Positions 1-63,989 are shown, counted from the whole stretch's first letter. The stretch: DNA of 63,989 nucleotides, filler included, from Myxococcota bacterium (GCA_049322255.1; 3 parts of 3 records of this genome joined end to end with filler, not necessarily neighbours in it), one strand, 5' to 3'. The notes: generated by a model from the sequence alone, not told the origin. Translations and numbers: made by a program.

Positions 1-1
1 G

Positions 2-181
2 GCGTCGAAAGACACCAGATGCCTTCGCCGTGAGCGCGATGACGTTCGCTTCACGCGCACGGTGACGCTGCCCCAGCCGGTGGACGCCGACCATGTCGAG
101 GCGACCTACAAGAACGGCGTGCTCGAGGTTCTGCTCCCGCGCGTACCCGAACGGCAGCCGCGAAAAATTCAGGTCAACTAA
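2..181 (+). CDS. Hsp20/alpha-crystallin small heat-shock protein, 3' part (5' end outside window)
   Basis: Frame 2 reads RRERDDVRFTRTVTLPQPVDADHVEATYKNGVLEVLLPRVPERQPRKIQVN*, with the Hsp20 AxYxNGVL motif and IxV tail. Confidence 0.9.
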   Translation, partial: ASKDTRCLRRERDDVRFTRTVTLPQPVDADHVEATYKNGVLEVLLPRVPERQPRKIQVN

Positions 182-197
182 AGCAAGGGAGCAAGTC

Positions 198-626
198 ATG
201 AACACCCACACACAGAGCAACGGACAGACGACGGAGCCAGCGGAGCTGCACGTCCAGGCCAAACCGGAGGTGACCCGCGAGAGTGGGATGCACCAGGGCG
301 CCTGGTTCGAGCCGCGGGTCGACATCTATGAGACCGCGGACGCCTTGGTGGTGACCGCCGAGGTGCCGGGCGTCGAGGTGGAGGACATCGACACCGACCT
401 GCGCGACAACGTGCTCACCCTCACCGCTCGCACCCGCCCGGTGCCGGCGAGCTGGAAGCCCGTCTACGCCGAGGACACGCTGGGTCACTACCAGCGGCAG
501 TTCCGCCTGGGGCAGCAAATCGACCGCGCTGCCATCTCGGCACAGTTGGAGAACGGCGTGCTCACCCTCACGCTGCCCAAAGTCGAAGCGGCCAAACCGC
601 GGCGGATAGAGGTGAAGGCGGTATGA
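198..626 (+). CDS. Hsp20/alpha-crystallin small heat-shock protein
   Basis: ATG 198 after AAGGGAG; PRVDIYET...AEVPGV...YQRQFRL...AQLENGVLTLTLPK...RRIEV. Confidence 0.92.
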   Translation: MNTHTQSNGQTTEPAELHVQAKPEVTRESGMHQGAWFEPRVDIYETADALVVTAEVPGVEVEDIDTDLRDNVLTLTARTRPVPASWKPVYAEDTLGHYQRQFRLGQQIDRAAISAQLENGVLTLTLPKVEAAKPRRIEVKAV

Positions 627-643
627 GCGGCCCTCGTGGCGAG
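618..643 (+). repeat. 26-bp direct repeat, copy 1 (copy 2 at 2025-2050)
   Basis: GCGGTATGAGCGGCCCTCGTGGCGAG vs GCGGTATAAGCGGCCCTCGTGCCGAG, 24/26 identical. Confidence 0.75.
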
Positions 644-695
644 AGCGCGAGGTGACGGCGGCGGCTGCTGCACGGACACGCCTTCTCAGCCATAT

Positions 696-724
696 TTGCA
701 ATTCTCAAAACGAGAATATACGTT
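696..724 (+). promoter_or_regulatory. Putative sigma70 promoter with an inverted-repeat operator in the spacer
   Basis: TTGCAA(696-701)-17 bp-TACGTT(719-724); ATTCTC-N5-GAGAAT palindrome at 701-717. Confidence 0.55.
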
Positions 725-742
725 CCTTCGCAAGGCGTTGCG

Positions 743-1249
743 ATGGAGACCGAAGCGCTCAAACCCCAGGATGTTGTCGTCGCGCTCAAGCTCGCCTGTG
801 TCCCCCAATGGAATTATCAGGGGTTGCAGGCGGCGCTTCGCATGAGCTCGTCGACGATTCATGAAGCCGTCCGCCGGCTTTCGAGGGCCCGACTGTTCAA
901 CCCGCAGCGGCGCCGGGTCGTTCGGGCGGACCTCATTGAGTTCCTCGAGCATGGAGTCCGCTTCGCATTCCCGGTCGTTCTGGGCGCGCCGGTCCTTGGT
1001 GTCCCGACGGCCTCCTCTGCCGAGCCGCTTCGTCACCGGCTGCTCTCCGGCGACGAGCGCACTTGCGTCTGGCCGTCCAAGGTCGGCTCGGTTCGAGGCC
1101 GGAGCGTGGTTCCGCTCCACCCCGGCGTTCCCGAGGCGGTGCGAGATGACCCGAAATTGCACCGCCTTCTGGCAATTGTCGACGCGCTTCGCGTGGGCGA
1201 CGCACGCGAGCGGGAGCTCGCCGCTGAAGAGCTGCGCAAGGAACTTTAG
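743..1249 (+). CDS. Winged-helix DNA-binding protein, putative AbiEi-like antitoxin/regulator
   Basis: N-terminal wHTH (LKPQDVVVALKL...YQGLQAALRMSSSTIHEAVRRL); conserved-looking EFLEHG, GVPTA, VWP, VDALRVG motifs; directly abuts the NTase gene. Confidence 0.65.
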   Translation: METEALKPQDVVVALKLACVPQWNYQGLQAALRMSSSTIHEAVRRLSRARLFNPQRRRVVRADLIEFLEHGVRFAFPVVLGAPVLGVPTASSAEPLRHRLLSGDERTCVWPSKVGSVRGRSVVPLHPGVPEAVRDDPKLHRLLAIVDALRVGDARERELAAEELRKEL

Positions 1250-1942
1250 ATGGCGACGACGCGCGCGCGAATCCTCGAAGCGCTCGAGAAAGTCGCATCG
1301 GCGCTGGGCCCAGACGTGGCCAACGTCGTCTTCCTCGGCGCGACGGCGTCCGCCCTCTACCCGGCGAACAGTCTCACAGACATCCGCCCCACGAACGACG
1401 TTGACCTGCTCGTCCGGACGTCGCTCGCTGAGTATTACGCCCTGATGGCGAGGCTGAAGGAGCGGGGCTTCGAGGAGTGCCGGGACGAGGGCGCACCCAC
1501 CTGTCGCCGAAGGCTGGGAGACGACCTGCAGGTCGACGTGATGGTGCCGGACCCGGAAGTTCTCGGGTTTTCGAACAAGTGGTACCCGGAGGCATTCGAT
1601 AGAGCGGCGTCGTACCCGTTACCCAGCGGCCGCCCCATTCGAGCCATTACTCCGATTTATTTCCTGGCGACGAAGCTGGAGGCGTTCCGGAGCCGAGGAA
1701 AGGGCGACTTCAGGAGCAAGGACATCGAGGACATCGTATTGATGCTCGATGGAAACCCCGACGTTTTACACCTCGTGCAAGAGGACGATGGTGCTGCAGC
1801 GTCCGAGGTGAAAGACCAACTCGCCCAGTTCGCCAGGAACCGGGACTTCGAGGACGCTGTCTTCGGGTGCTTTCCGGGCGACAACGCCTCGCAAGGCAGG
1901 GCCGCAGCCGGGCTGGCCCGCCTCCTTCAGGCCGTGTCGTGA
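1250..1942 (+). CDS. Nucleotidyltransferase, AbiEii/AbiGii-like putative toxin
   Basis: VFLGATA...RPTNDVDL...VDVM...FLATKLEAF..RG...SKDIEDI match pol-beta-like AbiEii motifs (GG/GA, RxTxDxD, K, KDxxD). Confidence 0.75.
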   Translation: MATTRARILEALEKVASALGPDVANVVFLGATASALYPANSLTDIRPTNDVDLLVRTSLAEYYALMARLKERGFEECRDEGAPTCRRRLGDDLQVDVMVPDPEVLGFSNKWYPEAFDRAASYPLPSGRPIRAITPIYFLATKLEAFRSRGKGDFRSKDIEDIVLMLDGNPDVLHLVQEDDGAAASEVKDQLAQFARNRDFEDAVFGCFPGDNASQGRAAAGLARLLQAVS

Positions 1943-2024
1943 GCGGCCCGGTGCATATCCTCGTTGCGAACAGCCAGCCTCCCGTCTTTCTGAGACAGGC
2001 CTGACGTCGTCGACGCCGTGGGAA

Positions 2025-2050
2025 GCGGTATAAGCGGCCCTCGTGCCGAG
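2025..2050 (+). repeat. 26-bp direct repeat, copy 2
   Basis: Matches 618-643 at 24/26 positions. Confidence 0.75.
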
Positions 2051-2999
2051 TACGCCCAAGCCGCTCATCGTCCCCGCTGGACTGGTCGGCACCTTCTTTG
2101 CCCGCTGCGTGGTTTCGACGCTGCGGGCACTCCCCAGGGCTGCGCATCGGGTGCTCGCTCATGCAGTCGGTGCGCTCGCCTACGGGTTGGGCATTCGGCG
2201 GGGGGTGACACTGGAGAACCTGGGGCACGCCTTCCCCGAGCGGACCGAGGCCGAGCGGCGGCGCATCGCTCGTGACGCCTACGTCAACATGGCGTTGGCG
2301 GCGATCGAGGCGCTCACCTCGAGCAGGCTCACCGATGACGAGGTGGAGCAGGCGGTGGTGCTGGAGAACTGGGCTCCGCTGCAAGCCGCGATCGACGCCG
2401 GCAAGGGAGTGCTGGTGGCCACCGCCCACTTCGGCAGCTGGGAGCTTTTCGCCAACCTGATGGTTCGCCGGGGGGTGCCCTTGAGCGCGGTGGTGCGGCC
2501 ACTGCGCGGCGCTTTCAATGCGCGCATCGTGGAGAGTCGGCAGAAGGTGGGGCTGGGGCTCATCCTCCAGCGCGGAGCCGTTTCAGAGGTGAGCCGCGCG
2601 GTGGGCGAGGGGAGGGTGGTGGCTCAACTGGTCGACCAGGTGTTGCCGGCGACGAAAGGGGTATTCGTGCCTTTCTTCGGCCGCCCGGCCTCGACCACTC
2701 CCGGCTTGTCTGTGGTTGCGCAGCGCACCGGGGCCCCGGTCTTCGTGGTTCTGGCGGCCCGCGACGGAGGAAGGTTGCGGGTGTTCGTGGAGGGGCCGGT
2801 GCAAGCGCCCAAGACCGGCGATCGGCAACGTGACCTGGAAGCGCACGTCGCCCAAATGACGGCGATCATCGAGCGCTACATTCGGCGCTATCCCGACCAG
2901 TGGCTGTGGCTGCACCGCCGGTGGAAGGAGCAGCCGCCCGCCCCCCTAAAACCCAACGCGAAGCCCGACCCCGAAATCGGCGACCGGGGCAGGGACTGA
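2043..2999 (+). CDS. Lipid A biosynthesis (LpxL/HtrB-family) acyltransferase
   Basis: TAHFGSWE, LVDQ, VFVPFFGRPA, YPDQWLWLHRRWK motifs; start uncertain. Confidence 0.88.
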   Translation: MPSTPKPLIVPAGLVGTFFARCVVSTLRALPRAAHRVLAHAVGALAYGLGIRRGVTLENLGHAFPERTEAERRRIARDAYVNMALAAIEALTSSRLTDDEVEQAVVLENWAPLQAAIDAGKGVLVATAHFGSWELFANLMVRRGVPLSAVVRPLRGAFNARIVESRQKVGLGLILQRGAVSEVSRAVGEGRVVAQLVDQVLPATKGVFVPFFGRPASTTPGLSVVAQRTGAPVFVVLAARDGGRLRVFVEGPVQAPKTGDRQRDLEAHVAQMTAIIERYIRRYPDQWLWLHRRWKEQPPAPLKPNAKPDPEIGDRGRD

Positions 3000-4487
3000 A
3001 ATCGGCGGCACGGTCTGGCCGGGGACGAGGGTGAGGACGGGCGTGTCGAACCCCAGGCGGAATTCGCCCCCGCGTTTGCCGTAGTGCACCGAACCGAAGA
3101 GCTCGACGGTGAGGTACGAGAGCACGCGAATGAAGACATCGGCACGGGTGATGAAAGAGAGGTCGCTCAAGTTGCCGATGTTGGAGGCCACCACGGTGAC
3201 CTCCTCGAGGCCTCCAGGAAGGCCGCTGGCCAGCGCATACAGCGCGGCGTAGTGCTTGCCCACATAGAAGGGCGTGAAGCGGCCGGTGGCCAAAAGCAGC
3301 GGGTAGAGCTCAGGCTCGCTGGTGCCCACCCCGTTGTAGAAGTACTCGGCGCCGAAGTTGATGACGTTCTGCTCGGTGTACTGCCACTGGTAGGTGAGGC
3401 CGCCGCTGGTCGCCACTTGGACACCTTGGGGGCTGAAGAGCTCGAGCTGGTCGAAGAGCGGCTGGGACAGGTCGAGCTCGCCTCGGGTGCGCACCAGCTG
3501 GAAGTCGCCGCCCCGGCGCAGCGCCAGCTCGCCGTAGACGTCGAAAGGTCCCAGCGCCGAGGAGAGGTCGAAGCCGTACCGCGGCCTCGTCTGGCCGACG
3601 AAGACCGCGTCGGCGCCCAACTCGGTGTTGCCGAAGACAATCTCGGCGCGTAGGGCGCCACCCAGCTTGGCCAGCTCATCTGCGGGTTGGCGGTTGTCGA
3701 AGAGCCCGATGGCGTAGAAGTTCCACCCGCGCGCTTCCCACGGCACGTGGAGCTTCACCATGTTCGCGCCCAGCCGGTCGTCGAAGACCGCCAGCGGGTC
3801 CTTTCGCTCCGGGGTCAGGAAGTCGGTGGGGTTCCAGAAGCGAGAGACGCCCCACTTCGCGTGCTGCTTGCCGGCGGTGACGAAGACGACACGCGCGATG
3901 TCGAAGCGCAGCCAGAGCTGATCCAGGAAGATGCCGGGGTTTTCGGTGGTGGGACGGGTGGCGCCGGTGAAGGTCGGCAGCTGTGAAGTTGCTTGGGGGT
4001 CGAGCAGTGGGTCGTAGCGCATGCGCGCGAGGAGAAAGCCGCGCACGCGGTCGGAGGGGCGAGCGTCGAGGTAGCCGTCGAAGAGGTTGGGCGCGGCGAG
4101 CGATATGGTTTTGAAGGTGTCGGCGTCGTTGCCGCTGGCGATGGTGCGCAGGTACAGCGTGCCGCCGACGGTCAAGGGGTTGGCCGCCGCCTCGCCGGTG
4201 TCGAAGGCGCTCTGAGCCGCAGGGAGCCCCAGCCGCTCGGCGTCGCGCTGGGCCTGCTCGCTCTCGGTCCCATGGGGCTGAACTTGCACGGCGCCCTCAG
4301 GCGGCGGGGGGCTCGCATCGGGGCCGCCGAAGAGCTCCGCTTCGCTGGGGCGCCCCTCACCCCCACCCTCTCGCAGAGGGAGAGGGGGTTGGGGCACGCC
4401 GGCGTCGGCGAAGCCTGCATCCGAGGCGGCGAAGAGCTCGGCTTCGGTGGGTTGCGCGAGGAGGAGCAGCAGCGCCCATGGGCTCAT
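2946..4487 (-). CDS. Putative outer-membrane beta-barrel protein of the ABC/LolA-like operon
   Basis: ATG 4487 overlaps the upstream stop (ATGA); signal-like MSPWALLLLLAQ; GKQHAKWGVSRFWNPTDFL; amphipathic strands ending in C-terminal F (VGLRVGF). Confidence 0.75.
   Translation of the reverse strand: MSPWALLLLLAQPTEAELFAASDAGFADAGVPQPPLPLREGGGEGRPSEAELFGGPDASPPPPEGAVQVQPHGTESEQAQRDAERLGLPAAQSAFDTGEAAANPLTVGGTLYLRTIASGNDADTFKTISLAAPNLFDGYLDARPSDRVRGFLLARMRYDPLLDPQATSQLPTFTGATRPTTENPGIFLDQLWLRFDIARVVFVTAGKQHAKWGVSRFWNPTDFLTPERKDPLAVFDDRLGANMVKLHVPWEARGWNFYAIGLFDNRQPADELAKLGGALRAEIVFGNTELGADAVFVGQTRPRYGFDLSSALGPFDVYGELALRRGGDFQLVRTRGELDLSQPLFDQLELFSPQGVQVATSGGLTYQWQYTEQNVINFGAEYFYNGVGTSEPELYPLLLATGRFTPFYVGKHYAALYALASGLPGGLEEVTVVASNIGNLSDLSFITRADVFIRVLSYLTVELFGSVHYGKRGGEFRLGFDTPVLTLVPGQTVPPISVPAPVADFGVGLRVGF
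4353..4388 (+). repeat. REP-like palindromic repeat inside the OMP coding sequence
   Basis: CCCCTCACCCCCACCCTCTCGCAGAGGGAGAGGGGG, same family as 11101, 52629, 63131 and 24010. Confidence 0.7.
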
Positions 4488-5254
4488 CGGCTCTTGCTCT
4501 CGAGCCAGGCCTTGGTGAACAGGTTCGCGTCGAGGCTGGACAGATCGACCTGCTTGATCAGCACCAAGGTGGAGTTCGCCTTCTCCACTTCGTCGTAGAT
4601 GCGAATCTCCTGGGGGAACCAGACGTCGCCTTTCTTCGAGGGGCTGAAGAGCTTCTGCCACCGCGGGTAGTAGGAGGTTCGCAGGAGCTTTCCCGAGAGG
4701 GCGAATTCCTGCCGCTTGAGGATGTTCTGGGTCTTCACGTCCACCCACAGCTGCACCACCGGGTAAGCGACGTCGATGCCTGGTTTGACCTTGAGGTTGA
4801 GCCTGTGCACCGTGAAGGCGCCCAGCTTCTCTTCGCCCTCGTAGGCGGGGTCGTACTCCTCGGCCAGGCGCGATTCGTCGAAGTCGGCGCGCCGAGAGTT
4901 GGTGCCGCCGATGCTCTCGCGCTCGGTGACGCGCTCCCATTTGCCCACGTTGGGGTCGTAGGACCAGAGGTTCTTCTCCAATCGCAGGTAGCCCTTGCCC
5001 TCCTCGCTCTTGGGCTTGGTGAACAGGAGCATCAGCTTGTCGTCGGCATCGCGGCGAAAGACGAGCATCTCGCGCACGATGTCGGTGCGGTCGCGCTCCT
5101 TCTGCTCGAGGTAGGCGAGCGCCTTGTAGTCGCCGCTGTTGCGCTGGCGGTCGTCGATGGTCCTCAGCAACGAAACCATCTGCTCCTGGTCCAACGCGGC
5201 GAACGCGGGCGCGGCGAGAAGGAGGGATGTGACGAGGGCGAGACGGAAGTTCAT
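4484..5254 (-). CDS. Outer-membrane lipoprotein-sorting (LolA-like) periplasmic protein
   Basis: Signal peptide ...APAFA; LMLLFTKPKSEEGKGYL...NLWSYDP...RESIGGTN...DF; typical position after MacB/LolCE permeases. Confidence 0.8.
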   Translation of the reverse strand: MNFRLALVTSLLLAAPAFAALDQEQMVSLLRTIDDRQRNSGDYKALAYLEQKERDRTDIVREMLVFRRDADDKLMLLFTKPKSEEGKGYLRLEKNLWSYDPNVGKWERVTERESIGGTNSRRADFDESRLAEEYDPAYEGEEKLGAFTVHRLNLKVKPGIDVAYPVVQLWVDVKTQNILKRQEFALSGKLLRTSYYPRWQKLFSPSKKGDVWFPQEIRIYDEVEKANSTLVLIKQVDLSSLDANLFTKAWLESKSR

Positions 5255-5257
5255 GAG

Positions 5258-6559
5258 CTACCCGATGTGGTGCATGGCGGTGATCGGCCGCATGCGGGCC
5301 GCCAAGTAGGATGGCACCAGCGACACCGCGGTGATGCAAAAGGTGATGAAGGCGACGGAGAAAACGAGCCAGGCGAGGGTTGGGGTGAGCACCAAGTGGT
5401 CGGTCATCAGAAATAGTTGCACCGAGAGGGGCACCGGCACGTGGGCCCAATTGAGCGCCGCCGAGACGGCCAGACCGAGCAGAGCGCCCAGCGCGGTGCC
5501 GCACAGCCCGAGCAAGAAGCCTTCGGTGAGGAACATGGAAAGCACGCCGCGGCGCTGCATGCCGATGGCGCGCAAGGTGCCGATCTCCCGGGTGCGCTCG
5601 CGAATGGAGATCCACATCACGTTCATGATGCCCACGCAGATGATGACCACCAGGATGAGGGTCACCGCCACCGAGAGCGCGGTGAGCGCGGTGGCCGTCC
5701 ACTTCATGAAGGAGATTTCGTCTTCCCAGGTGGTGACGTCGAGCTTCTGCCCAGTCCAGGCCTCCCGGTTGACCACTTCGAACTTCATCCAAAAAGCGCG
5801 CGGGTCGGCGTCCATCACCTCGTAGCCTTCGTTGGCGAGCGCTTTGCGCAGGCGCTCCTGCACCGCGGTCACCTGGCGCAGGTCTTTGAGGTGCAGCTGA
5901 ACGACCCCGGTGGTGGTGTCGTTGAGCTGGTAGAGCGTGCGCTGGGCGTCTTCCCCGATGAAGATGCCGAAGGCGCTCATCAGGCCGATGTTGTTGGCGA
6001 TCGCCACCACGTCGACGTCGAGGGTGTTGTTGGTGCCACGGAAGGTGGGCGCGGCGATGGTCAGCTTGTCGCCCACCTTGACCGAGAGCTTCTTCGCCTG
6101 CTCTTCGAAGATCAGCACCGAGTTGGGGTTCGCCAGGTTCTCGAGGTTGCCTTCTTTGAGCACCACCACCTTGCGAAAACCTGGCTCGTTGGCGACGTCC
6201 ACCCCGGTGAGGCCCACTTGAATCGACCCCGAGTCGGAGATCAGCTTGGCCCACCCGCGCCCGCGCTGAAGGACGTAGTCGAGCTCGGGCACCTCCCGGC
6301 GGACCAGGGCGACCACCTTCGCGTAGTCGGTGACCACCGGCGCCGACTGGCCCGCGGTGACCTTGTAGAAGCCGCCGACGTTGACGTGCCCGCTCATCAG
6401 CGTCGTGGCCGATTCGAGCATGGTGTCGCGCATGCCCGTGGAGATGCCGGTGAGCACCAAAAGCAGCGCGGTGACGAAGGCGATCGCCGCTCCCAGCAAG
6501 AAGGTGCGGGTGCGGTGCTGCAAGAGGCTCCTGGCCGCGATCATGAAGAGCTGGCCCAC
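5258..6559 (-). CDS. ABC transporter permease, FtsX/MacB/LolCE family
   Basis: TM1-periplasmic domain-3TM layout; GIMNVMWISIRERTREIGTLRAIG motif; GTG start at 6559. Confidence 0.9.
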   Translation of the reverse strand: MGQLFMIAARSLLQHRTRTFLLGAAIAFVTALLLVLTGISTGMRDTMLESATTLMSGHVNVGGFYKVTAGQSAPVVTDYAKVVALVRREVPELDYVLQRGRGWAKLISDSGSIQVGLTGVDVANEPGFRKVVVLKEGNLENLANPNSVLIFEEQAKKLSVKVGDKLTIAAPTFRGTNNTLDVDVVAIANNIGLMSAFGIFIGEDAQRTLYQLNDTTTGVVQLHLKDLRQVTAVQERLRKALANEGYEVMDADPRAFWMKFEVVNREAWTGQKLDVTTWEDEISFMKWTATALTALSVAVTLILVVIICVGIMNVMWISIRERTREIGTLRAIGMQRRGVLSMFLTEGFLLGLCGTALGALLGLAVSAALNWAHVPVPLSVQLFLMTDHLVLTPTLAWLVFSVAFITFCITAVSLVPSYLAARMRPITAMHHIG

Positions 6560-6560
6560 G

Positions 6561-8672
6561 CTACTCCTCCGTCTGCATCGCCCGGAGCGGCGAGACCCGG
6601 GTGGCAATCACCGCGGGGATGAGGGTGGACACCGAGCTGACGAACAAGATGATGACGAAGGCGGCGAGGAGATTGCCCGCAGTGAGAACCGGCAAGAGTC
6701 GAGGCCCGCTGAAGAAGAAGTACATCACCTCGCTGGTGGCAGGAATGCCTTTGGCGTGCAGCAGCGCCATGACGCCCGCACCCAGCGCGCCGCCCAAGAG
6801 ACCGAAGAGCAGCCCCAGCACCAAGGTCTCCACCAGCACCATGGTGAGCACGAAGCCACGCTGTGCTCCGATGGCTCTCATCGTGCCGATGGTCTGGGTG
6901 CGTTGCAGCGTGGCCATCATCATCGCGTTGTTGATGATCACCATCGCCACCACGAAGATGATCGCCACCGCGAAATACAGGCCCGCCTTGGCGACGAACA
7001 CGAACTGGCCGAGAATTCCCGACGCCTTCTGCCAGCTCACCGCCTTGAGCGGCAGCCCCTTGGCCTTGCCCGCGGCCTCGATCGCGCCGAGGGTTTCTTC
7101 GAGCCGGCGCGGATCTTCGAGAATCACCGCCGCGTTGAGCACCACTCCTCCTTCGATTTCCTCTTGGGAGTAGACGCGGCGCGCCAAGTCTTCGGTGCGC
7201 TGGGCGCGGGCGGTGCCGGTGAGGTGCGCAGACTCGTCGATCACCCCCGGTGTCGCTTCGGCCACCAGCTGTGCCTCGCCCCCGAAGAGCTCCTCCTCCA
7301 CGTTGCCGCGGGCAATTGCCTGGACGCCGGCCTCTCGTTGCAGCTTGGCCAGCTCCTGCGCCTTTTCGGCGGTGAGGTAGCCGTAGAGGTCGCGGAAGGA
7401 CATCAGATCCATCAGATTCAGCCCGCCGGCCAGGGGCGATTTCTCCAGCCCCTCGAAGTGGAAGGTGCCGTAGACCTTCACGTTCACCGACTGCACGTAG
7501 CCCGAGCGGGTGAAGGCCTTGATGGTGAGCACATCGCCGATGCGCACCCGGTAGAGGCCAAGCAGCGGGGCGAGCTCGTCGTAGAAGATGCGGTAGTGCT
7601 TCTCGAAGTTGGCGTCGTCGGTGGAGAACAGCTCGACCAACAGCTCCTCCAAGCTGCCCTTCGAGGACCCAAGTGCCTTCTGTAGGCGCACGGTCGCCTC
7701 GCGGGTCGCCAGCGCGTCGAGCTGCAGAAGAATCTCCCGCGTTTGTGACTTGTTCTCCTTGACGAAGCGCTGCAGCTCCGGGTCGGCGGCGAGGGTGCGG
7801 CCGCTCTCCGCCAGCCCTTCCTTGATGAGGTCGAGGCGCCGCGCGTTCTTGAGCTTCAAGAACTCCTCGTAGAAGAACTTGGAGAAGAGAAACCCGCGCT
7901 GTCCGGGGGGCACCATCTGGCCGTCGACGATGCGCATGCGGTCGAACGACTTCTGGTAAGCGTCGAGATCGGTGCCCACGTAGCGCAGGTAGACGATGTC
8001 GCCGTCGGAGAGCAGCGGCGCGATGCGATTCTCGAGGAATTCGAGCGCGTCGAACGGGTCTTCCTCGAACTTCTCCCAGAAGACGTCGCTGGCGGCGCGC
8101 TCCAGCGCCTCGAGCGAGCGGGCCTCGATCGCCCCTTGGGCCATCAGCGCCTGGGTCTTCTCGACGTCCGACTTGAGCACGCGGACGATCTGCTTCACGT
8201 GTTCCTTCTGGCTCTCGATTCGCGCGGCAAGGTCTGAGGGAAGGGCCCCGGCCTTCTTTTGGCGCTCGTTGTACAGCTCGCGCAGCCGTGCCAGCGTCAG
8301 GTCGACCGTGTTCCCCGAGGTGACCAGCGCTCCGTTGATGCCCATGGGCACCACGCTCTTCACGTTGGGCACGCCCTCGAGCACCGCCTTCACTTTGGAG
8401 AAATCATCGAGCGCCGCCAAGTCGGCCTCGCCGCCCATCTCGCCGTAGAGCGCGAGCTCGTCTTTCGACTCGCTGGAGTAAACTTGAAGGTGGCCCGCCA
8501 CCGAGCCAATCACCGAACGGCTCATCGCCGAGTCCAGGCTGTCGAGCAGGGCGCCCCCCACCACCACCGCCATCGTGCCCACGGTGATGAGCCCGCCGAT
8601 GACGAGGTTGATCGGGCTGGCGAAGAGGTTTCGCAGCGCAATCTGCACCAGCACCAGGGCGCGGGCGATCAC
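6561..8672 (-). CDS. ABC transporter permease, FtsX/MacB family, with very large periplasmic domain
   Basis: IINNAMMMATLQRTQTIGTMRAIG motif; >500-aa periplasmic region between TM1 and TM2. Confidence 0.88.
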   Translation of the reverse strand: MIARALVLVQIALRNLFASPINLVIGGLITVGTMAVVVGGALLDSLDSAMSRSVIGSVAGHLQVYSSESKDELALYGEMGGEADLAALDDFSKVKAVLEGVPNVKSVVPMGINGALVTSGNTVDLTLARLRELYNERQKKAGALPSDLAARIESQKEHVKQIVRVLKSDVEKTQALMAQGAIEARSLEALERAASDVFWEKFEEDPFDALEFLENRIAPLLSDGDIVYLRYVGTDLDAYQKSFDRMRIVDGQMVPPGQRGFLFSKFFYEEFLKLKNARRLDLIKEGLAESGRTLAADPELQRFVKENKSQTREILLQLDALATREATVRLQKALGSSKGSLEELLVELFSTDDANFEKHYRIFYDELAPLLGLYRVRIGDVLTIKAFTRSGYVQSVNVKVYGTFHFEGLEKSPLAGGLNLMDLMSFRDLYGYLTAEKAQELAKLQREAGVQAIARGNVEEELFGGEAQLVAEATPGVIDESAHLTGTARAQRTEDLARRVYSQEEIEGGVVLNAAVILEDPRRLEETLGAIEAAGKAKGLPLKAVSWQKASGILGQFVFVAKAGLYFAVAIIFVVAMVIINNAMMMATLQRTQTIGTMRAIGAQRGFVLTMVLVETLVLGLLFGLLGGALGAGVMALLHAKGIPATSEVMYFFFSGPRLLPVLTAGNLLAAFVIILFVSSVSTLIPAVIATRVSPLRAMQTEE

Positions 8673-9376
8673 GCGTGCAGCTCCGCTGGTGTGGGGGTGG
8701 CGCGGCCCAGCACCTTTCCGTCGGCCAGCCGCACCACGGCGTTGGCGTGCGCCATCACGTTCTGGTCGTGGGTGGAGAAGATGAAGGTGGTGCCTTTTTG
8801 CCGGTTGAGCTCCTTCATCAGGTCGATGATGTTCTGCCCGGTCACCGAGTCGAGGTTGGCCGTCGGCTCGTCGGCGAGCACCAGCTTGGGCTCGGTCACC
8901 AGCGCGCGCGCCACCGCCACCCGTTGCCGCTGCCCGCCGGATAGCTCGTTGGGGCGGTGCTTGGCGTGGCCGGCCAACCCGACCTGCTGAAGCAGCCCCA
9001 TCACCCGCTTCTTGCGCTCGGCGCTGCCCAGCCGCCGCTGCAACAGCAACGGGAACTCGACGTTCTGAAACACGCTCAACACCGAGACCAGGTTGAAGCT
9101 CTGGAAGATGAAGCCAATGGTGTGCAGCCGCAGCGAGGTGAGCTGCCGCTCGGACAAGCGCGCGGTGTCATGTCCGGCCACCTCGACTTTTCCGCTGGTG
9201 GCGGTGTCGACGCAGCCGATGAGGTTGAGCAGCGTCGTCTTGCCGCTGCCCGACGGCCCCATGATGGAAATGAATTCTCCCTCGCTGACCTCGAGCGAGA
9301 CGCCTCGGAGGGCCGGCACCACCACCTTGCCCAGGTGGTACTCCTTCACCACGTCGACGATCGAAACGATCGGCAT
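8669..9376 (-). CDS. ABC transporter ATP-binding protein (LolD/MacB-like)
   Basis: GPSGSGKT, GFIFQSFNL, LSGGQRQRVA, LADEPTANLD, STHD. Confidence 0.95.
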   Translation of the reverse strand: MPIVSIVDVVKEYHLGKVVVPALRGVSLEVSEGEFISIMGPSGSGKTTLLNLIGCVDTATSGKVEVAGHDTARLSERQLTSLRLHTIGFIFQSFNLVSVLSVFQNVEFPLLLQRRLGSAERKKRVMGLLQQVGLAGHAKHRPNELSGGQRQRVAVARALVTEPKLVLADEPTANLDSVTGQNIIDLMKELNRQKGTTFIFSTHDQNVMAHANAVVRLADGKVLGRATPTPAELHA

Positions 9377-9426
9377 CGAAAACCCCTCCAGCCTTCTTCG
9401 TAGCCGAGACGGTTTCCGCTTTCACG

Positions 9427-9465
9427 AAAAACAAAGAGGCCCGCGCTCAGCTTCGAACGCGGGCC
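9427..9465 (-). terminator. Putative intrinsic terminator for the 9493-9978 gene
   Basis: GGCCCGCG-N12-CGCGGGCC stem followed on the minus strand by TCTTTGTTTTT. Confidence 0.6.
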
Positions 9466-9492
9466 CCGAAATGATGTCGAGTCGATGTCAGA

Positions 9493-9978
9493 TCAGTAGA
9501 TGGTGCCGCCTTCTTCCTTCTCCTGCTCCTCGGGGAGCTGCTCCTCGCCCGGCTGCTGTCCGGCGCCCCCGGTCCCCGGCTCATGCATGCCCGGCGGAGG
9601 CATGGTCGGCTCTCCTGGGCGCACCTGAGAAATCTGGGTGGCGACGTTGTTGGTGCCGTCGATGTTGAAGCTCGCCCGCACCGGCTGCCCTTCACGCAGG
9701 CTCGCGCGGTCGAAGCCCGTCTCACCGACGTACTTGGTGTTCTTGTCCAGCTTGAGGGGAATGATGACCCCGGTTTGCGGGTGCTTGAGGAAGAGTTGCT
9801 TCGTTTCGACCTTCACCACCTCGCCCATGATTTCGTTCGCCCCCGCCATTCCCGCGCCACCCATACCTGCCTGGGTCTGCTGCTCCTTCTTCGCTTCTTC
9901 ACCGGCTGCACCAGCGAGCGCCACGCCCGCGCTTCCTATGGCAATGGCCGCGGCGATGCCTATGAGCTTGCGTCCCAT
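9493..9978 (-). CDS. Secreted hypothetical protein (OB-fold/DUF5666-like)
   Basis: GGAGG RBS; signal peptide ...GVALA; GEVVKV...LKLDKNTKY...LREGQPVRASF beta-rich core. Confidence 0.7.
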   Translation of the reverse strand: MGRKLIGIAAAIAIGSAGVALAGAAGEEAKKEQQTQAGMGGAGMAGANEIMGEVVKVETKQLFLKHPQTGVIIPLKLDKNTKYVGETGFDRASLREGQPVRASFNIDGTNNVATQISQVRPGEPTMPPPGMHEPGTGGAGQQPGEEQLPEEQEKEEGGTIY

Positions 9979-10117
9979 GTGCTACCTCCCAGTTGAGGGT
10001 TCGATTGGAAAAGTAAGGCCCGTATGCCGACCTACCACTGGCGCCCGCACGCTTGGCTGGAGGGCATTTTGGATTTCTTGAACGGCCTCGGGGTTTCCTC
10101 TAGCGTCGGTAGCCCTC

Positions 10118-10378
10118 ATGCCTCCGACGCCGAAGTCCTCCGAAGCCGCCCCCACCGAGCCCCTCTACCCGGCGATCGAGTCGTTCATCGAGCGTGCCTC
10201 CGCCGAGCAGGTGCAGGAGCTGTTCACCCCCATTCGCCAGGGGCTGGCCGGCCTCAAAGGCCCCAAGGCAGAGCACGCCAAGAAAGTGCAAAAGGCGATC
10301 GCCGCCGCCGAAGAGCTTCTTTCTCACCTTCTGCAAGTGCGCGAAAGGCTTGAGGCGGAGCGCCAGGGGCAGAAGTAG
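10118..10378 (+). CDS. Small helical protein at the head of the T3SS cluster (positional SctE/YscE-like needle co-chaperone)
   Basis: 86 aa, all-helical; lies just before the needle-like gene and a TPR gene, as in yscE-F-G. Confidence 0.55.
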   Translation: MPPTPKSSEAAPTEPLYPAIESFIERASAEQVQELFTPIRQGLAGLKGPKAEHAKKVQKAIAAAEELLSHLLQVRERLEAERQGQK

Positions 10379-10380
10379 GC

Positions 10381-10407
10381 GCAACTGCTCAAAGAGCCGG
10401 CCGATAA
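10381..10407 (+). promoter_or_regulatory. Putative sigma-28 (FliA-type) promoter
   Basis: Exact GCCGATAA -10 at 10400-10407; GCAAC at the -35 position (10381), canonical TAAAG/TCAAG; 88 bp upstream of the ATG at 10495. Confidence 0.6.
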
Positions 10408-10494
10408 CCCAAGTGAGCGACCCAGTCGAGGCTGGGATGAGCGCTTTTGGTACCATTTCGGAATACCGACACTTACGCAGCACCAGGAGGACTT

Positions 10495-11079
10495 ATGGCA
10501 GGCCCCAACCGCATCGACCCCACCCCGGTCCGTATCTCGACGAACCTCTCGATTGACCGGCAGACCCCCAAGACGGACTTCGGCGACCGCGTGAAGGCGG
10601 GGCTGGACAATGCCGCAGGCGCCGTGGCCAATGGCGCGGCGTTGGCGGCGCCCTTCGTGCCCGGCGGCGCCATCGTCTCCGCGGCCGTCTCCTCGGTCAC
10701 CCAGATGAGCTCGGGCACCGCGTCGGGCCAGGCCACCTCGGCGGCCTATGCCGCGACGGGGGTGGTGAACCTCCCGGGCGCCGGCACCGGCGGCATCAAC
10801 ACCACCGTCGGCCCCACCGGCGCGGCGGGCAACACCAGCGGAATGCCTGGCGTGGGCAGCACCGTGGGCGGGCAGCCCACCAGCCTGCCCGGCACCACCG
10901 GCTCGGGCGGCACCCTGTCGCAGATGAGCTCCGACTTGGTGGCCGCGCAGGCGGAGAACGCCAAGCTGATGCAGGTGCAGATCGCCATGCAGCGCGAGAA
11001 CCAGGTCTTCTCCACCGTCTCCAACGTGCTCAAGACCCGGCACGACACGGTGAAGAACACCATCTCCAACGTCCGCTAA
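10495..11079 (+). CDS. T3SS needle/filament-like subunit (SctF-like C-terminus, long Gly/Thr-rich N-terminal extension)
   Basis: AGGAGG RBS; C-terminus LMQVQIAMQRENQVFSTVSNVLKTRHDTVKNTISNVR resembles the needle/pilus C-terminal helix (SNxxKxxxDxxxxIIxNxR). Confidence 0.65.
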   Translation: MAGPNRIDPTPVRISTNLSIDRQTPKTDFGDRVKAGLDNAAGAVANGAALAAPFVPGGAIVSAAVSSVTQMSSGTASGQATSAAYAATGVVNLPGAGTGGINTTVGPTGAAGNTSGMPGVGSTVGGQPTSLPGTTGSGGTLSQMSSDLVAAQAENAKLMQVQIAMQRENQVFSTVSNVLKTRHDTVKNTISNVR

Positions 11080-11088
11080 GCGAGTGTT

Positions 11089-11137
11089 GAAGGGTAGGGG
11101 CCCTCGCCCTTACCCTCTCTCCCACAGGGAAAGGGGA
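11089..11137 (+). repeat. REP-like palindromic repeat / probable transcript-end hairpin
   Basis: CCCTCGCCCTTACCCTCTCTCCCACAGGGAAAGGGGA directly after the needle-like gene stop. Confidence 0.65.
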
Positions 11138-11201
11138 GCGCGCCGTCCTCCGTGCTATACGGGGCTCGTCATCTCCTCGCAGAAAGGACGGACGCACCCC
11201 C

Positions 11202-11654
11202 ATGGCAGAGGCCGCCTCGGAGATTTCGAACAGCCTGGTCCCCACCGGCAAACAGCAGGCGAGGATTCTGCTCGAGGCCGGCTACCTGTGGATGGACATG
11301 GGCAAGCTCGACAAGGCCAAGGCGGTGCTCCAGGGCGCCGCGGCCTTGATGCCCAAGAGCGAAGTGCCGCAGCTCGCTTTGGGCACGCTCGAGTTCGTCC
11401 AAGGCAAGCACGAGAAGGCGCTGCAGGCCTACCGGGCGGCGCAGAAGCTCGCTCCCCGCTCTGGGCTGCCCCGCGCACACTGCGGGGAGGCGCTCTTGTT
11501 CATGGGCAAGGTGAACGAGGCGATGAAGGAGCTCAAGGCCGCGATGGAAATCGAGCCCCAGGGCGACGGGGCGCGGCTGGCCAAGGCGCTCCTCGAAGCC
11601 AAAGAGGTGGGGGTTTTGCCGCCGCCGAAAGAGAAGAAGGAAAAGAAGAAGTAA
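11202..11654 (+). CDS. TPR-type T3SS chaperone (YscG/SycD-like)
   Basis: AAGGA RBS; about three TPR units (KAKAVLQGAAALMPK, KALQAYRAAQKLAP, EAMKELKAAMEIEP); extended -10-like TGCTATAC at 11153. Confidence 0.75.
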   Translation: MAEAASEISNSLVPTGKQQARILLEAGYLWMDMGKLDKAKAVLQGAAALMPKSEVPQLALGTLEFVQGKHEKALQAYRAAQKLAPRSGLPRAHCGEALLFMGKVNEAMKELKAAMEIEPQGDGARLAKALLEAKEVGVLPPPKEKKEKKK

Positions 11655-11680
11655 CGACGGGGGCACTCGAGGAGAGCACG

Positions 11681-12067
11681 ATGAGAGTCGGAGGCGGTGG
11701 CAAAAAAGGCGGCGTGGGTGGGCCCAAGGGCGCCACAGGGGCGACGAAGACGGGGAAGGTCAGCTTCGGCGGCAAAATCGACAAGACCGAGGCGGTGGAG
11801 CGCACCAGCGGGGTGGTGGGCGCAGGGGGCGTCGGCGGGGTGCAGGCGGCCGACCCGGTCACCACGCAGGCCTTGGACATCGCCCGCCTGCTCAAGAGCG
11901 GGCAAATCAAGTCCAAAGAGGAGGCCACCAAGAAGCTCGTCGCCGAAGTCTTGCGCGAAAAAGTTCGCATGCAGTCGCGCGCCCTCACCGACCGCATCGC
12001 CGACACCCTTCAAGACGACCCGCGGCTCACCCAAGCCCTGGAGCGTCTCTGGTCTTCGGCGGAGTAA
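11681..12067 (+). CDS. T3SS-associated hypothetical protein, possible FlgM-like anti-sigma factor
   Basis: GAGGAG RBS; disordered Gly/Lys-rich N-half, helical C-half; directly upstream of the sigma gene. Confidence 0.6.
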   Translation: MRVGGGGKKGGVGGPKGATGATKTGKVSFGGKIDKTEAVERTSGVVGAGGVGGVQAADPVTTQALDIARLLKSGQIKSKEEATKKLVAEVLREKVRMQSRALTDRIADTLQDDPRLTQALERLWSSAE

Positions 12068-12072
12068 CCTCG

Positions 12073-12852
12073 TTGGCCCTGAACGAGGACAAAAGCCGGA
12101 TTCTCGAGAAGTACGGGCCCTACGTCCGTTCTTTGGCCGTCACCGTCCGAAAACAGTTCAACCACGCCCTCGAGCTGGACGAGTTGATGGCATACGGGCA
12201 GATGGGGCTGCTCGAGGCGGCGGAGCGCTTCGATGCGAAGGTGGGAGCGAACTTCCTCACCTTCGCGCACTACCGCATCAAGGGCGCCATTTACGACGGC
12301 CTGCGAAAGATGGGAATTCTCAGGGGTTCTGACGCGCGCGCCGTCTATGTAGGTGAACGTGCGAGCGCCTACCTGGGGAATCTCTCCGATCGTGAGCAAG
12401 GGGGAGGCAACTGGCGGGGGTCGGTCGACGATGATGTCAGAGACATCTCCAACGCGGTGACTGGCCTGGCGATGGTGTTCGCCACCAGCATGGACGCGAT
12501 GGACGGCCTGCATCTGGCCGACGACCAGATGCCTGCGGACCAGCGGTTGGAGCTGGAGCAGCTCAAAAAGCGGGTGCGGGCGGCGATTGACCGGTTGCCG
12601 GAGAAGGAACGAAACCTACTGACGGGGTACTACTTTCAGGCCAAGACGTTGGAGGAGGCCGGGGCGGCGATTGGGCAGTCGAAGAGCTGGGCGTCGAGGC
12701 TTCACGCACGGGCGATCGAGCAGTTGAAGAAGATGTTGAACGAGGAGGAGTCACATGGCGGGACCACTCGGCGGAATCTCGGCGGCGCAAGCAGCGCAGC
12801 AGAAGCTCCAAGACCAGGGCGCCACCCAAAAGCTCAAGCAGGGCCCAAGTAA
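12073..12852 (+). CDS. RNA polymerase sigma factor, FliA/WhiG (sigma-28) family
   Basis: Region 2 LDELMAYGQMGLLEAAERFDAKVGANFLTFAHYRIKGAIYDGLRK; region 4 AIDRLPEKERNLLTGYYFQAKTLEEAG; TTG start. Confidence 0.88.
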   Translation: MALNEDKSRILEKYGPYVRSLAVTVRKQFNHALELDELMAYGQMGLLEAAERFDAKVGANFLTFAHYRIKGAIYDGLRKMGILRGSDARAVYVGERASAYLGNLSDREQGGGNWRGSVDDDVRDISNAVTGLAMVFATSMDAMDGLHLADDQMPADQRLELEQLKKRVRAAIDRLPEKERNLLTGYYFQAKTLEEAGAAIGQSKSWASRLHARAIEQLKKMLNEEESHGGTTRRNLGGASSAAEAPRPGRHPKAQAGPK

Positions 12853-13312
12853 GTTCGACCAGGCGCTCAAGGCGCAAGGAACCCAAGGGCCCGAGGGCGT
12901 GCAACAGGCCCAAGGAACGCAGAAAGCTCAGGCGGCCCAGGCCGCGCAGCGCGTCGACCAGGCGCGGCAGGTGGAGCAGGTCGCCAAGGCGGAGAAGGCG
13001 GCCCTGAACAAGACCTCGGCGCTCGCCAACCGCGAGGTGCGCGGCACCCTGCCCACCGATCCGGTCACCCAGAAGACCGAGGTGAGCAAGGCCACCAGCG
13101 TGATGACCCACATGCTCGAGGGCATCGAGAAGGGTCAGGGCGTGATGGACAAGCTCATTGCCGCGGGAGTGTCGGGAAAGAACTTCTCCTCGGGCGAGCT
13201 GCTCGCGCTCCAGGCGGGAATGTACAAGTACACCCAGGAGCTGGAGCTGACCGGCAAGGTGGTGGAGAAGGCCACCAGCGGCCTCAAGGACACCCTGAAG
13301 ACGCAGGTGTAA
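12755..13312 (+). CDS. sctI: T3SS inner rod protein, SctI-like
   Basis: C-terminal ELLALQAGMYKYTQELELTGKVVEKATSGLKDTLKTQ matches the YscI/HrpB2 pattern; immediately before sctJ; GAGGAG RBS. Confidence 0.75.
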   Translation: MAGPLGGISAAQAAQQKLQDQGATQKLKQGPSKFDQALKAQGTQGPEGVQQAQGTQKAQAAQAAQRVDQARQVEQVAKAEKAALNKTSALANREVRGTLPTDPVTQKTEVSKATSVMTHMLEGIEKGQGVMDKLIAAGVSGKNFSSGELLALQAGMYKYTQELELTGKVVEKATSGLKDTLKTQV

Positions 13313-13351
13313 GTCGCCGCTCTTGCCAAGCCGTAGTAAGGTGCCGCCTCG

Positions 13352-14155
13352 ATGACTTCGCGCGCGGGGCGGTTCCTGGTTGGGTGGCTCGTCACGGCGA
13401 CGCTCGTGGGCTGCACCGTCGAGCTGCAGCACGACCTGGAAGAAGACGACGCCAACGACATCTACGTCCTTTTGCAGAAGAACGGCATCGAGGCCAAGAA
13501 GCTCAAGGACGAGGGAGGCAACGAGCCGCGCTACGTCATCAGCGTGGCCAAGGGCGACGTGGCCACCGCCGCTCAGCTCTTGCGCGAATATTCGCTCCCC
13601 CGGCCCAAGGCCGAAGGGCTGGGCATCTTCCGCAAGAGCAAGGGAATGATTCCCACCCAGACCGAGGAGCGCGCGATGTACATCGAGGCGCTCGGCGGCG
13701 AGGTGTCGAACGCCCTCAACCGGGTGCCCGGGGTGCTCGAGGCACGCACCATCGTGGTGATGCCCGAGGTGAACGACCTCACCCAGCCGGACAAGAAGCC
13801 CGAGCCCTCGGCTTCCGTGTTCGTCAAGTACCGCCCGGTGGCCGACGGCAAGGCGCCCTTGTCGGATGAAGACATCAAGGCCTTCGTCGCCACCGCGGTG
13901 CCGGAAATGAAGGCGGCCAACGTCACCGTGCTCAAGACCTTGGCCATGCCGCCCGAAGCCGAAGGCAGCCCGGAGCAGCGCATGGTGACCGTCTTCTCCT
14001 TGCGCATGGCCAAAGGGAGCGCCGATCAGTTCAAGCTGATGGTGCTCGGGGCGGGGCTGTTCGTTTTGGCGATGGTCGCCGTCGCCGGGTGGAGCCTGAC
14101 CCGGGGCGGCACGAGCAGCGCAGCCAAGGCCAGGGCACGCGCGCGGGTGGAATAG
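13352..14155 (+). CDS. sctJ: T3SS inner-membrane ring lipoprotein SctJ (YscJ/HrcJ)
   Basis: Lipobox LVGC; LEEDDANDIYVLLQKNGIEAKK; GMIPTQTEERA...EVSNALNRVPGVLEAR; SASVFVKY; C-terminal TM; too short for FliF. Confidence 0.92.
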   Translation: MTSRAGRFLVGWLVTATLVGCTVELQHDLEEDDANDIYVLLQKNGIEAKKLKDEGGNEPRYVISVAKGDVATAAQLLREYSLPRPKAEGLGIFRKSKGMIPTQTEERAMYIEALGGEVSNALNRVPGVLEARTIVVMPEVNDLTQPDKKPEPSASVFVKYRPVADGKAPLSDEDIKAFVATAVPEMKAANVTVLKTLAMPPEAEGSPEQRMVTVFSLRMAKGSADQFKLMVLGAGLFVLAMVAVAGWSLTRGGTSSAAKARARARVE

Positions 14156-14158
14156 CGG

Positions 14159-15634
14159 TTGGAACAGTTCTTCGCCGCCCTTTCCAAGCGCCAGAGCATG
14201 CTCCTGCTCACCGCGGTGACGTTCGGGGGCTCGGAGTGCCCTTCGGCGCTCGACCACTTGCCGCCCGACGAGGCAGAGCTGCTTCAGTTTCGCGCCGCCG
14301 AGATGCTGCAGATTCCCCGGGAGAAGCGCATTCCGCTCCTGGTGCAGGAGATCAAGCGGCTGGTGAAGACCCAGCGGCGAATGCTCAACTCCGCCGACCC
14401 CGAGCGGCTGGCGGTGGTGCTTTCCAAGGAGCGTGGGGCGCTGCAGCAGGTGGTGCTGCGTGCCTTGCCGGCCTCGATCGCCGAAGGGGCCCGGGCGCTG
14501 CTCCAACGCCGGGAGCTCTCCTTGAAGAAGGAGGTCAAGCCCGAGATTCTCAACATCGTGCGCTGGAAGCTGGAGGAGCTGCTTGCGCGCGACGTGCCGC
14601 GACACGGTGTCTTCAAGTTCACCGACATCCTCTTGTTGCACGCACGCGAGCTGGTGACCCTGTGCGACCGCATGGGAGCGCGGGCGCTGGCGACGGCGAT
14701 CGCCGGTTTGCCCGAGGAGGAGCGCAAGGCGTTCTTCGACGCGCTCTCTCCCGACCAGCGGACGCTGGCGATGCGTGCCTCCGAGGCCGGGGCGGACCGG
14801 CGGCTGAACGTCGACGACGCCAAGACCATTCTTTCGCTGTACGACGCGCAGAAGCGCCCTTCGACGGGCATGCGCAGCGCCGGCGTGCAGCGGCTGGCGC
14901 GAGCGTGTCTTGCCCAGTCGCCCGAGTTCGCCGCCCGCATGCTCGAGCGCCAGAGCGGAGAGATCGGCAAGCTTTTGGCCAAGTGGGTGCGCGAGGAACG
15001 CCACCGGCCGATTCGCGGCGACGGAGGGCGCGCCGACATGGTCGAGCAGCTGGAGCGGTTGGCGCAGAAGGGCGTCGTCGAACGGCCGCTGCGTTTACCT
15101 CCTCCTCCCAAGCGCCCGGTGCCGCCCATGCCCGCCGGCCGGCTGCTGGCGCCGCCGCCGAAGTCGGTGGGAGAGCGCGCGGCGCAGCGTCTGCCGCCGC
15201 CTCCGGCGAAGGGGCCGGGTGGAGTGATTGCTCCCCCGCCGCCTCGGAGAGACCCGATCGCCGAGCGCGCGGCCAAGCGGGCAGGAGCGGTGGGTAGAGG
15301 GGGGCCTTCCGAGCGCCGGCGAGATCCGATCGCCGAACGGGAAGCACGCCGGGCGGGGGCCTTCGTCGCCCCGCGGCCGCCGGAGCCCTCCACCGACCCT
15401 GAGCGTTCCGTGGTGCCGCGGCGCATCTTGCGCGAGGGGCCCGACGGTCAGTGGGACAACGCCGACACCCTTCCTCCTCAGGGAAAAGCCCAATTGAGCC
15501 CGGTGCTTACCCGCCCTCCTCAGCGCAAGGCAGGGGTGATTGCGGGCACGGTGGTGAGCCGTCCGCCCCGCCCCACGGGGTCGAAGGCGGTGCTCAAAGG
15601 GCCGAACCGTGGACCCAAGGACGGTTCGGGCTAG
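14159..15634 (+). CDS. T3SS protein in the SctK/FliG position, with Pro/Arg-rich tail
   Basis: Located between sctJ and sctL; helical N-terminal ~300 aa, low-complexity C-terminus. Confidence 0.55.
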   Translation: MEQFFAALSKRQSMLLLTAVTFGGSECPSALDHLPPDEAELLQFRAAEMLQIPREKRIPLLVQEIKRLVKTQRRMLNSADPERLAVVLSKERGALQQVVLRALPASIAEGARALLQRRELSLKKEVKPEILNIVRWKLEELLARDVPRHGVFKFTDILLLHARELVTLCDRMGARALATAIAGLPEEERKAFFDALSPDQRTLAMRASEAGADRRLNVDDAKTILSLYDAQKRPSTGMRSAGVQRLARACLAQSPEFAARMLERQSGEIGKLLAKWVREERHRPIRGDGGRADMVEQLERLAQKGVVERPLRLPPPPKRPVPPMPAGRLLAPPPKSVGERAAQRLPPPPAKGPGGVIAPPPPRRDPIAERAAKRAGAVGRGGPSERRRDPIAEREARRAGAFVAPRPPEPSTDPERSVVPRRILREGPDGQWDNADTLPPQGKAQLSPVLTRPPQRKAGVIAGTVVSRPPRPTGSKAVLKGPNRGPKDGSG

Positions 15635-15658
15635 GATTGAGCCCCGAAGGAGCCCCCG

Positions 15659-16366
15659 ATGGAAGACGGCCCTCGGGACGAGAAGCGTCCGAGCGCAAAT
15701 GTGCGGGTGAGCAAGGTCATCAAGGGGGATGCTGCGCCCGATGCAGTGCCCGCCGACCGGCTCCTTTTGCGCCCGCCTCGTCCGGGGGTGCTCAACGCAG
15801 AGGAGTTCGAGGCGCGCACCAATGCCCAGAAAATCATCGAGGACGCCGAGCGCAAGAAGCAGGAGATTCTCGACGAGGCCAACCGTCAGCGTGAGGAGAT
15901 CTTCGAGAAGGCGCGCGACGAGGCGCGGGCGGAGGTGGCGGCGCAGGCCTCCGCAGAGCTCGCCAAGGCGAAGATGCAGGCCGGGCAAATCATCGCCGGC
16001 GCCGAGCAGCAAATCGTTCAGCTCGCGCTGAAGGTGGCGGAGAAGATCATCGGCCAAGACCTCGAGCGGGACCCGGAGGTGCTCCTGCGCATCTGCGCCA
16101 CCGCCATGGAGAACGTGCGCCAGGCGAACGCCATGGTCCTCAAGGTCAACCCCAAGGACGGCCGCTTCTTGAGAGAGAAGCGCGCGGGGTTGATGGAGCT
16201 CTTGGGGCGTACCCTCGACCTGTCGATCAAAGACGACTCCGACGTCGAGCCGGGCGGCTGCATCATCCAGACCGAGTTCGGCACCATCGATGCGCAGCTG
16301 AAGACCCAGTACGAGATGCTCAAGAACGTGCTCGTCCCCGACACCGGGAAGAAGGAGCCGAAGTGA
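15659..16366 (+). CDS. sctL: T3SS stator SctL / FliH family
   Basis: Coiled N-half; LALKVAEKIIG, LKVNPKD, DSDVEPGGCIIQTEFGTIDA. Confidence 0.92.
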   Translation: MEDGPRDEKRPSANVRVSKVIKGDAAPDAVPADRLLLRPPRPGVLNAEEFEARTNAQKIIEDAERKKQEILDEANRQREEIFEKARDEARAEVAAQASAELAKAKMQAGQIIAGAEQQIVQLALKVAEKIIGQDLERDPEVLLRICATAMENVRQANAMVLKVNPKDGRFLREKRAGLMELLGRTLDLSIKDDSDVEPGGCIIQTEFGTIDAQLKTQYEMLKNVLVPDTGKKEPK

Positions 16367-16388
16367 TGGCCCAGCAGGGGAGCCAGCG

Positions 16389-17699
16389 ATGGCCATCGAC
16401 CTGACGCGCTACCAGCAGCTGGTGAAGGAGGCGCAGCTCGTGCGGGTGCGCGGGCGGGTCACCGAGCTCACCGGCTTGGTGATCAAGGCCGCGGTGCCGG
16501 GGGTGCGGGTGGGCGAGGTGGTGGAGATACGCGGTCGCTCGCGCCAGATGGTCCGCGCCGAGGTGGTCGGCTTTCAGGGCGAGGAGGTCATGCTCATGCC
16601 CTTGGGCGAGCTGACCGGCATCGGCCCCGACTCCGAGGTGATACCCACCGGCAAGCCGCTGACCATCAAAGTGGGAGATGGGCTTTTGGGGCGGGTGCTC
16701 TCGGGGCTGGGCGAGCCGATCGACGGCAAGCCGCTCCCGGAAGGATTGCTTGACTGGTCGGTGGACCGCGACTGCCCCGACCCCTTTCTGCGCCGGCGCA
16801 TCGAGCGGCCGTTGGCGCTGGGGCTGCGCTGCATCGACGGTCTGCTCACCGTGGGGGAAGGACAGCGTATCGGCCTGTTCGCCGGCTCGGGCGTGGGCAA
16901 ATCCACCCTCATGGGGCAGATCGCCCGCCAGGCCCACGCCGAGCTCGCGGTGATCGCCCTCATCGGCGAGCGCGGGCGCGAGGTGCGCGAGTTCATCGAG
17001 GACTCCTTGGGGGAGGAGGGCCTTCAGCGCTCGGTGGTGGTGTGCGCGACCTCCGACCAGCCCTCGCTGGTTCGCCTGCGTGCCGCCTTCGTGGCCACCT
17101 CCATCGCCGAGTACTTTCGTGACCGGGGCGGCAACGTGCTCTTCATGCTCGACACGGTGACCCGTCTGGCCCGCGCCCAGCGCGAGATCGGCCTGGCCAT
17201 CGGCGAGCCCCCCGCGCGGCAGGGTTACCCGCCGTCGGTGTTTTCGATGCTGCCGCGCATTCTCGAGCGCACCGGCAACTCGGACAAAGGTGGCTGCACC
17301 GCCATCTACACGGTGCTCGTCGCCGGGGGCGACATGGAAGAGCCGATCGCCGACGAGGTGCGCGGTATTCTCGACGGTCACTTCATCTTGAACCGCGCGT
17401 TGGGCGAGCGAAACCAGTGGCCGGCGATGGACGTTTTGGCCTCGCTCTCCCGCGTGATGAGCGGCATCGCCTCGCCCGAGCACAAGCAAGCCGCCGGCAA
17501 GCTGCGCGAAACGCTCGCCACCTACGAGAAGCAGCGCGACCTCATCTTGCTGGGCGCGTACCAGTACGGCACCGACCCGAAGACCGACTACGCCATCGAC
17601 AAGTACGAGGCGATCATCGACTTCCTCAAGCAGGGGACGGACGAGAACGCCTCCTTCGAGGAGACGGTCCAGCAGCTGATTGGCCTGTTCGAAGAGTAG
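16389..17699 (+). CDS. sctN: T3SS ATPase SctN / FliI family
   Basis: GEGQRIGLFAGSGVGKS, LIGERGREVREF, GYPPSVF, ADEVRGILDGH. Confidence 0.97.
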   Translation: MAIDLTRYQQLVKEAQLVRVRGRVTELTGLVIKAAVPGVRVGEVVEIRGRSRQMVRAEVVGFQGEEVMLMPLGELTGIGPDSEVIPTGKPLTIKVGDGLLGRVLSGLGEPIDGKPLPEGLLDWSVDRDCPDPFLRRRIERPLALGLRCIDGLLTVGEGQRIGLFAGSGVGKSTLMGQIARQAHAELAVIALIGERGREVREFIEDSLGEEGLQRSVVVCATSDQPSLVRLRAAFVATSIAEYFRDRGGNVLFMLDTVTRLARAQREIGLAIGEPPARQGYPPSVFSMLPRILERTGNSDKGGCTAIYTVLVAGGDMEEPIADEVRGILDGHFILNRALGERNQWPAMDVLASLSRVMSGIASPEHKQAAGKLRETLATYEKQRDLILLGAYQYGTDPKTDYAIDKYEAIIDFLKQGTDENASFEETVQQLIGLFEE

Positions 17700-17713
17700 G
17701 ATGAGCCTCGCCC

Positions 17714-18205
17714 ATGCCTCCGTACCGCTTACAGACGTTGCTCGAGATGCGCGAGCGCGCCGAAGAAGAGGCCAAACAGGCCTTCTCCGAGGCGATGCAG
17801 GCGTTGGCCAAGGAACGGGCTGAGCTGTCGCGCCTCCAAGCCGAGCTGGAAAAAAAGAAGCAAGAACGGAAGGCCAAGGTAAAGGCGTATGTCGAAGAGG
17901 TGATGTCCAAGGGCGGCGGGGCCGGCGGGCTTTCGATGATGAACCGCTACGAGGAGCGCCTCAAAGACGAGGAGACCCAGCTCGCCCTGGAGATCGAACG
18001 CCAGGCGGAAGCGGTGAAGAGGGCCGAAGACTTGGTGGAAGAGCGCCGCGCCCAGATGGCCGAGGCGGCCAAGGAGAAGAAGGCGATCGAGAAGCACAAG
18101 GAGAACTGGAACAAAAAGGTGCGCGCCGAGCGCGAGATGCGCGAAGAGTTGAATCAGGAGGAGATCGGCAACGCGCTGTACCTGGCCAGGCAGAGGAAGC
18201 AATGA
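17714..18205 (+). CDS. sctO: T3SS stalk SctO / FliJ family
   Basis: YRLQTLLEMRERAEEEAK start, long coiled coil, directly after the ATPase. Confidence 0.85.
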   Translation: MPPYRLQTLLEMRERAEEEAKQAFSEAMQALAKERAELSRLQAELEKKKQERKAKVKAYVEEVMSKGGGAGGLSMMNRYEERLKDEETQLALEIERQAEAVKRAEDLVEERRAQMAEAAKEKKAIEKHKENWNKKVRAEREMREELNQEEIGNALYLARQRKQ

Positions 18206-19188
18206 GCCGTATCGACGACGAGCGCGACGCCGCGCGAGTGGCAGAGAGAATCGCCCTCCAGCGCCGCGAAGAGGAGCAGAAGGCCAAGGACCGCGCCAGC
18301 GCCGACTCGGCCTTCGCCAAGCTCGTCGGCCAGCAGAAAGAGGCAAAAGCCAAGGCGCAGCGCGACGCCGTGGGCCGAAGCGCGGTGGAAAAGCTACTCG
18401 AGGAGCAGGAGGGGCAGCGCTCGGGCGAAGCCGCCCACACAGCCACCTCGACCGTCACGGAGAAGGGGCAGGCTCGCAGCGCCGCTGCGCGGGGCAGGGG
18501 TGCGCTGGAGCGCAAGGCCTTCGAAGCGACGCTCAAAGAGGGGTCGACCGCGCAGGAAAAGCGCGCCGAAGCCGGCAAGAACGTCGAAGTGGCCGAGAGC
18601 TCTCACCGGGGTGAGGCGCACGCCGCCGAAGGGCGCGCCGAGGGCCGCCGGGGCGACGCCCGGGCCGGGAGTGACGTGCTCAACGAGCGGCGCGAAGAGG
18701 GCGCCCACCCGGGCCAACCCGCTCGGGGAGGAGCCCCCGCCGCCCAAGGCGAGCTCCAGGCCGACGCGGACAAGGGTGGGGGACAGGGCGGCCAGAAGAA
18801 GGACGAGAAGCCCTCCGACCCCTTGGGGGGAGGCTTTCGCTTCAACCCCGCGTTGATGGCTCCCGTGCCGGTGGCCCAGGCGAAGAAGAGCTCCGGGTCC
18901 GACCGCCTGCGCGCGCTGGCCAGCGAGATCGCCCAGAAGATCGTCGAGCGGGTGCGGGTGGGCACCAACGCCGCCGGCAGGGCCGAGTTTCAGATCGACT
19001 TACGCAGCGAGGTGCTCTCCGGCCTGTCCATCAAGGTCTCCAGCTCGGGCGGGAAAATTGCCGCGGTCTTTTCGGGGAGCGACCGTGAGGTGATGAAGCT
19101 GCTTCGCGAGCAACAAGAGGCGCTGGAGCAGGCGCTCACCCGCCGGGGGCTTCAAGTCGAAGAGCTACGAATCGAGGACCGCGCGTGA
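18202..19188 (+). CDS. sctP: Length-control/ruler protein SctP / FliK family
   Basis: Disordered body with C-terminal T3S4-like domain (EFQIDLRSEVLSGLSIKVSS...LREQQEALEQALTRRGLQV); sctO-P-Q order. Confidence 0.78.
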   Translation: MSRIDDERDAARVAERIALQRREEEQKAKDRASADSAFAKLVGQQKEAKAKAQRDAVGRSAVEKLLEEQEGQRSGEAAHTATSTVTEKGQARSAAARGRGALERKAFEATLKEGSTAQEKRAEAGKNVEVAESSHRGEAHAAEGRAEGRRGDARAGSDVLNERREEGAHPGQPARGGAPAAQGELQADADKGGGQGGQKKDEKPSDPLGGGFRFNPALMAPVPVAQAKKSSGSDRLRALASEIAQKIVERVRVGTNAAGRAEFQIDLRSEVLSGLSIKVSSSGGKIAAVFSGSDREVMKLLREQQEALEQALTRRGLQVEELRIEDRA

Positions 19189-20428
19189 GCCCGCCGCCCA
19201 AGGTCGCCACCGGCGAGCGCACCATGAGGGTCAGTGCGCCCGTCTTTCACCGCTCGGGGAAGGTGTGGCGCGACTTCAAGTTCACCCATCTGGAGAAGGT
19301 CACCGGGGCGCAGAAGCTTTTGGCCAAGCGCCTGGAGTGGCTCTTGCCAGGGCTCAACGCGAGCGGGGTGGCCAGCGAGGCGGTGCGCGAGCGGCTCAAG
19401 CTTTTGTTCGAGGAAGAGGTGAGGCTGTCGGTGGAGTACGTTCACGTCATCTCTCCCAAGGCGCTCAAGAAGCACGTGGGCGACCCGACGTTTTTGGGCG
19501 TGGTGGCTCCGGTGCCGCACAAGACGCGCGGGCTCTTGGAAGTCGAGCTGGCGCTGGCGCACACCGCGATCGACATGCTCCTGGGCGGTGCGGGAGAGAC
19601 GGTGGCGCTGCGGCCGCTCACCGAAATCGAGGAGGGGGTGATGACCTACGTCCTCATCGAGACCCTCAAGGCGCTCTCCCCGCACTTGGACCCCGGCCTG
19701 CCGAGACTGCGCCTGGAGGGGTTGATTCGCGGCGTCGACGAGGCGCTTTCACTGCTCTCCGAGGAAGCGCAGGTGGCGGTGGTGCAGCTCAAGTGCGTCT
19801 TGGGCGGGCAATCGGGGTACTTGCGCCTGTTCATCCCCGCCTCGGTGCTGGCGATGACCCAGCCTCCTCCGGAGGCCGAGGCGCGCCGAGCCAAGCGCGC
19901 CGCCGACTTCGCCGCCCACCGAAGCCGTCTGGCGGGAGTGAAAGCGTGGCTCCGGGCAGAAATCGGCTACGCCGCCGTCACCAGCGCCGACCTCGTCCAG
20001 CTGCGCGATCGCGACGTGGTACTGGTCGACCAGCTCACGGTGCGGCCCGACCAGGGNNNNNNNNNNNNNNNNNNNNNNNNNNNNNNNNNNNNNNNNNNNN
20101 NNNNNNNNNNNNNNNNNNNNNNNNNNNNNNNNNNNNNNNNNNNNNNNNNNNNNNNNCCTCCGAAAGGGGACCAGTGGACCAGAGCATGCACAAAGCCGAG
20201 GGCGGAGAGCTCCTCAACGACATTCCGTTGCAGATCGCGGTGGAGCTGGCGCGGGTGTCCATCACCGCGGAAGAGGTGGTGGCCTTGAAGGTGGGCGAGG
20301 TGCTCGATTTGAACCGCGTGCCGGGCGAGCCAGTCGAGCTGTCGGTGAACGGTAAGGTCGTGGCCCGGGGCGAGCTGGTGGAAGTCGAGGGCCACCTGGG
20401 TGTGCGGGTGCTCTCGCTCGCCGGGTAG
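19185..20428 (+). CDS. sctQ: T3SS C-ring protein SctQ (FliM/FliN-like), interrupted by a 100-N gap
   Basis: N-part LRPLTEIEEGV...LRAEIG...LRDRDVVLVD; C-terminal SpoA domain DIPLQIAVELARV...LKVGEVLDL...VELSVNGKVVARGELV; frame across the gap unknown. Confidence 0.85.
20057..20156. other. Scaffold gap (100 N)
   Basis: Run of 100 N inside sctQ. Confidence 0.99.
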
Positions 20429-20451
20429 GCAAGCTGTTCATTGGCGCTCCG

Positions 20452-21009
20452 TTGCCTATTCCACTACGGTTCGGCCCCGTGACGGCACTCCTCTTCGCCG
20501 GGCTCGCCCTGCTGGCGCAGGCTCCTGTCCCTTCGGGTGCCGCGCCTGCCACCGAGGCTTTGGCGCCCGTTGCGCCGGCGATGCGTGGAGACCGCGACCT
20601 GCCCGACCTCACGGCTCCCAGCGCGCCGCCCGTGGAGGACATGAGCCTGGGGTGGACGCTCGTTCGCACCCTGCTCGTCCTGGGCATCGTGGTGGCGCTC
20701 ATCTACCTTTCTCTCAACTTCGGGCTGCGCAGGCTGATGGGTCTTCGCGGGCCTGCCGGCGGCGGCGTATCGCTGGTGACGCTTTTGGAGCGGCTGCCGC
20801 TCGACCAGAAGCGCGCACTCTTCGTCGTCAAGGCCGCGGGCGACTACCTGCTCATCGGCGGCGGCGAGCAGGAGCTCTCCCTCATCGCCAAGCTCGACCC
20901 CGAGGAGGTCGAGCGGGTGGTGCGCGAGCGGCCCTCGCCTACGGTTACCTCGAGCCCCTTTTTGCAGAAGCTGCTCGCCAAGCGCGGCGGTCCGCCGCCT
21001 TCCGCGTGA
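20452..21009 (+). CDS. fliO: FliO-family export gate chaperone
   Basis: TM helix TLLVLGIVVALIYL then VTLLERLPLDQKRALFVVKAAGDYLLIGGG...LSLIAKL (FliO pattern); sits between fliN/sctQ and fliP/sctR; start uncertain. Confidence 0.82.
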   Translation: MPIPLRFGPVTALLFAGLALLAQAPVPSGAAPATEALAPVAPAMRGDRDLPDLTAPSAPPVEDMSLGWTLVRTLLVLGIVVALIYLSLNFGLRRLMGLRGPAGGGVSLVTLLERLPLDQKRALFVVKAAGDYLLIGGGEQELSLIAKLDPEEVERVVRERPSPTVTSSPFLQKLLAKRGGPPPSA

Positions 21010-21011
21010 GG

Positions 21012-21836
21012 ATGAACTTCGTGAACGCAAAGCTCGGACGTTGGCAGCGCGCGCAGCTCTTTGCCTTCAGCGCCGCCCTCCTGGTCTCGCAGGTGGCGTT
21101 GGCGCAGAAGAAGGGCAAGGGGGCGCTGGCCGGCGTGGACTTGGGCTCGGACAACTTCAGCGGCGAGTCGTTCGCTTCGCGTCCGCTCATCCTCATCATC
21201 GCGCTGGCGGCGCTGGGCCTGGTGCCCTTCGTGCTGTTGATGGTCACCAGCTTCGTGAAAATCTCGGTGGTGCTCTCCATCGTCCGCTCGGCGCTCGGCA
21301 CCCAGCAGATTCCGCCCACCCAAGTCATCACCGGGCTGGCGATCATCCTCACCGTCTACATCATGGCGCCGGTGGGGCAGGAGATGGCGCGCGTCGCCGA
21401 CGTCGCCGGCTTCCAGTCCACCGAAGGGGTGTTCTCCTCGCGCACGGTGGGCGAGCTGTTCGAGGCCTCGAAGCGCGCCAAAGAACCCTTGCGCGACTTC
21501 TTGCTCAAGAAGGTCACCACCAAGGACCGGTCGCTCTTCTTCAACCTCGCGCTGAAGATGCGCAAGGTGGAGGACCGCGAGGGCGTCACCGACAAGGACT
21601 TCTTGGTAATCGTCCCTGCGTTCGTGGTGTCGGAGCTCAAAGAAGCCTTTCAGATCGGCTTTCTGCTCTTCGTGCCCTTCATCGTCATCGACATGGTGGT
21701 GGCGAACATCCTGCTTGCGCTGGGCATGCACATGCTCTCCCCGACCACCATCTCCATGCCCTTCAAGCTCTTGCTTTTCGTGCTCGTCGACGGCTGGTAC
21801 CTCATCGCCAAGGGCCTGGTCGTCGGTTACCTGTAA
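21012..21836 (+). CDS. sctR: Export gate protein SctR / FliP
   Basis: MVTSFVKISVVLSIVRSALGTQQIPP; PAFVVSELKEAFQIGF; LPFKLLLFVLVDGW-type motif. Confidence 0.96.
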   Translation: MNFVNAKLGRWQRAQLFAFSAALLVSQVALAQKKGKGALAGVDLGSDNFSGESFASRPLILIIALAALGLVPFVLLMVTSFVKISVVLSIVRSALGTQQIPPTQVITGLAIILTVYIMAPVGQEMARVADVAGFQSTEGVFSSRTVGELFEASKRAKEPLRDFLLKKVTTKDRSLFFNLALKMRKVEDREGVTDKDFLVIVPAFVVSELKEAFQIGFLLFVPFIVIDMVVANILLALGMHMLSPTTISMPFKLLLFVLVDGWYLIAKGLVVGYL

Positions 21837-21847
21837 GGAGGCGCACC

Positions 21848-22114
21848 ATGCACCAGCTCACTTTCATCACCCAGCAGGCGCTCTTTCTGGTGCTGGTGGC
21901 TTCGGCACCGCCGGTGATCATGAGTTTGATCGTCGGCTTCATCATCTCGGTCTTCCAGGCGACCACCCAGATTCAGGAGCAGACGCTGTCCTTCGCGCCG
22001 AAGGTGGTGGTGGTCTTCGGCATGCTGGCGCTCTCCGGTGGGTGGATTGGCGCCCAATTGGTGCGCTTCACCTTCCACATCTTCGACCGCTTCCCCTATC
22101 TGCTCGGGCGATGA
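21848..22114 (+). CDS. sctS: Export gate protein SctS / FliQ
   Basis: IISVFQATTQIQEQTLSFAPK; AAGGAGG RBS. Confidence 0.96.
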   Translation: MHQLTFITQQALFLVLVASAPPVIMSLIVGFIISVFQATTQIQEQTLSFAPKVVVVFGMLALSGGWIGAQLVRFTFHIFDRFPYLLGR

Positions 22115-22941
22115 ACCTCTCCGAGGTCTTCTCCACCCTGGCCCAGGAATTCGGGCTCGAGGTCAACCTCACGGTGGTCATCCTCACGATGGCCCTGCTC
22201 CTGTCGCGCATCTTGCCGGTGATTCTCCTCTCGCCGTTCTTGGGCGGCGAGGTCGTGCCTCCCGAGGTGCGGCTGGGGGTGGGAGTGATGCTCGGCCTGG
22301 TGCTCTTCCCTGGCGTCGCCGATCGAATGGGGTACGTGCCGACGGCGGCGATCCCTTACGTAGCGCTGCTTCTCAAAGAGCTCTTCTTCGGCCTGTGCCT
22401 TTCCTTCGTGGTGGGCATGGTGTTCGAGGCGGCCCAAGTGGCAGGCACGCTGATCGACACCATGGCTGGTACCAACATGGCGCAGGTGATGGTGCCGCAG
22501 ATTCAGCAGCAGGTGTCCCTCTTCAGCTCGCTCAAGCTGCAGCTGTCGGTGGTGCTCTTCCTCACCTTGAACGGCCACCACCTGGTGATCGGCGCCTTCG
22601 CCGACAGCCTGCTCGCCCTTCCGCTCGACAAGTTCCCCGCGCTCTCTGGCGGAGCGTGGCCGTTCTTCGATTTGGTGCTGCGGGTGTTTCAAGACCTGAT
22701 GCGCCTGGGTCTGGCGCTCGCCGCGCCTGCCTTCGTGGCGGCCTTTCTCACCGATCTCGCGCTGGGGATGATCAACCGGGTGGCGCCCCAAATTCAGGTG
22801 TTCTTCGTCTCGATGCAGATCAAGCCCATGGTGACGGTGCTCGTCATCTTCATCGCGCTCACCCTCATCTTCGATCGGCTGGTGGGCGAGTACGGCTACA
22901 TGTTCCAGCGGGTGCGGGAGGCGATCCGGCTGCTCGTGTAG
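22111..22941 (+). CDS. sctT: Export gate protein SctT / FliR
   Basis: KELFFG...AAQVAGTLIDTMAG; TDLALGMINRVAPQIQVFF. Confidence 0.95.
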   Translation: MNLSEVFSTLAQEFGLEVNLTVVILTMALLLSRILPVILLSPFLGGEVVPPEVRLGVGVMLGLVLFPGVADRMGYVPTAAIPYVALLLKELFFGLCLSFVVGMVFEAAQVAGTLIDTMAGTNMAQVMVPQIQQQVSLFSSLKLQLSVVLFLTLNGHHLVIGAFADSLLALPLDKFPALSGGAWPFFDLVLRVFQDLMRLGLALAAPAFVAAFLTDLALGMINRVAPQIQVFFVSMQIKPMVTVLVIFIALTLIFDRLVGEYGYMFQRVREAIRLLV

Positions 22942-22959
22942 CGGCGGTCGACACATTCC

Positions 22960-24024
22960 ATGTCATCTGAAGGCGGCGAGAAGACAGAAGAACCCACAGA
23001 CAAAAAAATCCAAGACAGCCGCAAGAAAGGCCAGGTCTGGAACAGCCGCGATCTGACCGGGGTGGCCGTCTTCCTCGTCGGTCTGGGCGCGATGAAGGCG
23101 GTCTGGCCGATGGTGGAGTCCGAGGTGAGCGCGCTCTTTCGCTTCACCTTCGACAAGGTCGCTCATCCCCGAGAGCTGGAAGTCGCCACCTACCAGATGC
23201 TGCTGATGATGGTGACCAAGACGCTCCTGCTCACGCTCCCGGTGGCGATGGCCTGCGCGGTGGTGGGCGGGCTGGTGAACTTCCTCCAGGTGGGGCCGCT
23301 GCTCGCCGTCGACACCTTGATGCCCAAGCTCGACAAGCTCAACCCGCTGGCCGGGTTGAAGAACATGTTCTCCAAGAAGAGCCTGATCGAGGCGCTCAAG
23401 TCGATGATCAAGATTTCGATCGCCGCCTACGTCGTCTACGGCGTGGTGCGCGACGCGATGGGCATGGTGGTGGGCACCATTCGCGGCGACGTTCCGCTCA
23501 CCTTGGCGGTTTTGGGCGAGCTGGTCTTTCGCGTCTCGGTGCGGGTGGGCTTACTCTTTTTGCTCTTCGCCCTCTTCGACGTCTGGTGGCAGCGCAAGAA
23601 CTATTACAAGGACCTCATGATGACCAAGGACGAGGTCAAGCGTGAATACAAGGAGAGCGAGGGCGACCCGCACCACAAGGCCAAGCGCAAGGAGATGCAC
23701 CAGGAGATCCTCGAGGGGGCCCAGATGGAGGCGGTGAAGGGCGCCGACGTGGTGGTCACCAACCCCACCCACTTGGCGGTGGCGCTCAAATACGACCACG
23801 GCAAGGACGCGGCGCCTCGCATCATCATCAAGGGCGCCGACCGCCGGGCGGAGGCGATTCGCGAATGGGCGAAAGACGCCGGGGTGCCCATCTGGCGCAA
23901 CGTGCCCCTGGCGCGCGCGCTCCACGGCCTTCCGGAGGGAGAGCACATTCCCGAGGAGCTCTACGACGCGGTGGCCGAAGTCCTAAACTTCGTCTACTCC
24001 CTCCAAGTTCCCTCTCCCTCTGGG
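22960..24024 (+). CDS. sctU: Substrate-switch protein SctU / FlhB, stop codon lost at contig end
   Basis: EKTEEPT start, MTKDEVKREYKESEGDP, NPTH autocleavage motif, IPEELYDAVAEVL. Confidence 0.96.
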
Positions 24025-24124
24025 NNNNNNNNNNNNNNNNNNNNNNNNNNNNNNNNNNNNNNNNNNNNTTAATTAATTAANNNNNNNNNNNNNNNNNNNN
24101 NNNNNNNNNNNNNNNNNNNNNNNN
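24025..24124. other. Artificial contig linker
   Basis: N44-TTAATTAATTAA-N44 (stops in all six frames). Confidence 0.97.
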
Positions 24125-24248
24125 TTGCCAACCCTCCATTTTGGCAAGGTGCTCGTTCTCCGCCCTGTAGGCGGCAGCCAACAGTGTGGCCCAGACCGTA
24201 GGCGACTGCCTACGCTGCGTGGTTCCCATACCGGCGGCGGGTTTCGCT

Positions 24249-25754
24249 TCAGCGCCCGGTCTTGATGTCCAAGGTGGGCTTCTTGGGGCCCAGCGCCCTT
24301 CTCTTCAGCTGCACGGTGAGGGCGGGTGCACTCGCCGCCGTCAGCGTGGCCTGGGCCGGCTCGAAGCCTTCCTTGGTGAAGAGGGCCGTCTGGGGGCGGG
24401 AGGCGGACAGGGCGTAGCTCAACGGGGTCTGGCCGACCTCCTGCCCGTCGATTTCCACCCTCGCCCCCAACGGCTCGGAGAGCAGCTGGAGCACCACCGG
24501 CTCCGGCGGCGAGGGAGGCTCGACCCGCGGCGGGGAATGAGCCGGGGTGAGAGGCGGCGTCGGTACCTCGCGCCACAGGCCAGACAGCAACAGGGCTGCC
24601 CCCAACACCCCGCCCGCGAGCACGCCGACGGCGGCGAAGCCGAACACCTTTCGCGAGTGGGCAGGGCGCTCCCTCTTCGCCGTGCCCAAGCCACCTCCGG
24701 GAGCGGCCGTCTGGGGGCGAACGGAGTCCTTGGCGTGGGTGGAGTCGTTCTTCCGCCGGGTGGGCGTGCCGGGCAAATCCATCTCCTCGTCGGGCTGGAG
24801 CTGGTCCAGCCAGGCGGGGTCGGCCTCGGCGGCGATGCGTTCGGCGTACAGCTCGGAGAGGTAGGCCACCAGGTGCGCCGAGCTCGCCGGCAGGCGCTGA
24901 CGCACCACGAAGTCTTCTATCTCCAGCCGCAGCGCCATCGCGTCGGGGTAGCGCTGGGCGGCGTCTTTGTGCAGCGCGCCCAGGACGAGGGGGTCGAGCT
25001 CTTTGGGCAATTCGGGGTTCACCTCGGAAGGAAGTGGCACCTGGCACTCGCGCACCCGCCGCATGGTGGCCACGTCGTTCTCGTCTTTGAAAAGGCGCTT
25101 GTGGGTGAGGGACTCCCAAAAGACGACGCCCAAGGCGAAGATGTCGGAGCGGTGGTCGATGGCCAGCCCGTCGGCCTGCTCCGGGCTCATGTAGGCGTAC
25201 TTGCCTTTGAGCACTCCGGTGGCCGTCTTCTGGGAGCGGCCCATCGCCTTGGCCACCCCGAAGTCGATGAGCTTCACCCCCCCGTCGAACCCCACCAAGA
25301 CGTTCTGCGGCGAGACGTCGCGGTGCACGATGTTCAGCGGCTGGCCCTGCGCGTCCTTGGCCTTGTGCGCGTAGTCGAGGCCGGCGGCGGCATCGGCGAC
25401 GATGCGGCAGATGGCGCCCAGCGGGATGGGCCGCTTGGTGTGGCGGGCCTGTTTTTGCACCCGGCGCAGGTCGTCGCCTGGCACGTACTCCATCGCCAGG
25501 TAGTAGCTGCCGTTCACTTCTCCCAAGTCGAAAATCTGCACCACGTTGGGGTGGTTGAGGCGGGCGGAGACACGCGCCTCGTCGAAGAACATGTGGAAGA
25601 ACTCCTCGTCCTCCACCAGGTGCGGAAGGATGCGCTTGATGACCAAGAGCTTCTCGAAGCCGCGCTCGCCGGCGGCGCGGGCGAGGTAGATTTGCCCCAT
25701 CCCTCCCGAGGCGATTTTCCGGAGCAGCTGATACCTGCCGAACTCGAGGGCCAT
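24249..25754 (-). CDS. Membrane Ser/Thr protein kinase with C-terminal PEGA domain
   Basis: IASGGMGQIY, LVIKRI, IVHRDVSPQN, DFGVAK, YMSPEQ; TM helix; SEPLGARVEIDG...GQTPL. Confidence 0.95.
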   Translation of the reverse strand: MALEFGRYQLLRKIASGGMGQIYLARAAGERGFEKLLVIKRILPHLVEDEEFFHMFFDEARVSARLNHPNVVQIFDLGEVNGSYYLAMEYVPGDDLRRVQKQARHTKRPIPLGAICRIVADAAAGLDYAHKAKDAQGQPLNIVHRDVSPQNVLVGFDGGVKLIDFGVAKAMGRSQKTATGVLKGKYAYMSPEQADGLAIDHRSDIFALGVVFWESLTHKRLFKDENDVATMRRVRECQVPLPSEVNPELPKELDPLVLGALHKDAAQRYPDAMALRLEIEDFVVRQRLPASSAHLVAYLSELYAERIAAEADPAWLDQLQPDEEMDLPGTPTRRKNDSTHAKDSVRPQTAAPGGGLGTAKRERPAHSRKVFGFAAVGVLAGGVLGAALLLSGLWREVPTPPLTPAHSPPRVEPPSPPEPVVLQLLSEPLGARVEIDGQEVGQTPLSYALSASRPQTALFTKEGFEPAQATLTAASAPALTVQLKRRALGPKKPTLDIKTGR

Positions 25755-25850
25755 GTGGCGGGGTCAAGAATAGGGCCGTGCCGCGCGAATCCAAAGCGGC
25801 CCAAGTAGACTGCAAGGCGTCTGCGCCAGCTCCAACGAGGAGGTCGACCG

Positions 25851-27296
25851 GTGCGACCGCTAGTCATCGCTTTGACGTGTAGTGTGGTTGTCCTATCCAC
25901 CGCCGCGCTGGCTGCGTCGCTGCCCGGCGGGCTGTCGATGCCTTCCGTCGAGGACGAGCGCGACGCCTATACGCTGTGGGGTTGGACGTGGACGCTGAGC
26001 CAGCTCCCTTCCGTCGCCGCGCAGCCGACGTACACGGTTTCAGCCCCGGACATTCACAGCGACACCGAAGGCGACGACCTTTGGAGCTACGTCATGATGT
26101 ACCGACGCTCCTCTCAGCCCGGCTACCTAGACCGTGCCAACGCGTGGGCGCGGTACTTCCGAGATGACTACCGTCAGTGCATTCCCAGTGGGGGATCGAA
26201 CTACTGCTACGACCGGGACAACTACATCTCCGACCATCAGTACGGGTGGGGGTTGGTCGCCATGTATGAATTCACCGGCGACGCTGTTTACTTGGCTGCG
26301 GCCGAGGCGATTGCGGGCGACGTGGAGACGCGAGTGAACGGCATCACCCCGGGTCAGACACGCGTGTCCTACTGGGGCATGCGCAAGTGGGCTCGTCATC
26401 TTCTTCTGGCCACGCGGGTGGCAGAGGCCAAACCCAGCACGAGATGGACCGCCATGCGCGACAGGCTCATCGACGCATGGATGATGTCTCCCGACTGGGA
26501 CGCGCGGGGCATGTATTTCAACAGCCAGGAATCGATCGATCTCTCCTCGGGAGCAGGCACCTACGCATCTGGCCGGCGGGCTCAGTCGACGTTTCAAATT
26601 GGTATCGCCGCCGAGGCGCTCTATCAGGCCTTTCGAACAACCGGGCGCACCGACGTCAAGGACCGGCTCGTTGCCATGGCCCGCTACGTGGACCAAAACG
26701 GCCTCGACGCGACGTACCAATATGCGGGCAGCTCGTTCGGCTACCAGGGCAGCGCCTCGTGGCACAACTACTCTGCCAACGGAACCCCGACTTTCTGGGA
26801 CCCCGTCTACACCACCAGCCTCGTGAACACCTTGGTGCTCGGCTACAAGCTCACCGGGGAAACTACGCTGTTCGAGCGCGCCAAGTACTTCTTCAACCGG
26901 GGTACCAAGGGCGTCTACGGTTCACCCACCCAACGCGCCGCCGACGACTCCACGGTGCACCACTTCGTCGACAGCACCTTCGACTCGTCGAGTGGAAGCT
27001 TTTACCTTGCGTACAACAAGGGAGAGCTTCAGTACACCTACCTCCTCTTCGAAAACGGAGGGCGTCCGACGGTCTTGGGCGCCCCGAGCGCGGATGGAGG
27101 CAGCGAGGGGGACGGAGGAAGCACTGGTGGTGAAGGTGGGGCTTCGGACGCCGGAGAAGGCGCGGGTCAGGGAGCAGAGAGTCCGTCGTCATGCGGGTGC
27201 AGACAGACATTCTCCGGCGCCGTTGTCCTCGGAGCCCTTTTCTGGGTGCTTGGCAGAGGCAGGAGGCGCTCTCGATTCGCGCGGCGTTTGAGCTAA
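25851..27296 (+). CDS. Secreted protein with MYXO-CTERM sorting signal; Trp/Tyr-rich helical core, possibly an (alpha/alpha)-barrel glycan-active enzyme
   Basis: GGAGG RBS, signal peptide ...AALA; repeats like TGDAVYLAAAEAIA, TGETTLFERAK; DGG linker then SCGC-hydrophobic-RRR tail. Confidence 0.72.
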   Translation: MRPLVIALTCSVVVLSTAALAASLPGGLSMPSVEDERDAYTLWGWTWTLSQLPSVAAQPTYTVSAPDIHSDTEGDDLWSYVMMYRRSSQPGYLDRANAWARYFRDDYRQCIPSGGSNYCYDRDNYISDHQYGWGLVAMYEFTGDAVYLAAAEAIAGDVETRVNGITPGQTRVSYWGMRKWARHLLLATRVAEAKPSTRWTAMRDRLIDAWMMSPDWDARGMYFNSQESIDLSSGAGTYASGRRAQSTFQIGIAAEALYQAFRTTGRTDVKDRLVAMARYVDQNGLDATYQYAGSSFGYQGSASWHNYSANGTPTFWDPVYTTSLVNTLVLGYKLTGETTLFERAKYFFNRGTKGVYGSPTQRAADDSTVHHFVDSTFDSSSGSFYLAYNKGELQYTYLLFENGGRPTVLGAPSADGGSEGDGGSTGGEGGASDAGEGAGQGAESPSSCGCRQTFSGAVVLGALFWVLGRGRRRSRFARRLS

Positions 27297-27340
27297 GGGG
27301 GGCGAGCACGGAGCCCCACTATCGTTCCACAGGAGACGGT

Positions 27341-28627
27341 TCATCGGAGAGCGCAGGTGCTGGTGCTCTTCCGTCGAAAGAGGAGGCAGCAGAGGGCGAA
27401 GGCGCAGCCCAAGGCATCCGTCGTGGAGCAGCCGCAGGAAGGAGATGGCTCAGCATTGGTGCCGCCGTCGCTCGTGCCCGGTCCTCCGTCGGTGGGGCCA
27501 GAAGCGCCGGCATCGGTCGGGCCTCCGTCGTTCGCGGCTCCTCCGTCCAAGCTCGGACCGCCGGATGCGTGACGGTAGACGTACGTTCGGCAAGGTCCAT
27601 CCGGGTGCTGGCCGCCGCCCAGCCCGTCGTAGGACTGGCACGCAACGAACATGATCGCGCCCAAGGGGGCGATAGGTGCTGCGATGGCATTCAGCTTGTC
27701 GAAGGAATCGCGGGCCAGCCAAAAGTTCGCTGGAGGAGCGTTCGAGCCAGACTGCTGCGTCCACACATCGGACTGGATGTCGAACGTCCAGAAAGTCTCG
27801 GTGGGTCCATCGAAGACCAAGAACACCCCGCTGACCGGGTCATAGGTGGTTTCACGTCGCACCACATCGAGCGCGACGGGTGGATCGGCCAGCTCCGTGA
27901 GGGTCCCTGCCGCATCGATTTTGCAGACGTTGCGATCCGTCCCCAAGTTTCCCCCGGCGATAAGCCCTACGTTCAAAACGGGGTTCCATTCGCCGATCTC
28001 GTGAAGACTGACCGCGCACCCCGCGGGTGGATTGAGGCCACTGAACTGGCCATTAGCGTGATTGAAGACGCGGTACCCGCCTGAATTGAGGAAATAGGTC
28101 CGGTTCAGAAGAGGGTGGTGAAGCATGCTGTTGGCGTCATCGAAGTTGTTGAACCCGGCGTTCGGCAGTGCGGTCCAAACCCCAGTGGCGAGGCTCATCT
28201 TCCACCAGGCGCCGGTGTTGGCGTGCATGTCGTAGAGCTCTCCGTTTGCCTCGGAGAGCGCCAATCCGTCGTATTGATGCGCCACGCCCGTGCCCGCCCA
28301 GTGCTGGCCAGTCTCGGGAACGAGGACCCAGGTGTTCGAGTCTTCGTCGTAGTAGACGAAGCGCGGCCCATCTCCGGGGTCGTCGCTTCCCAAGAAATAG
28401 GCTCGCCGCTGGCTGGGCGAATAGTAGAGCCCGTCTGCGTAGGGGATGATGTTCAGCACCCCTCCGCACGTAGAGCCGGGGCACTTGAGCGTGTTGGCGA
28501 TGTTGTTGGTGGTGAATTCACACCAGGTTCCAATCGCACAGCTCGCCACCGCATCGGACAGCGCCGACGCCGACGCCGAGGGGGACCAGCACAACCAGAG
28601 GAGCAGGGCCGCTCGTCGCATCCGCAT
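27341..28627 (-). CDS. Secreted beta-propeller-like protein with MYXO-CTERM sorting signal
   Basis: Signal peptide ...SASA; YDEDSNTW, SLATGVWT, FDIQSDVWT blade motifs; DGG linker; SCGCST-hydrophobic-RRK tail. Confidence 0.72.
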   Translation of the reverse strand: MRMRRAALLLWLCWSPSASASALSDAVASCAIGTWCEFTTNNIANTLKCPGSTCGGVLNIIPYADGLYYSPSQRRAYFLGSDDPGDGPRFVYYDEDSNTWVLVPETGQHWAGTGVAHQYDGLALSEANGELYDMHANTGAWWKMSLATGVWTALPNAGFNNFDDANSMLHHPLLNRTYFLNSGGYRVFNHANGQFSGLNPPAGCAVSLHEIGEWNPVLNVGLIAGGNLGTDRNVCKIDAAGTLTELADPPVALDVVRRETTYDPVSGVFLVFDGPTETFWTFDIQSDVWTQQSGSNAPPANFWLARDSFDKLNAIAAPIAPLGAIMFVACQSYDGLGGGQHPDGPCRTYVYRHASGGPSLDGGAANDGGPTDAGASGPTDGGPGTSDGGTNAEPSPSCGCSTTDALGCAFALCCLLFRRKSTSTCALR

Positions 28628-28647
28628 GAGGGAACTGTTTAGCAATT

Positions 28648-28818
28648 CTACAGCTCGGCGGGGGCCTGGGCGGCGGGTGCTTCGGCCTCGGGTCGGGTCG
28701 GGCGCTTCCTCCGCTTGAGCTCGAGCTGAATCGCCGTTGTCTCGGCGGCGCCGATGAAGATGGGCACCAGCCCCTCCTCTGCCAGCGCCATGCACAACCC
28801 GAGAGCTCGGCGCGTCAT
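28648..28818 (-). CDS. Small hypothetical protein (56 aa)
   Basis: GGAGG 5 nt before ATG 28818; fills the intergenic space; [23 protein letters not shown]... Confidence 0.45.
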
Positions 28819-28917
28819 GTCAGCCTCCAGGAGGACTTGCGCACGGCTCCTCCCCGGGCTATCGCGACGCCCAGTGCGCCGGGAACAAACCCCTCCGGCG
28901 CTCCACTTCAAAGACAC

Positions 28918-30594
<1,677 letters not shown>

Positions 30595-30612
30595 TCGACC
30601 GCGGCGTTGCCT

Positions 30613-30942
30613 TCAGACGTCGAGATCCAGAGCGAACAGGAGCGCGTCGCGGACTTCCGTCTTCCGCGCCGGGTCGAGCGAGCCAATGAATCGGCCCAGC
30701 CGATCGCGGTGAATGGCTTGAAGCTGGTCCAGCTTGGCGGCAGACGGTTCCTTGAGCCCTGCTTCAGTCCCGATGGGAACCTCCGTCGCGATGCCGCGGA
30801 CGGTGCGGGTGATAGGCGCGACGACGATCTGCGTCAGGTGCATGAGATGAGTAGAGCGGCTGAGCACGAGCGCTGGCCTCCGCTTGTCGGGAGAGCCGAG
30901 CTCTACGAACCGGATGTCGCCCCACGCTAGTCCTTCGGCCAT
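30613..30942 (-). CDS. mazF: PemK/MazF-family endoribonuclease toxin
   Basis: WGDIRFVEL..PDKRRPALVLSR...IVVAPIT...GLKEPS...DQLQAIHRDRL..FIGSL. Confidence 0.9.
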   Translation of the reverse strand: MAEGLAWGDIRFVELGSPDKRRPALVLSRSTHLMHLTQIVVAPITRTVRGIATEVPIGTEAGLKEPSAAKLDQLQAIHRDRLGRFIGSLDPARKTEVRDALLFALDLDV

Positions 30943-31157
30943 TCCCCTGCTCCCAGCCAATCGAGCTCCTCGCGCGTCAGAGGCTGCTTCTTGTAGGCAT
31001 CGATCAGGCGTCGGTCTTTCTCCCGGGCCTCCTCGGCCGCCAGATAGCTCGCGATGGCCTCGCGCACGAGCTTCGATCGATCGCGCCGGGTTCTCTTCGC
31101 AGACCGGTCCAGGGCGCCCAGGAGACGTTCATCCATGAGGATTTGTACGGCTTTCAT
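30927..31157 (-). CDS. Ribbon-helix-helix (CopG-type) antitoxin
   Basis: MKAVQILMDERLLGALD...RSKLVREAI RHH pattern; overlaps the toxin start. Confidence 0.88.
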   Translation of the reverse strand: MKAVQILMDERLLGALDRSAKRTRRDRSKLVREAIASYLAAEEAREKDRRLIDAYKKQPLTREELDWLGAGEWPKD

Positions 31158-31163
31158 ACGGAT

Positions 31164-31192
31164 AATTTATGTGTGTCTCTACCCAGGTGCAA
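31164..31192 (-). promoter_or_regulatory. Putative sigma70 promoter giving a leaderless antitoxin mRNA
   Basis: Minus strand TTGCAC-17 bp-TAAATT-6 nt-ATG; no Shine-Dalgarno. Confidence 0.6.
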
Positions 31193-31197
31193 CTCAC

Positions 31198-32673
31198 ATG
31201 GTGAACCCCATTCTTCACGGTTGCCCTGCGCTCGCCCAGGACGGTAAAGCCTGCCGCTGCGTGTTTTCTGCGAAGCAACATTTGCCATGGCTGGCGGTGG
31301 CGCTGGGGGCGGCGCTCGTCATCTCTCCGCTCTGGGTTCATGTGGACGATACCGACGCGAACCTATACCGGGTGGTGACTCGCCATATGGTCGAGGACGG
31401 CACCTGGTTCGAGCTCCGCTACCTCCCCAACGCGTATCCGGTATTTCGTGAGCACCTGCCCTTTGGACTTTGGCCCTACGCTTTCGCCCTGCGCGTGGTC
31501 GGCGAGGTGGGGTTCAATCTGGTGGCCCCGTTCTGGACCATCGCCACGCTCCTCCTCGTGGCCTGGGTGGGTCGGCGGCTGGCGGGTCATGGAGCTGCCC
31601 TCGTGGCGATGCTCGCGCTGGGTTTGAATGAGACTTTCGCTTTCAAGGGGGGAATTTCGCGACTCGACGCCCCGCTTTTGTTTTTCGCCACCGCAGCGAC
31701 CATTCCCGTCTTGCTGCGAGCCCGAGCACTTTCGATGTGGGGACTTGCCGCGCTGTGTGCTGCGCTGGCTGCGTGCATCAAGGGCCCCTTTGGTCTGCTT
31801 CCTCTCGTCGCTGCCACCACCGCCCGGGCAGTCTTGGAAGGCCCGCGAGCGGGAATACGCACGCTCGCCTGGGGCGCCGTGGCCACGGTGCTGGCCACCC
31901 TGCCCGTAGCGGGTTTTCTCGTCTGGAATCGGTATCGCGGCGACGGCACCTGGTGGGAAGGTTATGTGCAGAACCAAGTGCTGGCCTCGGCGATGGGTGC
32001 GCGCGCCGATGGCGTGTTTCAGCCTTGGTACCCCTTTGTTTCAGTCGCGGGTCGTTTCTGGCCAGGGCTCCCCTTGGCGGGATTGGCCCTTTTCCGCCTT
32101 CGCGGCTCAGAGCAGAGCTCCGTCGTTCGGCTCCTCGGCCTGATGGCCTTGCTGGTGCTCCTGGGGCTGTGCTTGCCCTCGCGCAAGGAGTGGAATCACG
32201 TGCTGGTCGCCTATCCGGCGCTGGCGCTCCTCGGAGGAGCCGGAGTGGGGCCGTGGCTAGATGACTGGCTCGCGTCTGCTTGGCGCCAGCGCGCGGTGAC
32301 GGTCGTCCTTGGACTGCTCGCGCTCCTTGGCTGGGGGGTGGCCCTCGCTGGGGGAGCTCGGTTCTTCCATCCACCCATCACCACTCCGTGCACTGAGTTT
32401 TCCAGGCGCCTCGAGACCCTCGAACCCGAAACGCCCCTCTACGTCGTGGGTGCGAATGAGTGGAGGACCATTGCCTCGTTGGCGGCGCATTGGAAGCTGT
32501 CGCCCTGGCTCGTCGAGCAACTGCCCATCGCTTCTTCCGAACAAGCGCCGCAGGCCACCTTCGCCTTCGTGGAAGCGGACCGCCTTCCCTCATCGCTGGG
32601 TCCATGGCGCGAGGTGGAACGCCACCATCGCTGGGTTCTGCTCGAGCGGCGCCCACAGAGGGCGCTTCCCTAG
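31198..32673 (+). CDS. ArnT/PMT-like (GT39/GT83) membrane glycosyltransferase
   Basis: DTDANLY...HMVEDGTW, FREHLPF, SRLDAPL, IKGPFGLLP; many TM helices; start may be GTG 31261. Confidence 0.8.
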   Translation: MVNPILHGCPALAQDGKACRCVFSAKQHLPWLAVALGAALVISPLWVHVDDTDANLYRVVTRHMVEDGTWFELRYLPNAYPVFREHLPFGLWPYAFALRVVGEVGFNLVAPFWTIATLLLVAWVGRRLAGHGAALVAMLALGLNETFAFKGGISRLDAPLLFFATAATIPVLLRARALSMWGLAALCAALAACIKGPFGLLPLVAATTARAVLEGPRAGIRTLAWGAVATVLATLPVAGFLVWNRYRGDGTWWEGYVQNQVLASAMGARADGVFQPWYPFVSVAGRFWPGLPLAGLALFRLRGSEQSSVVRLLGLMALLVLLGLCLPSRKEWNHVLVAYPALALLGGAGVGPWLDDWLASAWRQRAVTVVLGLLALLGWGVALAGGARFFHPPITTPCTEFSRRLETLEPETPLYVVGANEWRTIASLAAHWKLSPWLVEQLPIASSEQAPQATFAFVEADRLPSSLGPWREVERHHRWVLLERRPQRALP

Positions 32674-32745
32674 CTTCCGACTCGCTTGGGATGAACGGAG
32701 ACCCTCGTTGGTCAATGGCCATCGCACGGATAGCATCTGTGCCAT

Positions 32746-34926
32746 TTGAAGCTCGCGTTCGAACTGCTTGCTGCCCTGCTCGCGGCCAACAGCCCCGACG
32801 CCGGCATCCTCACTGATGGAGGAAGCGCCCGCTCGTTCGAAACCGTCGTCTCGACGACCACCGAGGGTGACAGCCTTCCCCCAGGCCGAGCGACCTCCAG
32901 CGTCAACCGGGGAGATCTCGATCGCCGGCTGCCGCGCTCCGCTCCCGATGCGCTCCGCTACGAACCGGGCGTCTTCGTGCAGCAGACGGCGCACGGCCAA
33001 GGCTCGGCCTTCATCCGCGGGTTGACCGGCCAGCAGACCTTGCTCCTCTTCGACGGCATTCGGCTCAACAACAGCACCTACCGCCAGGGCCCCAACCAGT
33101 ACTTCTTCACGCTGGATTCGCGGACCATCGAGCGCATCGACGTCCTGCGCGGCGGTGCCTCCACGCAGCTTGGCTCCGACGCGCTCGGCGGAGCCATCGC
33201 CACCTACCCACTGGAGCCGTCTTTCGACCCGCCGCGCGCGCTTCGGCCCAGCCTGTCTGCCAAGGGAGCCACCTCCGATTCCGAGCGCGGAGGACGCGTT
33301 CAACTCGATGCGCAGGTGGGACGAGTCGCGCTGCTCGCCGGAGTCGGCGGCCGCCGGGTCGGGTTGCTCCAGAGCGCGGGGCCTGTGCGAAGCCCACTCG
33401 ACGGCAGCGTCCCCGACGTTCCCCGCTTTCTTTCCGACGACCGCACCCAATTGGGCACGGGATACGACGAGCTGACCGCCGATGGCCGGCTCGTCCTCGA
33501 CCTCGCAGACTCACGCCGGCTGACGCTGGCCACGTATGCGTACCGGCAATACGGTGCACCGCGGACCGACCAGTGCCCGCCCCCGGGAGCGCGGTTCGAT
33601 GAGTGCCTGGTGTACGACGAGCAGTTTCGCACCTTGGCCTATCTGGCCTACGACGCCGGATGGGGAATTTGGGGCGAGCACGCGCGGGCGACCGTCTCGT
33701 ACCAAGCGCAGCATGAGCGGCGAAACTCGAGGCGCCCGGCGTCCTTCGTCTCCAGCCTGGGCCGCGACGATGTCGACACCTTCGGCGTCACGGCGCGCGC
33801 GACGACTCGTGCATTCGACCTCGGCGGGCGAAGGGAGCTCCAGCTCACCTATGGCGCAGACACCTATTTCGACTTAGTTCGCTCGCGCGCCTATCTCTCC
33901 TTCCTCGATACCCAGCTGACCCTCGAGCGCACCCGCGGCCAATACCTCGACGGTTCGAGCTATCTCTACGGGGGAGCGTTCGTGGACGGCGAGCTGAAGC
34001 CATTCCGCCAGTGGACCTTTCGGGCCGGCGCGCGCAGCTCGTGGATGGCGGCCCACGCCCCCGGAGATTCCGAGTCCGGCTCCACGCCCATCGACCGCGC
34101 TTGGTTTCCACTGGTCGGACACGTAGGCGCCGAGTGGACGGCGGGAAGGTGGACCCTGCTCGCACACCTCGATCGAAGCTTTCGCGCCCCCAACCTCGAC
34201 GACCTGACGTCGCGGCAGCAGACCGGGCCGGGGTTTCAGTTCGAGAACCCGGAGCTGAAACCGGAAGCGGCGGACACGGCTGAAATTGGCGCACAGCTTC
34301 GGAGCACCCTTCTGACCGCCGAATTGTGGCTGTTCCGCACCGTCCTCTCCAACGCCGTGAGCAAGGTGAGCCGCGAGGTGTCGGAGTGCCCCCGGTCGAC
34401 GCCGCAGTGTCAGACGTCGTGGTACCGCTACCAGCTCGCCAACGCCACGTCCGCCTCCAACCTCTTCGGCGCCGAAGGCTGGGCGAAAGTCCGCCTTCCC
34501 TATTTCCTTTCCGCTCGGCTGGGCATCGCCTGGGCAGTCGGTGAAGGGCCCAACCTGGCTGAGCCTCCGAGCGACCCGGCCATCTCCTACGAGGCGCGCG
34601 TGCCCCTGACGCGTGTGCCTCCGCTGAACGGGACGGCCGATGTGCAGTGGCTTCATCCTTCCGGTCTGGGCGCGGGCGCCGGTGTTCGCTGGGCGGCGAA
34701 ACAAGACCGGCTGGCGGTCGCAGACAGGTCGGACGCACGAATCCCGCCCGGAGGAACCCCCGGGTTCGCGGTGGTCGACCTGCGCGCCTCGTACCGGAGA
34801 GCAGACAGCCTCACACTGGCCCTGGTGCTCGAGAACGTTTTCGACACTCCCTACCGGTACCATGGCTCGAGTGTGAACGGCCCTGGGCGTGGCATCATCG
34901 CCTCGATAGAATTCGCACCCTTTTGA
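32746..34926 (+). CDS. TonB-dependent receptor
   Basis: Plug DALRYEPGV...FIRGL...LLFDGIRLN...IERIDVLRGGAS..GSDALGG; SFRAPNL; NPELKPE; ENVFD..Y; terminal F. Confidence 0.93.
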   Translation: MKLAFELLAALLAANSPDAGILTDGGSARSFETVVSTTTEGDSLPPGRATSSVNRGDLDRRLPRSAPDALRYEPGVFVQQTAHGQGSAFIRGLTGQQTLLLFDGIRLNNSTYRQGPNQYFFTLDSRTIERIDVLRGGASTQLGSDALGGAIATYPLEPSFDPPRALRPSLSAKGATSDSERGGRVQLDAQVGRVALLAGVGGRRVGLLQSAGPVRSPLDGSVPDVPRFLSDDRTQLGTGYDELTADGRLVLDLADSRRLTLATYAYRQYGAPRTDQCPPPGARFDECLVYDEQFRTLAYLAYDAGWGIWGEHARATVSYQAQHERRNSRRPASFVSSLGRDDVDTFGVTARATTRAFDLGGRRELQLTYGADTYFDLVRSRAYLSFLDTQLTLERTRGQYLDGSSYLYGGAFVDGELKPFRQWTFRAGARSSWMAAHAPGDSESGSTPIDRAWFPLVGHVGAEWTAGRWTLLAHLDRSFRAPNLDDLTSRQQTGPGFQFENPELKPEAADTAEIGAQLRSTLLTAELWLFRTVLSNAVSKVSREVSECPRSTPQCQTSWYRYQLANATSASNLFGAEGWAKVRLPYFLSARLGIAWAVGEGPNLAEPPSDPAISYEARVPLTRVPPLNGTADVQWLHPSGLGAGAGVRWAAKQDRLAVADRSDARIPPGGTPGFAVVDLRASYRRADSLTLALVLENVFDTPYRYHGSSVNGPGRGIIASIEFAPF

Positions 34927-34937
34927 GAAACCACACC

Positions 34938-36032
34938 ATGACACCTCGCGCTCTCTTGCTCTTCGCGGCGGTGACCGCGCTGTGTGGATGCCCCAAAGCC
35001 GATCCTCGGCCGTCCGACCTCGATGGCGGCACCGGCACCAACGCCGCAGGATTTTGCGAGCCCGCTCCGGTCTTCTCCGAGGACCTCTCCAGTTGCCAGA
35101 GCTCCGCCGACGACTACCAGCCGCGGGTGAATGCTTCGGCCAACGACGCCTGGCCGCCGTGCATCTCCGACGACGACTTCTACCACCCCATCAATCCCAG
35201 CATCTCCACCATTGGGCGCGTCGCGGCCTTCGAAGAAATCGCCCGGAAACTCTGGGAAGGGCAGCGGCGGCCCTCGGCGCAAGACTTCGTCGACGCGCGA
35301 ACGCTCTACGCGCAAGACCAGGGGCTGGACTCGCGCGTGCAGCGCCGCGAAGACATCCACTACCCAGCGCCCCCGCAGCCCTGCAGCACCGCGGGTGTCC
35401 CCGAGCAGTACCCCGACCGATGCGTCGGCCCCCAGAAGCTGCTCCCCGTCCTGAACGAGGCGTTCGCCCAAGGCTCCCAGGGCGAATCGCCACTCGTCCA
35501 AGCCGCCCGCATCGAAGCCGCGCTCCTGTGGTTTCTCTACGTCTCGGCCTTGTCGGAGGCGACCTCTTGCGCCGTCAAGCCGCAGGACTGCGACTCGAGC
35601 TGGGCGTATTACACCGGCGGAACCGCGCGCTGGGCACCGCTCGGGCTATCGCGGTACGTCCATTCGCTTGGCTCCGAGACGCACCAGCGCGCCTACGACG
35701 GGACCTTGGCGGTCCGCTGCTGGCGAAACCTCGACAACGAAACCGGTGCCGCCCAGGACCTCGTCTTACGCGACCGCGCCCGGAATCAGCTCGACCGGGC
35801 GATGCTTCGCGGCATCGCCCTCATCACGCGCGCGCGCTTTTCGGAGCTGGCGTGCTCGAAGGGCGAGGTGCTCGAGGCGCGGCGAGCGTTTCTTCAGACG
35901 CTCGTCCCGTTTCTCGATCGGTCCGCCCGAGAGCGCGATGCAGCGTCGGCCGATGCGCTGAAGGCGGCGCTGGCGGCAGAAGACAATCCCGGAGCGATCG
36001 CCGCGCTCGACCAGCTCTACCCTTGCCCCTGA
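34938..36032 (+). CDS. Cys-rich lipoprotein, possibly FEA1/IrpA/imelysin-like iron-uptake partner of the TonB receptor
   Basis: Lipobox LCGC; CDSSWAYYTGG resembles the WDxxWAFY motif of low-iron-induced periplasmic proteins; follows the TBDR. Confidence 0.6.
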   Translation: MTPRALLLFAAVTALCGCPKADPRPSDLDGGTGTNAAGFCEPAPVFSEDLSSCQSSADDYQPRVNASANDAWPPCISDDDFYHPINPSISTIGRVAAFEEIARKLWEGQRRPSAQDFVDARTLYAQDQGLDSRVQRREDIHYPAPPQPCSTAGVPEQYPDRCVGPQKLLPVLNEAFAQGSQGESPLVQAARIEAALLWFLYVSALSEATSCAVKPQDCDSSWAYYTGGTARWAPLGLSRYVHSLGSETHQRAYDGTLAVRCWRNLDNETGAAQDLVLRDRARNQLDRAMLRGIALITRARFSELACSKGEVLEARRAFLQTLVPFLDRSARERDAASADALKAALAAEDNPGAIAALDQLYPCP

Positions 36033-36095
36033 CGGCGCTGCACTCTCGGGCCGACCTGCCGTGGCGGCGATGCCGCCGTACCGCGCCACCATCGC

Positions 36096-36257
36096 CTAAG
36101 CGTCCGGGAGGCGGGCCTTCAGAACGGCGATCTCCTGCTCGCAAGGTCGGTGATGGCCGTCGCCGTCCGCATCTCGGATTCGAGGATGCGCCGGCTCAAC
36201 TCCTCGCGGAGCTCCTCGAGGCGCGAGTTGGTCTGGTCGATTCGCACCGACAGGTCG
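36096..36257 (-). pseudogene. Remnant of a small coiled-coil protein gene (5'-truncated, internal frameshift/deletion)
   Basis: Minus strand DLSVRIDQTNSRLEELREELSRRILESEMRTATAITDLA then, in a second frame, EQEIAVLKARLPDA*. Confidence 0.5.
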
Positions 36258-36281
36258 CCACGCCTGCTACCCTGGTGGGCG

Positions 36282-36896
36282 GTGCGCCCCCGTTCCATCG
36301 AAGCGAGCCTGCTTGCCGGCTCCGAGCTCTACCGCGAGGTGGTGCTCCACCGCATGGCGGCGGCGCGCGAGTCGGTGTGGATTTCCACCGCCAACGTGAA
36401 GGCGATGTTCATCGAGCGTCCCGGGGGTGCCTTCGCGCCCGTGCTCGACCTCTTCTCCGAGTTGGCCGGGCGCGGGGTGGAGCTGCGTCTGCTCCACGCC
36501 GAGCTGCCCTCGCGCCCGTTCCGCGCCGCCTTCGACCAGCGCCGCCGCCTGGTGCGCGGAGGCCTGGCGCTCAAGATTTGCCCGCGGGTGCACTTCAAGT
36601 GCGTGCTCGTCGATGGCGCTTGGGTTTACCTGGGGAGCGCCAACCTCACCGGGGCCGGGCTGGGCGCCAAGCACGAGGACAGCCGCAACTTCGAGCTGGG
36701 CATGGTGACGGAGGACTTCGGGGTGATTGACCGGGTGACGGCGCTCTACCAGTCGGTGTGGCGCGGCGACGAGTGTGTCCGCTGCCGGCTCTACGACAGC
36801 TGTCCAGATCCCATCGGCCCGAAGATGGGCCGCCCCCGTGGCGACGGCGGCCCCATCGTGCTCGGCCGCGCCCGCCGCCTATCGAGGGCCCGCTGA
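36282..36896 (+). CDS. Phospholipase D-like domain protein (single HKD)
   Basis: RVHFKCVLVDG...YLGSANLT...NFELG; C-terminal CVRC...C. Confidence 0.85.
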   Translation: MRPRSIEASLLAGSELYREVVLHRMAAARESVWISTANVKAMFIERPGGAFAPVLDLFSELAGRGVELRLLHAELPSRPFRAAFDQRRRLVRGGLALKICPRVHFKCVLVDGAWVYLGSANLTGAGLGAKHEDSRNFELGMVTEDFGVIDRVTALYQSVWRGDECVRCRLYDSCPDPIGPKMGRPRGDGGPIVLGRARRLSRAR

Positions 36897-37504
36897 TGCT
36901 GCGCGCGCTGGTGCTCGATTTGGGAAACGTGCTCGCCTTCCACGACAACGCGCTCCTCTTTCGCCGTCTGGCGGAGCGAGCGGGCAAGAGCGCCCAAGAG
37001 CTGCACCGCGCCTTCGACGGCGAGCTGGGTGAGCGCATCAACAAGGGGAAGCTGCCGGGCGATACGCTTCGTCTCGAAATCTGTCGGCGGCTGGGGATGG
37101 ACATTTCTCCGCCCGAGTTCTTCGAGCTGTGGAACTGCCACTTCACCCTCAACACGCCGATGGTATCGCTCGTCGAGTCGCTCGTGGGGCGGGTGAAGCT
37201 CTTCCTTCTCTCCAACACCCACGACCTGCACTTCGCGTGGCTGCGGCCGCGGCTGCCGGTGCTTGCGCGCTTCGACGGCCTGCTCCTCTCGTACGAGCTG
37301 GAGCTGGCCAAGCCCGAGCCGGCCATCTTCCGGGAGGCGGTGCGGCGAGCCGGCGTGGCACCGGGAGAAGTCGCCTTCTTCGACGACGTTTCGCGCTACG
37401 TGGAGGCGGCGCGGCGCGAGGGGCTGTGCGCTCACGTCTTCACCACCGTGGAGAATTTCCGCGCGCAGTTGGCGCGCGACGGTCTTGCCCTCGGCTCCCA
37501 TTGA
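36896..37504 (+). CDS. HAD-family phosphatase (YihX-like)
   Basis: LDLGNVL, LLSNT, KPEPAIF, FFDD; TGATG coupling to the PLD gene. Confidence 0.9.
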   Translation: MLRALVLDLGNVLAFHDNALLFRRLAERAGKSAQELHRAFDGELGERINKGKLPGDTLRLEICRRLGMDISPPEFFELWNCHFTLNTPMVSLVESLVGRVKLFLLSNTHDLHFAWLRPRLPVLARFDGLLLSYELELAKPEPAIFREAVRRAGVAPGEVAFFDDVSRYVEAARREGLCAHVFTTVENFRAQLARDGLALGSH

Positions 37505-37618
37505 AGTGTGCGCCAGCAAAAGCTCGTTCACGCGGAGTGTTGGCTCGCCCGGGCCAACGCCGCCCACCGTCCTTAAGACTCATCGTGAGCGCCGAGCGCA
37601 GCTGCTAAAGCCGGCGCT

Positions 37619-38014
37619 GTGGAGGCGAACGTGGAAACCGACGTGTTGGCAGAGCGGGTGTACGAGCGAGGAGAGCTGACCTTGTGCCTCAAGGAGGATG
37701 AACAGGGGGTTCACCTCGAGTGGGTGGGTCGCAGCATGGAGCTGGCTCCGTCGTCCTTCCTCCTCCCGGTGCTGACCCAAGCGGTCGCGCGCGCGAGGCA
37801 GCTACACAAGCCGCTGGTCATCGACTTCCAGAAGCTGCAGTTCTTCAACTCCTCGACCATCGGCCCGGTGGTGCAGGTGCTGGAGCAGGCGCGGCGCGGG
37901 GCACAGCAAGTCACCGTGCTCTACAAGAAGGACCACAAGCGGCAGGCGCTCTCCTTCACCGCCCTGGAGCTGTTCCGCACCGCCGACCGCCGCGTCGACG
38001 TGCGGGGGCTGTGA
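37619..38014 (+). CDS. STAS/SiaC-like small regulatory protein
   Basis: LVIDFQKLQFFNSSTIG, a STAS-like phosphoserine motif (FxxSS); start uncertain. Confidence 0.6.
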   Translation: MEANVETDVLAERVYERGELTLCLKEDEQGVHLEWVGRSMELAPSSFLLPVLTQAVARARQLHKPLVIDFQKLQFFNSSTIGPVVQVLEQARRGAQQVTVLYKKDHKRQALSFTALELFRTADRRVDVRGL

Positions 38015-38020
38015 GGCGCG

Positions 38021-41000
38021 TCACCGGTTGATGACGAACCCGCACGCGGAGTCGAGGGTGAGCGTCAGGCCCCCCAGCGCATCGAGTAGCCGCTGGTAGT
38101 GGGCGCGTTCCGCTTCCAGCTGGGCGGCGATGCGCTCCTTGGGCACTCCCTGGTGTGACAAGGACAGCTCCAAGCGGGTGAGCTCGGCTTCGCGCTCTGC
38201 CTCGATGGCGGCACGGGCCTTCTTTGCACGGCGGCGCAGCTCTTCCTCGGCGGCGGCGGTGGCGGCGGCCACGGCGGAGTCCACGAAGGAAGGCAGCTCG
38301 GGAAAGGCGGCGCGAATCTCATCACCCTTGAGGGGAAGCCCGTCCGCCTCCAGCGCTTCCAGAAGGGTTGGGTCCACCTTGGGTTTTCCATCGGCACCGC
38401 GGACCACCGCCACCGGCACCAACAGCTCGTCGAAAAAACGCGACAGCTGGCGCGAGGGCACCTTTGCGCCCACCGAGGTGTCCTGTGCCTCGGGGGGGAC
38501 GATGTGGAAGAGCAGCTCGAGCCCACGCGCCTTCGAGGGGCCGCGCCGCTCGATGAAGCGGACTCCGTTTCTTCCGTAGGGGCCGTCGCGCAAAAAGCCG
38601 AAGAGCGCCTCGACGATGGGGTGCCCGGTGGCGAAGAAGTCGTTCTCCTCCTGCTCCACCGCGGTGTCCCGCCAGAAGGAGCCGAGCACCGTCTTCTCCT
38701 CGAGCGACAAGCCCGGCAAGGCCTCGACGTTGAGCGCGTGGCCGAAGTGGAAGGCGCACTGGAAGGCGTCGACCTGCTCGTCGGTGTCCACCCCGATGCC
38801 CACCTTGCGCGCCAGCTCGGTGACTGTCTCCTCCAGCCGCTCGTCGAGGTCGCGGGCCACCGCCCACAGCGCGTCCTCCACTTCCTCTTCCAGCGCTTCG
38901 CCCTCGTCGATGAGCCCGAAGCGCCGCTGCGCCCGCTCCACCAAGCCGCGCACCGCCTCGCGGTCAAAGGAGCGCAAGTCGAGCAAGGGGTCGTACGCCC
39001 GGCGCACCTGCTCGCGCGCTGTCTCCACCCGCCTTTTCAGCTCGGAGCGGTACTCGGCGCGCTCCGACGGCGGCGAAAGGGCCAGCTCGGTGAGGCGCCC
39101 CTCCACCTCTTCCAGCACCGCGTCCAGCCCGCCCACCGTCTCGCCGAAGACGCCCACCGAATCGGCGAGCACCGCCAAGACGTCGGCGGAGAGGGTGCCT
39201 TCGGGCTCGAAGACGTGAATCTCCACCGGTTGGGTTTGCCCGATGCGGTCGAGGCGCCCGATGCGCTGCTCCATCGCCGCCGGGCTCCAAGGTAAGTCGT
39301 AATTCACCAAGTGGTGGGCGAACTGGAAGTTGCGCCCTTCGCCGCCCACCTCGGTGCACAGGAGCACCTTGGGGCCCTCGGGGTCGCGAAAACGCGCTAC
39401 CTGGCGGTCGCGCTCCAAAAGCGGCAAGTCACCGTGGTAGGCGAGCGCCTCGACGTTCTCTTCGCGCAGCTTGGCCTGCACGCTCTCCAGGGTGTCGCGC
39501 GACTCGGTGAATACCAGCACCTTGGCCGAAGGCTCGCTCTTCCAGATGCGCGTGAGGCAGGCGTGAAAGGCGAGGAACTTGGCGTCGCGGGAAGGCAGAG
39601 CAACGTGCGGCGCCTTGCCCGCGAGCGCTTGGGTGCTTTTCAACACGGCGAGAAAAGCAGCGGGCGAAGACTCCAGGCGGCGAAGCAGATTCGCCAGCGG
39701 TGCGCCCTTCAGCTTGGGCTGCTCGCGCAAGGCCGCCAGCGCTTCCTCGCGGGCGGCGCGCTCGGCGGCGGGAAGCTCCACCGGGTGGCGGTGCAGTCGC
39801 CTTGGGGAAAAACCGCCCACCACCGCGCGCCGGTTGCGGATGAGTCGGTCGGAAAGGCTGTACGTCTCGGCCAAGTGCGACAGGAGCGCCTCCTTGTCCT
39901 CGAGGCCGCGCAGCTGGGCGTCGTGAGGGAAGCGCTCCGCGAGCATCTTCACCGCTGCCGATGGCTTGCCGCCCTCGAGCAGCTTTCGCACCGCCACCGA
40001 GAGCTCTTCTTGGCGTGCCAGCCGCGTCTCCAGCTCCTTCGCCGTCGGCGCGGTGGCCGGCTCGACCAGGGTGAGCAGCGACTGGTACTCGGCGGGGTCG
40101 AGCTGCATCGGGGTGGCGGTGAGGAGGAGCAGCCCCCAGGCGTTGTTGGCCAGCGCGCGCGCGGCGGCGAAGGCCTTCTCGCCCTTCAAGTGGTGGGCCT
40201 CGTCGATGATGACCAGGTCCCAGAAGGCACGCGGGTGAGCGGCCTCGGCCCGGTGCTCGTCGGTGCGGGAAAGCAACTCCAGGCTGGTCACTATTTTGTC
40301 GAAGCGGGCCCAGGGAGAGACGCCGGGTTGCTCCTTGAGGCTTTGGGCGTAGCGCTCGCCGTCCATCAAGGTGAAGAGCTGGTTGAACTTGTGGAAGAGC
40401 TCCACCAGCCACTGCACGGTGAGGTGGCTGGGCGCCACCACCAGCACGCGGTGGGCCAGGCCGGAGAGGCGCAAGGCGCTGAACACCATGCCCGCCTCGA
40501 TGGTTTTCCCTAAGCCGACCTCGTCGGCGAGGATGAAGCGGGGCCTTCGCGCGGAGAGGACCCGTTGCACCACCCCCACCTGGTGCGGCTTGACCATCAC
40601 CCGGCTGGCGAGCAGGGCGCCCAAGGCGTCGCAGCGGCGCTCGTCGTCGAGGTGGAGCGCGGCGCGGCGTAAGACGAAGTTCTTCGCGTCGCCCGCCCGG
40701 CCTTGCTTGAGCAAGGTGAGGGCGTCTGGCGTAGGAGCCAGCGCACGCAGCTCGGACTCGGGCAGCTCGTCTTCGCCGCCACCGTCGTAGACGATTTCGT
40801 AGCGGCGCAGCCCGCGGCCGCCCGACACCTCGCCGGACACCTTGGCAGAGCGGCCCTTGGCGGTGCACACCGCGTCGCCCACCGAGAGTTGATGCGCCAC
40901 CAAGGCGCCCTGGCGAGTGGAGACGATGACCGGCCCTCCCTCGCGTGCCGGGAAGAGGACGAGGGCCTTGGCGCCGCCCTCCTCGAGGGAGAGCAGATGC

Positions 41001-41062
41001 CCCACCCCCCACTCAGGCTGGGGGAGGTAGCGGACTTTCATGCCGGGAACGAGCGCTTGCAT
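38021..41062 (-). CDS. rapA: RapA/HepA-like SNF2 helicase
   Basis: N-terminal QPEWGVG; ILADEVGLGKTIEAG; IIDEAHH; LLLTATPMQ; LLCTEVGGEGRNFQFA; EQRIGRLDRIGQ. Confidence 0.9.
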   Translation of the reverse strand: MQALVPGMKVRYLPQPEWGVGHLLSLEEGGAKALVLFPAREGGPVIVSTRQGALVAHQLSVGDAVCTAKGRSAKVSGEVSGGRGLRRYEIVYDGGGEDELPESELRALAPTPDALTLLKQGRAGDAKNFVLRRAALHLDDERRCDALGALLASRVMVKPHQVGVVQRVLSARRPRFILADEVGLGKTIEAGMVFSALRLSGLAHRVLVVAPSHLTVQWLVELFHKFNQLFTLMDGERYAQSLKEQPGVSPWARFDKIVTSLELLSRTDEHRAEAAHPRAFWDLVIIDEAHHLKGEKAFAAARALANNAWGLLLLTATPMQLDPAEYQSLLTLVEPATAPTAKELETRLARQEELSVAVRKLLEGGKPSAAVKMLAERFPHDAQLRGLEDKEALLSHLAETYSLSDRLIRNRRAVVGGFSPRRLHRHPVELPAAERAAREEALAALREQPKLKGAPLANLLRRLESSPAAFLAVLKSTQALAGKAPHVALPSRDAKFLAFHACLTRIWKSEPSAKVLVFTESRDTLESVQAKLREENVEALAYHGDLPLLERDRQVARFRDPEGPKVLLCTEVGGEGRNFQFAHHLVNYDLPWSPAAMEQRIGRLDRIGQTQPVEIHVFEPEGTLSADVLAVLADSVGVFGETVGGLDAVLEEVEGRLTELALSPPSERAEYRSELKRRVETAREQVRRAYDPLLDLRSFDREAVRGLVERAQRRFGLIDEGEALEEEVEDALWAVARDLDERLEETVTELARKVGIGVDTDEQVDAFQCAFHFGHALNVEALPGLSLEEKTVLGSFWRDTAVEQEENDFFATGHPIVEALFGFLRDGPYGRNGVRFIERRGPSKARGLELLFHIVPPEAQDTSVGAKVPSRQLSRFFDELLVPVAVVRGADGKPKVDPTLLEALEADGLPLKGDEIRAAFPELPSFVDSAVAAATAAAEEELRRRAKKARAAIEAEREAELTRLELSLSHQGVPKERIAAQLEAERAHYQRLLDALGGLTLTLDSACGFVINR

Positions 41063-41601
41063 CGAAAGGCGGCTACTTAGCCTCGCCGCACCGCGGGCGC
41101 ACGTGCGAAAGGCCGAATGCCCGCAACATAAGAAGGACTAAACGTCAGAAGACCGAAGTAGGAAGCCGCCGCGAGGTGGGCGTGGTGGAGAAGGTGCTGC
41201 GCCGCGTCGTCAAGCAACTGGCCAAGGACCCCGGTCGAGGTCTACCTCGGTTTGCCAGGTTCTTCTTCCTCACCACCGACTCCGACCTAGTCTCGATTCG
41301 CGTTGGCCCACATTGGCGGCGAGCCCTCGAGCTGGCGGTCCCTCTGCCCGCGCGCACCTGACGCCACGGTGCGGCTCACTCCAACTTGGGTTCCCGTACC
41401 TGCGTAGGTTCTTCAGGGATGCTCTTTTGGCAGGTGTTCGAGAACATCGGAATGGTGAGCGTGATGATCGGCGTGGGCCTGTTGGTCAACATCGGCATGC
41501 GCCGGCACATCCTCTGAAAAAACTTCCCCTCGTTCGGGCGCCGTTCGTCTCACGGGCCAAAGCGATCGGCATGTCGCCGGTCCCTTCTGGGGAGAAACGA
41601 G

Positions 41602-41946
41602 ATGAAGACGTGGACGATGAAGCTCGCCGGCGCGCTGGCGGTGGCGGCACTTGGCGCTGCCTGCGGCACCAGCCCTGTGCAGGCATGCAAGGACCAGGGG
41701 GTGGCGGAGTGCAAGAAGATGTGGAGCTGCGACGCGGCGGTGAAGCTGGGCTCGGACGAGGCGAGCTGCATCACCACCTACGCCGGACTGTGTGAGGGCT
41801 TCGCCAAGGAAGGCAAGTGCGAAGGCGGCAAGACCATGGATCTAGGCCGCGTCGTCGCCTGCACCGCGGACATCGAGAAGGCCAGCTGCGACGAGTACAA
41901 GTCGGGCACCTTCCGCGCCGCCAACTGCGAAGCGGCTTGTCGTTAG
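41602..41946 (+). CDS. Small Cys-rich lipoprotein
   Basis: GGAG RBS, lipobox GAAC, ten further Cys in 114 aa. Confidence 0.8.
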   Translation: MKTWTMKLAGALAVAALGAACGTSPVQACKDQGVAECKKMWSCDAAVKLGSDEASCITTYAGLCEGFAKEGKCEGGKTMDLGRVVACTADIEKASCDEYKSGTFRAANCEAACR

Positions 41947-42728
41947 GGGCTCATCGTGCCCAGGACATCGGAGAGGGAGGCGGCGACCGCAGCGGCAAAG
42001 GCCTCGAGGGTAAGAGGCTCTTTCCAGCGGGCCGCCTCCTCGAAGTCGAGCGCGTGGTGCGTTTCGATGATGACCGAGGGCATCGTGGGTTTGCGCAAGA
42101 CGAAGATGCGTCGGCCGATTCCCGGGCGGTTCTCGAAAACGCCCGGGTGTGAATCGTCGCCCACATAGTGCCCAGGGTAGTCGACGCCGTCGTAGGCGAG
42201 CAGGCCCGCCTGACGCATGCGTGTAGCCAAGGCCCGCGCCAGCGTCTGCCGTCGGGGCGTGAGCAGAGCGGGACCGTCGCTCGACCAGAGCACCGCGAAG
42301 CCAGGCGTCTCATCCTGGCGCAGACAGAAAGTGCCCGGGACAGGGCTCCACCAACGCGCCAGCCCCCGCGCGTCGGCGTGCAGGCTCAAGAAGGCGTCGG
42401 CCTTCCACGACTCGGCCGCTCTCACTCGAGCTTCGTAGGCCACCCGGGCGCCGTCGCGGCTAAGACGCACCTCGAAGGCCCCCGTGCGCCGCAGGTGTTC
42501 GGCGAGGTCCTTTGCCACCCGCAAGGTGAAGTCCTCTTCGTGCTCGCAGGTGACCGAGGCGACGCCCTGGTTGTCTTTCGCGCCGTGGCCCCCGTCGAGG
42601 TAGATGCGCCAGGGCCTCTTTCGTGGGGAGTGGGACAGGTGAACGAGGTTCAGCGGAGCCCCGGCCTTCGGCCATTGGGGCGCTGTGGGGCCAGCAGCGA
42701 GGGCGAGGAGCAAACACAGTGGCAACAT
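41943..42728 (-). CDS. N-acetylmuramoyl-L-alanine amidase (Amidase_3)
   Basis: IYLDGGHG, E, RLSR, FLSLHAD, FVLRKPTMPSVIIET zinc motifs; signal peptide. Confidence 0.9.
   Translation of the reverse strand: MLPLCLLLALAAGPTAPQWPKAGAPLNLVHLSHSPRKRPWRIYLDGGHGAKDNQGVASVTCEHEEDFTLRVAKDLAEHLRRTGAFEVRLSRDGARVAYEARVRAAESWKADAFLSLHADARGLARWWSPVPGTFCLRQDETPGFAVLWSSDGPALLTPRRQTLARALATRMRQAGLLAYDGVDYPGHYVGDDSHPGVFENRPGIGRRIFVLRKPTMPSVIIETHHALDFEEAARWKEPLTLEAFAAAVAASLSDVLGTMSP
42207..42299 (+). repeat. 93-bp direct repeat, copy 1 (inside amidase gene)
   Basis: Identical to 44568-44660 except at 3 positions. Confidence 0.9.
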
Positions 42729-42806
42729 CGGCTGATGCGACACGCCGGCGAGCTTGAGGGTTCCGCGGCGTGTGTAAGATGGTCCTCCCCCGTTCTTGGA
42801 GGTCCC

Positions 42807-44519
42807 GTGACTCACAGCGGCCGCTTGAGCTTCACCCTTGCCCTGAGCGCGCTCGTATCCGCCTGTGCGCACAAGCGCCTGTTCCCCACGCCCGAGACGC
42901 TGGCCAAGCTGGCGGCGGCGCCTCCTCCGCGGCAAATGTTCAAGGGGAAGCAGGTGCGGGTCGACTCATGGAAGCTCACCGGCCCGTTACCCGACAAAGT
43001 GGGGCTGGTTCCGCACAAGTCGGCGAACCCTTGGGACGCGTTGGTGGAAGAGAGGGTTCAGGCCAAGCCAGGAGTGCTCATCGCCTCGGAGGAGATGCAC
43101 TGCGCGGCGCGCGAGCTGGGCATCTTCGCGCTGGAGCACGGCAATCTGCCGGCGAGCGAGCTTTCGAGGTTTATCTTCGCCCGTTGCGGCACCTCGGGCG
43201 CAGCCTTCGGCACCAACTGGATGAGTGGTGAGGTGTCCGACCAGGTCTCTGACGCCGAGATGTTCGCCCGCTGGTCGCCCCAGGTGAAGCAGATGCTCGC
43301 AGAGCTCTCCGGAAGCCGCGCGCTGGGGGTGTGGGTGGGTCGCAAGGCGGGCAAGGGCGTGGTGATGGTCGCTTCGACGCAGCGGCGGGTGCACCTCGAG
43401 CCGCTGACCATGGTGCCCGGCGAAGACGGGGTGCTTTGGGTTCGAGGTGAGCTGTTGGTACCCGCAGAGAAGTTGATGGCCCTTCACGGCAAGGGCCGCT
43501 TCGGAGTGGACGGGTGCGAGCGTGACGAGTCGCTTGCACTTCCCAAGTTCTCCTTCCGATGCTCGCTGGAGAAGACTGATGCCTCGGCGTGGATCGACAT
43601 CTCGACCTTCCAAACCCATCGAATCCTCGGCGAAACGGCGGTCGAGCTCTTGGCGTGGCCTTCTGGCGCGCTCTCTGACACCTACGAGCGTTCGATGAAG
43701 CTGGAACCGCGGCCCATAGGCGATTTCAGCGTCTTCACCACGCTGTTTCATGCGACGGTCAATCAGGTGCGGGCCAAGGCTGGGCTCCCGGCCCTGGAGC
43801 TTTCAGCGCGTCAAAGTGATACCGCCGCCCGGGTGGCGCCCCACTACTTCGCGGCGATGGTCGACTCGGACGAGTCGGCGCTCGACACGGTTGCGCTGGG
43901 GATGATGGCGGGCTGGGACGTCGAGGGCCCCGTTTTCAATGGCAACTTCGGCTCTTCATCGGCGTCAGGCAGCGTCGATGCCTCGCTGTTGGTGGAGGAC
44001 TTCGTCTCCCGGCCCTACGGGCGAAAGCTCTTGCTCGACGCGGAGGTCTCCCAGCTGGCGGTGGGCCCGGTGCGAGACGAGACCAACGGCGTCACCGCGG
44101 CGATCGTTTCCTCGTACGTTCTGCGGGTACAGCCGTTGGGAGTGGAAGAGCAAAAGAAAGTGCTCGCGCAGGTGAACGAGGCGCGGAAGAAGGCTGGTGT
44201 CGAGCCGGTGCTGTGGGTCGCGGCGCCCCCAGCCACCGCGGAACGAATCTCCACCGAGCTCGCCCATGGCCAGATGGCGCCGGAAGAGGCTTTGGACGTG
44301 CTGCTCCAGGACGTAGTCGGCCAAGTCGGTTATGGCATCTTCGGATGGTCGCTGGAGACCTATTCGCTCGAGGACATCAAGGTTCCCGACGAGCTGGCGA
44401 CTCAGCCTGCCATCGGGTTGATCGTCGCGGTAGGACGGTACCGGCCTCGCGGTGATCCCTGGCACCGCTATGTCGTCTTGCTCGTGCGCACCCGAAACGT
44501 CCAGGGCCCGAGCGCTTGA
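42807..44519 (+). CDS. Lipoprotein with CAP/SCP-like domains
   Basis: GGAGG RBS, lipobox VSAC; VNQVRAKAGLPAL and VNEARKKAGVEPV CAP-like starts. Confidence 0.7.
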   Translation: MTHSGRLSFTLALSALVSACAHKRLFPTPETLAKLAAAPPPRQMFKGKQVRVDSWKLTGPLPDKVGLVPHKSANPWDALVEERVQAKPGVLIASEEMHCAARELGIFALEHGNLPASELSRFIFARCGTSGAAFGTNWMSGEVSDQVSDAEMFARWSPQVKQMLAELSGSRALGVWVGRKAGKGVVMVASTQRRVHLEPLTMVPGEDGVLWVRGELLVPAEKLMALHGKGRFGVDGCERDESLALPKFSFRCSLEKTDASAWIDISTFQTHRILGETAVELLAWPSGALSDTYERSMKLEPRPIGDFSVFTTLFHATVNQVRAKAGLPALELSARQSDTAARVAPHYFAAMVDSDESALDTVALGMMAGWDVEGPVFNGNFGSSSASGSVDASLLVEDFVSRPYGRKLLLDAEVSQLAVGPVRDETNGVTAAIVSSYVLRVQPLGVEEQKKVLAQVNEARKKAGVEPVLWVAAPPATAERISTELAHGQMAPEEALDVLLQDVVGQVGYGIFGWSLETYSLEDIKVPDELATQPAIGLIVAVGRYRPRGDPWHRYVVLLVRTRNVQGPSA

Positions 44520-44567
44520 GCTCAAAGCAGCGTCCCGCGCAGGGTGAAGGTGGCGACGCCGCCGCGC

Positions 44568-44660
44568 CGCCTGACGCATGTGTGTAGCCAGGGCCCGCGC
44601 CAGCGTCTGCCGTCGGGGCGTGAGCAGAGCGGGACCGTCGCTCGACCTGAGCACCGCGAA
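44568..44660 (+). repeat. 93-bp direct repeat, copy 2 (orphan amidase gene fragment)
   Basis: Encodes FAVLRSSDGPALLTPRRQTLARALATHMRQA on the minus strand, as in the amidase. Confidence 0.9.
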
Positions 44661-44730
44661 TGGCACGAGCGCCGAACGCTTGAATGCCCCGGGCATGTTG
44701 GGACGCCGGAGGTGTAGGCTGAACATCGAG

Positions 44731-45363
44731 ATGAAGCCCCGCGTGCTCTTCGTCGCTGGCTCGACCGGAGCCACGGGTCAGGTTTTGATTCGCCTCGCCG
44801 ATGCCCAGGGGCTTTCCGTGGTGCCCCACGTGCGGCCGCAAAGCGCAACCAAGGCCCCGGCGCGTGCCGCCGTGCTCGACCTGGCAGACCAAGCGGAGCT
44901 GGTGAAGGCGTTGGCCGAGTGCACCACCGTCGTTCAGCTCATCGGCACGATGAAGAAACGCTTTGCCTCCGGCGACACCTACGAAACGAGCGACATCGGC
45001 ACGACTCGTCAGCTCGTCGAGGCGGCCAAGGAGGCGGGCGTCGACCACTTTCTCCTGCTCTCCTCCGTGGGGGCGGGGCGGCCGGTGGGGGCGTACCTGA
45101 GAGCCAAGGCGCGCGCCGAAGCGCTGGTCAAAGAGAGCGGCTTGCCCTTCACCGTCTTCCGGCCTTCGGCGTTGGAGGGTGGCGAGCGGCGTCCCGTCCC
45201 CGGTCTTCGCGCCCTCACGCGCGCGTTGGGCCTCTCCGCGCTGCAACCCATTACCCTCGAGGAGCTTTCGCGGGCGATGCTGCGCGCCGCGCGTGACCGT
45301 TCTCCCCTCGGCGCCGTGCTGGAGGGACGCGCGCTGTGGGAGCTGGTTCGCCGCGCGGGTTAG
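44731..45363 (+). CDS. NAD(P)-binding Rossmann-fold protein (atypical SDR)
   Basis: FVAGSTGATG, LLSSVGA, YLRAKARAE, FRPSAL. Confidence 0.88.
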   Translation: MKPRVLFVAGSTGATGQVLIRLADAQGLSVVPHVRPQSATKAPARAAVLDLADQAELVKALAECTTVVQLIGTMKKRFASGDTYETSDIGTTRQLVEAAKEAGVDHFLLLSSVGAGRPVGAYLRAKARAEALVKESGLPFTVFRPSALEGGERRPVPGLRALTRALGLSALQPITLEELSRAMLRAARDRSPLGAVLEGRALWELVRRAG

Positions 45364-46592
45364 AGGGTGAGGTAGAAAAACACCAGGCACATCTCGTCGC
45401 TGGTGCCCTCACCCCAGCGCACCTCACGGTTCTCTGGGTTGTTCCAGGTGCAGGTGAGGGAGACGGTCTGCCCGGAGAACACCACCACTGGGTCCTTGAA
45501 GTAATAGAGCTGCTGCCAATCGAAGTCCCATGCGGGCACGTCGATGAGGCAGGTGTTGCCCCGCGCCACGCGCACCGACTTTCCCTTGGTGTGCATGTGC
45601 GGCACCGCGCCGTACAGGGTGGCGTTGAAGGGCACTTGAAAAGAAAGGGTGGAGCTGAAGTCGGTGGCGTTGGGCGGAACGGCGAACGTGTCGTGCACCA
45701 GCGGCAAAAGCCACGCCTGCCGCACCGGGGTTCGCGCAAGCTGCAGCTTCACCTGGGTGCGGTCGACGAAGATGCCGTTGGCGGTGTTGTAATGCAGCTG
45801 CAGCACCAACGCGGAGCCGGCGCGCAGCTTGACGCCGGTGCCCGCGGGAGCTTGGGTGGGCGGCATTCCGGGCACCCAGCCGCCGACCATCTCGATGTTC
45901 GGCACTCCGCCGCTGCCGTAGCAGGTGAAACCGGGGCCCGCTTCTCCGTCGTCCTTTGCCACCGCGTCGGCCATCGGCGCGGAGAAGAGAATGGCGTGAT
46001 GCACCATTTCGCGTGAGCCCGGCACCAAATCCATGCCGACGATGTCTTGGTCAGTGGTGAGGCCGGGGTCGATGACGAAGCAGCGGTAATCGTCTCCTTG
46101 GGCACTGGGGGTGGGCAGGTAGTCGACCCCGATGTCCTTGGTGAGGTCCACCCGCGGCAAGCCCGTGCCAGCATCAGGTGCAGGCCGCGCATCGGCGGGG
46201 TCACCGGCCCGCGCGCCCTCGTTCACCCAGCCGACCAGGGTGTCCATCTCCGCTTGTGCCAGCCTGCGGGACTCGAGCAGCTCGCGACAGCTCTCGTCGG
46301 GCAGCCAGGGTGGCATGCGGCGTGTGCTCACCGCGCTGGCGATGGCTTCCTTGTGGAGGAAGGTTTCATCGTAAGTGGTGAGGGGGAAGGGAGCGATGCC
46401 GCCCGTGGTGTGGCAGCTTTGGCAGCGCGCGCGTAGCACCGGGACGGCGTCTTTGTAGTAGGTGAGGATGCCGCCGTCGGAGTGGCCGGCGTCGGCAACC
46501 GGTGTCTCTCCCGCGTCCGCAGGCGGAGGTGGGGCCTTGGAGCCGCACGCGGCGGCGAGACCCCCCAACAAGAGCGCGAGGCGGCGAATCAC
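45360..46592 (-). CDS. Lipoprotein: c-type heme motif + copper type II (PHM/DBH-like) monooxygenase domain
   Basis: Lipobox AAAC; CQSCH; RRMPPW; MVHHAIL; LQLHY; PHMH; WDFDWQ; GEGTSDEMC. Confidence 0.85.
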   Translation of the reverse strand: MIRRLALLLGGLAAACGSKAPPPPADAGETPVADAGHSDGGILTYYKDAVPVLRARCQSCHTTGGIAPFPLTTYDETFLHKEAIASAVSTRRMPPWLPDESCRELLESRRLAQAEMDTLVGWVNEGARAGDPADARPAPDAGTGLPRVDLTKDIGVDYLPTPSAQGDDYRCFVIDPGLTTDQDIVGMDLVPGSREMVHHAILFSAPMADAVAKDDGEAGPGFTCYGSGGVPNIEMVGGWVPGMPPTQAPAGTGVKLRAGSALVLQLHYNTANGIFVDRTQVKLQLARTPVRQAWLLPLVHDTFAVPPNATDFSSTLSFQVPFNATLYGAVPHMHTKGKSVRVARGNTCLIDVPAWDFDWQQLYYFKDPVVVFSGQTVSLTCTWNNPENREVRWGEGTSDEMCLVFFYLTL

Positions 46593-46648
46593 CTCGTCTT
46601 TGTACACGAAGGGCGCCGCTCTTCGCGATGGTCAGCGGGAAAGTAGGT

Positions 46649-47779
46649 TCAATCCCCACCGAACAGGGAGGCGAAGAAGCCGGGCTCTTCCCTGGGCGGT
46701 TTCTTCCTCGCCTGTCGGCTGGCCGGCCTCTTTTTCTTGGAAGAGGCCCGCTTCACCTGGACGCGCGCGCTCGTTGGCTTTTCGGGCGCGGCAACCTGCG
46801 GGCTCATGCTGGTGTGCGGGGGCGAGGCCGTGGGCTGGGGTGCCGCCGGCAACGCAGGCAGTGGCGCCGGGCCACACCAGCCAGCGACGGTGGCGGAGGG
46901 TGAGACCACCGGTTCGGGCACGATGCCGCGCGCGCCGAAGACGTCCGGCCTCCACCACAAGGCAACCACCAGAGTGACGAGCACCGCCACCAGCCCGGCG
47001 TGCGCGTAGGTGCGCCAGCGGCCGTCCAGTCGGGCAAGCCACGCGTTCTTGGGCACCTCCGCGCCTTTCTGCGCAGCGCACAACGCGTGGTACACCACGC
47101 CCGCGTGCGGCCGCTCGAGCGCGTCGGCGTGTGTCATCCGCTGGAGCACCGAGCGGACCCGCTTGGGAAGACGGCGTGGAACGCGGGGCTTCCACCCGCT
47201 CCGGGCGATGTCGTGCAGCGTCTGCAGCGCCGGCAAGGTGCTCGGCCCCGAGCCGCCTGCCGCCAGACACAGGAGCACCCCGAGGGCGAAGGTGTCGGCG
47301 GCGGGCGAGAAGAGGGTGCTGCGAATGCGCTCGTTGGAGAGGAAGGGAGCGGTGCTCCACACCCACCAGGACTCGCGGTCCTTCGACCGCCGGTCAGCGA
47401 GACGGTCGACGAGCAGGAGCGGGACGCTCCACAAAAGCGCGCGGCCCGTGGGGAGAATGCGCACGGCTTCCGCAAAGAGCGCTCCGTGAACGACACCGTG
47501 GTCGTGCAGCACCGAGAGCGCGCTGGCCAGCTCGGCGCCCAGCATCAACATCGAGGGCAGCGGCAAGGGCTCGCCCAGCGCGTCTCCCAGGGGCGTTCCC
47601 ACCGGGGAGTCGATGACGATGTCGATACGTTCACTGCCCTCGTGCACCTCCAGCACCCGCGGCAGGGCGACGTGGCGGGGCAGCTCGCGCATCGCCTGGG
47701 CCACCGCCTCACCGTTGGCGGCTCGTGGCAAGGAGCGCAAAAGGAGCGGCCGCTCGGTTCCTTCTTCGTGCGCGCTGTG
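46649..47779 (-). CDS. Degenerate Ser/Thr kinase-like membrane protein (pseudokinase), 5' end possibly cut by the contig edge
   Basis: LASALSVLHDHGVVHGALFAEAV (no HRD), LLWSVP (no DFG), APFLSNE, PAADTFALG; TM helix then Pro-rich tail. Confidence 0.7.
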   Translation of the reverse strand, partial: HSAHEEGTERPLLLRSLPRAANGEAVAQAMRELPRHVALPRVLEVHEGSERIDIVIDSPVGTPLGDALGEPLPLPSMLMLGAELASALSVLHDHGVVHGALFAEAVRILPTGRALLWSVPLLLVDRLADRRSKDRESWWVWSTAPFLSNERIRSTLFSPAADTFALGVLLCLAAGGSGPSTLPALQTLHDIARSGWKPRVPRRLPKRVRSVLQRMTHADALERPHAGVVYHALCAAQKGAEVPKNAWLARLDGRWRTYAHAGLVAVLVTLVVALWWRPDVFGARGIVPEPVVSPSATVAGWCGPAPLPALPAAPQPTASPPHTSMSPQVAAPEKPTSARVQVKRASSKKKRPASRQARKKPPREEPGFFASLFGGD

Positions 47780-47879
47780 NNNNNNNNNNNNNNNNNNNNN
47801 NNNNNNNNNNNNNNNNNNNNNNNTTAATTAATTAANNNNNNNNNNNNNNNNNNNNNNNNNNNNNNNNNNNNNNNNNNNN
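47780..47879. other. Artificial contig linker
   Basis: N44-TTAATTAATTAA-N44. Confidence 0.97.
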
Positions 47880-48421
47880 CTCTGGTAGTGCAACAGGCTG
47901 AAGACATCGTGCCCGTCGAGCCGCTTTCTCCCGGAGAGAAAGTCGAGCTCGACCACGAAGCCCAGGCCGGCGATTTCGGCGCCCAGTGACTTGGCCAGCT
48001 CGATGGCGGCACGGGCGGTGCCTCCGGTGGCCAAAAGGTCGTCGACGATAATCACCCGCTGCCCACGCCGCACCGCGTCCTTGTGGATCTCCAGCGAGTC
48101 GCTGCCGTACTCGAGCTGGTAGCTCACCTTCGCCGTCTCGGCGGGCAGCTTTTTGGGCTTGCGCACGGGGACGAAGCCGGCGTTGAGGCGGTAGGCGAGC
48201 GCGGGGCCGAAGATGAACCCGCGCGCCTCGATGCCTAAGACGAGATCGACCTTCTTCTCGAGGTAGTGCTCGGCCAGCGCGTCGATCAGCGTGGCGAACC
48301 CCTTGGGGTCCTTGAGCAGGGTGGTGATGTCGTAGAAGAGAATCCCCTTCTTGGGGAAGTCGGGGACCTCGCGGATGAGCCTTTTGAGCGGCTCGCAGTC
48401 GATGGCGGTCTTGGGTTGCAC
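47880..48421 (-). CDS. apt: Adenine phosphoribosyltransferase (stop lost at contig edge)
   Basis: [43 protein letters not shown]. Confidence 0.96.
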
Positions 48422-48464
48422 GGGGCTGGGTCTATGCGAAAACGGGGCGTTTCCAAAGTGAGAG

Positions 48465-49355
48465 GTGACGAACGTGGGCAAGACCCTGGTGGGCATCATC
48501 GGCGGCTCGGGCATGGGGCAGGCGCTCGGCGGGTTGGGGACGGGAGAAAAGATCGAAGTCGACACGCCCTTCGGGCCGCCCTCGGCACCCATCGTGCGCA
48601 CCGAGGTGTCGGGGGTGGAAGTGGCGCTCTTGGCGCGGCACGGCGAGGGCCACCGCTTCAACCCCTCCACCGTGCCCTACCGGGCGAACCTCTTCGCGCT
48701 CAAGAAGCTGGGGGTGACCCACGTGCTCGCCAGCGCGGCGGTGGGCTCCTTGCGCGAGGAGATCGTCCCCGGGCACTTGGTCATCACCGATCAGGTGATC
48801 GATAAAACTTTCCGCCGTGCGAGCACCTTCTTCGACGACTTCGCCGCCCACGTGGAATTCGCCTCGCCGTTCTGTCCCACGCTGCGCGCCCTTCTCATCG
48901 CCGCGGGCAGGGGTGGCAGTACGCCGGTGCATGAGAAGGGCACCTACGTGTGCATGGAGGGCCCGCAGTTCTCCACCCGCGCCGAGAGCGAGCTCCACCG
49001 CTCGTGGGGCGCGCACCTCATCGGAATGACGGTGATGCCGGAGGCCAAGCTCGCCCGCGAGGCCGAGCTTTGCTACGCGCTGGTGTCACTCCCCACCGAC
49101 TACGACTGCTGGCGGCCGCACCCCGACGGGCTATCGCAGCAGAAGCTGCTCGAGGAGATCATCGGCAACCTCCAGAAAGCCACCGCGGCGGGCATCGAGC
49201 TCTTCCGGCGCGCGCTGCCGCAGATCGCCCATGCGGCGCAAAAGCCCTGCGCCTGTCAGAGCGCGCTGTCCTTGGGCATCTGGTCGGACCGGGAGAAGAT
49301 TTCCCCCGAGGTGAAGAAGAAGCTCGGGGTGCTGGTCAACAAGTACCTTCCCTAA
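48465..49355 (+). CDS. mtnP: S-methyl-5'-thioadenosine phosphorylase
   Basis: [49 protein letters not shown]. Confidence 0.95.
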
Positions 49356-50419
49356 TCCAGCCCGCGCTCCCAGAGGTCCTCTTCATCGAGCCCGATGAGG
49401 TGCCCCACCTCGTGCATCACGGTGATGCCGATCTGCTCGATCAGCTCGTCGCGAGAGCGGGCAAAGCGCTCGAGGTTTCGTTGGTAGAGCACGATCGCCG
49501 CGGGGAAATGGTCGTACGCCGAGGAGACGCTGCGCTCGCCCACCGGGGTACCCCGGAAGATGCCGAGGATGGAGGGGGAGAGAGGCGGCTTTTGCGACGT
49601 CAAGTCTTCGCGCGAGGGGAACGGTTCCACCGCGAGGGTGGTGTTCTCGAGGTATTTCTTCACGTGCTGGGGCAGGCGGGCCACCGCGTCCTCGAGGGCG
49701 CGGTCGAACTCCTCGTCGGACAGGCGCACCGGCGGCACGAACTCCTGCGGAGAAAGCTCCTGTGCACGCAAGAAGCGCTTCTTCGCCTCACGCGCCTCGC
49801 CGCTCCGTTCGGCCAGAAGGCCCAGGTAGTGGTGCGCCCACGCCTCTTCCGGAGCCTGGTCGGCCACCCGAAGCAGCGCCTCGCGGGAGGCGTCGAAGCA
49901 GCACAGCTCGAAGAGGGTGATGCCTCGCTCCAAGTGGGCCTCCACCGAGTCAGGCTGCAGCGCAAGGGCGGCGTCGAGGTGCTCGAGGGCCTTTTCGCAC
50001 TCGCCCAGCTGGTTGTGCCCCACGCCCAAGAGGAGCAAGAGCTCGAGCTCCAGCTCACCGTCGCCTTCTTTGGCTGCCAGCTTGCGCCCCCTCTCGCACA
50101 GGGCCAGGCCCTCTTCGACCAGACAGAGGTCCTCTCCGGGGTGGGAGAGGAACAGGTCGGCCGCTCCCAAGAGGATGTCGGGATCGTCGGGAGCGGCCAT
50201 CAGCGCGCGGCGGTAGGTGCGCTCGGCCGCCTGGAGATCGCCCGACTCGAGCTGGGCGGCGGCGAGGAAGTGCAGCGCCTCGGGGTGCTCGGGAGCCTTG
50301 TGCAACGCCTTGCGCGCCAGGGCGATGACGTCGGCAAGCCGGGCCTCTTCGAAGGCGGCGGCCGCCTTGTCGAGCAGACCCGCCACCTCCTCGCCGCTGC
50401 CTCGCAAAAGCCGCGCCAT
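49352..50419 (-). CDS. TPR-repeat protein with C-terminal zincin-like metallopeptidase (Zincin_1) domain
   Basis: Multiple TPRs; ILGIFRG...IVLYQRNLE...ITVMHEVGHLIGLDEEDL. Confidence 0.88.
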   Translation of the reverse strand: MARLLRGSGEEVAGLLDKAAAAFEEARLADVIALARKALHKAPEHPEALHFLAAAQLESGDLQAAERTYRRALMAAPDDPDILLGAADLFLSHPGEDLCLVEEGLALCERGRKLAAKEGDGELELELLLLLGVGHNQLGECEKALEHLDAALALQPDSVEAHLERGITLFELCCFDASREALLRVADQAPEEAWAHHYLGLLAERSGEAREAKKRFLRAQELSPQEFVPPVRLSDEEFDRALEDAVARLPQHVKKYLENTTLAVEPFPSREDLTSQKPPLSPSILGIFRGTPVGERSVSSAYDHFPAAIVLYQRNLERFARSRDELIEQIGITVMHEVGHLIGLDEEDLWERGLD

Positions 50420-50490
50420 GGTGAGCCTCATAAGGAGCCGCTGCGGCGCCTGTCAACGCGAGCGCGCCTTTGTGTTACACCCAAAGCGCC

Positions 50491-50865
50491 GTGACGCGTG
50501 GGCCGGTCAAAATCCTCTTCGTCGACGACGATCTCGACCTGTGCACCTTGATCGCACGCTATTTGGGAAAGCACGGCTACACCGTGCTCACCGCCCCCGA
50601 CGCGCTGCACGCCCAAGAGGTTCTCGAGCGGGAGGACGTTCGGCTGCTCATCACCGACTTGATGATGCCCCACCTCGACGGCATTCAGTTCGTCGAAAAG
50701 GTGCACCAGATGCCCAAGTACAAAGACTTACCCGTCATTCTCATCACCGCGTACCCCTCGGACGAAATCATCGACAAGGGCATGCGCAAGGGCGTCGCCT
50801 TGACCCTGCCCAAGCCGCTCGATTTGAACAAGCTGCTCGACCTGGTCGGTTTCGCTACCCACTGA
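50491..50865 (+). CDS. Single-domain response regulator
   Basis: FVDDD, ITDLMMPHLDG, ITAY, LPKP. Confidence 0.92.
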   Translation: MTRGPVKILFVDDDLDLCTLIARYLGKHGYTVLTAPDALHAQEVLEREDVRLLITDLMMPHLDGIQFVEKVHQMPKYKDLPVILITAYPSDEIIDKGMRKGVALTLPKPLDLNKLLDLVGFATH

Positions 50866-52623
<1,758 letters not shown>

Positions 52624-52628
52624 CCCTC

Positions 52629-52661
52629 CTCTCTCCCCGTGGGAGAGGGTAAGGGTGAGGG
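52629..52661 (-). repeat. REP-like palindromic repeat between convergent genes
   Basis: CTCTCTCCCCGTGGGAGAGGGTAAGGGTGAGGG. Confidence 0.75.
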
Positions 52662-52671
52662 ACCCAATTCA

Positions 52672-53736
52672 TTACGGCACCCTCCCCACGTACCCCAGCG
52701 GGCTCGAATCGGACGAGGTGAAGAACAACACCCCGTCGACGAAAAGCAGGTCCCCGGGGCCGACCCCCTGGGGACCTACCGGCTCGGATGTGCCCGGGCT
52801 GGAGCAGGTCTGCACCCGCTGGAAGAACCGGTCGCTGGTGCCCGTGCCGGCGGTCGAGTCCTTGAAGTAGATGAATTCTCCCACCACCACCGGGTGCGTC
52901 GGCTCGAGAAGCTCGCTCGCGTGTACCACCGGCGTGCCACCTGTACGGTCGGCCGAGCACACCCGCCCCGCGCCGCCGCCGCGCTCGGTCCACACGAAAC
53001 GAGTGGGCGTCAGGTGGAGGCCTCGCCCGTCGGCCGACGGCTCGAAAAGAACGCGCGTGGCCGGTGCCGAGCCGTCGAGGAGGACCTCGTAGATTCCGTT
53101 GGCGCTTCCGCCGGCGAGGAGGAAGAAGACCTTGTTCCCCTCGATCACCGGGCTTCGCACCAGCGCACCCGCCTCTGCAGCGAAGAGCTCCACGGGGCTG
53201 GTGCCGTCCTTTTCCAGGCGCAAAAGGTACTGAAAGCCCGCCGCGACGACGAGCGCTTCCCCTGCCACCATGAGGGTGGTGCCGCCGAAGCGACTGTTGC
53301 TCAACACCGATGCGAGGAAGACCTTGGATCCGCCGCTCTTGGGCGCGCGCCACACCCCATCGGCGTCGAGCACGTAAACGTCGGTCGCATCCACCGCCAG
53401 CGCATCGGGAGCGGTGAGGCCGTCGGTGACTGGTTCGACGAGCCCGCCCAAAAGGAGCACGCGAACGACGCGCCCGCTGGGTTGGGTGGGAAGGCCGGCG
53501 AGGGTGAAGTAGAGGTGAACGCCGTCGGTGGCCAAGCGTCGCGGAGTGTCCAGGCCTGTGCCGACCACCGAGCCTGGACCCATCGGGCCGGTGGTGCACG
53601 GGGCGCTTGCTCCGGCACCGGCTTCGCCGCCGTCGGTGCGCCCGGAATCTGCGCTCCCCTCGAGCGCGGTCCCCCAAGGGCTGCAAGTACAGGCGAGGGT
53701 GAAGGCACAAAAAAAGCCGGGGAGGGCGCGGCTCAC
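52672..53736 (-). CDS. Exported beta-propeller (DUF5050-like) protein, probable SinM counterpart
   Basis: GTG overlaps the kinase stop; signal/lipobox-like N-terminus; LATDGVHLYF, LAVDATDVYV, GVWRAPKSGG blades. Confidence 0.7.
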   Translation of the reverse strand: MSRALPGFFCAFTLACTCSPWGTALEGSADSGRTDGGEAGAGASAPCTTGPMGPGSVVGTGLDTPRRLATDGVHLYFTLAGLPTQPSGRVVRVLLLGGLVEPVTDGLTAPDALAVDATDVYVLDADGVWRAPKSGGSKVFLASVLSNSRFGGTTLMVAGEALVVAAGFQYLLRLEKDGTSPVELFAAEAGALVRSPVIEGNKVFFLLAGGSANGIYEVLLDGSAPATRVLFEPSADGRGLHLTPTRFVWTERGGGAGRVCSADRTGGTPVVHASELLEPTHPVVVGEFIYFKDSTAGTGTSDRFFQRVQTCSSPGTSEPVGPQGVGPGDLLFVDGVLFFTSSDSSPLGYVGRVP

Positions 53737-55238
53737 GGCGACAGCTTCAAGGCGCGCGACAGCTCGCGGCTGAGTGCTTTGACGTCGGTCAAGAGCTTGG
53801 GCAAGCACGCCGTCGCCCCGCCTCGCAGGGAGGCGAGCGCGCTGTCCATGGTGAGGTGCTCGGCCAGCACCACGAAGGGGCTGCCGCGCGCGGCGGCCTT
53901 GGCCAGCTCGATCGCCTTCGGCCCGTGGGCGGGGCCGAAATCCCAGCTCACCACCACCGCCGCCGGAGGCTCCCCGTAGGGGGTGGGGGTCGTGAGCAGG
54001 TGCGGCTCTAGGCCCAACAAGGTGAGCGCCTCGCTGATCTGCCGGGCGGACGCCGGGTTGTCCTCATAGACATCGATGCGCTTGGTGGTGGCGGTACGGG
54101 GCGAAGGCGCGGCAGCGCTGAGCGCGGCGCGCAGCGTCTCCCGCACCGTGCGGATGTCGTCGAACGGCTTGAGCAGGTAGTCGAGCACCCCCAGCTCGAT
54201 CGCCTGCTGCGCGGTGACCAGGGAAGGGTAGCCGGTCATCAAGATGACCTTGGAGTCGGGGTTGAGCCTGCGCGCCTCCTGTGCCAGGTCGAGGCCCGAC
54301 AACCCGGGGAGGTTCTTGTCGGTGACCATGAGGTCGAAGGCGCCCCCGCGCAGCGCCGAAAGCGCCTCCTCGGCGGTCTCCGCCTCGATGACCTCGCACT
54401 CGCGGCCCATCAAGTCTTTGAACACCATGCGAATGATGACTTCGTCGTCCACCACCAAGATGCGCTTCTTCTGCTCGGCGGCGGCGCCTTCGACGGCGGC
54501 GAAGAGCACGCGAAACACCGTCGCGGGCGGGGGGGTCTCGGAAAGCACGGTGGGCGGGGCGAGCGAAATGTGCGCGTGGTGCTCGGCGGCGATGCGCTTG
54601 CACACCGCCAACCCCAGGCCGTTGCCCTTGGGCCGCGAGCTGACGTACGGCTCGAAGATGCGTTCGCGAATCTCCGGGGGCACGCCCGGGCCCCAGTCGG
54701 CGACGTAGAGCACCGGCCGGGGCCCCTCGCGCTCGAGCACCACCTTGATGCGCCCCAGCCCGCGCATCGCGTCGCGCGCGTTGTTGAGCAGGTTGAGCAC
54801 CAATTGCTCGAGCAGCCGCCCGTTGCCCACCAGCTCGGCGTCGGAGGCGACGTCTACTTCGAGCTGCACCCGGGCCGACTCGGCGGAGAGCTGGAACAGG
54901 CGCACCGCCTCTTGCACGTGGTGGCCCAGCTCGAGCCGCTCCTTCGCCGCCGGGCGATCGGCGGCCAGGCGGGTGAAGTCGGAGAGGATTTGCTCCATGC
55001 GTTCGATTTGACCGAGCAAGAGGTTCGCCGGAGATCCCTGCTTGCCTTCTTCCTGAATCATCTGGGCGTACGCCTTCACCCCCAAGAGCGGCTGGCGCAG
55101 CTCGTGGAAGACCTCGGCGGCCAGCTGGAGCGACGCGGCGTAGTCTTTGCGCAGCTCGCTGACCGTGGCGCGCGCGCTCGTCAGGTCGCCCTGTTCGAGG
55201 GTCTTGTGCAACCTTTCCAGGAGGGAGGGAAGCTCCAT
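53733..55238 (-). CDS. sinK: Hybrid histidine kinase/response regulator (HK-REC-pseudoREC), SinK-like
   Basis: VFHELRQPL, NLLNNARDA, DWGPG, GNGLGL; REC VVDDE...DKNLPG...KPF; degenerate second REC; lies between groEL2 and encC. Confidence 0.8.
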   Translation of the reverse strand: MELPSLLERLHKTLEQGDLTSARATVSELRKDYAASLQLAAEVFHELRQPLLGVKAYAQMIQEEGKQGSPANLLLGQIERMEQILSDFTRLAADRPAAKERLELGHHVQEAVRLFQLSAESARVQLEVDVASDAELVGNGRLLEQLVLNLLNNARDAMRGLGRIKVVLEREGPRPVLYVADWGPGVPPEIRERIFEPYVSSRPKGNGLGLAVCKRIAAEHHAHISLAPPTVLSETPPPATVFRVLFAAVEGAAAEQKKRILVVDDEVIIRMVFKDLMGRECEVIEAETAEEALSALRGGAFDLMVTDKNLPGLSGLDLAQEARRLNPDSKVILMTGYPSLVTAQQAIELGVLDYLLKPFDDIRTVRETLRAALSAAAPSPRTATTKRIDVYEDNPASARQISEALTLLGLEPHLLTTPTPYGEPPAAVVVSWDFGPAHGPKAIELAKAAARGSPFVVLAEHLTMDSALASLRGGATACLPKLLTDVKALSRELSRALKLSP

Positions 55239-55335
55239 GGGCGTGGAGCATGACCGTACCCGACTGTCGGACGCAATGAGCTACCGGTGGTCTGTAGTTG
55301 ACCTGCACGACTCCACCTACCTTAAAAGCACAGGT

Positions 55336-55719
55336 ATGCCTCAGACCCCGCCCTTCCACGCGCTGCACCCGGGCCGCCCGCTCACCGACGCCGAGCTTGT
55401 GCGCGCCATTCGCCTCGACATGGAGGCCGAGTTGGACGCCATCAACCTCTACGAGGCGCACCTTCAGGCCACCTCGCACCCCGAGGCGCAGGCCATCCTC
55501 CGCCACGTGATGGACGAGGAGAAGGAGCACCAGGCGCTCTTCCACGAGCTTCTTCAACGGCTCGACCCCGCGCAGCGCGCGCACGGCGGCGAAGCGTCGC
55601 GCAAGTACCAGCTCATCGTTTCCGGCGCTTCGCACCAAGAGGTGGAGTCGGTGGGAAAGCCAGACGGTAGCGGCGAAGCGTCCGCTGGGCTCACCGTGGG
55701 AGCGCTCCGAGCGCGCTGA
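55336..55719 (+). CDS. encC: Encapsulin cargo ferritin-like protein EncC
   Basis: EAELDAINLY...HVMDEEKEH ferroxidase motifs; C-terminal targeting peptide LTVGALR. Confidence 0.9.
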   Translation: MPQTPPFHALHPGRPLTDAELVRAIRLDMEAELDAINLYEAHLQATSHPEAQAILRHVMDEEKEHQALFHELLQRLDPAQRAHGGEASRKYQLIVSGASHQEVESVGKPDGSGEASAGLTVGALRAR

Positions 55720-55752
55720 CGCCCTCGCCGGCTTCGGCTATGGTGGCGCGCC

Positions 55753-56229
55753 ATGAAAAACAAGCTTCTCGCCGTGGGTATTTTTGGGGCGTCGGCGGCC
55801 CTGCTGGCGTGCGGCACCGTCGGGGGTCCTCCTGATGCGGGCGCCGATCCTCTCTTCGTGTGCGAAGGCACCCCCGCCACGGTGACCGCGACGCAGCTGG
55901 TCACGGAGGTCATCACTCCCGCGTGCAAAACGGGTTGTCACGAGCCCAACGGAACGGTCGATCTCGACCTCTCCGACGCGGGTCTGCTCGTGGCCAATAC
56001 GGTGAACAAGCCCTCGCCCTATGGCGGCGCCAACGGAACCTTGAAGATCGTCGAGCCGAACAACCCGGCCAACAGCACCTTTTGGCTGAAAATCCTCGGT
56101 GGGGCGAACGCAGGCCGTCGGGGGCCCAAGGGCGAGTCGGTGGGGGGCCCGATGCCCGGGGCAGGCCCGGCGCTCGACGACGCTCAGAAGCAGAAGGTGA
56201 AAGACTGGATCTGCACCGGGGCGCAGTAG
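55753..56229 (+). CDS. Lipoprotein with c-type cytochrome-like domain
   Basis: Lipobox LLAC; CKTGCH (CxxxCH); VEPNNPANS...MP...VKDWICTGA. Confidence 0.75.
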   Translation: MKNKLLAVGIFGASAALLACGTVGGPPDAGADPLFVCEGTPATVTATQLVTEVITPACKTGCHEPNGTVDLDLSDAGLLVANTVNKPSPYGGANGTLKIVEPNNPANSTFWLKILGGANAGRRGPKGESVGGPMPGAGPALDDAQKQKVKDWICTGAQ

Positions 56230-56232
56230 GGG

Positions 56233-57660
56233 TCAGCCGGTCTTTTCCTGTGCTCGGTCCTCGGTGGCTTGCGCGTGACGCTGCGGAGGGGTGGGGTCGA
56301 GCCCTTTGGCCGCCATGTAGATGACGTTGCGCGTGCCCTTCTTGCCCCGGTACATCGCGCGGTCGGCGAAGTCGAGCAGCGTCTGCACGTCCTGCGCGTG
56401 CTCGGGAAAGCTCGCCACCCCGATGCAGGTGGTGATGGACAAGCCGAACCCTTCGCGCGCGAGAAAGTGGTGGGTCTCGATGGTGCGGCGAATGCGCTCG
56501 CCGACCTTGAGCGCCCCGCCCGAGTCGGTGGCCCGCAAGAGCACCACGTACTCGTCGCCTCCGTAGCGGCACACCACGTCGTTGTCCCGCACGCAGCCCT
56601 TGACGATCTTCGCCACCTCGACGAGGAGCCTACTGCCCACCAAGTGACCGTGGGTGTCGTTCACGCTCTTGAAGTAGTCGAGGTCGAGAAAGAGAAGCGA
56701 GAAGACCCGGGAGGGTGACTGACGCGCCACTTTGGCCTCGTCATCGAGCACCAGCTCGAGGTAGCGGGTGTTGTACAGGTGGGTGAGATCGTCGAGGTAG
56801 GCGAGGTCCTCCACCTCGGAGAAGCGGCCGAGGTTGCGTAAGGCGAGCCCCAGGTGCTTGGCGAGGTACTTCGCCGCCGCCACGCTGACTTCGGGCACCT
56901 CGGCGGTGAACAAGAGCACCACCGCGCCCAAGGTGGTGTCTCCCTCCGTAGCCAAAGCGACGAAGCCCGCCTCGAAGGGCGCGGGCAGCCCTGAAAGCTG
57001 CTCTTTCGTGCCGCTGGCCGCCTCGGCTGCCGGCAGAGACAACAGCTGGCGCACCTTCGGCTCCACCTGCTCGCCGATCGCCTTCTCTTCCTCTTCGGTC
57101 AGCCCCTGCGAGCCCTCGAGCCGAGGCTCCCCCGAAGCCTGCCGCACGTAGAGAAGCACCGCGTCGGCGTGCGCGGCCTGGCTGAAGGAGCCGCTGGCGG
57201 TGCTCACCAGCCGCTCGCGATCCAGCGTGGTGGCGATGCGCTGCCCGGTCTCGAGCAGCGCCACGTGGGTGCGAAGGTCTTCGTTCTCGCGCAAGAGCTT
57301 CTGGGTGGTGAGCGCGCGCGTCACCGCGTGGGCGAGCGCCTCGGGAGCGACCGGCTTGACCAGGTACTCGGAGGCGCCGCTCTTGATCGCGCGCACCGCG
57401 GGGTCGACCTTGTCCAGCGCGGTGATGACCACCACTTCCACTCCCGGATAAAGGTCTTTGGTGTGCTGCAAGACCTCCATCCCGTCACCCTGCGGCAAGA
57501 TGAGGTCGGTCACCACCACGTCGAAGCGGGCGCCGGAAAGGGACGCTTTGGCCTCGTCGAAGTTGCCCACGGTGGTCACCTGGTGCCCGGCGCCCAACAA
57601 GAAGTCTCCGTAGAGCGCTCGCGCGACCTTCTCGTCGTCCACGAGGAGGATTCTCGCCAT
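56233..57660 (-). CDS. Response regulator-GAF-like-GGDEF diguanylate cyclase
   Basis: REC LVDDE..TDLILP; DDLTHLYN, DLDYFKSVNDTHGH, RDND I-site, RYGGDEY. Confidence 0.93.
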   Translation of the reverse strand: MARILLVDDEKVARALYGDFLLGAGHQVTTVGNFDEAKASLSGARFDVVVTDLILPQGDGMEVLQHTKDLYPGVEVVVITALDKVDPAVRAIKSGASEYLVKPVAPEALAHAVTRALTTQKLLRENEDLRTHVALLETGQRIATTLDRERLVSTASGSFSQAAHADAVLLYVRQASGEPRLEGSQGLTEEEEKAIGEQVEPKVRQLLSLPAAEAASGTKEQLSGLPAPFEAGFVALATEGDTTLGAVVLLFTAEVPEVSVAAAKYLAKHLGLALRNLGRFSEVEDLAYLDDLTHLYNTRYLELVLDDEAKVARQSPSRVFSLLFLDLDYFKSVNDTHGHLVGSRLLVEVAKIVKGCVRDNDVVCRYGGDEYVVLLRATDSGGALKVGERIRRTIETHHFLAREGFGLSITTCIGVASFPEHAQDVQTLLDFADRAMYRGKKGTRNVIYMAAKGLDPTPPQRHAQATEDRAQEKTG

Positions 57661-57712
57661 GGCGCGCGCACTTAGCAGGAACGTGCGCGCCCTGCTAGCG
57701 TCGAGGGCCTGC

Positions 57713-58522
57713 ATGCCTTTCGAAAGCGGCCGGCGGCTGTGCTTGCTGTTCACCGCCGGGCGAGTGCGCTACGCCATCGAGGCCACGTCGGTGGTCGAGG
57801 TGGCTCCGCCCGACGCCGACGGAGACAGCATTCGCGGCTTCCTCGAGCTCGAGGACTTGAGCCAGCTGCTCGGCGGGCCGGCCGAGCAGCGTCCTGGCAT
57901 GGCGGTGGTGCTCGATGTCAGCCCCACGCTCGCCTTGCGGGTCAGGACGGTGGAGGGAGTGCACGACTTGGCGCGCGCCCCGGTTTTTCGGCTGCCCCAG
58001 GGGCTGGCAGAGTCTTTGGCGCTGGTCGCGCGCGGCGGGGTGCTCCACGACGGTCGCCTGTTTCTCGAGCTGGTGGCCGAGGCGCTGCCTCACCGCGTGG
58101 TGCCCCTCGCGCCCATTCCCCCTCGCCCGGTCTATTTGTTGGAAGAGGTTCCCGACCGCGCGCTCGTCTTCGAGTCGCAGGGGCGCATCTGGGGTATTCC
58201 GCTGCCCTTGGTGTCCCAGGTGGTGGCCGCCTCCGACGCATTCTGCCCGCTGCCGCTTTCGGGCGGGCCGGTCGCCGGGCTGTTTCCCCACGTGGAGGGG
58301 CTGTGGCCCATCTACTCGGCTCCCGGGCTCCTCGGTGGTGAGGGTGCCCGCGAAGAGCTCTTCATCCTCGCCGAGCTCGCCGGTCAGCAGGCCGGGTTGA
58401 CCGCCTCCCGTGTCTTGGGGGTGCACCAAGACTTCGAGCTTTCGGGTACACCCGGAGAGCTCATCGCCGCCCGGCTGGGGGTACCGGCGCTCTTTCTAGA
58501 CCTGCAACGCATGTTTTCTTGA
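57713..58522 (+). CDS. Tandem CheW-like domain protein
   Basis: LLFTAGRVRYAIEATSVVEV and LVFESQGRIWGIPLPLVSQVV...PVAGLF CheW-like starts. Confidence 0.78.
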   Translation: MPFESGRRLCLLFTAGRVRYAIEATSVVEVAPPDADGDSIRGFLELEDLSQLLGGPAEQRPGMAVVLDVSPTLALRVRTVEGVHDLARAPVFRLPQGLAESLALVARGGVLHDGRLFLELVAEALPHRVVPLAPIPPRPVYLLEEVPDRALVFESQGRIWGIPLPLVSQVVAASDAFCPLPLSGGPVAGLFPHVEGLWPIYSAPGLLGGEGAREELFILAELAGQQAGLTASRVLGVHQDFELSGTPGELIAARLGVPALFLDLQRMFS

Positions 58523-58565
58523 TAGAGAGAAGCTTTCTTAGGGGTTTTGCCCGCGGGGCCGCTAA

Positions 58566-59894
58566 ATGCCGAAGAGTGTTTTGGTCGCCGACGACTCGCT
58601 CACCATTCGCAAGGTGATCGGGATGATTTTCTCCACCGAGGATTTCCAGCTCACCACGGTGGACAACGGTCTCGATGCCATTGCCAAGACGCGTGAGCTA
58701 CGGCCGGACTTGGTCATGGCCGACGTGATGATGCCGGGCAAGAGCGGCTACGAGGTGTGCGAGGCGCTCAAGAGCGACCCCAGCACCCAGTCGATTCCGG
58801 TGCTGCTGCTCGCCGGCACTTTCGAGGCGTTCGACGAAAACCGAGCGCGCGCCGCCGGAGCCGACGCCCACATCAACAAGCCCTTCGAGAGCCAGGCGCT
58901 CCTCGACAAGGTGAAGTCGATGGTGGGGGTGCCGCTCGGGCCCCCGGTACACACGGGCTTCACCACCGTGGGCGCCGCGGCGTCCGCTCCTTCGCCGGCG
59001 GCGCAGGTGGCGGCACAGCCGGCCGCGCCCAGGCCGGGAGTCCCCATGGGTACTCAGCCAGGCATTCCCCGCGCTCCGCAGCCGATGCCAGGCCAGCCGA
59101 TGGCGCGCCCGGGGATGCCTGGGCCGGGAATGCCGGGTCAGCCGATGGGGCGGCCGGGAATGCCGGGGCCGATGACGCCGGGTCAACCGATGGCACGGCC
59201 GGGGATGCCGGGTCAGCCGATGGCGCGCCCGGGGATGCCTGGGCCGGGAATGCCGGGTCAGCCGATGGCGCGACCGGGAATGCCTGGGCCAGGAATGCCG
59301 GGGCCGATGATGTCGGGTCAGCCGATGGCACGGCCGGGAATGCCCGGGCCGATGATGCCGGGTCAGCCGATGGCGCGCCCGGGGATGCCTGGGCCGGGAA
59401 TGCCGGGTCAGCCGATGGCGCGACCGGGAGTGCCTGGGCCAGGAATGCCGGGGCCGATGATGCCGGGTCAGCCGATGGCGCGCCCAGGAATGCCTGGCGC
59501 GGCGATGCCCGGCCCCCAAGGTTTTGGTCGTCCCCCGGGGGCGGGACCGATGCCGGGAGCTCCGGGGGGGCCGCCGCGGGGAAGGGACCCGTTCGGGTTG
59601 GGAGCACCAGCGACGCCGATGCCGCCGCAGCCGAGGGGGCCCGTCTCTCCGGTGGTCGTCGACGACTCGATGCCTGAGCGGCGGCATGCAGAAGAAATCT
59701 CCCTCGACGTGGGCGCGCAGTCCAAGGTACCCGCGCGCGCCGACGGCGGCGAAGCGCAACTTCGGGAGGCGCTCTCCAAGGCGTCGCGCGAGGTCATCGA
59801 GAAGATCGCCTGGGAGGTCGTCCCTCAACTCGCCGAAACCATCATCCGCGAGAACCTCGAGCGGCTGATGAAAGATCGCGACACCGAGCACTGA
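58566..59894 (+). CDS. romR: Polarity response regulator RomR
   Basis: [15 protein letters not shown]; Pro-rich linker; C-terminal [38 protein letters not shown]; upstream of valS. Confidence 0.9.
59085..59515 (+). repeat. Coding tandem repeat in the RomR linker ([12 protein letters not shown][G/M]MP units)
   Basis: Nine GQPM(A/G)RPG units; DNA unit GGTCAGCCGATGGCGCGCCCGGGGATGCC... Confidence 0.9.
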
Positions 59895-62800
59895 TGTCGT
59901 CCGAGGAACTCCCCAAGGCCTACGACCCCACCGAGGTGGAGAGTCGCTGGTATCCGATCTGGATGGAGCGGGGGTACTTCCGCGCCGACGCCGAGTCGAA
60001 GAAGCCGCCGTTTTGCATCGTGCTGCCGCCCCCCAACGTCACCGGGTCTTTGCACTTGGGGCACGCGCTCACCGCGACCATTCAGGACATCCTCACCCGC
60101 TGGAAGCGGATGAGCGGGTACAACGCCTTGTGGCTGCCGGGCACCGACCATGCGGGCATCGCCACCCAGATGGTGGTCGAGCGCGAGCTCAAGAAAACCG
60201 AAGGCAAGAGCCGCCACGACCTGGGCCGCGCGGCGTTTCTTCAACGCGTGTGGAAGTGGAAGGAGAAGTACGGCGCGCGCATCGGTGAGCAGCACAAAGT
60301 GCTGGGCGCCTCGCTCGACTGGAGCCGCGAGCGCTTCACCATGGACGAGGGGCTGTCGGCGGCGGTGCGCGAGGTATTCGTACGCCTGCACGAGGAGGGG
60401 CTCATCTACCGGGCCCAGAAGCTCATCAACTGGTGCCCCTCGTGCATGACCGCGCTCTCCGATCTCGAGGTGGAGCACGAGGAGAAGGAAGGCTCGCTGT
60501 GGCACCTCGCCTACCCGGTGAAGGGGAGCGACCGGACGCTGGTGGTGGCCACCACCCGCCCGGAGACGATGCTCGGCGACACCGCCGTGGCGATTCACCC
60601 GGAAGACCCTCGGTACGCCGATCTTGCGGGCCAGACGGTGGTGCTGCCGCTTTTGGGCCGAGAGATTCCCATCATCGCCGATGCCCAGTTGGTGCAGAGG
60701 GAGTTCGGCACCGGAGTGGTGAAGGTCACTCCGGCGCACGACTTCAACGACTACCAGACCGGGCTGCGGCACCGCTTGCCGATGATCTCGGTTCTCGACG
60801 AGTCCGCGCGCACCAACGAAGCGGCCGGGCCGTACGCCGGGCTCGACCGTTACCGGGCGCGGGAGCGTGTGCTCGAAGACCTCGCCGCTCAAGGCCGATT
60901 GATCAAGGTCGAGCCGCACGAGCTCTCGGTGGGCACCTGCCAGCGCTGCGCCACGGTGGTCGAGCCGCGGCTGTCGCCGCAGTGGTTCGTGAAGATCGAG
61001 CCTTTGGCCAAGCCGGCGATCGCCGCCGTCGAGCAAGGGAAGACCACCTTCATCCCTCCGACGTGGACGCAGACCTACTTCGCGTGGATGAAGAACATTC
61101 ACGACTGGTGCATCAGCCGCCAACTGTGGTGGGGACACCAGATTCCCGCGTACTACTGCCGCTCGTGCAGCCCGCGGCTTGCCAGCGGGGCGATTGATTT
61201 GGCCCATGCGACCCCGGTGGTGTCACGCACCACGCCGGGAAAGTGCGGCAAGTGCGGCGCCTCCGAGTGGGAGCAAGACCCCGACGTGCTCGACACCTGG
61301 TTCTCCTCGGGGCTGTGGCCGTTCTCCACCTTGGGCTGGCCGCAAAAGACGCCCGAGCTCTCCACCTTCTATCCCACGTCGGTGATGGAGACCGGCCACG
61401 ACATCATCTTCTTCTGGGTCGCCCGGATGATGATGATGGGCCTGCACTTCATGAAGGACGTGCCCTTTCGCACCGTGTACCTGCACGCGATGGTGCGCGA
61501 CGAGAAGGGCGAGAAGATGTCCAAGGTGAAGGGGAACGTCATCGACCCCCTCGACGTCATTCGCGGCGCCGAGGCCAAGGACCTGTCGCCCAACATCAGG
61601 AACAAGTTCCCCCAAGGCATGCCGGCACACGGCGCCGATGCCCTGCGCTTCACCTTGGCTGCGCTCACCATGCAGGGGCGCGACATCAAGCTCTCGCTCG
61701 ACCGGGTCACCGGTTACAAGGCCTTCGCCAACAAACTGTGGAACGCGGCGCGCTTCGCTCTGATGAACATGGGCGAGTTTCGCTACGACGGTGCCTTCAT
61801 CAAGGACGGGCGGGTGTTGTCGCTCGCCGACCGGTGGATTCTCTCCCGCCTCCACCGCGCCATCGCCGCCACCCAGGAGGCGCTCGGCGCCTTCCAATTC
61901 GCCGAAGGCGCCGGCACCCTCTATCAGTTCCTCTGGCACGAGCTCTGTGACTGGTACATCGAGCTCTCCAAGGGCGCCCTCTACGGCGACGACCAGGCGG
62001 CGAAGGACGCCACCCGGGCGGTGCTGGTGTTCTGCCTCGATCGCGTCTTGCGACTGCTCCACCCGTTCATGCCCTTCATCACCGAGGAGATTTGGCAGAA
62101 GCTGCCGATGGTGCGCCCCGCCGAGTCGATCATGATCGCCAGCTACCCCGAGCCCGACCGTCGCCTCGACGACCCCGAGGCCGAGCGCGAGATGCGGCCG
62201 GTGATCTCCGCCATCGAGGGGGTGCGCAACATCCGCGGTGAGTCGAACCTGCCGCCCTCGGCCCGCGTGGAGGCGCACGTTCAAACCCCCAGCCCACAAA
62301 CGCGGGAGACGCTGGAAAAGTGGAAGACCTACCTCATGCCGCTGGCAGGGCTGTCGGCGGTGCACGTGACGGCTCCCGGGCGAAAGCCCACCATGGCCGC
62401 TGCCTACGTCGACGGGCAGATGGAAATCTTCGTGCCCCTGGCCGGCCTCATCGATCTCGACGAAGAGCGCAACCGCTTGAAGAAAGAGATTGACCGCGCC
62501 GACGAAGAGCTCGCGGGGCTGAAGAAGAAGCTGGCGAACCCTCAATTCGTCGCCCGCGCTCCCGCCGAAGTCGTGGAGAAGGACCGCGCCCGGGTCTTGG
62601 AGCTCGAGGCGCGCAGGAGCAAGCTTTCGCAGAATTTGGAGCGCATCGCCCCGGAGAAGACCATGCCCAATGAGAAGAGCTCCCCGCCCAACGGCAACAC
62701 CGAGTCGGAAGTCGCCAGTATCGTCACCAACCCCGAGACCGCGTCGGTGAAGATTTCTCCGCCCGCCGAGGGAAGTGTCGATCTGTCGCATGACCTCAAG

Positions 62801-63127
62801 GGCGACCTCGAAGGGGTGAAGGTGCCGGAGCACGTCGACCCGCAAGTGGCCGAGGCGCTCAAGAAGCTGCGGGAGGGGACCAAAGAGGGGTTGTCCTCCT
62901 CCGATCACTACGACCTCGGTGTGGCGTACATGGGAATGGGCCTGGTCGACGATGCGGTGCGCGAGTTCAACGAGGCCAAGAAGGGCGCCAAGAAACCCGC
63001 GAAGAAGAAGCCGGTGAAGAAGGCCGCGGTGAAGGCAGCCAAGAAGGTCGTGCGGAAAGCGAAGAAGGCCGCCAAGAAGGTGAAGAAGCCGGCGAAGAAG
63101 GCGGTCAGGAAGAAGGGCCGCCGCTAG
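59894..63127 (+). CDS. valS: Valine--tRNA ligase with extra ~155-aa C-terminal module
   Basis: [34 protein letters not shown]-terminal coiled coil, then TPR-like and Lys/Ala-rich tail. Confidence 0.97.
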
Positions 63128-63130
63128 AAA

Positions 63131-63166
63131 TCTCCCTCTCCCCCGGGAGAGGGTTGGGGTGAGGGG
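63131..63166 (-). repeat. REP-like palindromic repeat between valS and nadC
   Basis: TCTCCCTCTCCCCCGGGAGAGGGTTGGGGTGAGGGG. Confidence 0.78.
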
Positions 63167-63173
63167 CGCCAAC

Positions 63174-63989
63174 GTGCACAACGATTATCTCGATCGCCTG
63201 ATCGACCTCGCCCTCGACGAAGATCTCGGCGTCGCCGGAGACGTCACTACCGAGGCGCTCGTTCCTCCTCAGTCGCAGGGCCGCGCCGAGCTGTGGGCCA
63301 AGGAGCCGATGGTCCTCTCGGGCCTCGAGGCCTTCGAGCGGGTTTTCCACCGAGTCGAGCCCACGGTGGAGGTGCGATTGGAGCGCCACGACGGCGACAA
63401 GGCAGGGCCCAAGACCCGGGTGGCGACGGTGAAGGGGCGGCTGCGCGCCCTGCTCATCGCCGAGCGAACCGCCCTCAACCTCGTGCAGCGCGCGTGCGGC
63501 ATTGCCACGCTGACACGCCAGGCCGTGGAGGTCGTGAGGGGCACCTCGCTCAAAATCCTCGATACACGCAAGACGGCGCCCGGCCTGCGCGGGCTGGCGA
63601 AGGCGGCGGTTCGTCACGGCGGAGGGGTAAACCACCGCTTCGGCCTCTTCGATGGCGTGCTCATCAAGGACAACCATCTCGCCGCCGTCGGCGGGTCGGT
63701 ACGCGAGGCGCTGCGGCGGGCCAAGGCGAACGCTCCACGGTTGGTGAAAGTGGAGATCGAGGTCACCACCCTCGAGCAGCTGCGCGAGGCGGTGGTCGAG
63801 GGCGCCGACGTGGTGATGCTCGACAACATGAGCGACGAGGCGTTGCGCGACGCCGTGAAGCTGGCGGCGGGCCGGGTTCAGCTCGAGGTGTCAGGCGGAG
63901 TCACCCTCGAGCGGCTACCTCAGCTCGCCAAGCTGGGGGTGGACTACGTCTCGATGGGAGCGCTCACCCACTCGGCGCGGGCGATGGAC
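63174..63989 (+). CDS. nadC: Nicotinate-nucleotide pyrophosphorylase (carboxylating), runs off the window end
   Basis: LALDEDLG..GDVTT, ERTALN, ILDTRKTAPGLR, NHRFGLFD.VLIKDNH, VMLDNM, SMGALTHS (translated manually; not in the ORF track). Confidence 0.96.
   Translation, partial: MHNDYLDRLIDLALDEDLGVAGDVTTEALVPPQSQGRAELWAKEPMVLSGLEAFERVFHRVEPTVEVRLERHDGDKAGPKTRVATVKGRLRALLIAERTALNLVQRACGIATLTRQAVEVVRGTSLKILDTRKTAPGLRGLAKAAVRHGGGVNHRFGLFDGVLIKDNHLAAVGGSVREALRRAKANAPRLVKVEIEVTTLEQLREAVVEGADVVMLDNMSDEALRDAVKLAAGRVQLEVSGGVTLERLPQLAKLGVDYVSMGALTHSARAMD

Follow-up and report, generated by a model that had tools for sequence, protein, structure and literature searches.

The genes between positions 10118 and 24024 are the first half of the long type III secretion system of myxobacteria that is non-flagellar (NF-T3SS), i.e. 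the T3SS* of Myxococcus xanthus. We consider it likely that this system, an early-branching injectisome without a secretin of its own that encodes needle- and tip-filament-like proteins, polymerises an axial filament rather than being needle-less. A filament is expected because the locus products resemble needle and tip-filament subunits. T3SS* comprises MXAN_2434-2464 and is what Abby and Rocha (2012) called the 'long' Myxo NF-T3SS; a requirement for it in prey lysis has been published for M. xanthus alone. The literature up to 2025, reviews and primary papers alike, describes T3SS* as needle-less, with no regulator named and effectors not identified, and the standard evolutionary scenario holds that SctF was lost in the Myxo lineage. 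Here we point to subunits that resemble needle or tip proteins, to a promoter motif and to possible cargo. With Thiery 2022 left out, published accounts of T3SS* describe no filament, and we found in them neither the predicted needle/tip likeness of F1 and F2, nor the sigma-linked motif, nor the candidate substrates to which it leads.

Gene content and phylogenetic place of the locus

The window, i.e. the whole stretch of DNA that was analysed, comprises 63,989 nucleotides from a Myxococcota bacterium genome (GCA_049322255.1) that is 99.6% complete. Positions 1-24024 are contig C61; from 24025 on, concatenation has added spacer and unrelated contigs. The second half of the locus, including sctV and chaperones, lies on contig C114.

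10118..10378, +, helical protein of 86 aa at the YscE/CdsE position, a co-chaperone candidate judging from its place and a weak three-chain prediction
10381..10407, +, predicted promoter GCAAC-N16-CGATAA, with sigma-28-type -10 and altered -35
10495..11079, +, F1, 194-aa axial-filament-like protein (ATG at 10495)
11202..11654, +, TPR chaperone in the YscG/CdsG position
11681..12067, +, X, conserved protein in the YscH position, disordered N-terminus and three helices
12073..12852, +, FliA/WhiG-like sigma factor with regions 2 and 4, its 3' end overlapping sctI
12755..13312, +, SctI inner rod (PF17001 weak, E 0.004)
13352..14155, +, SctJ inner-membrane ring lipoprotein, 267 aa
14159..15634, +, protein in the SctK position, carrying a FliG_C domain and a proline-rich tail
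15659..16366, +, SctL stator (TIGR02499 over cut-off)
16389..17699, +, SctN ATPase (TIGR02546 over cut-off; tree)
17714..18205, +, SctO stalk (PF16789)
18202..19188, +, SctP/FliK ruler (PF02120, FliK domain, over cut-off)
19185..20428, +, SctQ, FliM-like and FliN-like domains (PF02154, FliM)
20452..21009, +, FliO (PF04347 over cut-off)
21012..21836, +, SctR with FliP-like signal-peptide-type N-terminus (TIGR01102 over cut-off)
21848..22114, +, SctS
22111..22941, +, SctT
22960..24024, +, SctU, truncated by the contig end
C114, reverse strand: FlhB-like protein, 158-aa protein, TPR chaperone, F2, two TPR chaperones, sctV
C114, beyond sctV: convergent FHA protein and TPR lipoprotein, plus an outer-membrane beta-barrel

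The two contig ends overlap by 9 nt, and the joined gene order is found on one contig in three relatives (L195, L196 and G053). All genes named in the first-pass annotation were found on the + strand in the order claimed, and sctV, which it had advised looking for on other contigs, was located on C114. It had also judged the locus type probably not new, and the locus indeed matches the already studied T3SS*. sctI, J, L, N, Q, R, S, T, U and V are all present in the conserved order of the long Myxo NF-T3SS. Compared with the M. xanthus locus, gene order and content are the same and protein identity is 42-84% (84% for SctN); both lack a secretin, possess FliO and are accompanied by a second, short locus (contig C2 here, order F-I-J-K). 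The copy described here does not differ in kind from the M. xanthus T3SS*. The arrangement is not due to chance, since other Myxococcota loci have the same gene order; in 33 of them, the sequence reaches the needle-like gene upstream of sctN.

The 86-aa protein is conserved in 30 loci and had no match in family or PDB searches, while X matched neither FlgM nor anything else. For the TPR chaperone at 11202..11654, the best T3SS model was LcrH/SycD (41 bits, below cut-off), with CdsG at 22 bits. The SctI profile gave a probability of 74 against rods and 2 against needles. SctQ is interrupted by a 100-N assembly gap (20057-20156); its 3' part continues in frame past the gap, and the L195 orthologue is whole.

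The first-pass annotation described a mosaic of flagellum and injectisome, and traits of both are present. SctJ is a short lipoprotein rather than FliF, as claimed (TIGR02544 138 bits versus FliF 38 bits; lipobox LVGC). Both of the flagellar traits proposed for the export apparatus were also found, namely FliO, already published for T3SS* (PMC12403147), and the signal-like SctR N-terminus. Judged by eye, this extension is similar in 10 of 12 myxobacterial orthologues (the other two were unreadable) and missing from both proteobacterial SctR proteins compared. Two further flagellar traits came to light, a FliM domain in SctQ and a FliG_C domain in the K-slot protein (PF01706 over the Pfam cut-off there and in 3/3 orthologues scanned).

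In a quick maximum-likelihood tree of SctN (IQ-TREE, 40 rows, very long outgroup branches), the Myxococcota group together (SH-aLRT 94) as the sister clade of every other injectisome SctN (95*), and the joint clade (96*) stands apart from the FliI rows. SctN is placed outside both FliI and the standard injectisomes, and neither placement that would speak against the first-pass reading was seen. The mosaic is better read as ancestral traits retained by an early-branching lineage.

Searches of this genome gave no match for flagellin, rod, FliF or FlgM; the first-pass annotation had seen no flagellin or rod genes in the sequence. Because flagellin, rod, FliF and SctC are lacking, the locus is of a type already known. 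The claim that no secretin is linked also holds. All three secretins of the genome are encoded on contigs apart from the locus (PilQ, GspD and one that fits no tested family cut-off), and the SctC model stayed below cut-off for each. SctC, the periplasmic SctD domain, the gatekeeper SctW and the SseC translocator (SctE) did not exceed cut-off in any of the four myxobacterial genomes tested, while SctW and SseC were both matched in a positive control (G121). The FHA protein on C114 matches the cytoplasmic YscD domain and scores 48 of 86 bits with TIGR02500, with no periplasmic domain in 4/4 genomes.

With Ysc/Desulfovibrio-type injectisomes the locus shares the order E-F-G-x-I-J-K-L and N-O-P-Q-R-S-T-U, the SctJ lipoprotein, SctI and the SctN clade. 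It differs from them in lacking matches to SctC, SctW, periplasmic SctD and SctE, in its 194-aa F1 with an extension, in FliO, the FliG-like K, the FliM-like Q and the signal-like SctR, and in a sigma-28-type factor within the operon.

Likeness of F1 and F2 to needle and tip-filament subunits

F1 combines a C-terminal helix of the SctF/Bsp22 type with an N-terminal helical hairpin and a variable G/S/T-rich middle. By gene count it is likely the orthologue of MXAN_2434. Its paralogue F2, on C114, also carries a C-terminal helix of the needle/tip-filament kind; F2 is a single 259-aa protein here, whereas some relatives have needle-sized copies of 72-74 aa. F1 occupies the SctF slot, between the E and G chaperones and before sctI-sctJ. 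The order E-F-G-x-I-J-K-L-N-O-P-Q-R is that of the annotated Nitratidesulfovibrio T3SS, and the Ysc block E-F-G-H-I-J-K-L also runs in the same order.

PF09392 (SctF) was the commonest family among 92 F1 homologues (21/92, best E 0.007). At E≤0.1 it matched in 32 of 121 genomes of the order, with two matches over cut-off, and the matches examined were mostly F1-, F2- or F3-type genes. Two F2 paralogues exceed the cut-off of 29.4 bits (34.3 and 32.6), while F1 alone falls below it (15.2 bits, Pfam E 0.024). The top PDB match of an F1-only profile, chosen without PF09392, was the needle protein EsaG (E 0.058; chain identified through PMC9426511). This profile scored the annotated Nitratidesulfovibrio needle at 24.5 bits, rods at ≤6.8 and translocon/tip controls at ≤1.3. 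With a profile of 11 true needles, the short-locus F ranked first and F1 third among the genome's 32,255 ORFs. F1 alone never reached significance against needles (PDB E 0.058 and 0.38, hhalign probability 8-38, reverse search E 1.9). A combined F1+F2 profile recovered 12/12 PDB needle chains (EsaG 3e-6, PrgI 0.002, MxiH), a partly circular result; 10 of the 28 rows of the strong profile (A7) were chosen by PF09392.

A low-confidence AlphaFold model of F1 (pTM 0.22) shows one long C-terminal helix and not a needle hairpin, and the fold search returned generic helices only. The predicted complex of G, E and the F1 C-terminus scored 0.56 against 0.00 for the best control, with contacts agreeing by at least 89% between runs and partner pLDDT of at least 62. 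The tool rates this score as weak: 116 of 157 solved pairs attain its mark, as do 2 of 215 mismatched ones, and scores ≤0.60 include 18 solved pairs and both of these mismatches. The prediction may reflect likeness to solved trimers.

The F1 profile also found two proteobacterial proteins (E 0.001-0.005), whose genes lie upstream of those for a TPR chaperone and an SseC translocator and which, partly from this position, we take to be Bsp22-like. The hhalign probability of 91 between F1 and this pair is circular, since it was the F1 profile that had retrieved them. Taken alone, F1 has weak scores with needles and higher ones with these putatively Bsp22-like proteins. The EspA family had no match among F1 homologues (92 full-length, 28 C-termini). 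Like Bsp22/EspA tip filaments (PMC12607632; bioRxiv 10.1101/2025.09.16.676505), F1 has conserved helices at both termini, flanking a variable loop, and occurs in multiple copies. Unlike them, it sits in the needle slot and not beside translocators, and no translocon was found. We lean slightly towards F1 being a Bsp22/EspA-like extension on an F2 needle, over F1 being the needle proper. The 'needle-like gene' of the first-pass annotation is backed by profile, synteny and one RNA run; the filament itself is something we infer rather than observe.

The locus sigma factor and its candidate promoter motif

FliA/WhiG is the best family for the locus sigma factor, at 113.5 bits against a cut-off of 189.6, and two FliI loci encode FliA-like sigmas with which the protein shares 28-30% identity. 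The canonical sigma-28 consensus is TAAA-N15-GCCGATAA, which has 0 matches in the window. GCAAC-N16/17-CGATAA precedes both F1 and F2, and its N16 form lies upstream of F1 in 28 of 34 orthologous upstream regions, none of which has the canonical TAAA -35. The sigma-28 promoter proposed earlier is therefore a conserved element in which -10 and spacing are kept and the -35 is GCAAC, not TAAA. At least three motif sites occur in 39/39 genomes with the locus sigma and in 6/82 without it; in the window's genome the strict count is 3, near chance (about 0.5 per spacing). In one RNA run from a relative, depth rises just downstream of the motif, from about 73 to 470-610 across F1-G, the most abundant transcript of the stretch covered. 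The locus sigma likely reads the conserved motif. Of the sigma-28 circuit claimed earlier, the sigma-driven promoter is backed by this co-occurrence and the RNA run, while an anti-sigma was not found (FlgM PF04316, no match in 4/4 Myxococcaceae genomes), though a divergent one may be present.

The flagellar FliA/FlgM regulon shares with the locus a FliA-like sigma, the -10 CGATAA, the spacing and a motif before filament-subunit genes. The locus differs in its -35, in a sigma below the FliA cut-off and in a genome without FlgM, flagellin, rod or FliF. Candidate substrates of relatives, too, have the motif upstream, and peptidoglycan hydrolases and proteases are among them; in the window's genome, no hydrolase gene follows a strict site. 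In three Myxococcaceae genomes, 29 motif-downstream proteins have S/T/P/N/Q-rich N-termini (mean 0.40 versus background 0.23 +/- 0.10). Several motif genes resemble lipoproteins or Sec substrates, above all in G430, a genome which also has flagellar FliF, FlgM and FliA.

Proposed mechanism, alternatives and significance

We propose that SctJ, SctRSTUV with FliO, a FliG/FliM-like sorting platform and the SctN/L/O ATPase would assemble at the inner membrane. Export and polymerisation would follow, first for SctI and then for F1 and F2, which the adjoining E and TPR chaperones would keep soluble. SctP and SctU, both retained in the locus, may serve as ruler and switch. The locus sigma would transcribe the filament genes from GCAAC-N16/17-CGATAA promoters, together with a dispersed late set of signal-peptide-less proteins, the putative lytic cargo. 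A channel borrowed from another system would probably lead across the outer membrane, and since T3SS* recruitment has been published to depend on Kil, the first candidate is the Tad/Kil secretin. A bolder reading, which we hold as possible though somewhat doubtful, makes T3SS* a living flagellum-injectisome intermediate: a secretin-less, SctF/Bsp22-type needle-plus-filament timed by a flagellar-type sigma of shifted promoter specificity, threaded through the Tad secretin and injecting wall-lytic enzymes into bacterial prey.

The sigma and motif might instead define a general late regulon of surface and secreted proteins within the operon, without secretion feedback, so that many motif genes are not T3SS substrates. 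The failure to find an anti-sigma and the lipoprotein- or Sec-like motif genes fit this, but the motif stands before F1 and F2 and the 29 downstream proteins have distinctive N-termini, and we rate it as rather unlikely. Still less probable is a conduit confined to the periplasm, in which F1 and F2 form a short rod-like structure or secreted adaptors, Kil (Tad) pilus tips export the cargo, as has been proposed in the literature, and the system is functionally needle-less despite its SctF-like genes. It would accord with the failure to find secretin, gatekeeper and periplasmic SctD, with the mutual dependence of T3SS* recruitment on Kil and of tip function on T3SS* (PMC12075869), and with a needle-like periplasmic structure without secretin, which Abby and Rocha held conceivable. 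The abundance of the F1-G transcript and the retained ruler speak against it, as do the tandem F2 copies, some of them preceded by a promoter each, which would be apt for a structural subunit made in high copy number.

We regard as improbable that F1 and F2 are translocator-like or membrane-active substrates (SctB-type) whose hydrophobic N-terminal hairpin enters the prey envelope, with the LcrH-type TPR neighbours as chaperones. The neighbours do score best as LcrH/SycD, the F1 hairpin is hydrophobic and conserved, and the F2 N-terminus is amphipathic. Against this, no IpaC/SipC, YopD or EspB family appeared among 28 C-termini or 92 full-length homologues (HMMER filters limit weak matches), two annotated SctB proteins score below 0 bits, and the 72-74-aa copies are too short for a membrane domain. 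For the N-terminal part, a translocator role can coexist with a filament. That the locus is a degenerate relic of a flagellum or injectisome, as in older annotation (cited in PMC3459982, PMC10196010) and as its missing core parts might suggest, is hardly credible: frames are intact, order is conserved across the phylum, the locus is transcribed, and the published prey-lysis requirement in M. xanthus largely refutes it.

The published deletion (PMC12075869) spans mxan_2438-2451 and by gene count likely leaves F1, the sigma and F2 untouched; it is therefore no test of them. If F1 and F2 are filament subunits, both the SctF-loss scenario and the model in which Kil tips replace the needle need revision. 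Should the living-intermediate reading be true, SctF was never lost from the Myxo lineage and the motif would list T3SS* effectors genome-wide. For a predator that is genetically tractable, the promoter motif offers a short list of candidate lytic substrates.

Extent and identity of the locus

Contig C61, which supplies bases 1–24024 of the window, belongs to a 4.85-Mb genome (G000) that is 99.6% complete, and the window joins several of its contigs. From position 10118 to the end of C61 there are 18 genes, all on the + strand. Pfam and NCBIfam together named SctJ, L, N, O, P, Q, FliO, R, S, T, U and a FliA/WhiG-like sigma factor, while SctI gave only a weak family match and the 86-, 194- and 128-aa genes (E, F1 and X) belong to no family in either database. 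Two flagellar domains exceed the Pfam cut-off: FliG_C in the K-slot protein and FliM in SctQ. The mosaic type III locus described in the first-pass annotation was thus recovered, with its Sct genes, FliO and sigma factor on one strand. SctN is 81–92% identical to that of ∼50 loci, mostly labelled Myxococcota (84% in Myxococcus xanthus), and gene order is kept across related loci. The available text of PMC3459982 puts the Myxo systems in a basal position within the non-flagellar T3SS and describes long and short loci. Our quick tree, the SctN phylogeny proposed as a check, also placed SctN basally, in agreement with that position; the 10 sampled rows outside the SctN clade scored best as FliI. 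FliO has already been published for both Myxo systems (PMC12403147, as far as its text was available). The window locus is the long Myxo system and is already known, as the annotation had expected of the locus type.

The ends of C61 and C114, another contig of G000, share a 9-base overlap, and relatives carry the entire order through sctV on a single contig. Judged by this overlap and synteny, the locus continues onto C114, where sctV, sought outside the window, is located. The assembly break (window 24006–24024 and the C114 end) falls within a short inverted repeat directly after sctU. Upstream of the locus, a 161-aa protein with a signal-like N-terminus and no family (window 9493–9978, − strand) is divergent from the operon and occupies the same place in 11 related loci at 28–38% identity. 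Beyond it (6561–9376, − strand) lie a gene for an ABC transporter ATPase and a large gene resembling a permease, named from translation only. G000 also has a second, short Myxo locus (G000:C2:24730–33385, L087) with an F-like gene, sctI, J, K-like, Q, fliO-like, R, S, T, U and V; an SctN of its own and an upstream strict promoter motif were not found.

Flagellin, rod, FlgM and FliF had no match in the 99.6%-complete genome, and the reported absence of flagellar genes stands for flagellin, rod and FliF. SctC, gatekeeper, periplasmic SctD and translocator all failed to exceed the cut-off in the genome, and no outer-membrane channel belonging to the locus was found. Of sctC and sctD, to be sought on other contigs, no SctC was recovered; an FHA protein encoded where the locus ends on C114 is a candidate for the so-called SctD, although the periplasmic SctD domain was not found. 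This far end (G000:C114:5216–7868, L086) encodes a small outer-membrane beta-barrel, a TPR lipoprotein and a double-FHA membrane protein, a set also present in the relative G053. Any of the three might serve envelope passage or be the so-called SctD.

F1 and F2 as probable needle or tip-filament proteins

The two paralogues considered here are:

F1: window 10495–11079, + strand, 194 aa, axial-filament-like
F2: G000:C114:11470–12249, − strand (L086), 259 aa, amphipathic N-terminus, F1 promoter motif at C114:12328

F1 is conserved at both ends, as a hairpin at the N-terminus and a helix at the C-terminus, and variable between them. It is flanked by a small helical gene (E) and a TPR gene (G), the same slot that SctF occupies in annotated Desulfovibrio- and Ysc-type loci. 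By sequence, the E protein did not match YscE. The short-locus paralogue of F1 lies immediately before sctI-sctJ, and F2 lies between LcrH-like chaperones before sctV. In some relatives F2 is represented by 72–74-aa copies; identical 72-aa copies stand in tandem at L196:17138–18247 (G109), and identical 74-aa copies at L154:254–475 and 2669–2890 (G053, opposite strand) have a DUF1521 protein between them.

The SctF model weakly matched 21 of 92 F1 homologues and matched 32 of the 121 genomes of the order, where the two matches over cut-off are F2. F1 itself fell below the cut-off; the needle-like gene of the annotation is backed by position and profile likeness. Across 300 genomes of another class, the SctF needle family PF09392 found only 2 needles. 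Among tests not leaning on the SctF model, the top PDB match of the F1 profile was EsaG (E 0.058 and 0.38; chain identity from the available text of PMC9426511). The F1 profile gave 24.5 bits to an annotated Nitratidesulfovibrio needle, at most 6.8 to five rods and only 5–6 to three other needles, and a profile of 11 needles searched against 32,255 ORFs ranked the short-locus paralogue first and F1 third (E 0.11 and 1.9). These tests are consistent but weak. Applied to F2, the F1 profile gave 13–45 bits for the 8 rows that were PF09392-found or from its own genome, and 4 for the G053 copy. In the PDB, a mixed F1+F2 profile matched nothing but needles (12 of 12), but PF09392 had supplied 10 of its 28 rows.

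A search of 401 Pseudomonadota genomes with the F1 profile matched 4 proteins in 3 genomes. Two of these look Bsp22-like; each is encoded ahead of genes for a TPR chaperone and for an SseC translocator. In Bsp22 and EspA, helices at the two termini flank a variable loop (PMC12607632; bioRxiv 10.1101/2025.09.16.676505, both as available in part), a layout that fits F1. A predicted G+E+F1 complex scored 0.56 versus 0.00 for the control and was rated weak. A fold search with the F1 model returned generic long helices only (Z≤5.5), and an Atlas structure search was uninformative; the Atlas feature search gave one lead, a cluster with PF09392 in 11% of its members (score 0.89). We consider it very likely that F1 and F2 are of the axial needle/tip-filament kind, whether as needle or as extension; they would then be predicted to polymerise and be exported.

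The F1 family comprises 2,805 clusters at 50% identity and occurs in 174 of 201 Myxococcota genomes (one unpublished). The F-G-sigma-I order is also found in families outside the order (Myxococcota loci L155, L161, L162, L202, L203 and L236). Apart from both loci, G000 encodes a fourth F-like protein (354 aa) with a TPR chaperone after it (G000:C85:6629–8200, L193); similar pairs occur in the sigma-less family f7. A gene cut by a contig end (G000:C96:3–413, − strand, L194), with an F2-like N-terminus and a near-consensus promoter, is possibly a further paralogue. Two Pseudomonadota genomes encode isolated proteins that end in the F-type helix (L198:1147–1626, L199:1474–1677), with no T3SS genes seen in the 3 kb read. 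Metagenomic proteins carry this helix behind unrelated coiled-coil N-termini (P0167, P0170, P0182, P0191, P0266 and others) or apparent signal peptides (P0183, P0238).

Promoter motif, sigma factor and candidate cargo

With at most one mismatch, GCCGATAA was found upstream of F1 in 24 of 33 orthologues; elsewhere in the operon it preceded E in 1/29, G in 1/36, X in 1/34, sigma in 0/34 and sctI in 7/27. Upstream of F1, GCAAC and CGATAA are 16–17 bases apart in 28 of 34. G000 has only two 16-base sites, before F1 and F2, and one 17-base site, before an unrelated gene; other spacings gave 0–2 sites. The sigma-28 promoter of the annotation survives as a conserved GCAAC-CGATAA element before F1, but the canonical sigma-28 −35 is absent.

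Across 121 genomes of the order, at least 3 sites were present in 39 of 39 sigma-bearing genomes (median 10; sigma called at E≤1e-45) versus 6 of 82 without sigma, a comparison in which related genomes do not count as independent and those bearing sigma are on the whole larger. Reversed controls gave 0–5. From this co-occurrence and the family of the sigma factor, we infer that it reads the motif. Of the sigma circuit proposed for the locus, the factor and the conserved motif are present but no anti-sigma was found; X had been considered as a FlgM-like anti-sigma, and this by-eye motif likeness was unsupported by Pfam (30 members), PDB profile search or fold search. Scanning G000 with a PWM yielded 35 matches versus 16–25 in controls, above noise only for the top few. 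In the M. xanthus locus (L015), RNA depth in one run, on the strand that a + transcript should give, was 73–110 over E, 73 at the motif (3293–3319), 165 in the next bin, 470–610 over F1 and G, and 54–391 beyond, with the transcription start resolved to a 160-base bin.

All 30 strict sites of the relatives G053, G076 and G115 were followed, 29 having a downstream ORF. Each of the three genomes contributes F1; the other ORFs include a 73-aa gene resembling SctF, many unknowns and, in G115, an amidase and a GH19 protein, both peptidoglycan-binding, plus a thermolysin-type protease and a C39-like peptidase. The first 30 residues of the encoded proteins are S/T/P/N/Q-rich and, judged by eye, lack signal peptides, with at least one being lipoprotein-like. 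We regard these proteins as candidate cargo of T3SS*, the long M. xanthus system. The motif [DS]xF[ED] occurs near residues 30–70 in 10 of 29 of them versus 62 of 3,330 background ORFs; because it was defined after the first 21 proteins were seen and is present in only 1 of 8 later ones, it is a lead only. The genome G430 combines an F-G-sigma-I block with flagellar FliF, FlgM and FliA; it has 29 matches of F type, and 20 of its 50 motif sites were followed; its sites are not cleanly assignable because of the flagellar genes.

Relation to the published T3SS*

Secretin, SctF, tip and translocon are stated to be missing from Myxo systems (PMC3459982, available text), and MXAN_2434–2464 has been termed a needle-less T3SS*. 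In the available portions of those reports, prey lysis requires T3SS*, the Kil pilus recruits it and its effectors are unknown (PMC12075869, PMC10433427, PMC12428579, PMC10849154). With sctQ as MXAN_2445 (PMC10196010, available text) and consecutive numbering assumed, F1 would correspond to MXAN_2434 and sigma to MXAN_2437; none of the MXAN tags searched for appeared in supplement files of PMC10196010 and PMC8844925. Our search, largely of papers outside subscription and in part-text, found none assigning a needle subunit, sigma factor or promoter to T3SS*. The system is a known one, and what the analysis offers is a testable correction to the published description of T3SS*.
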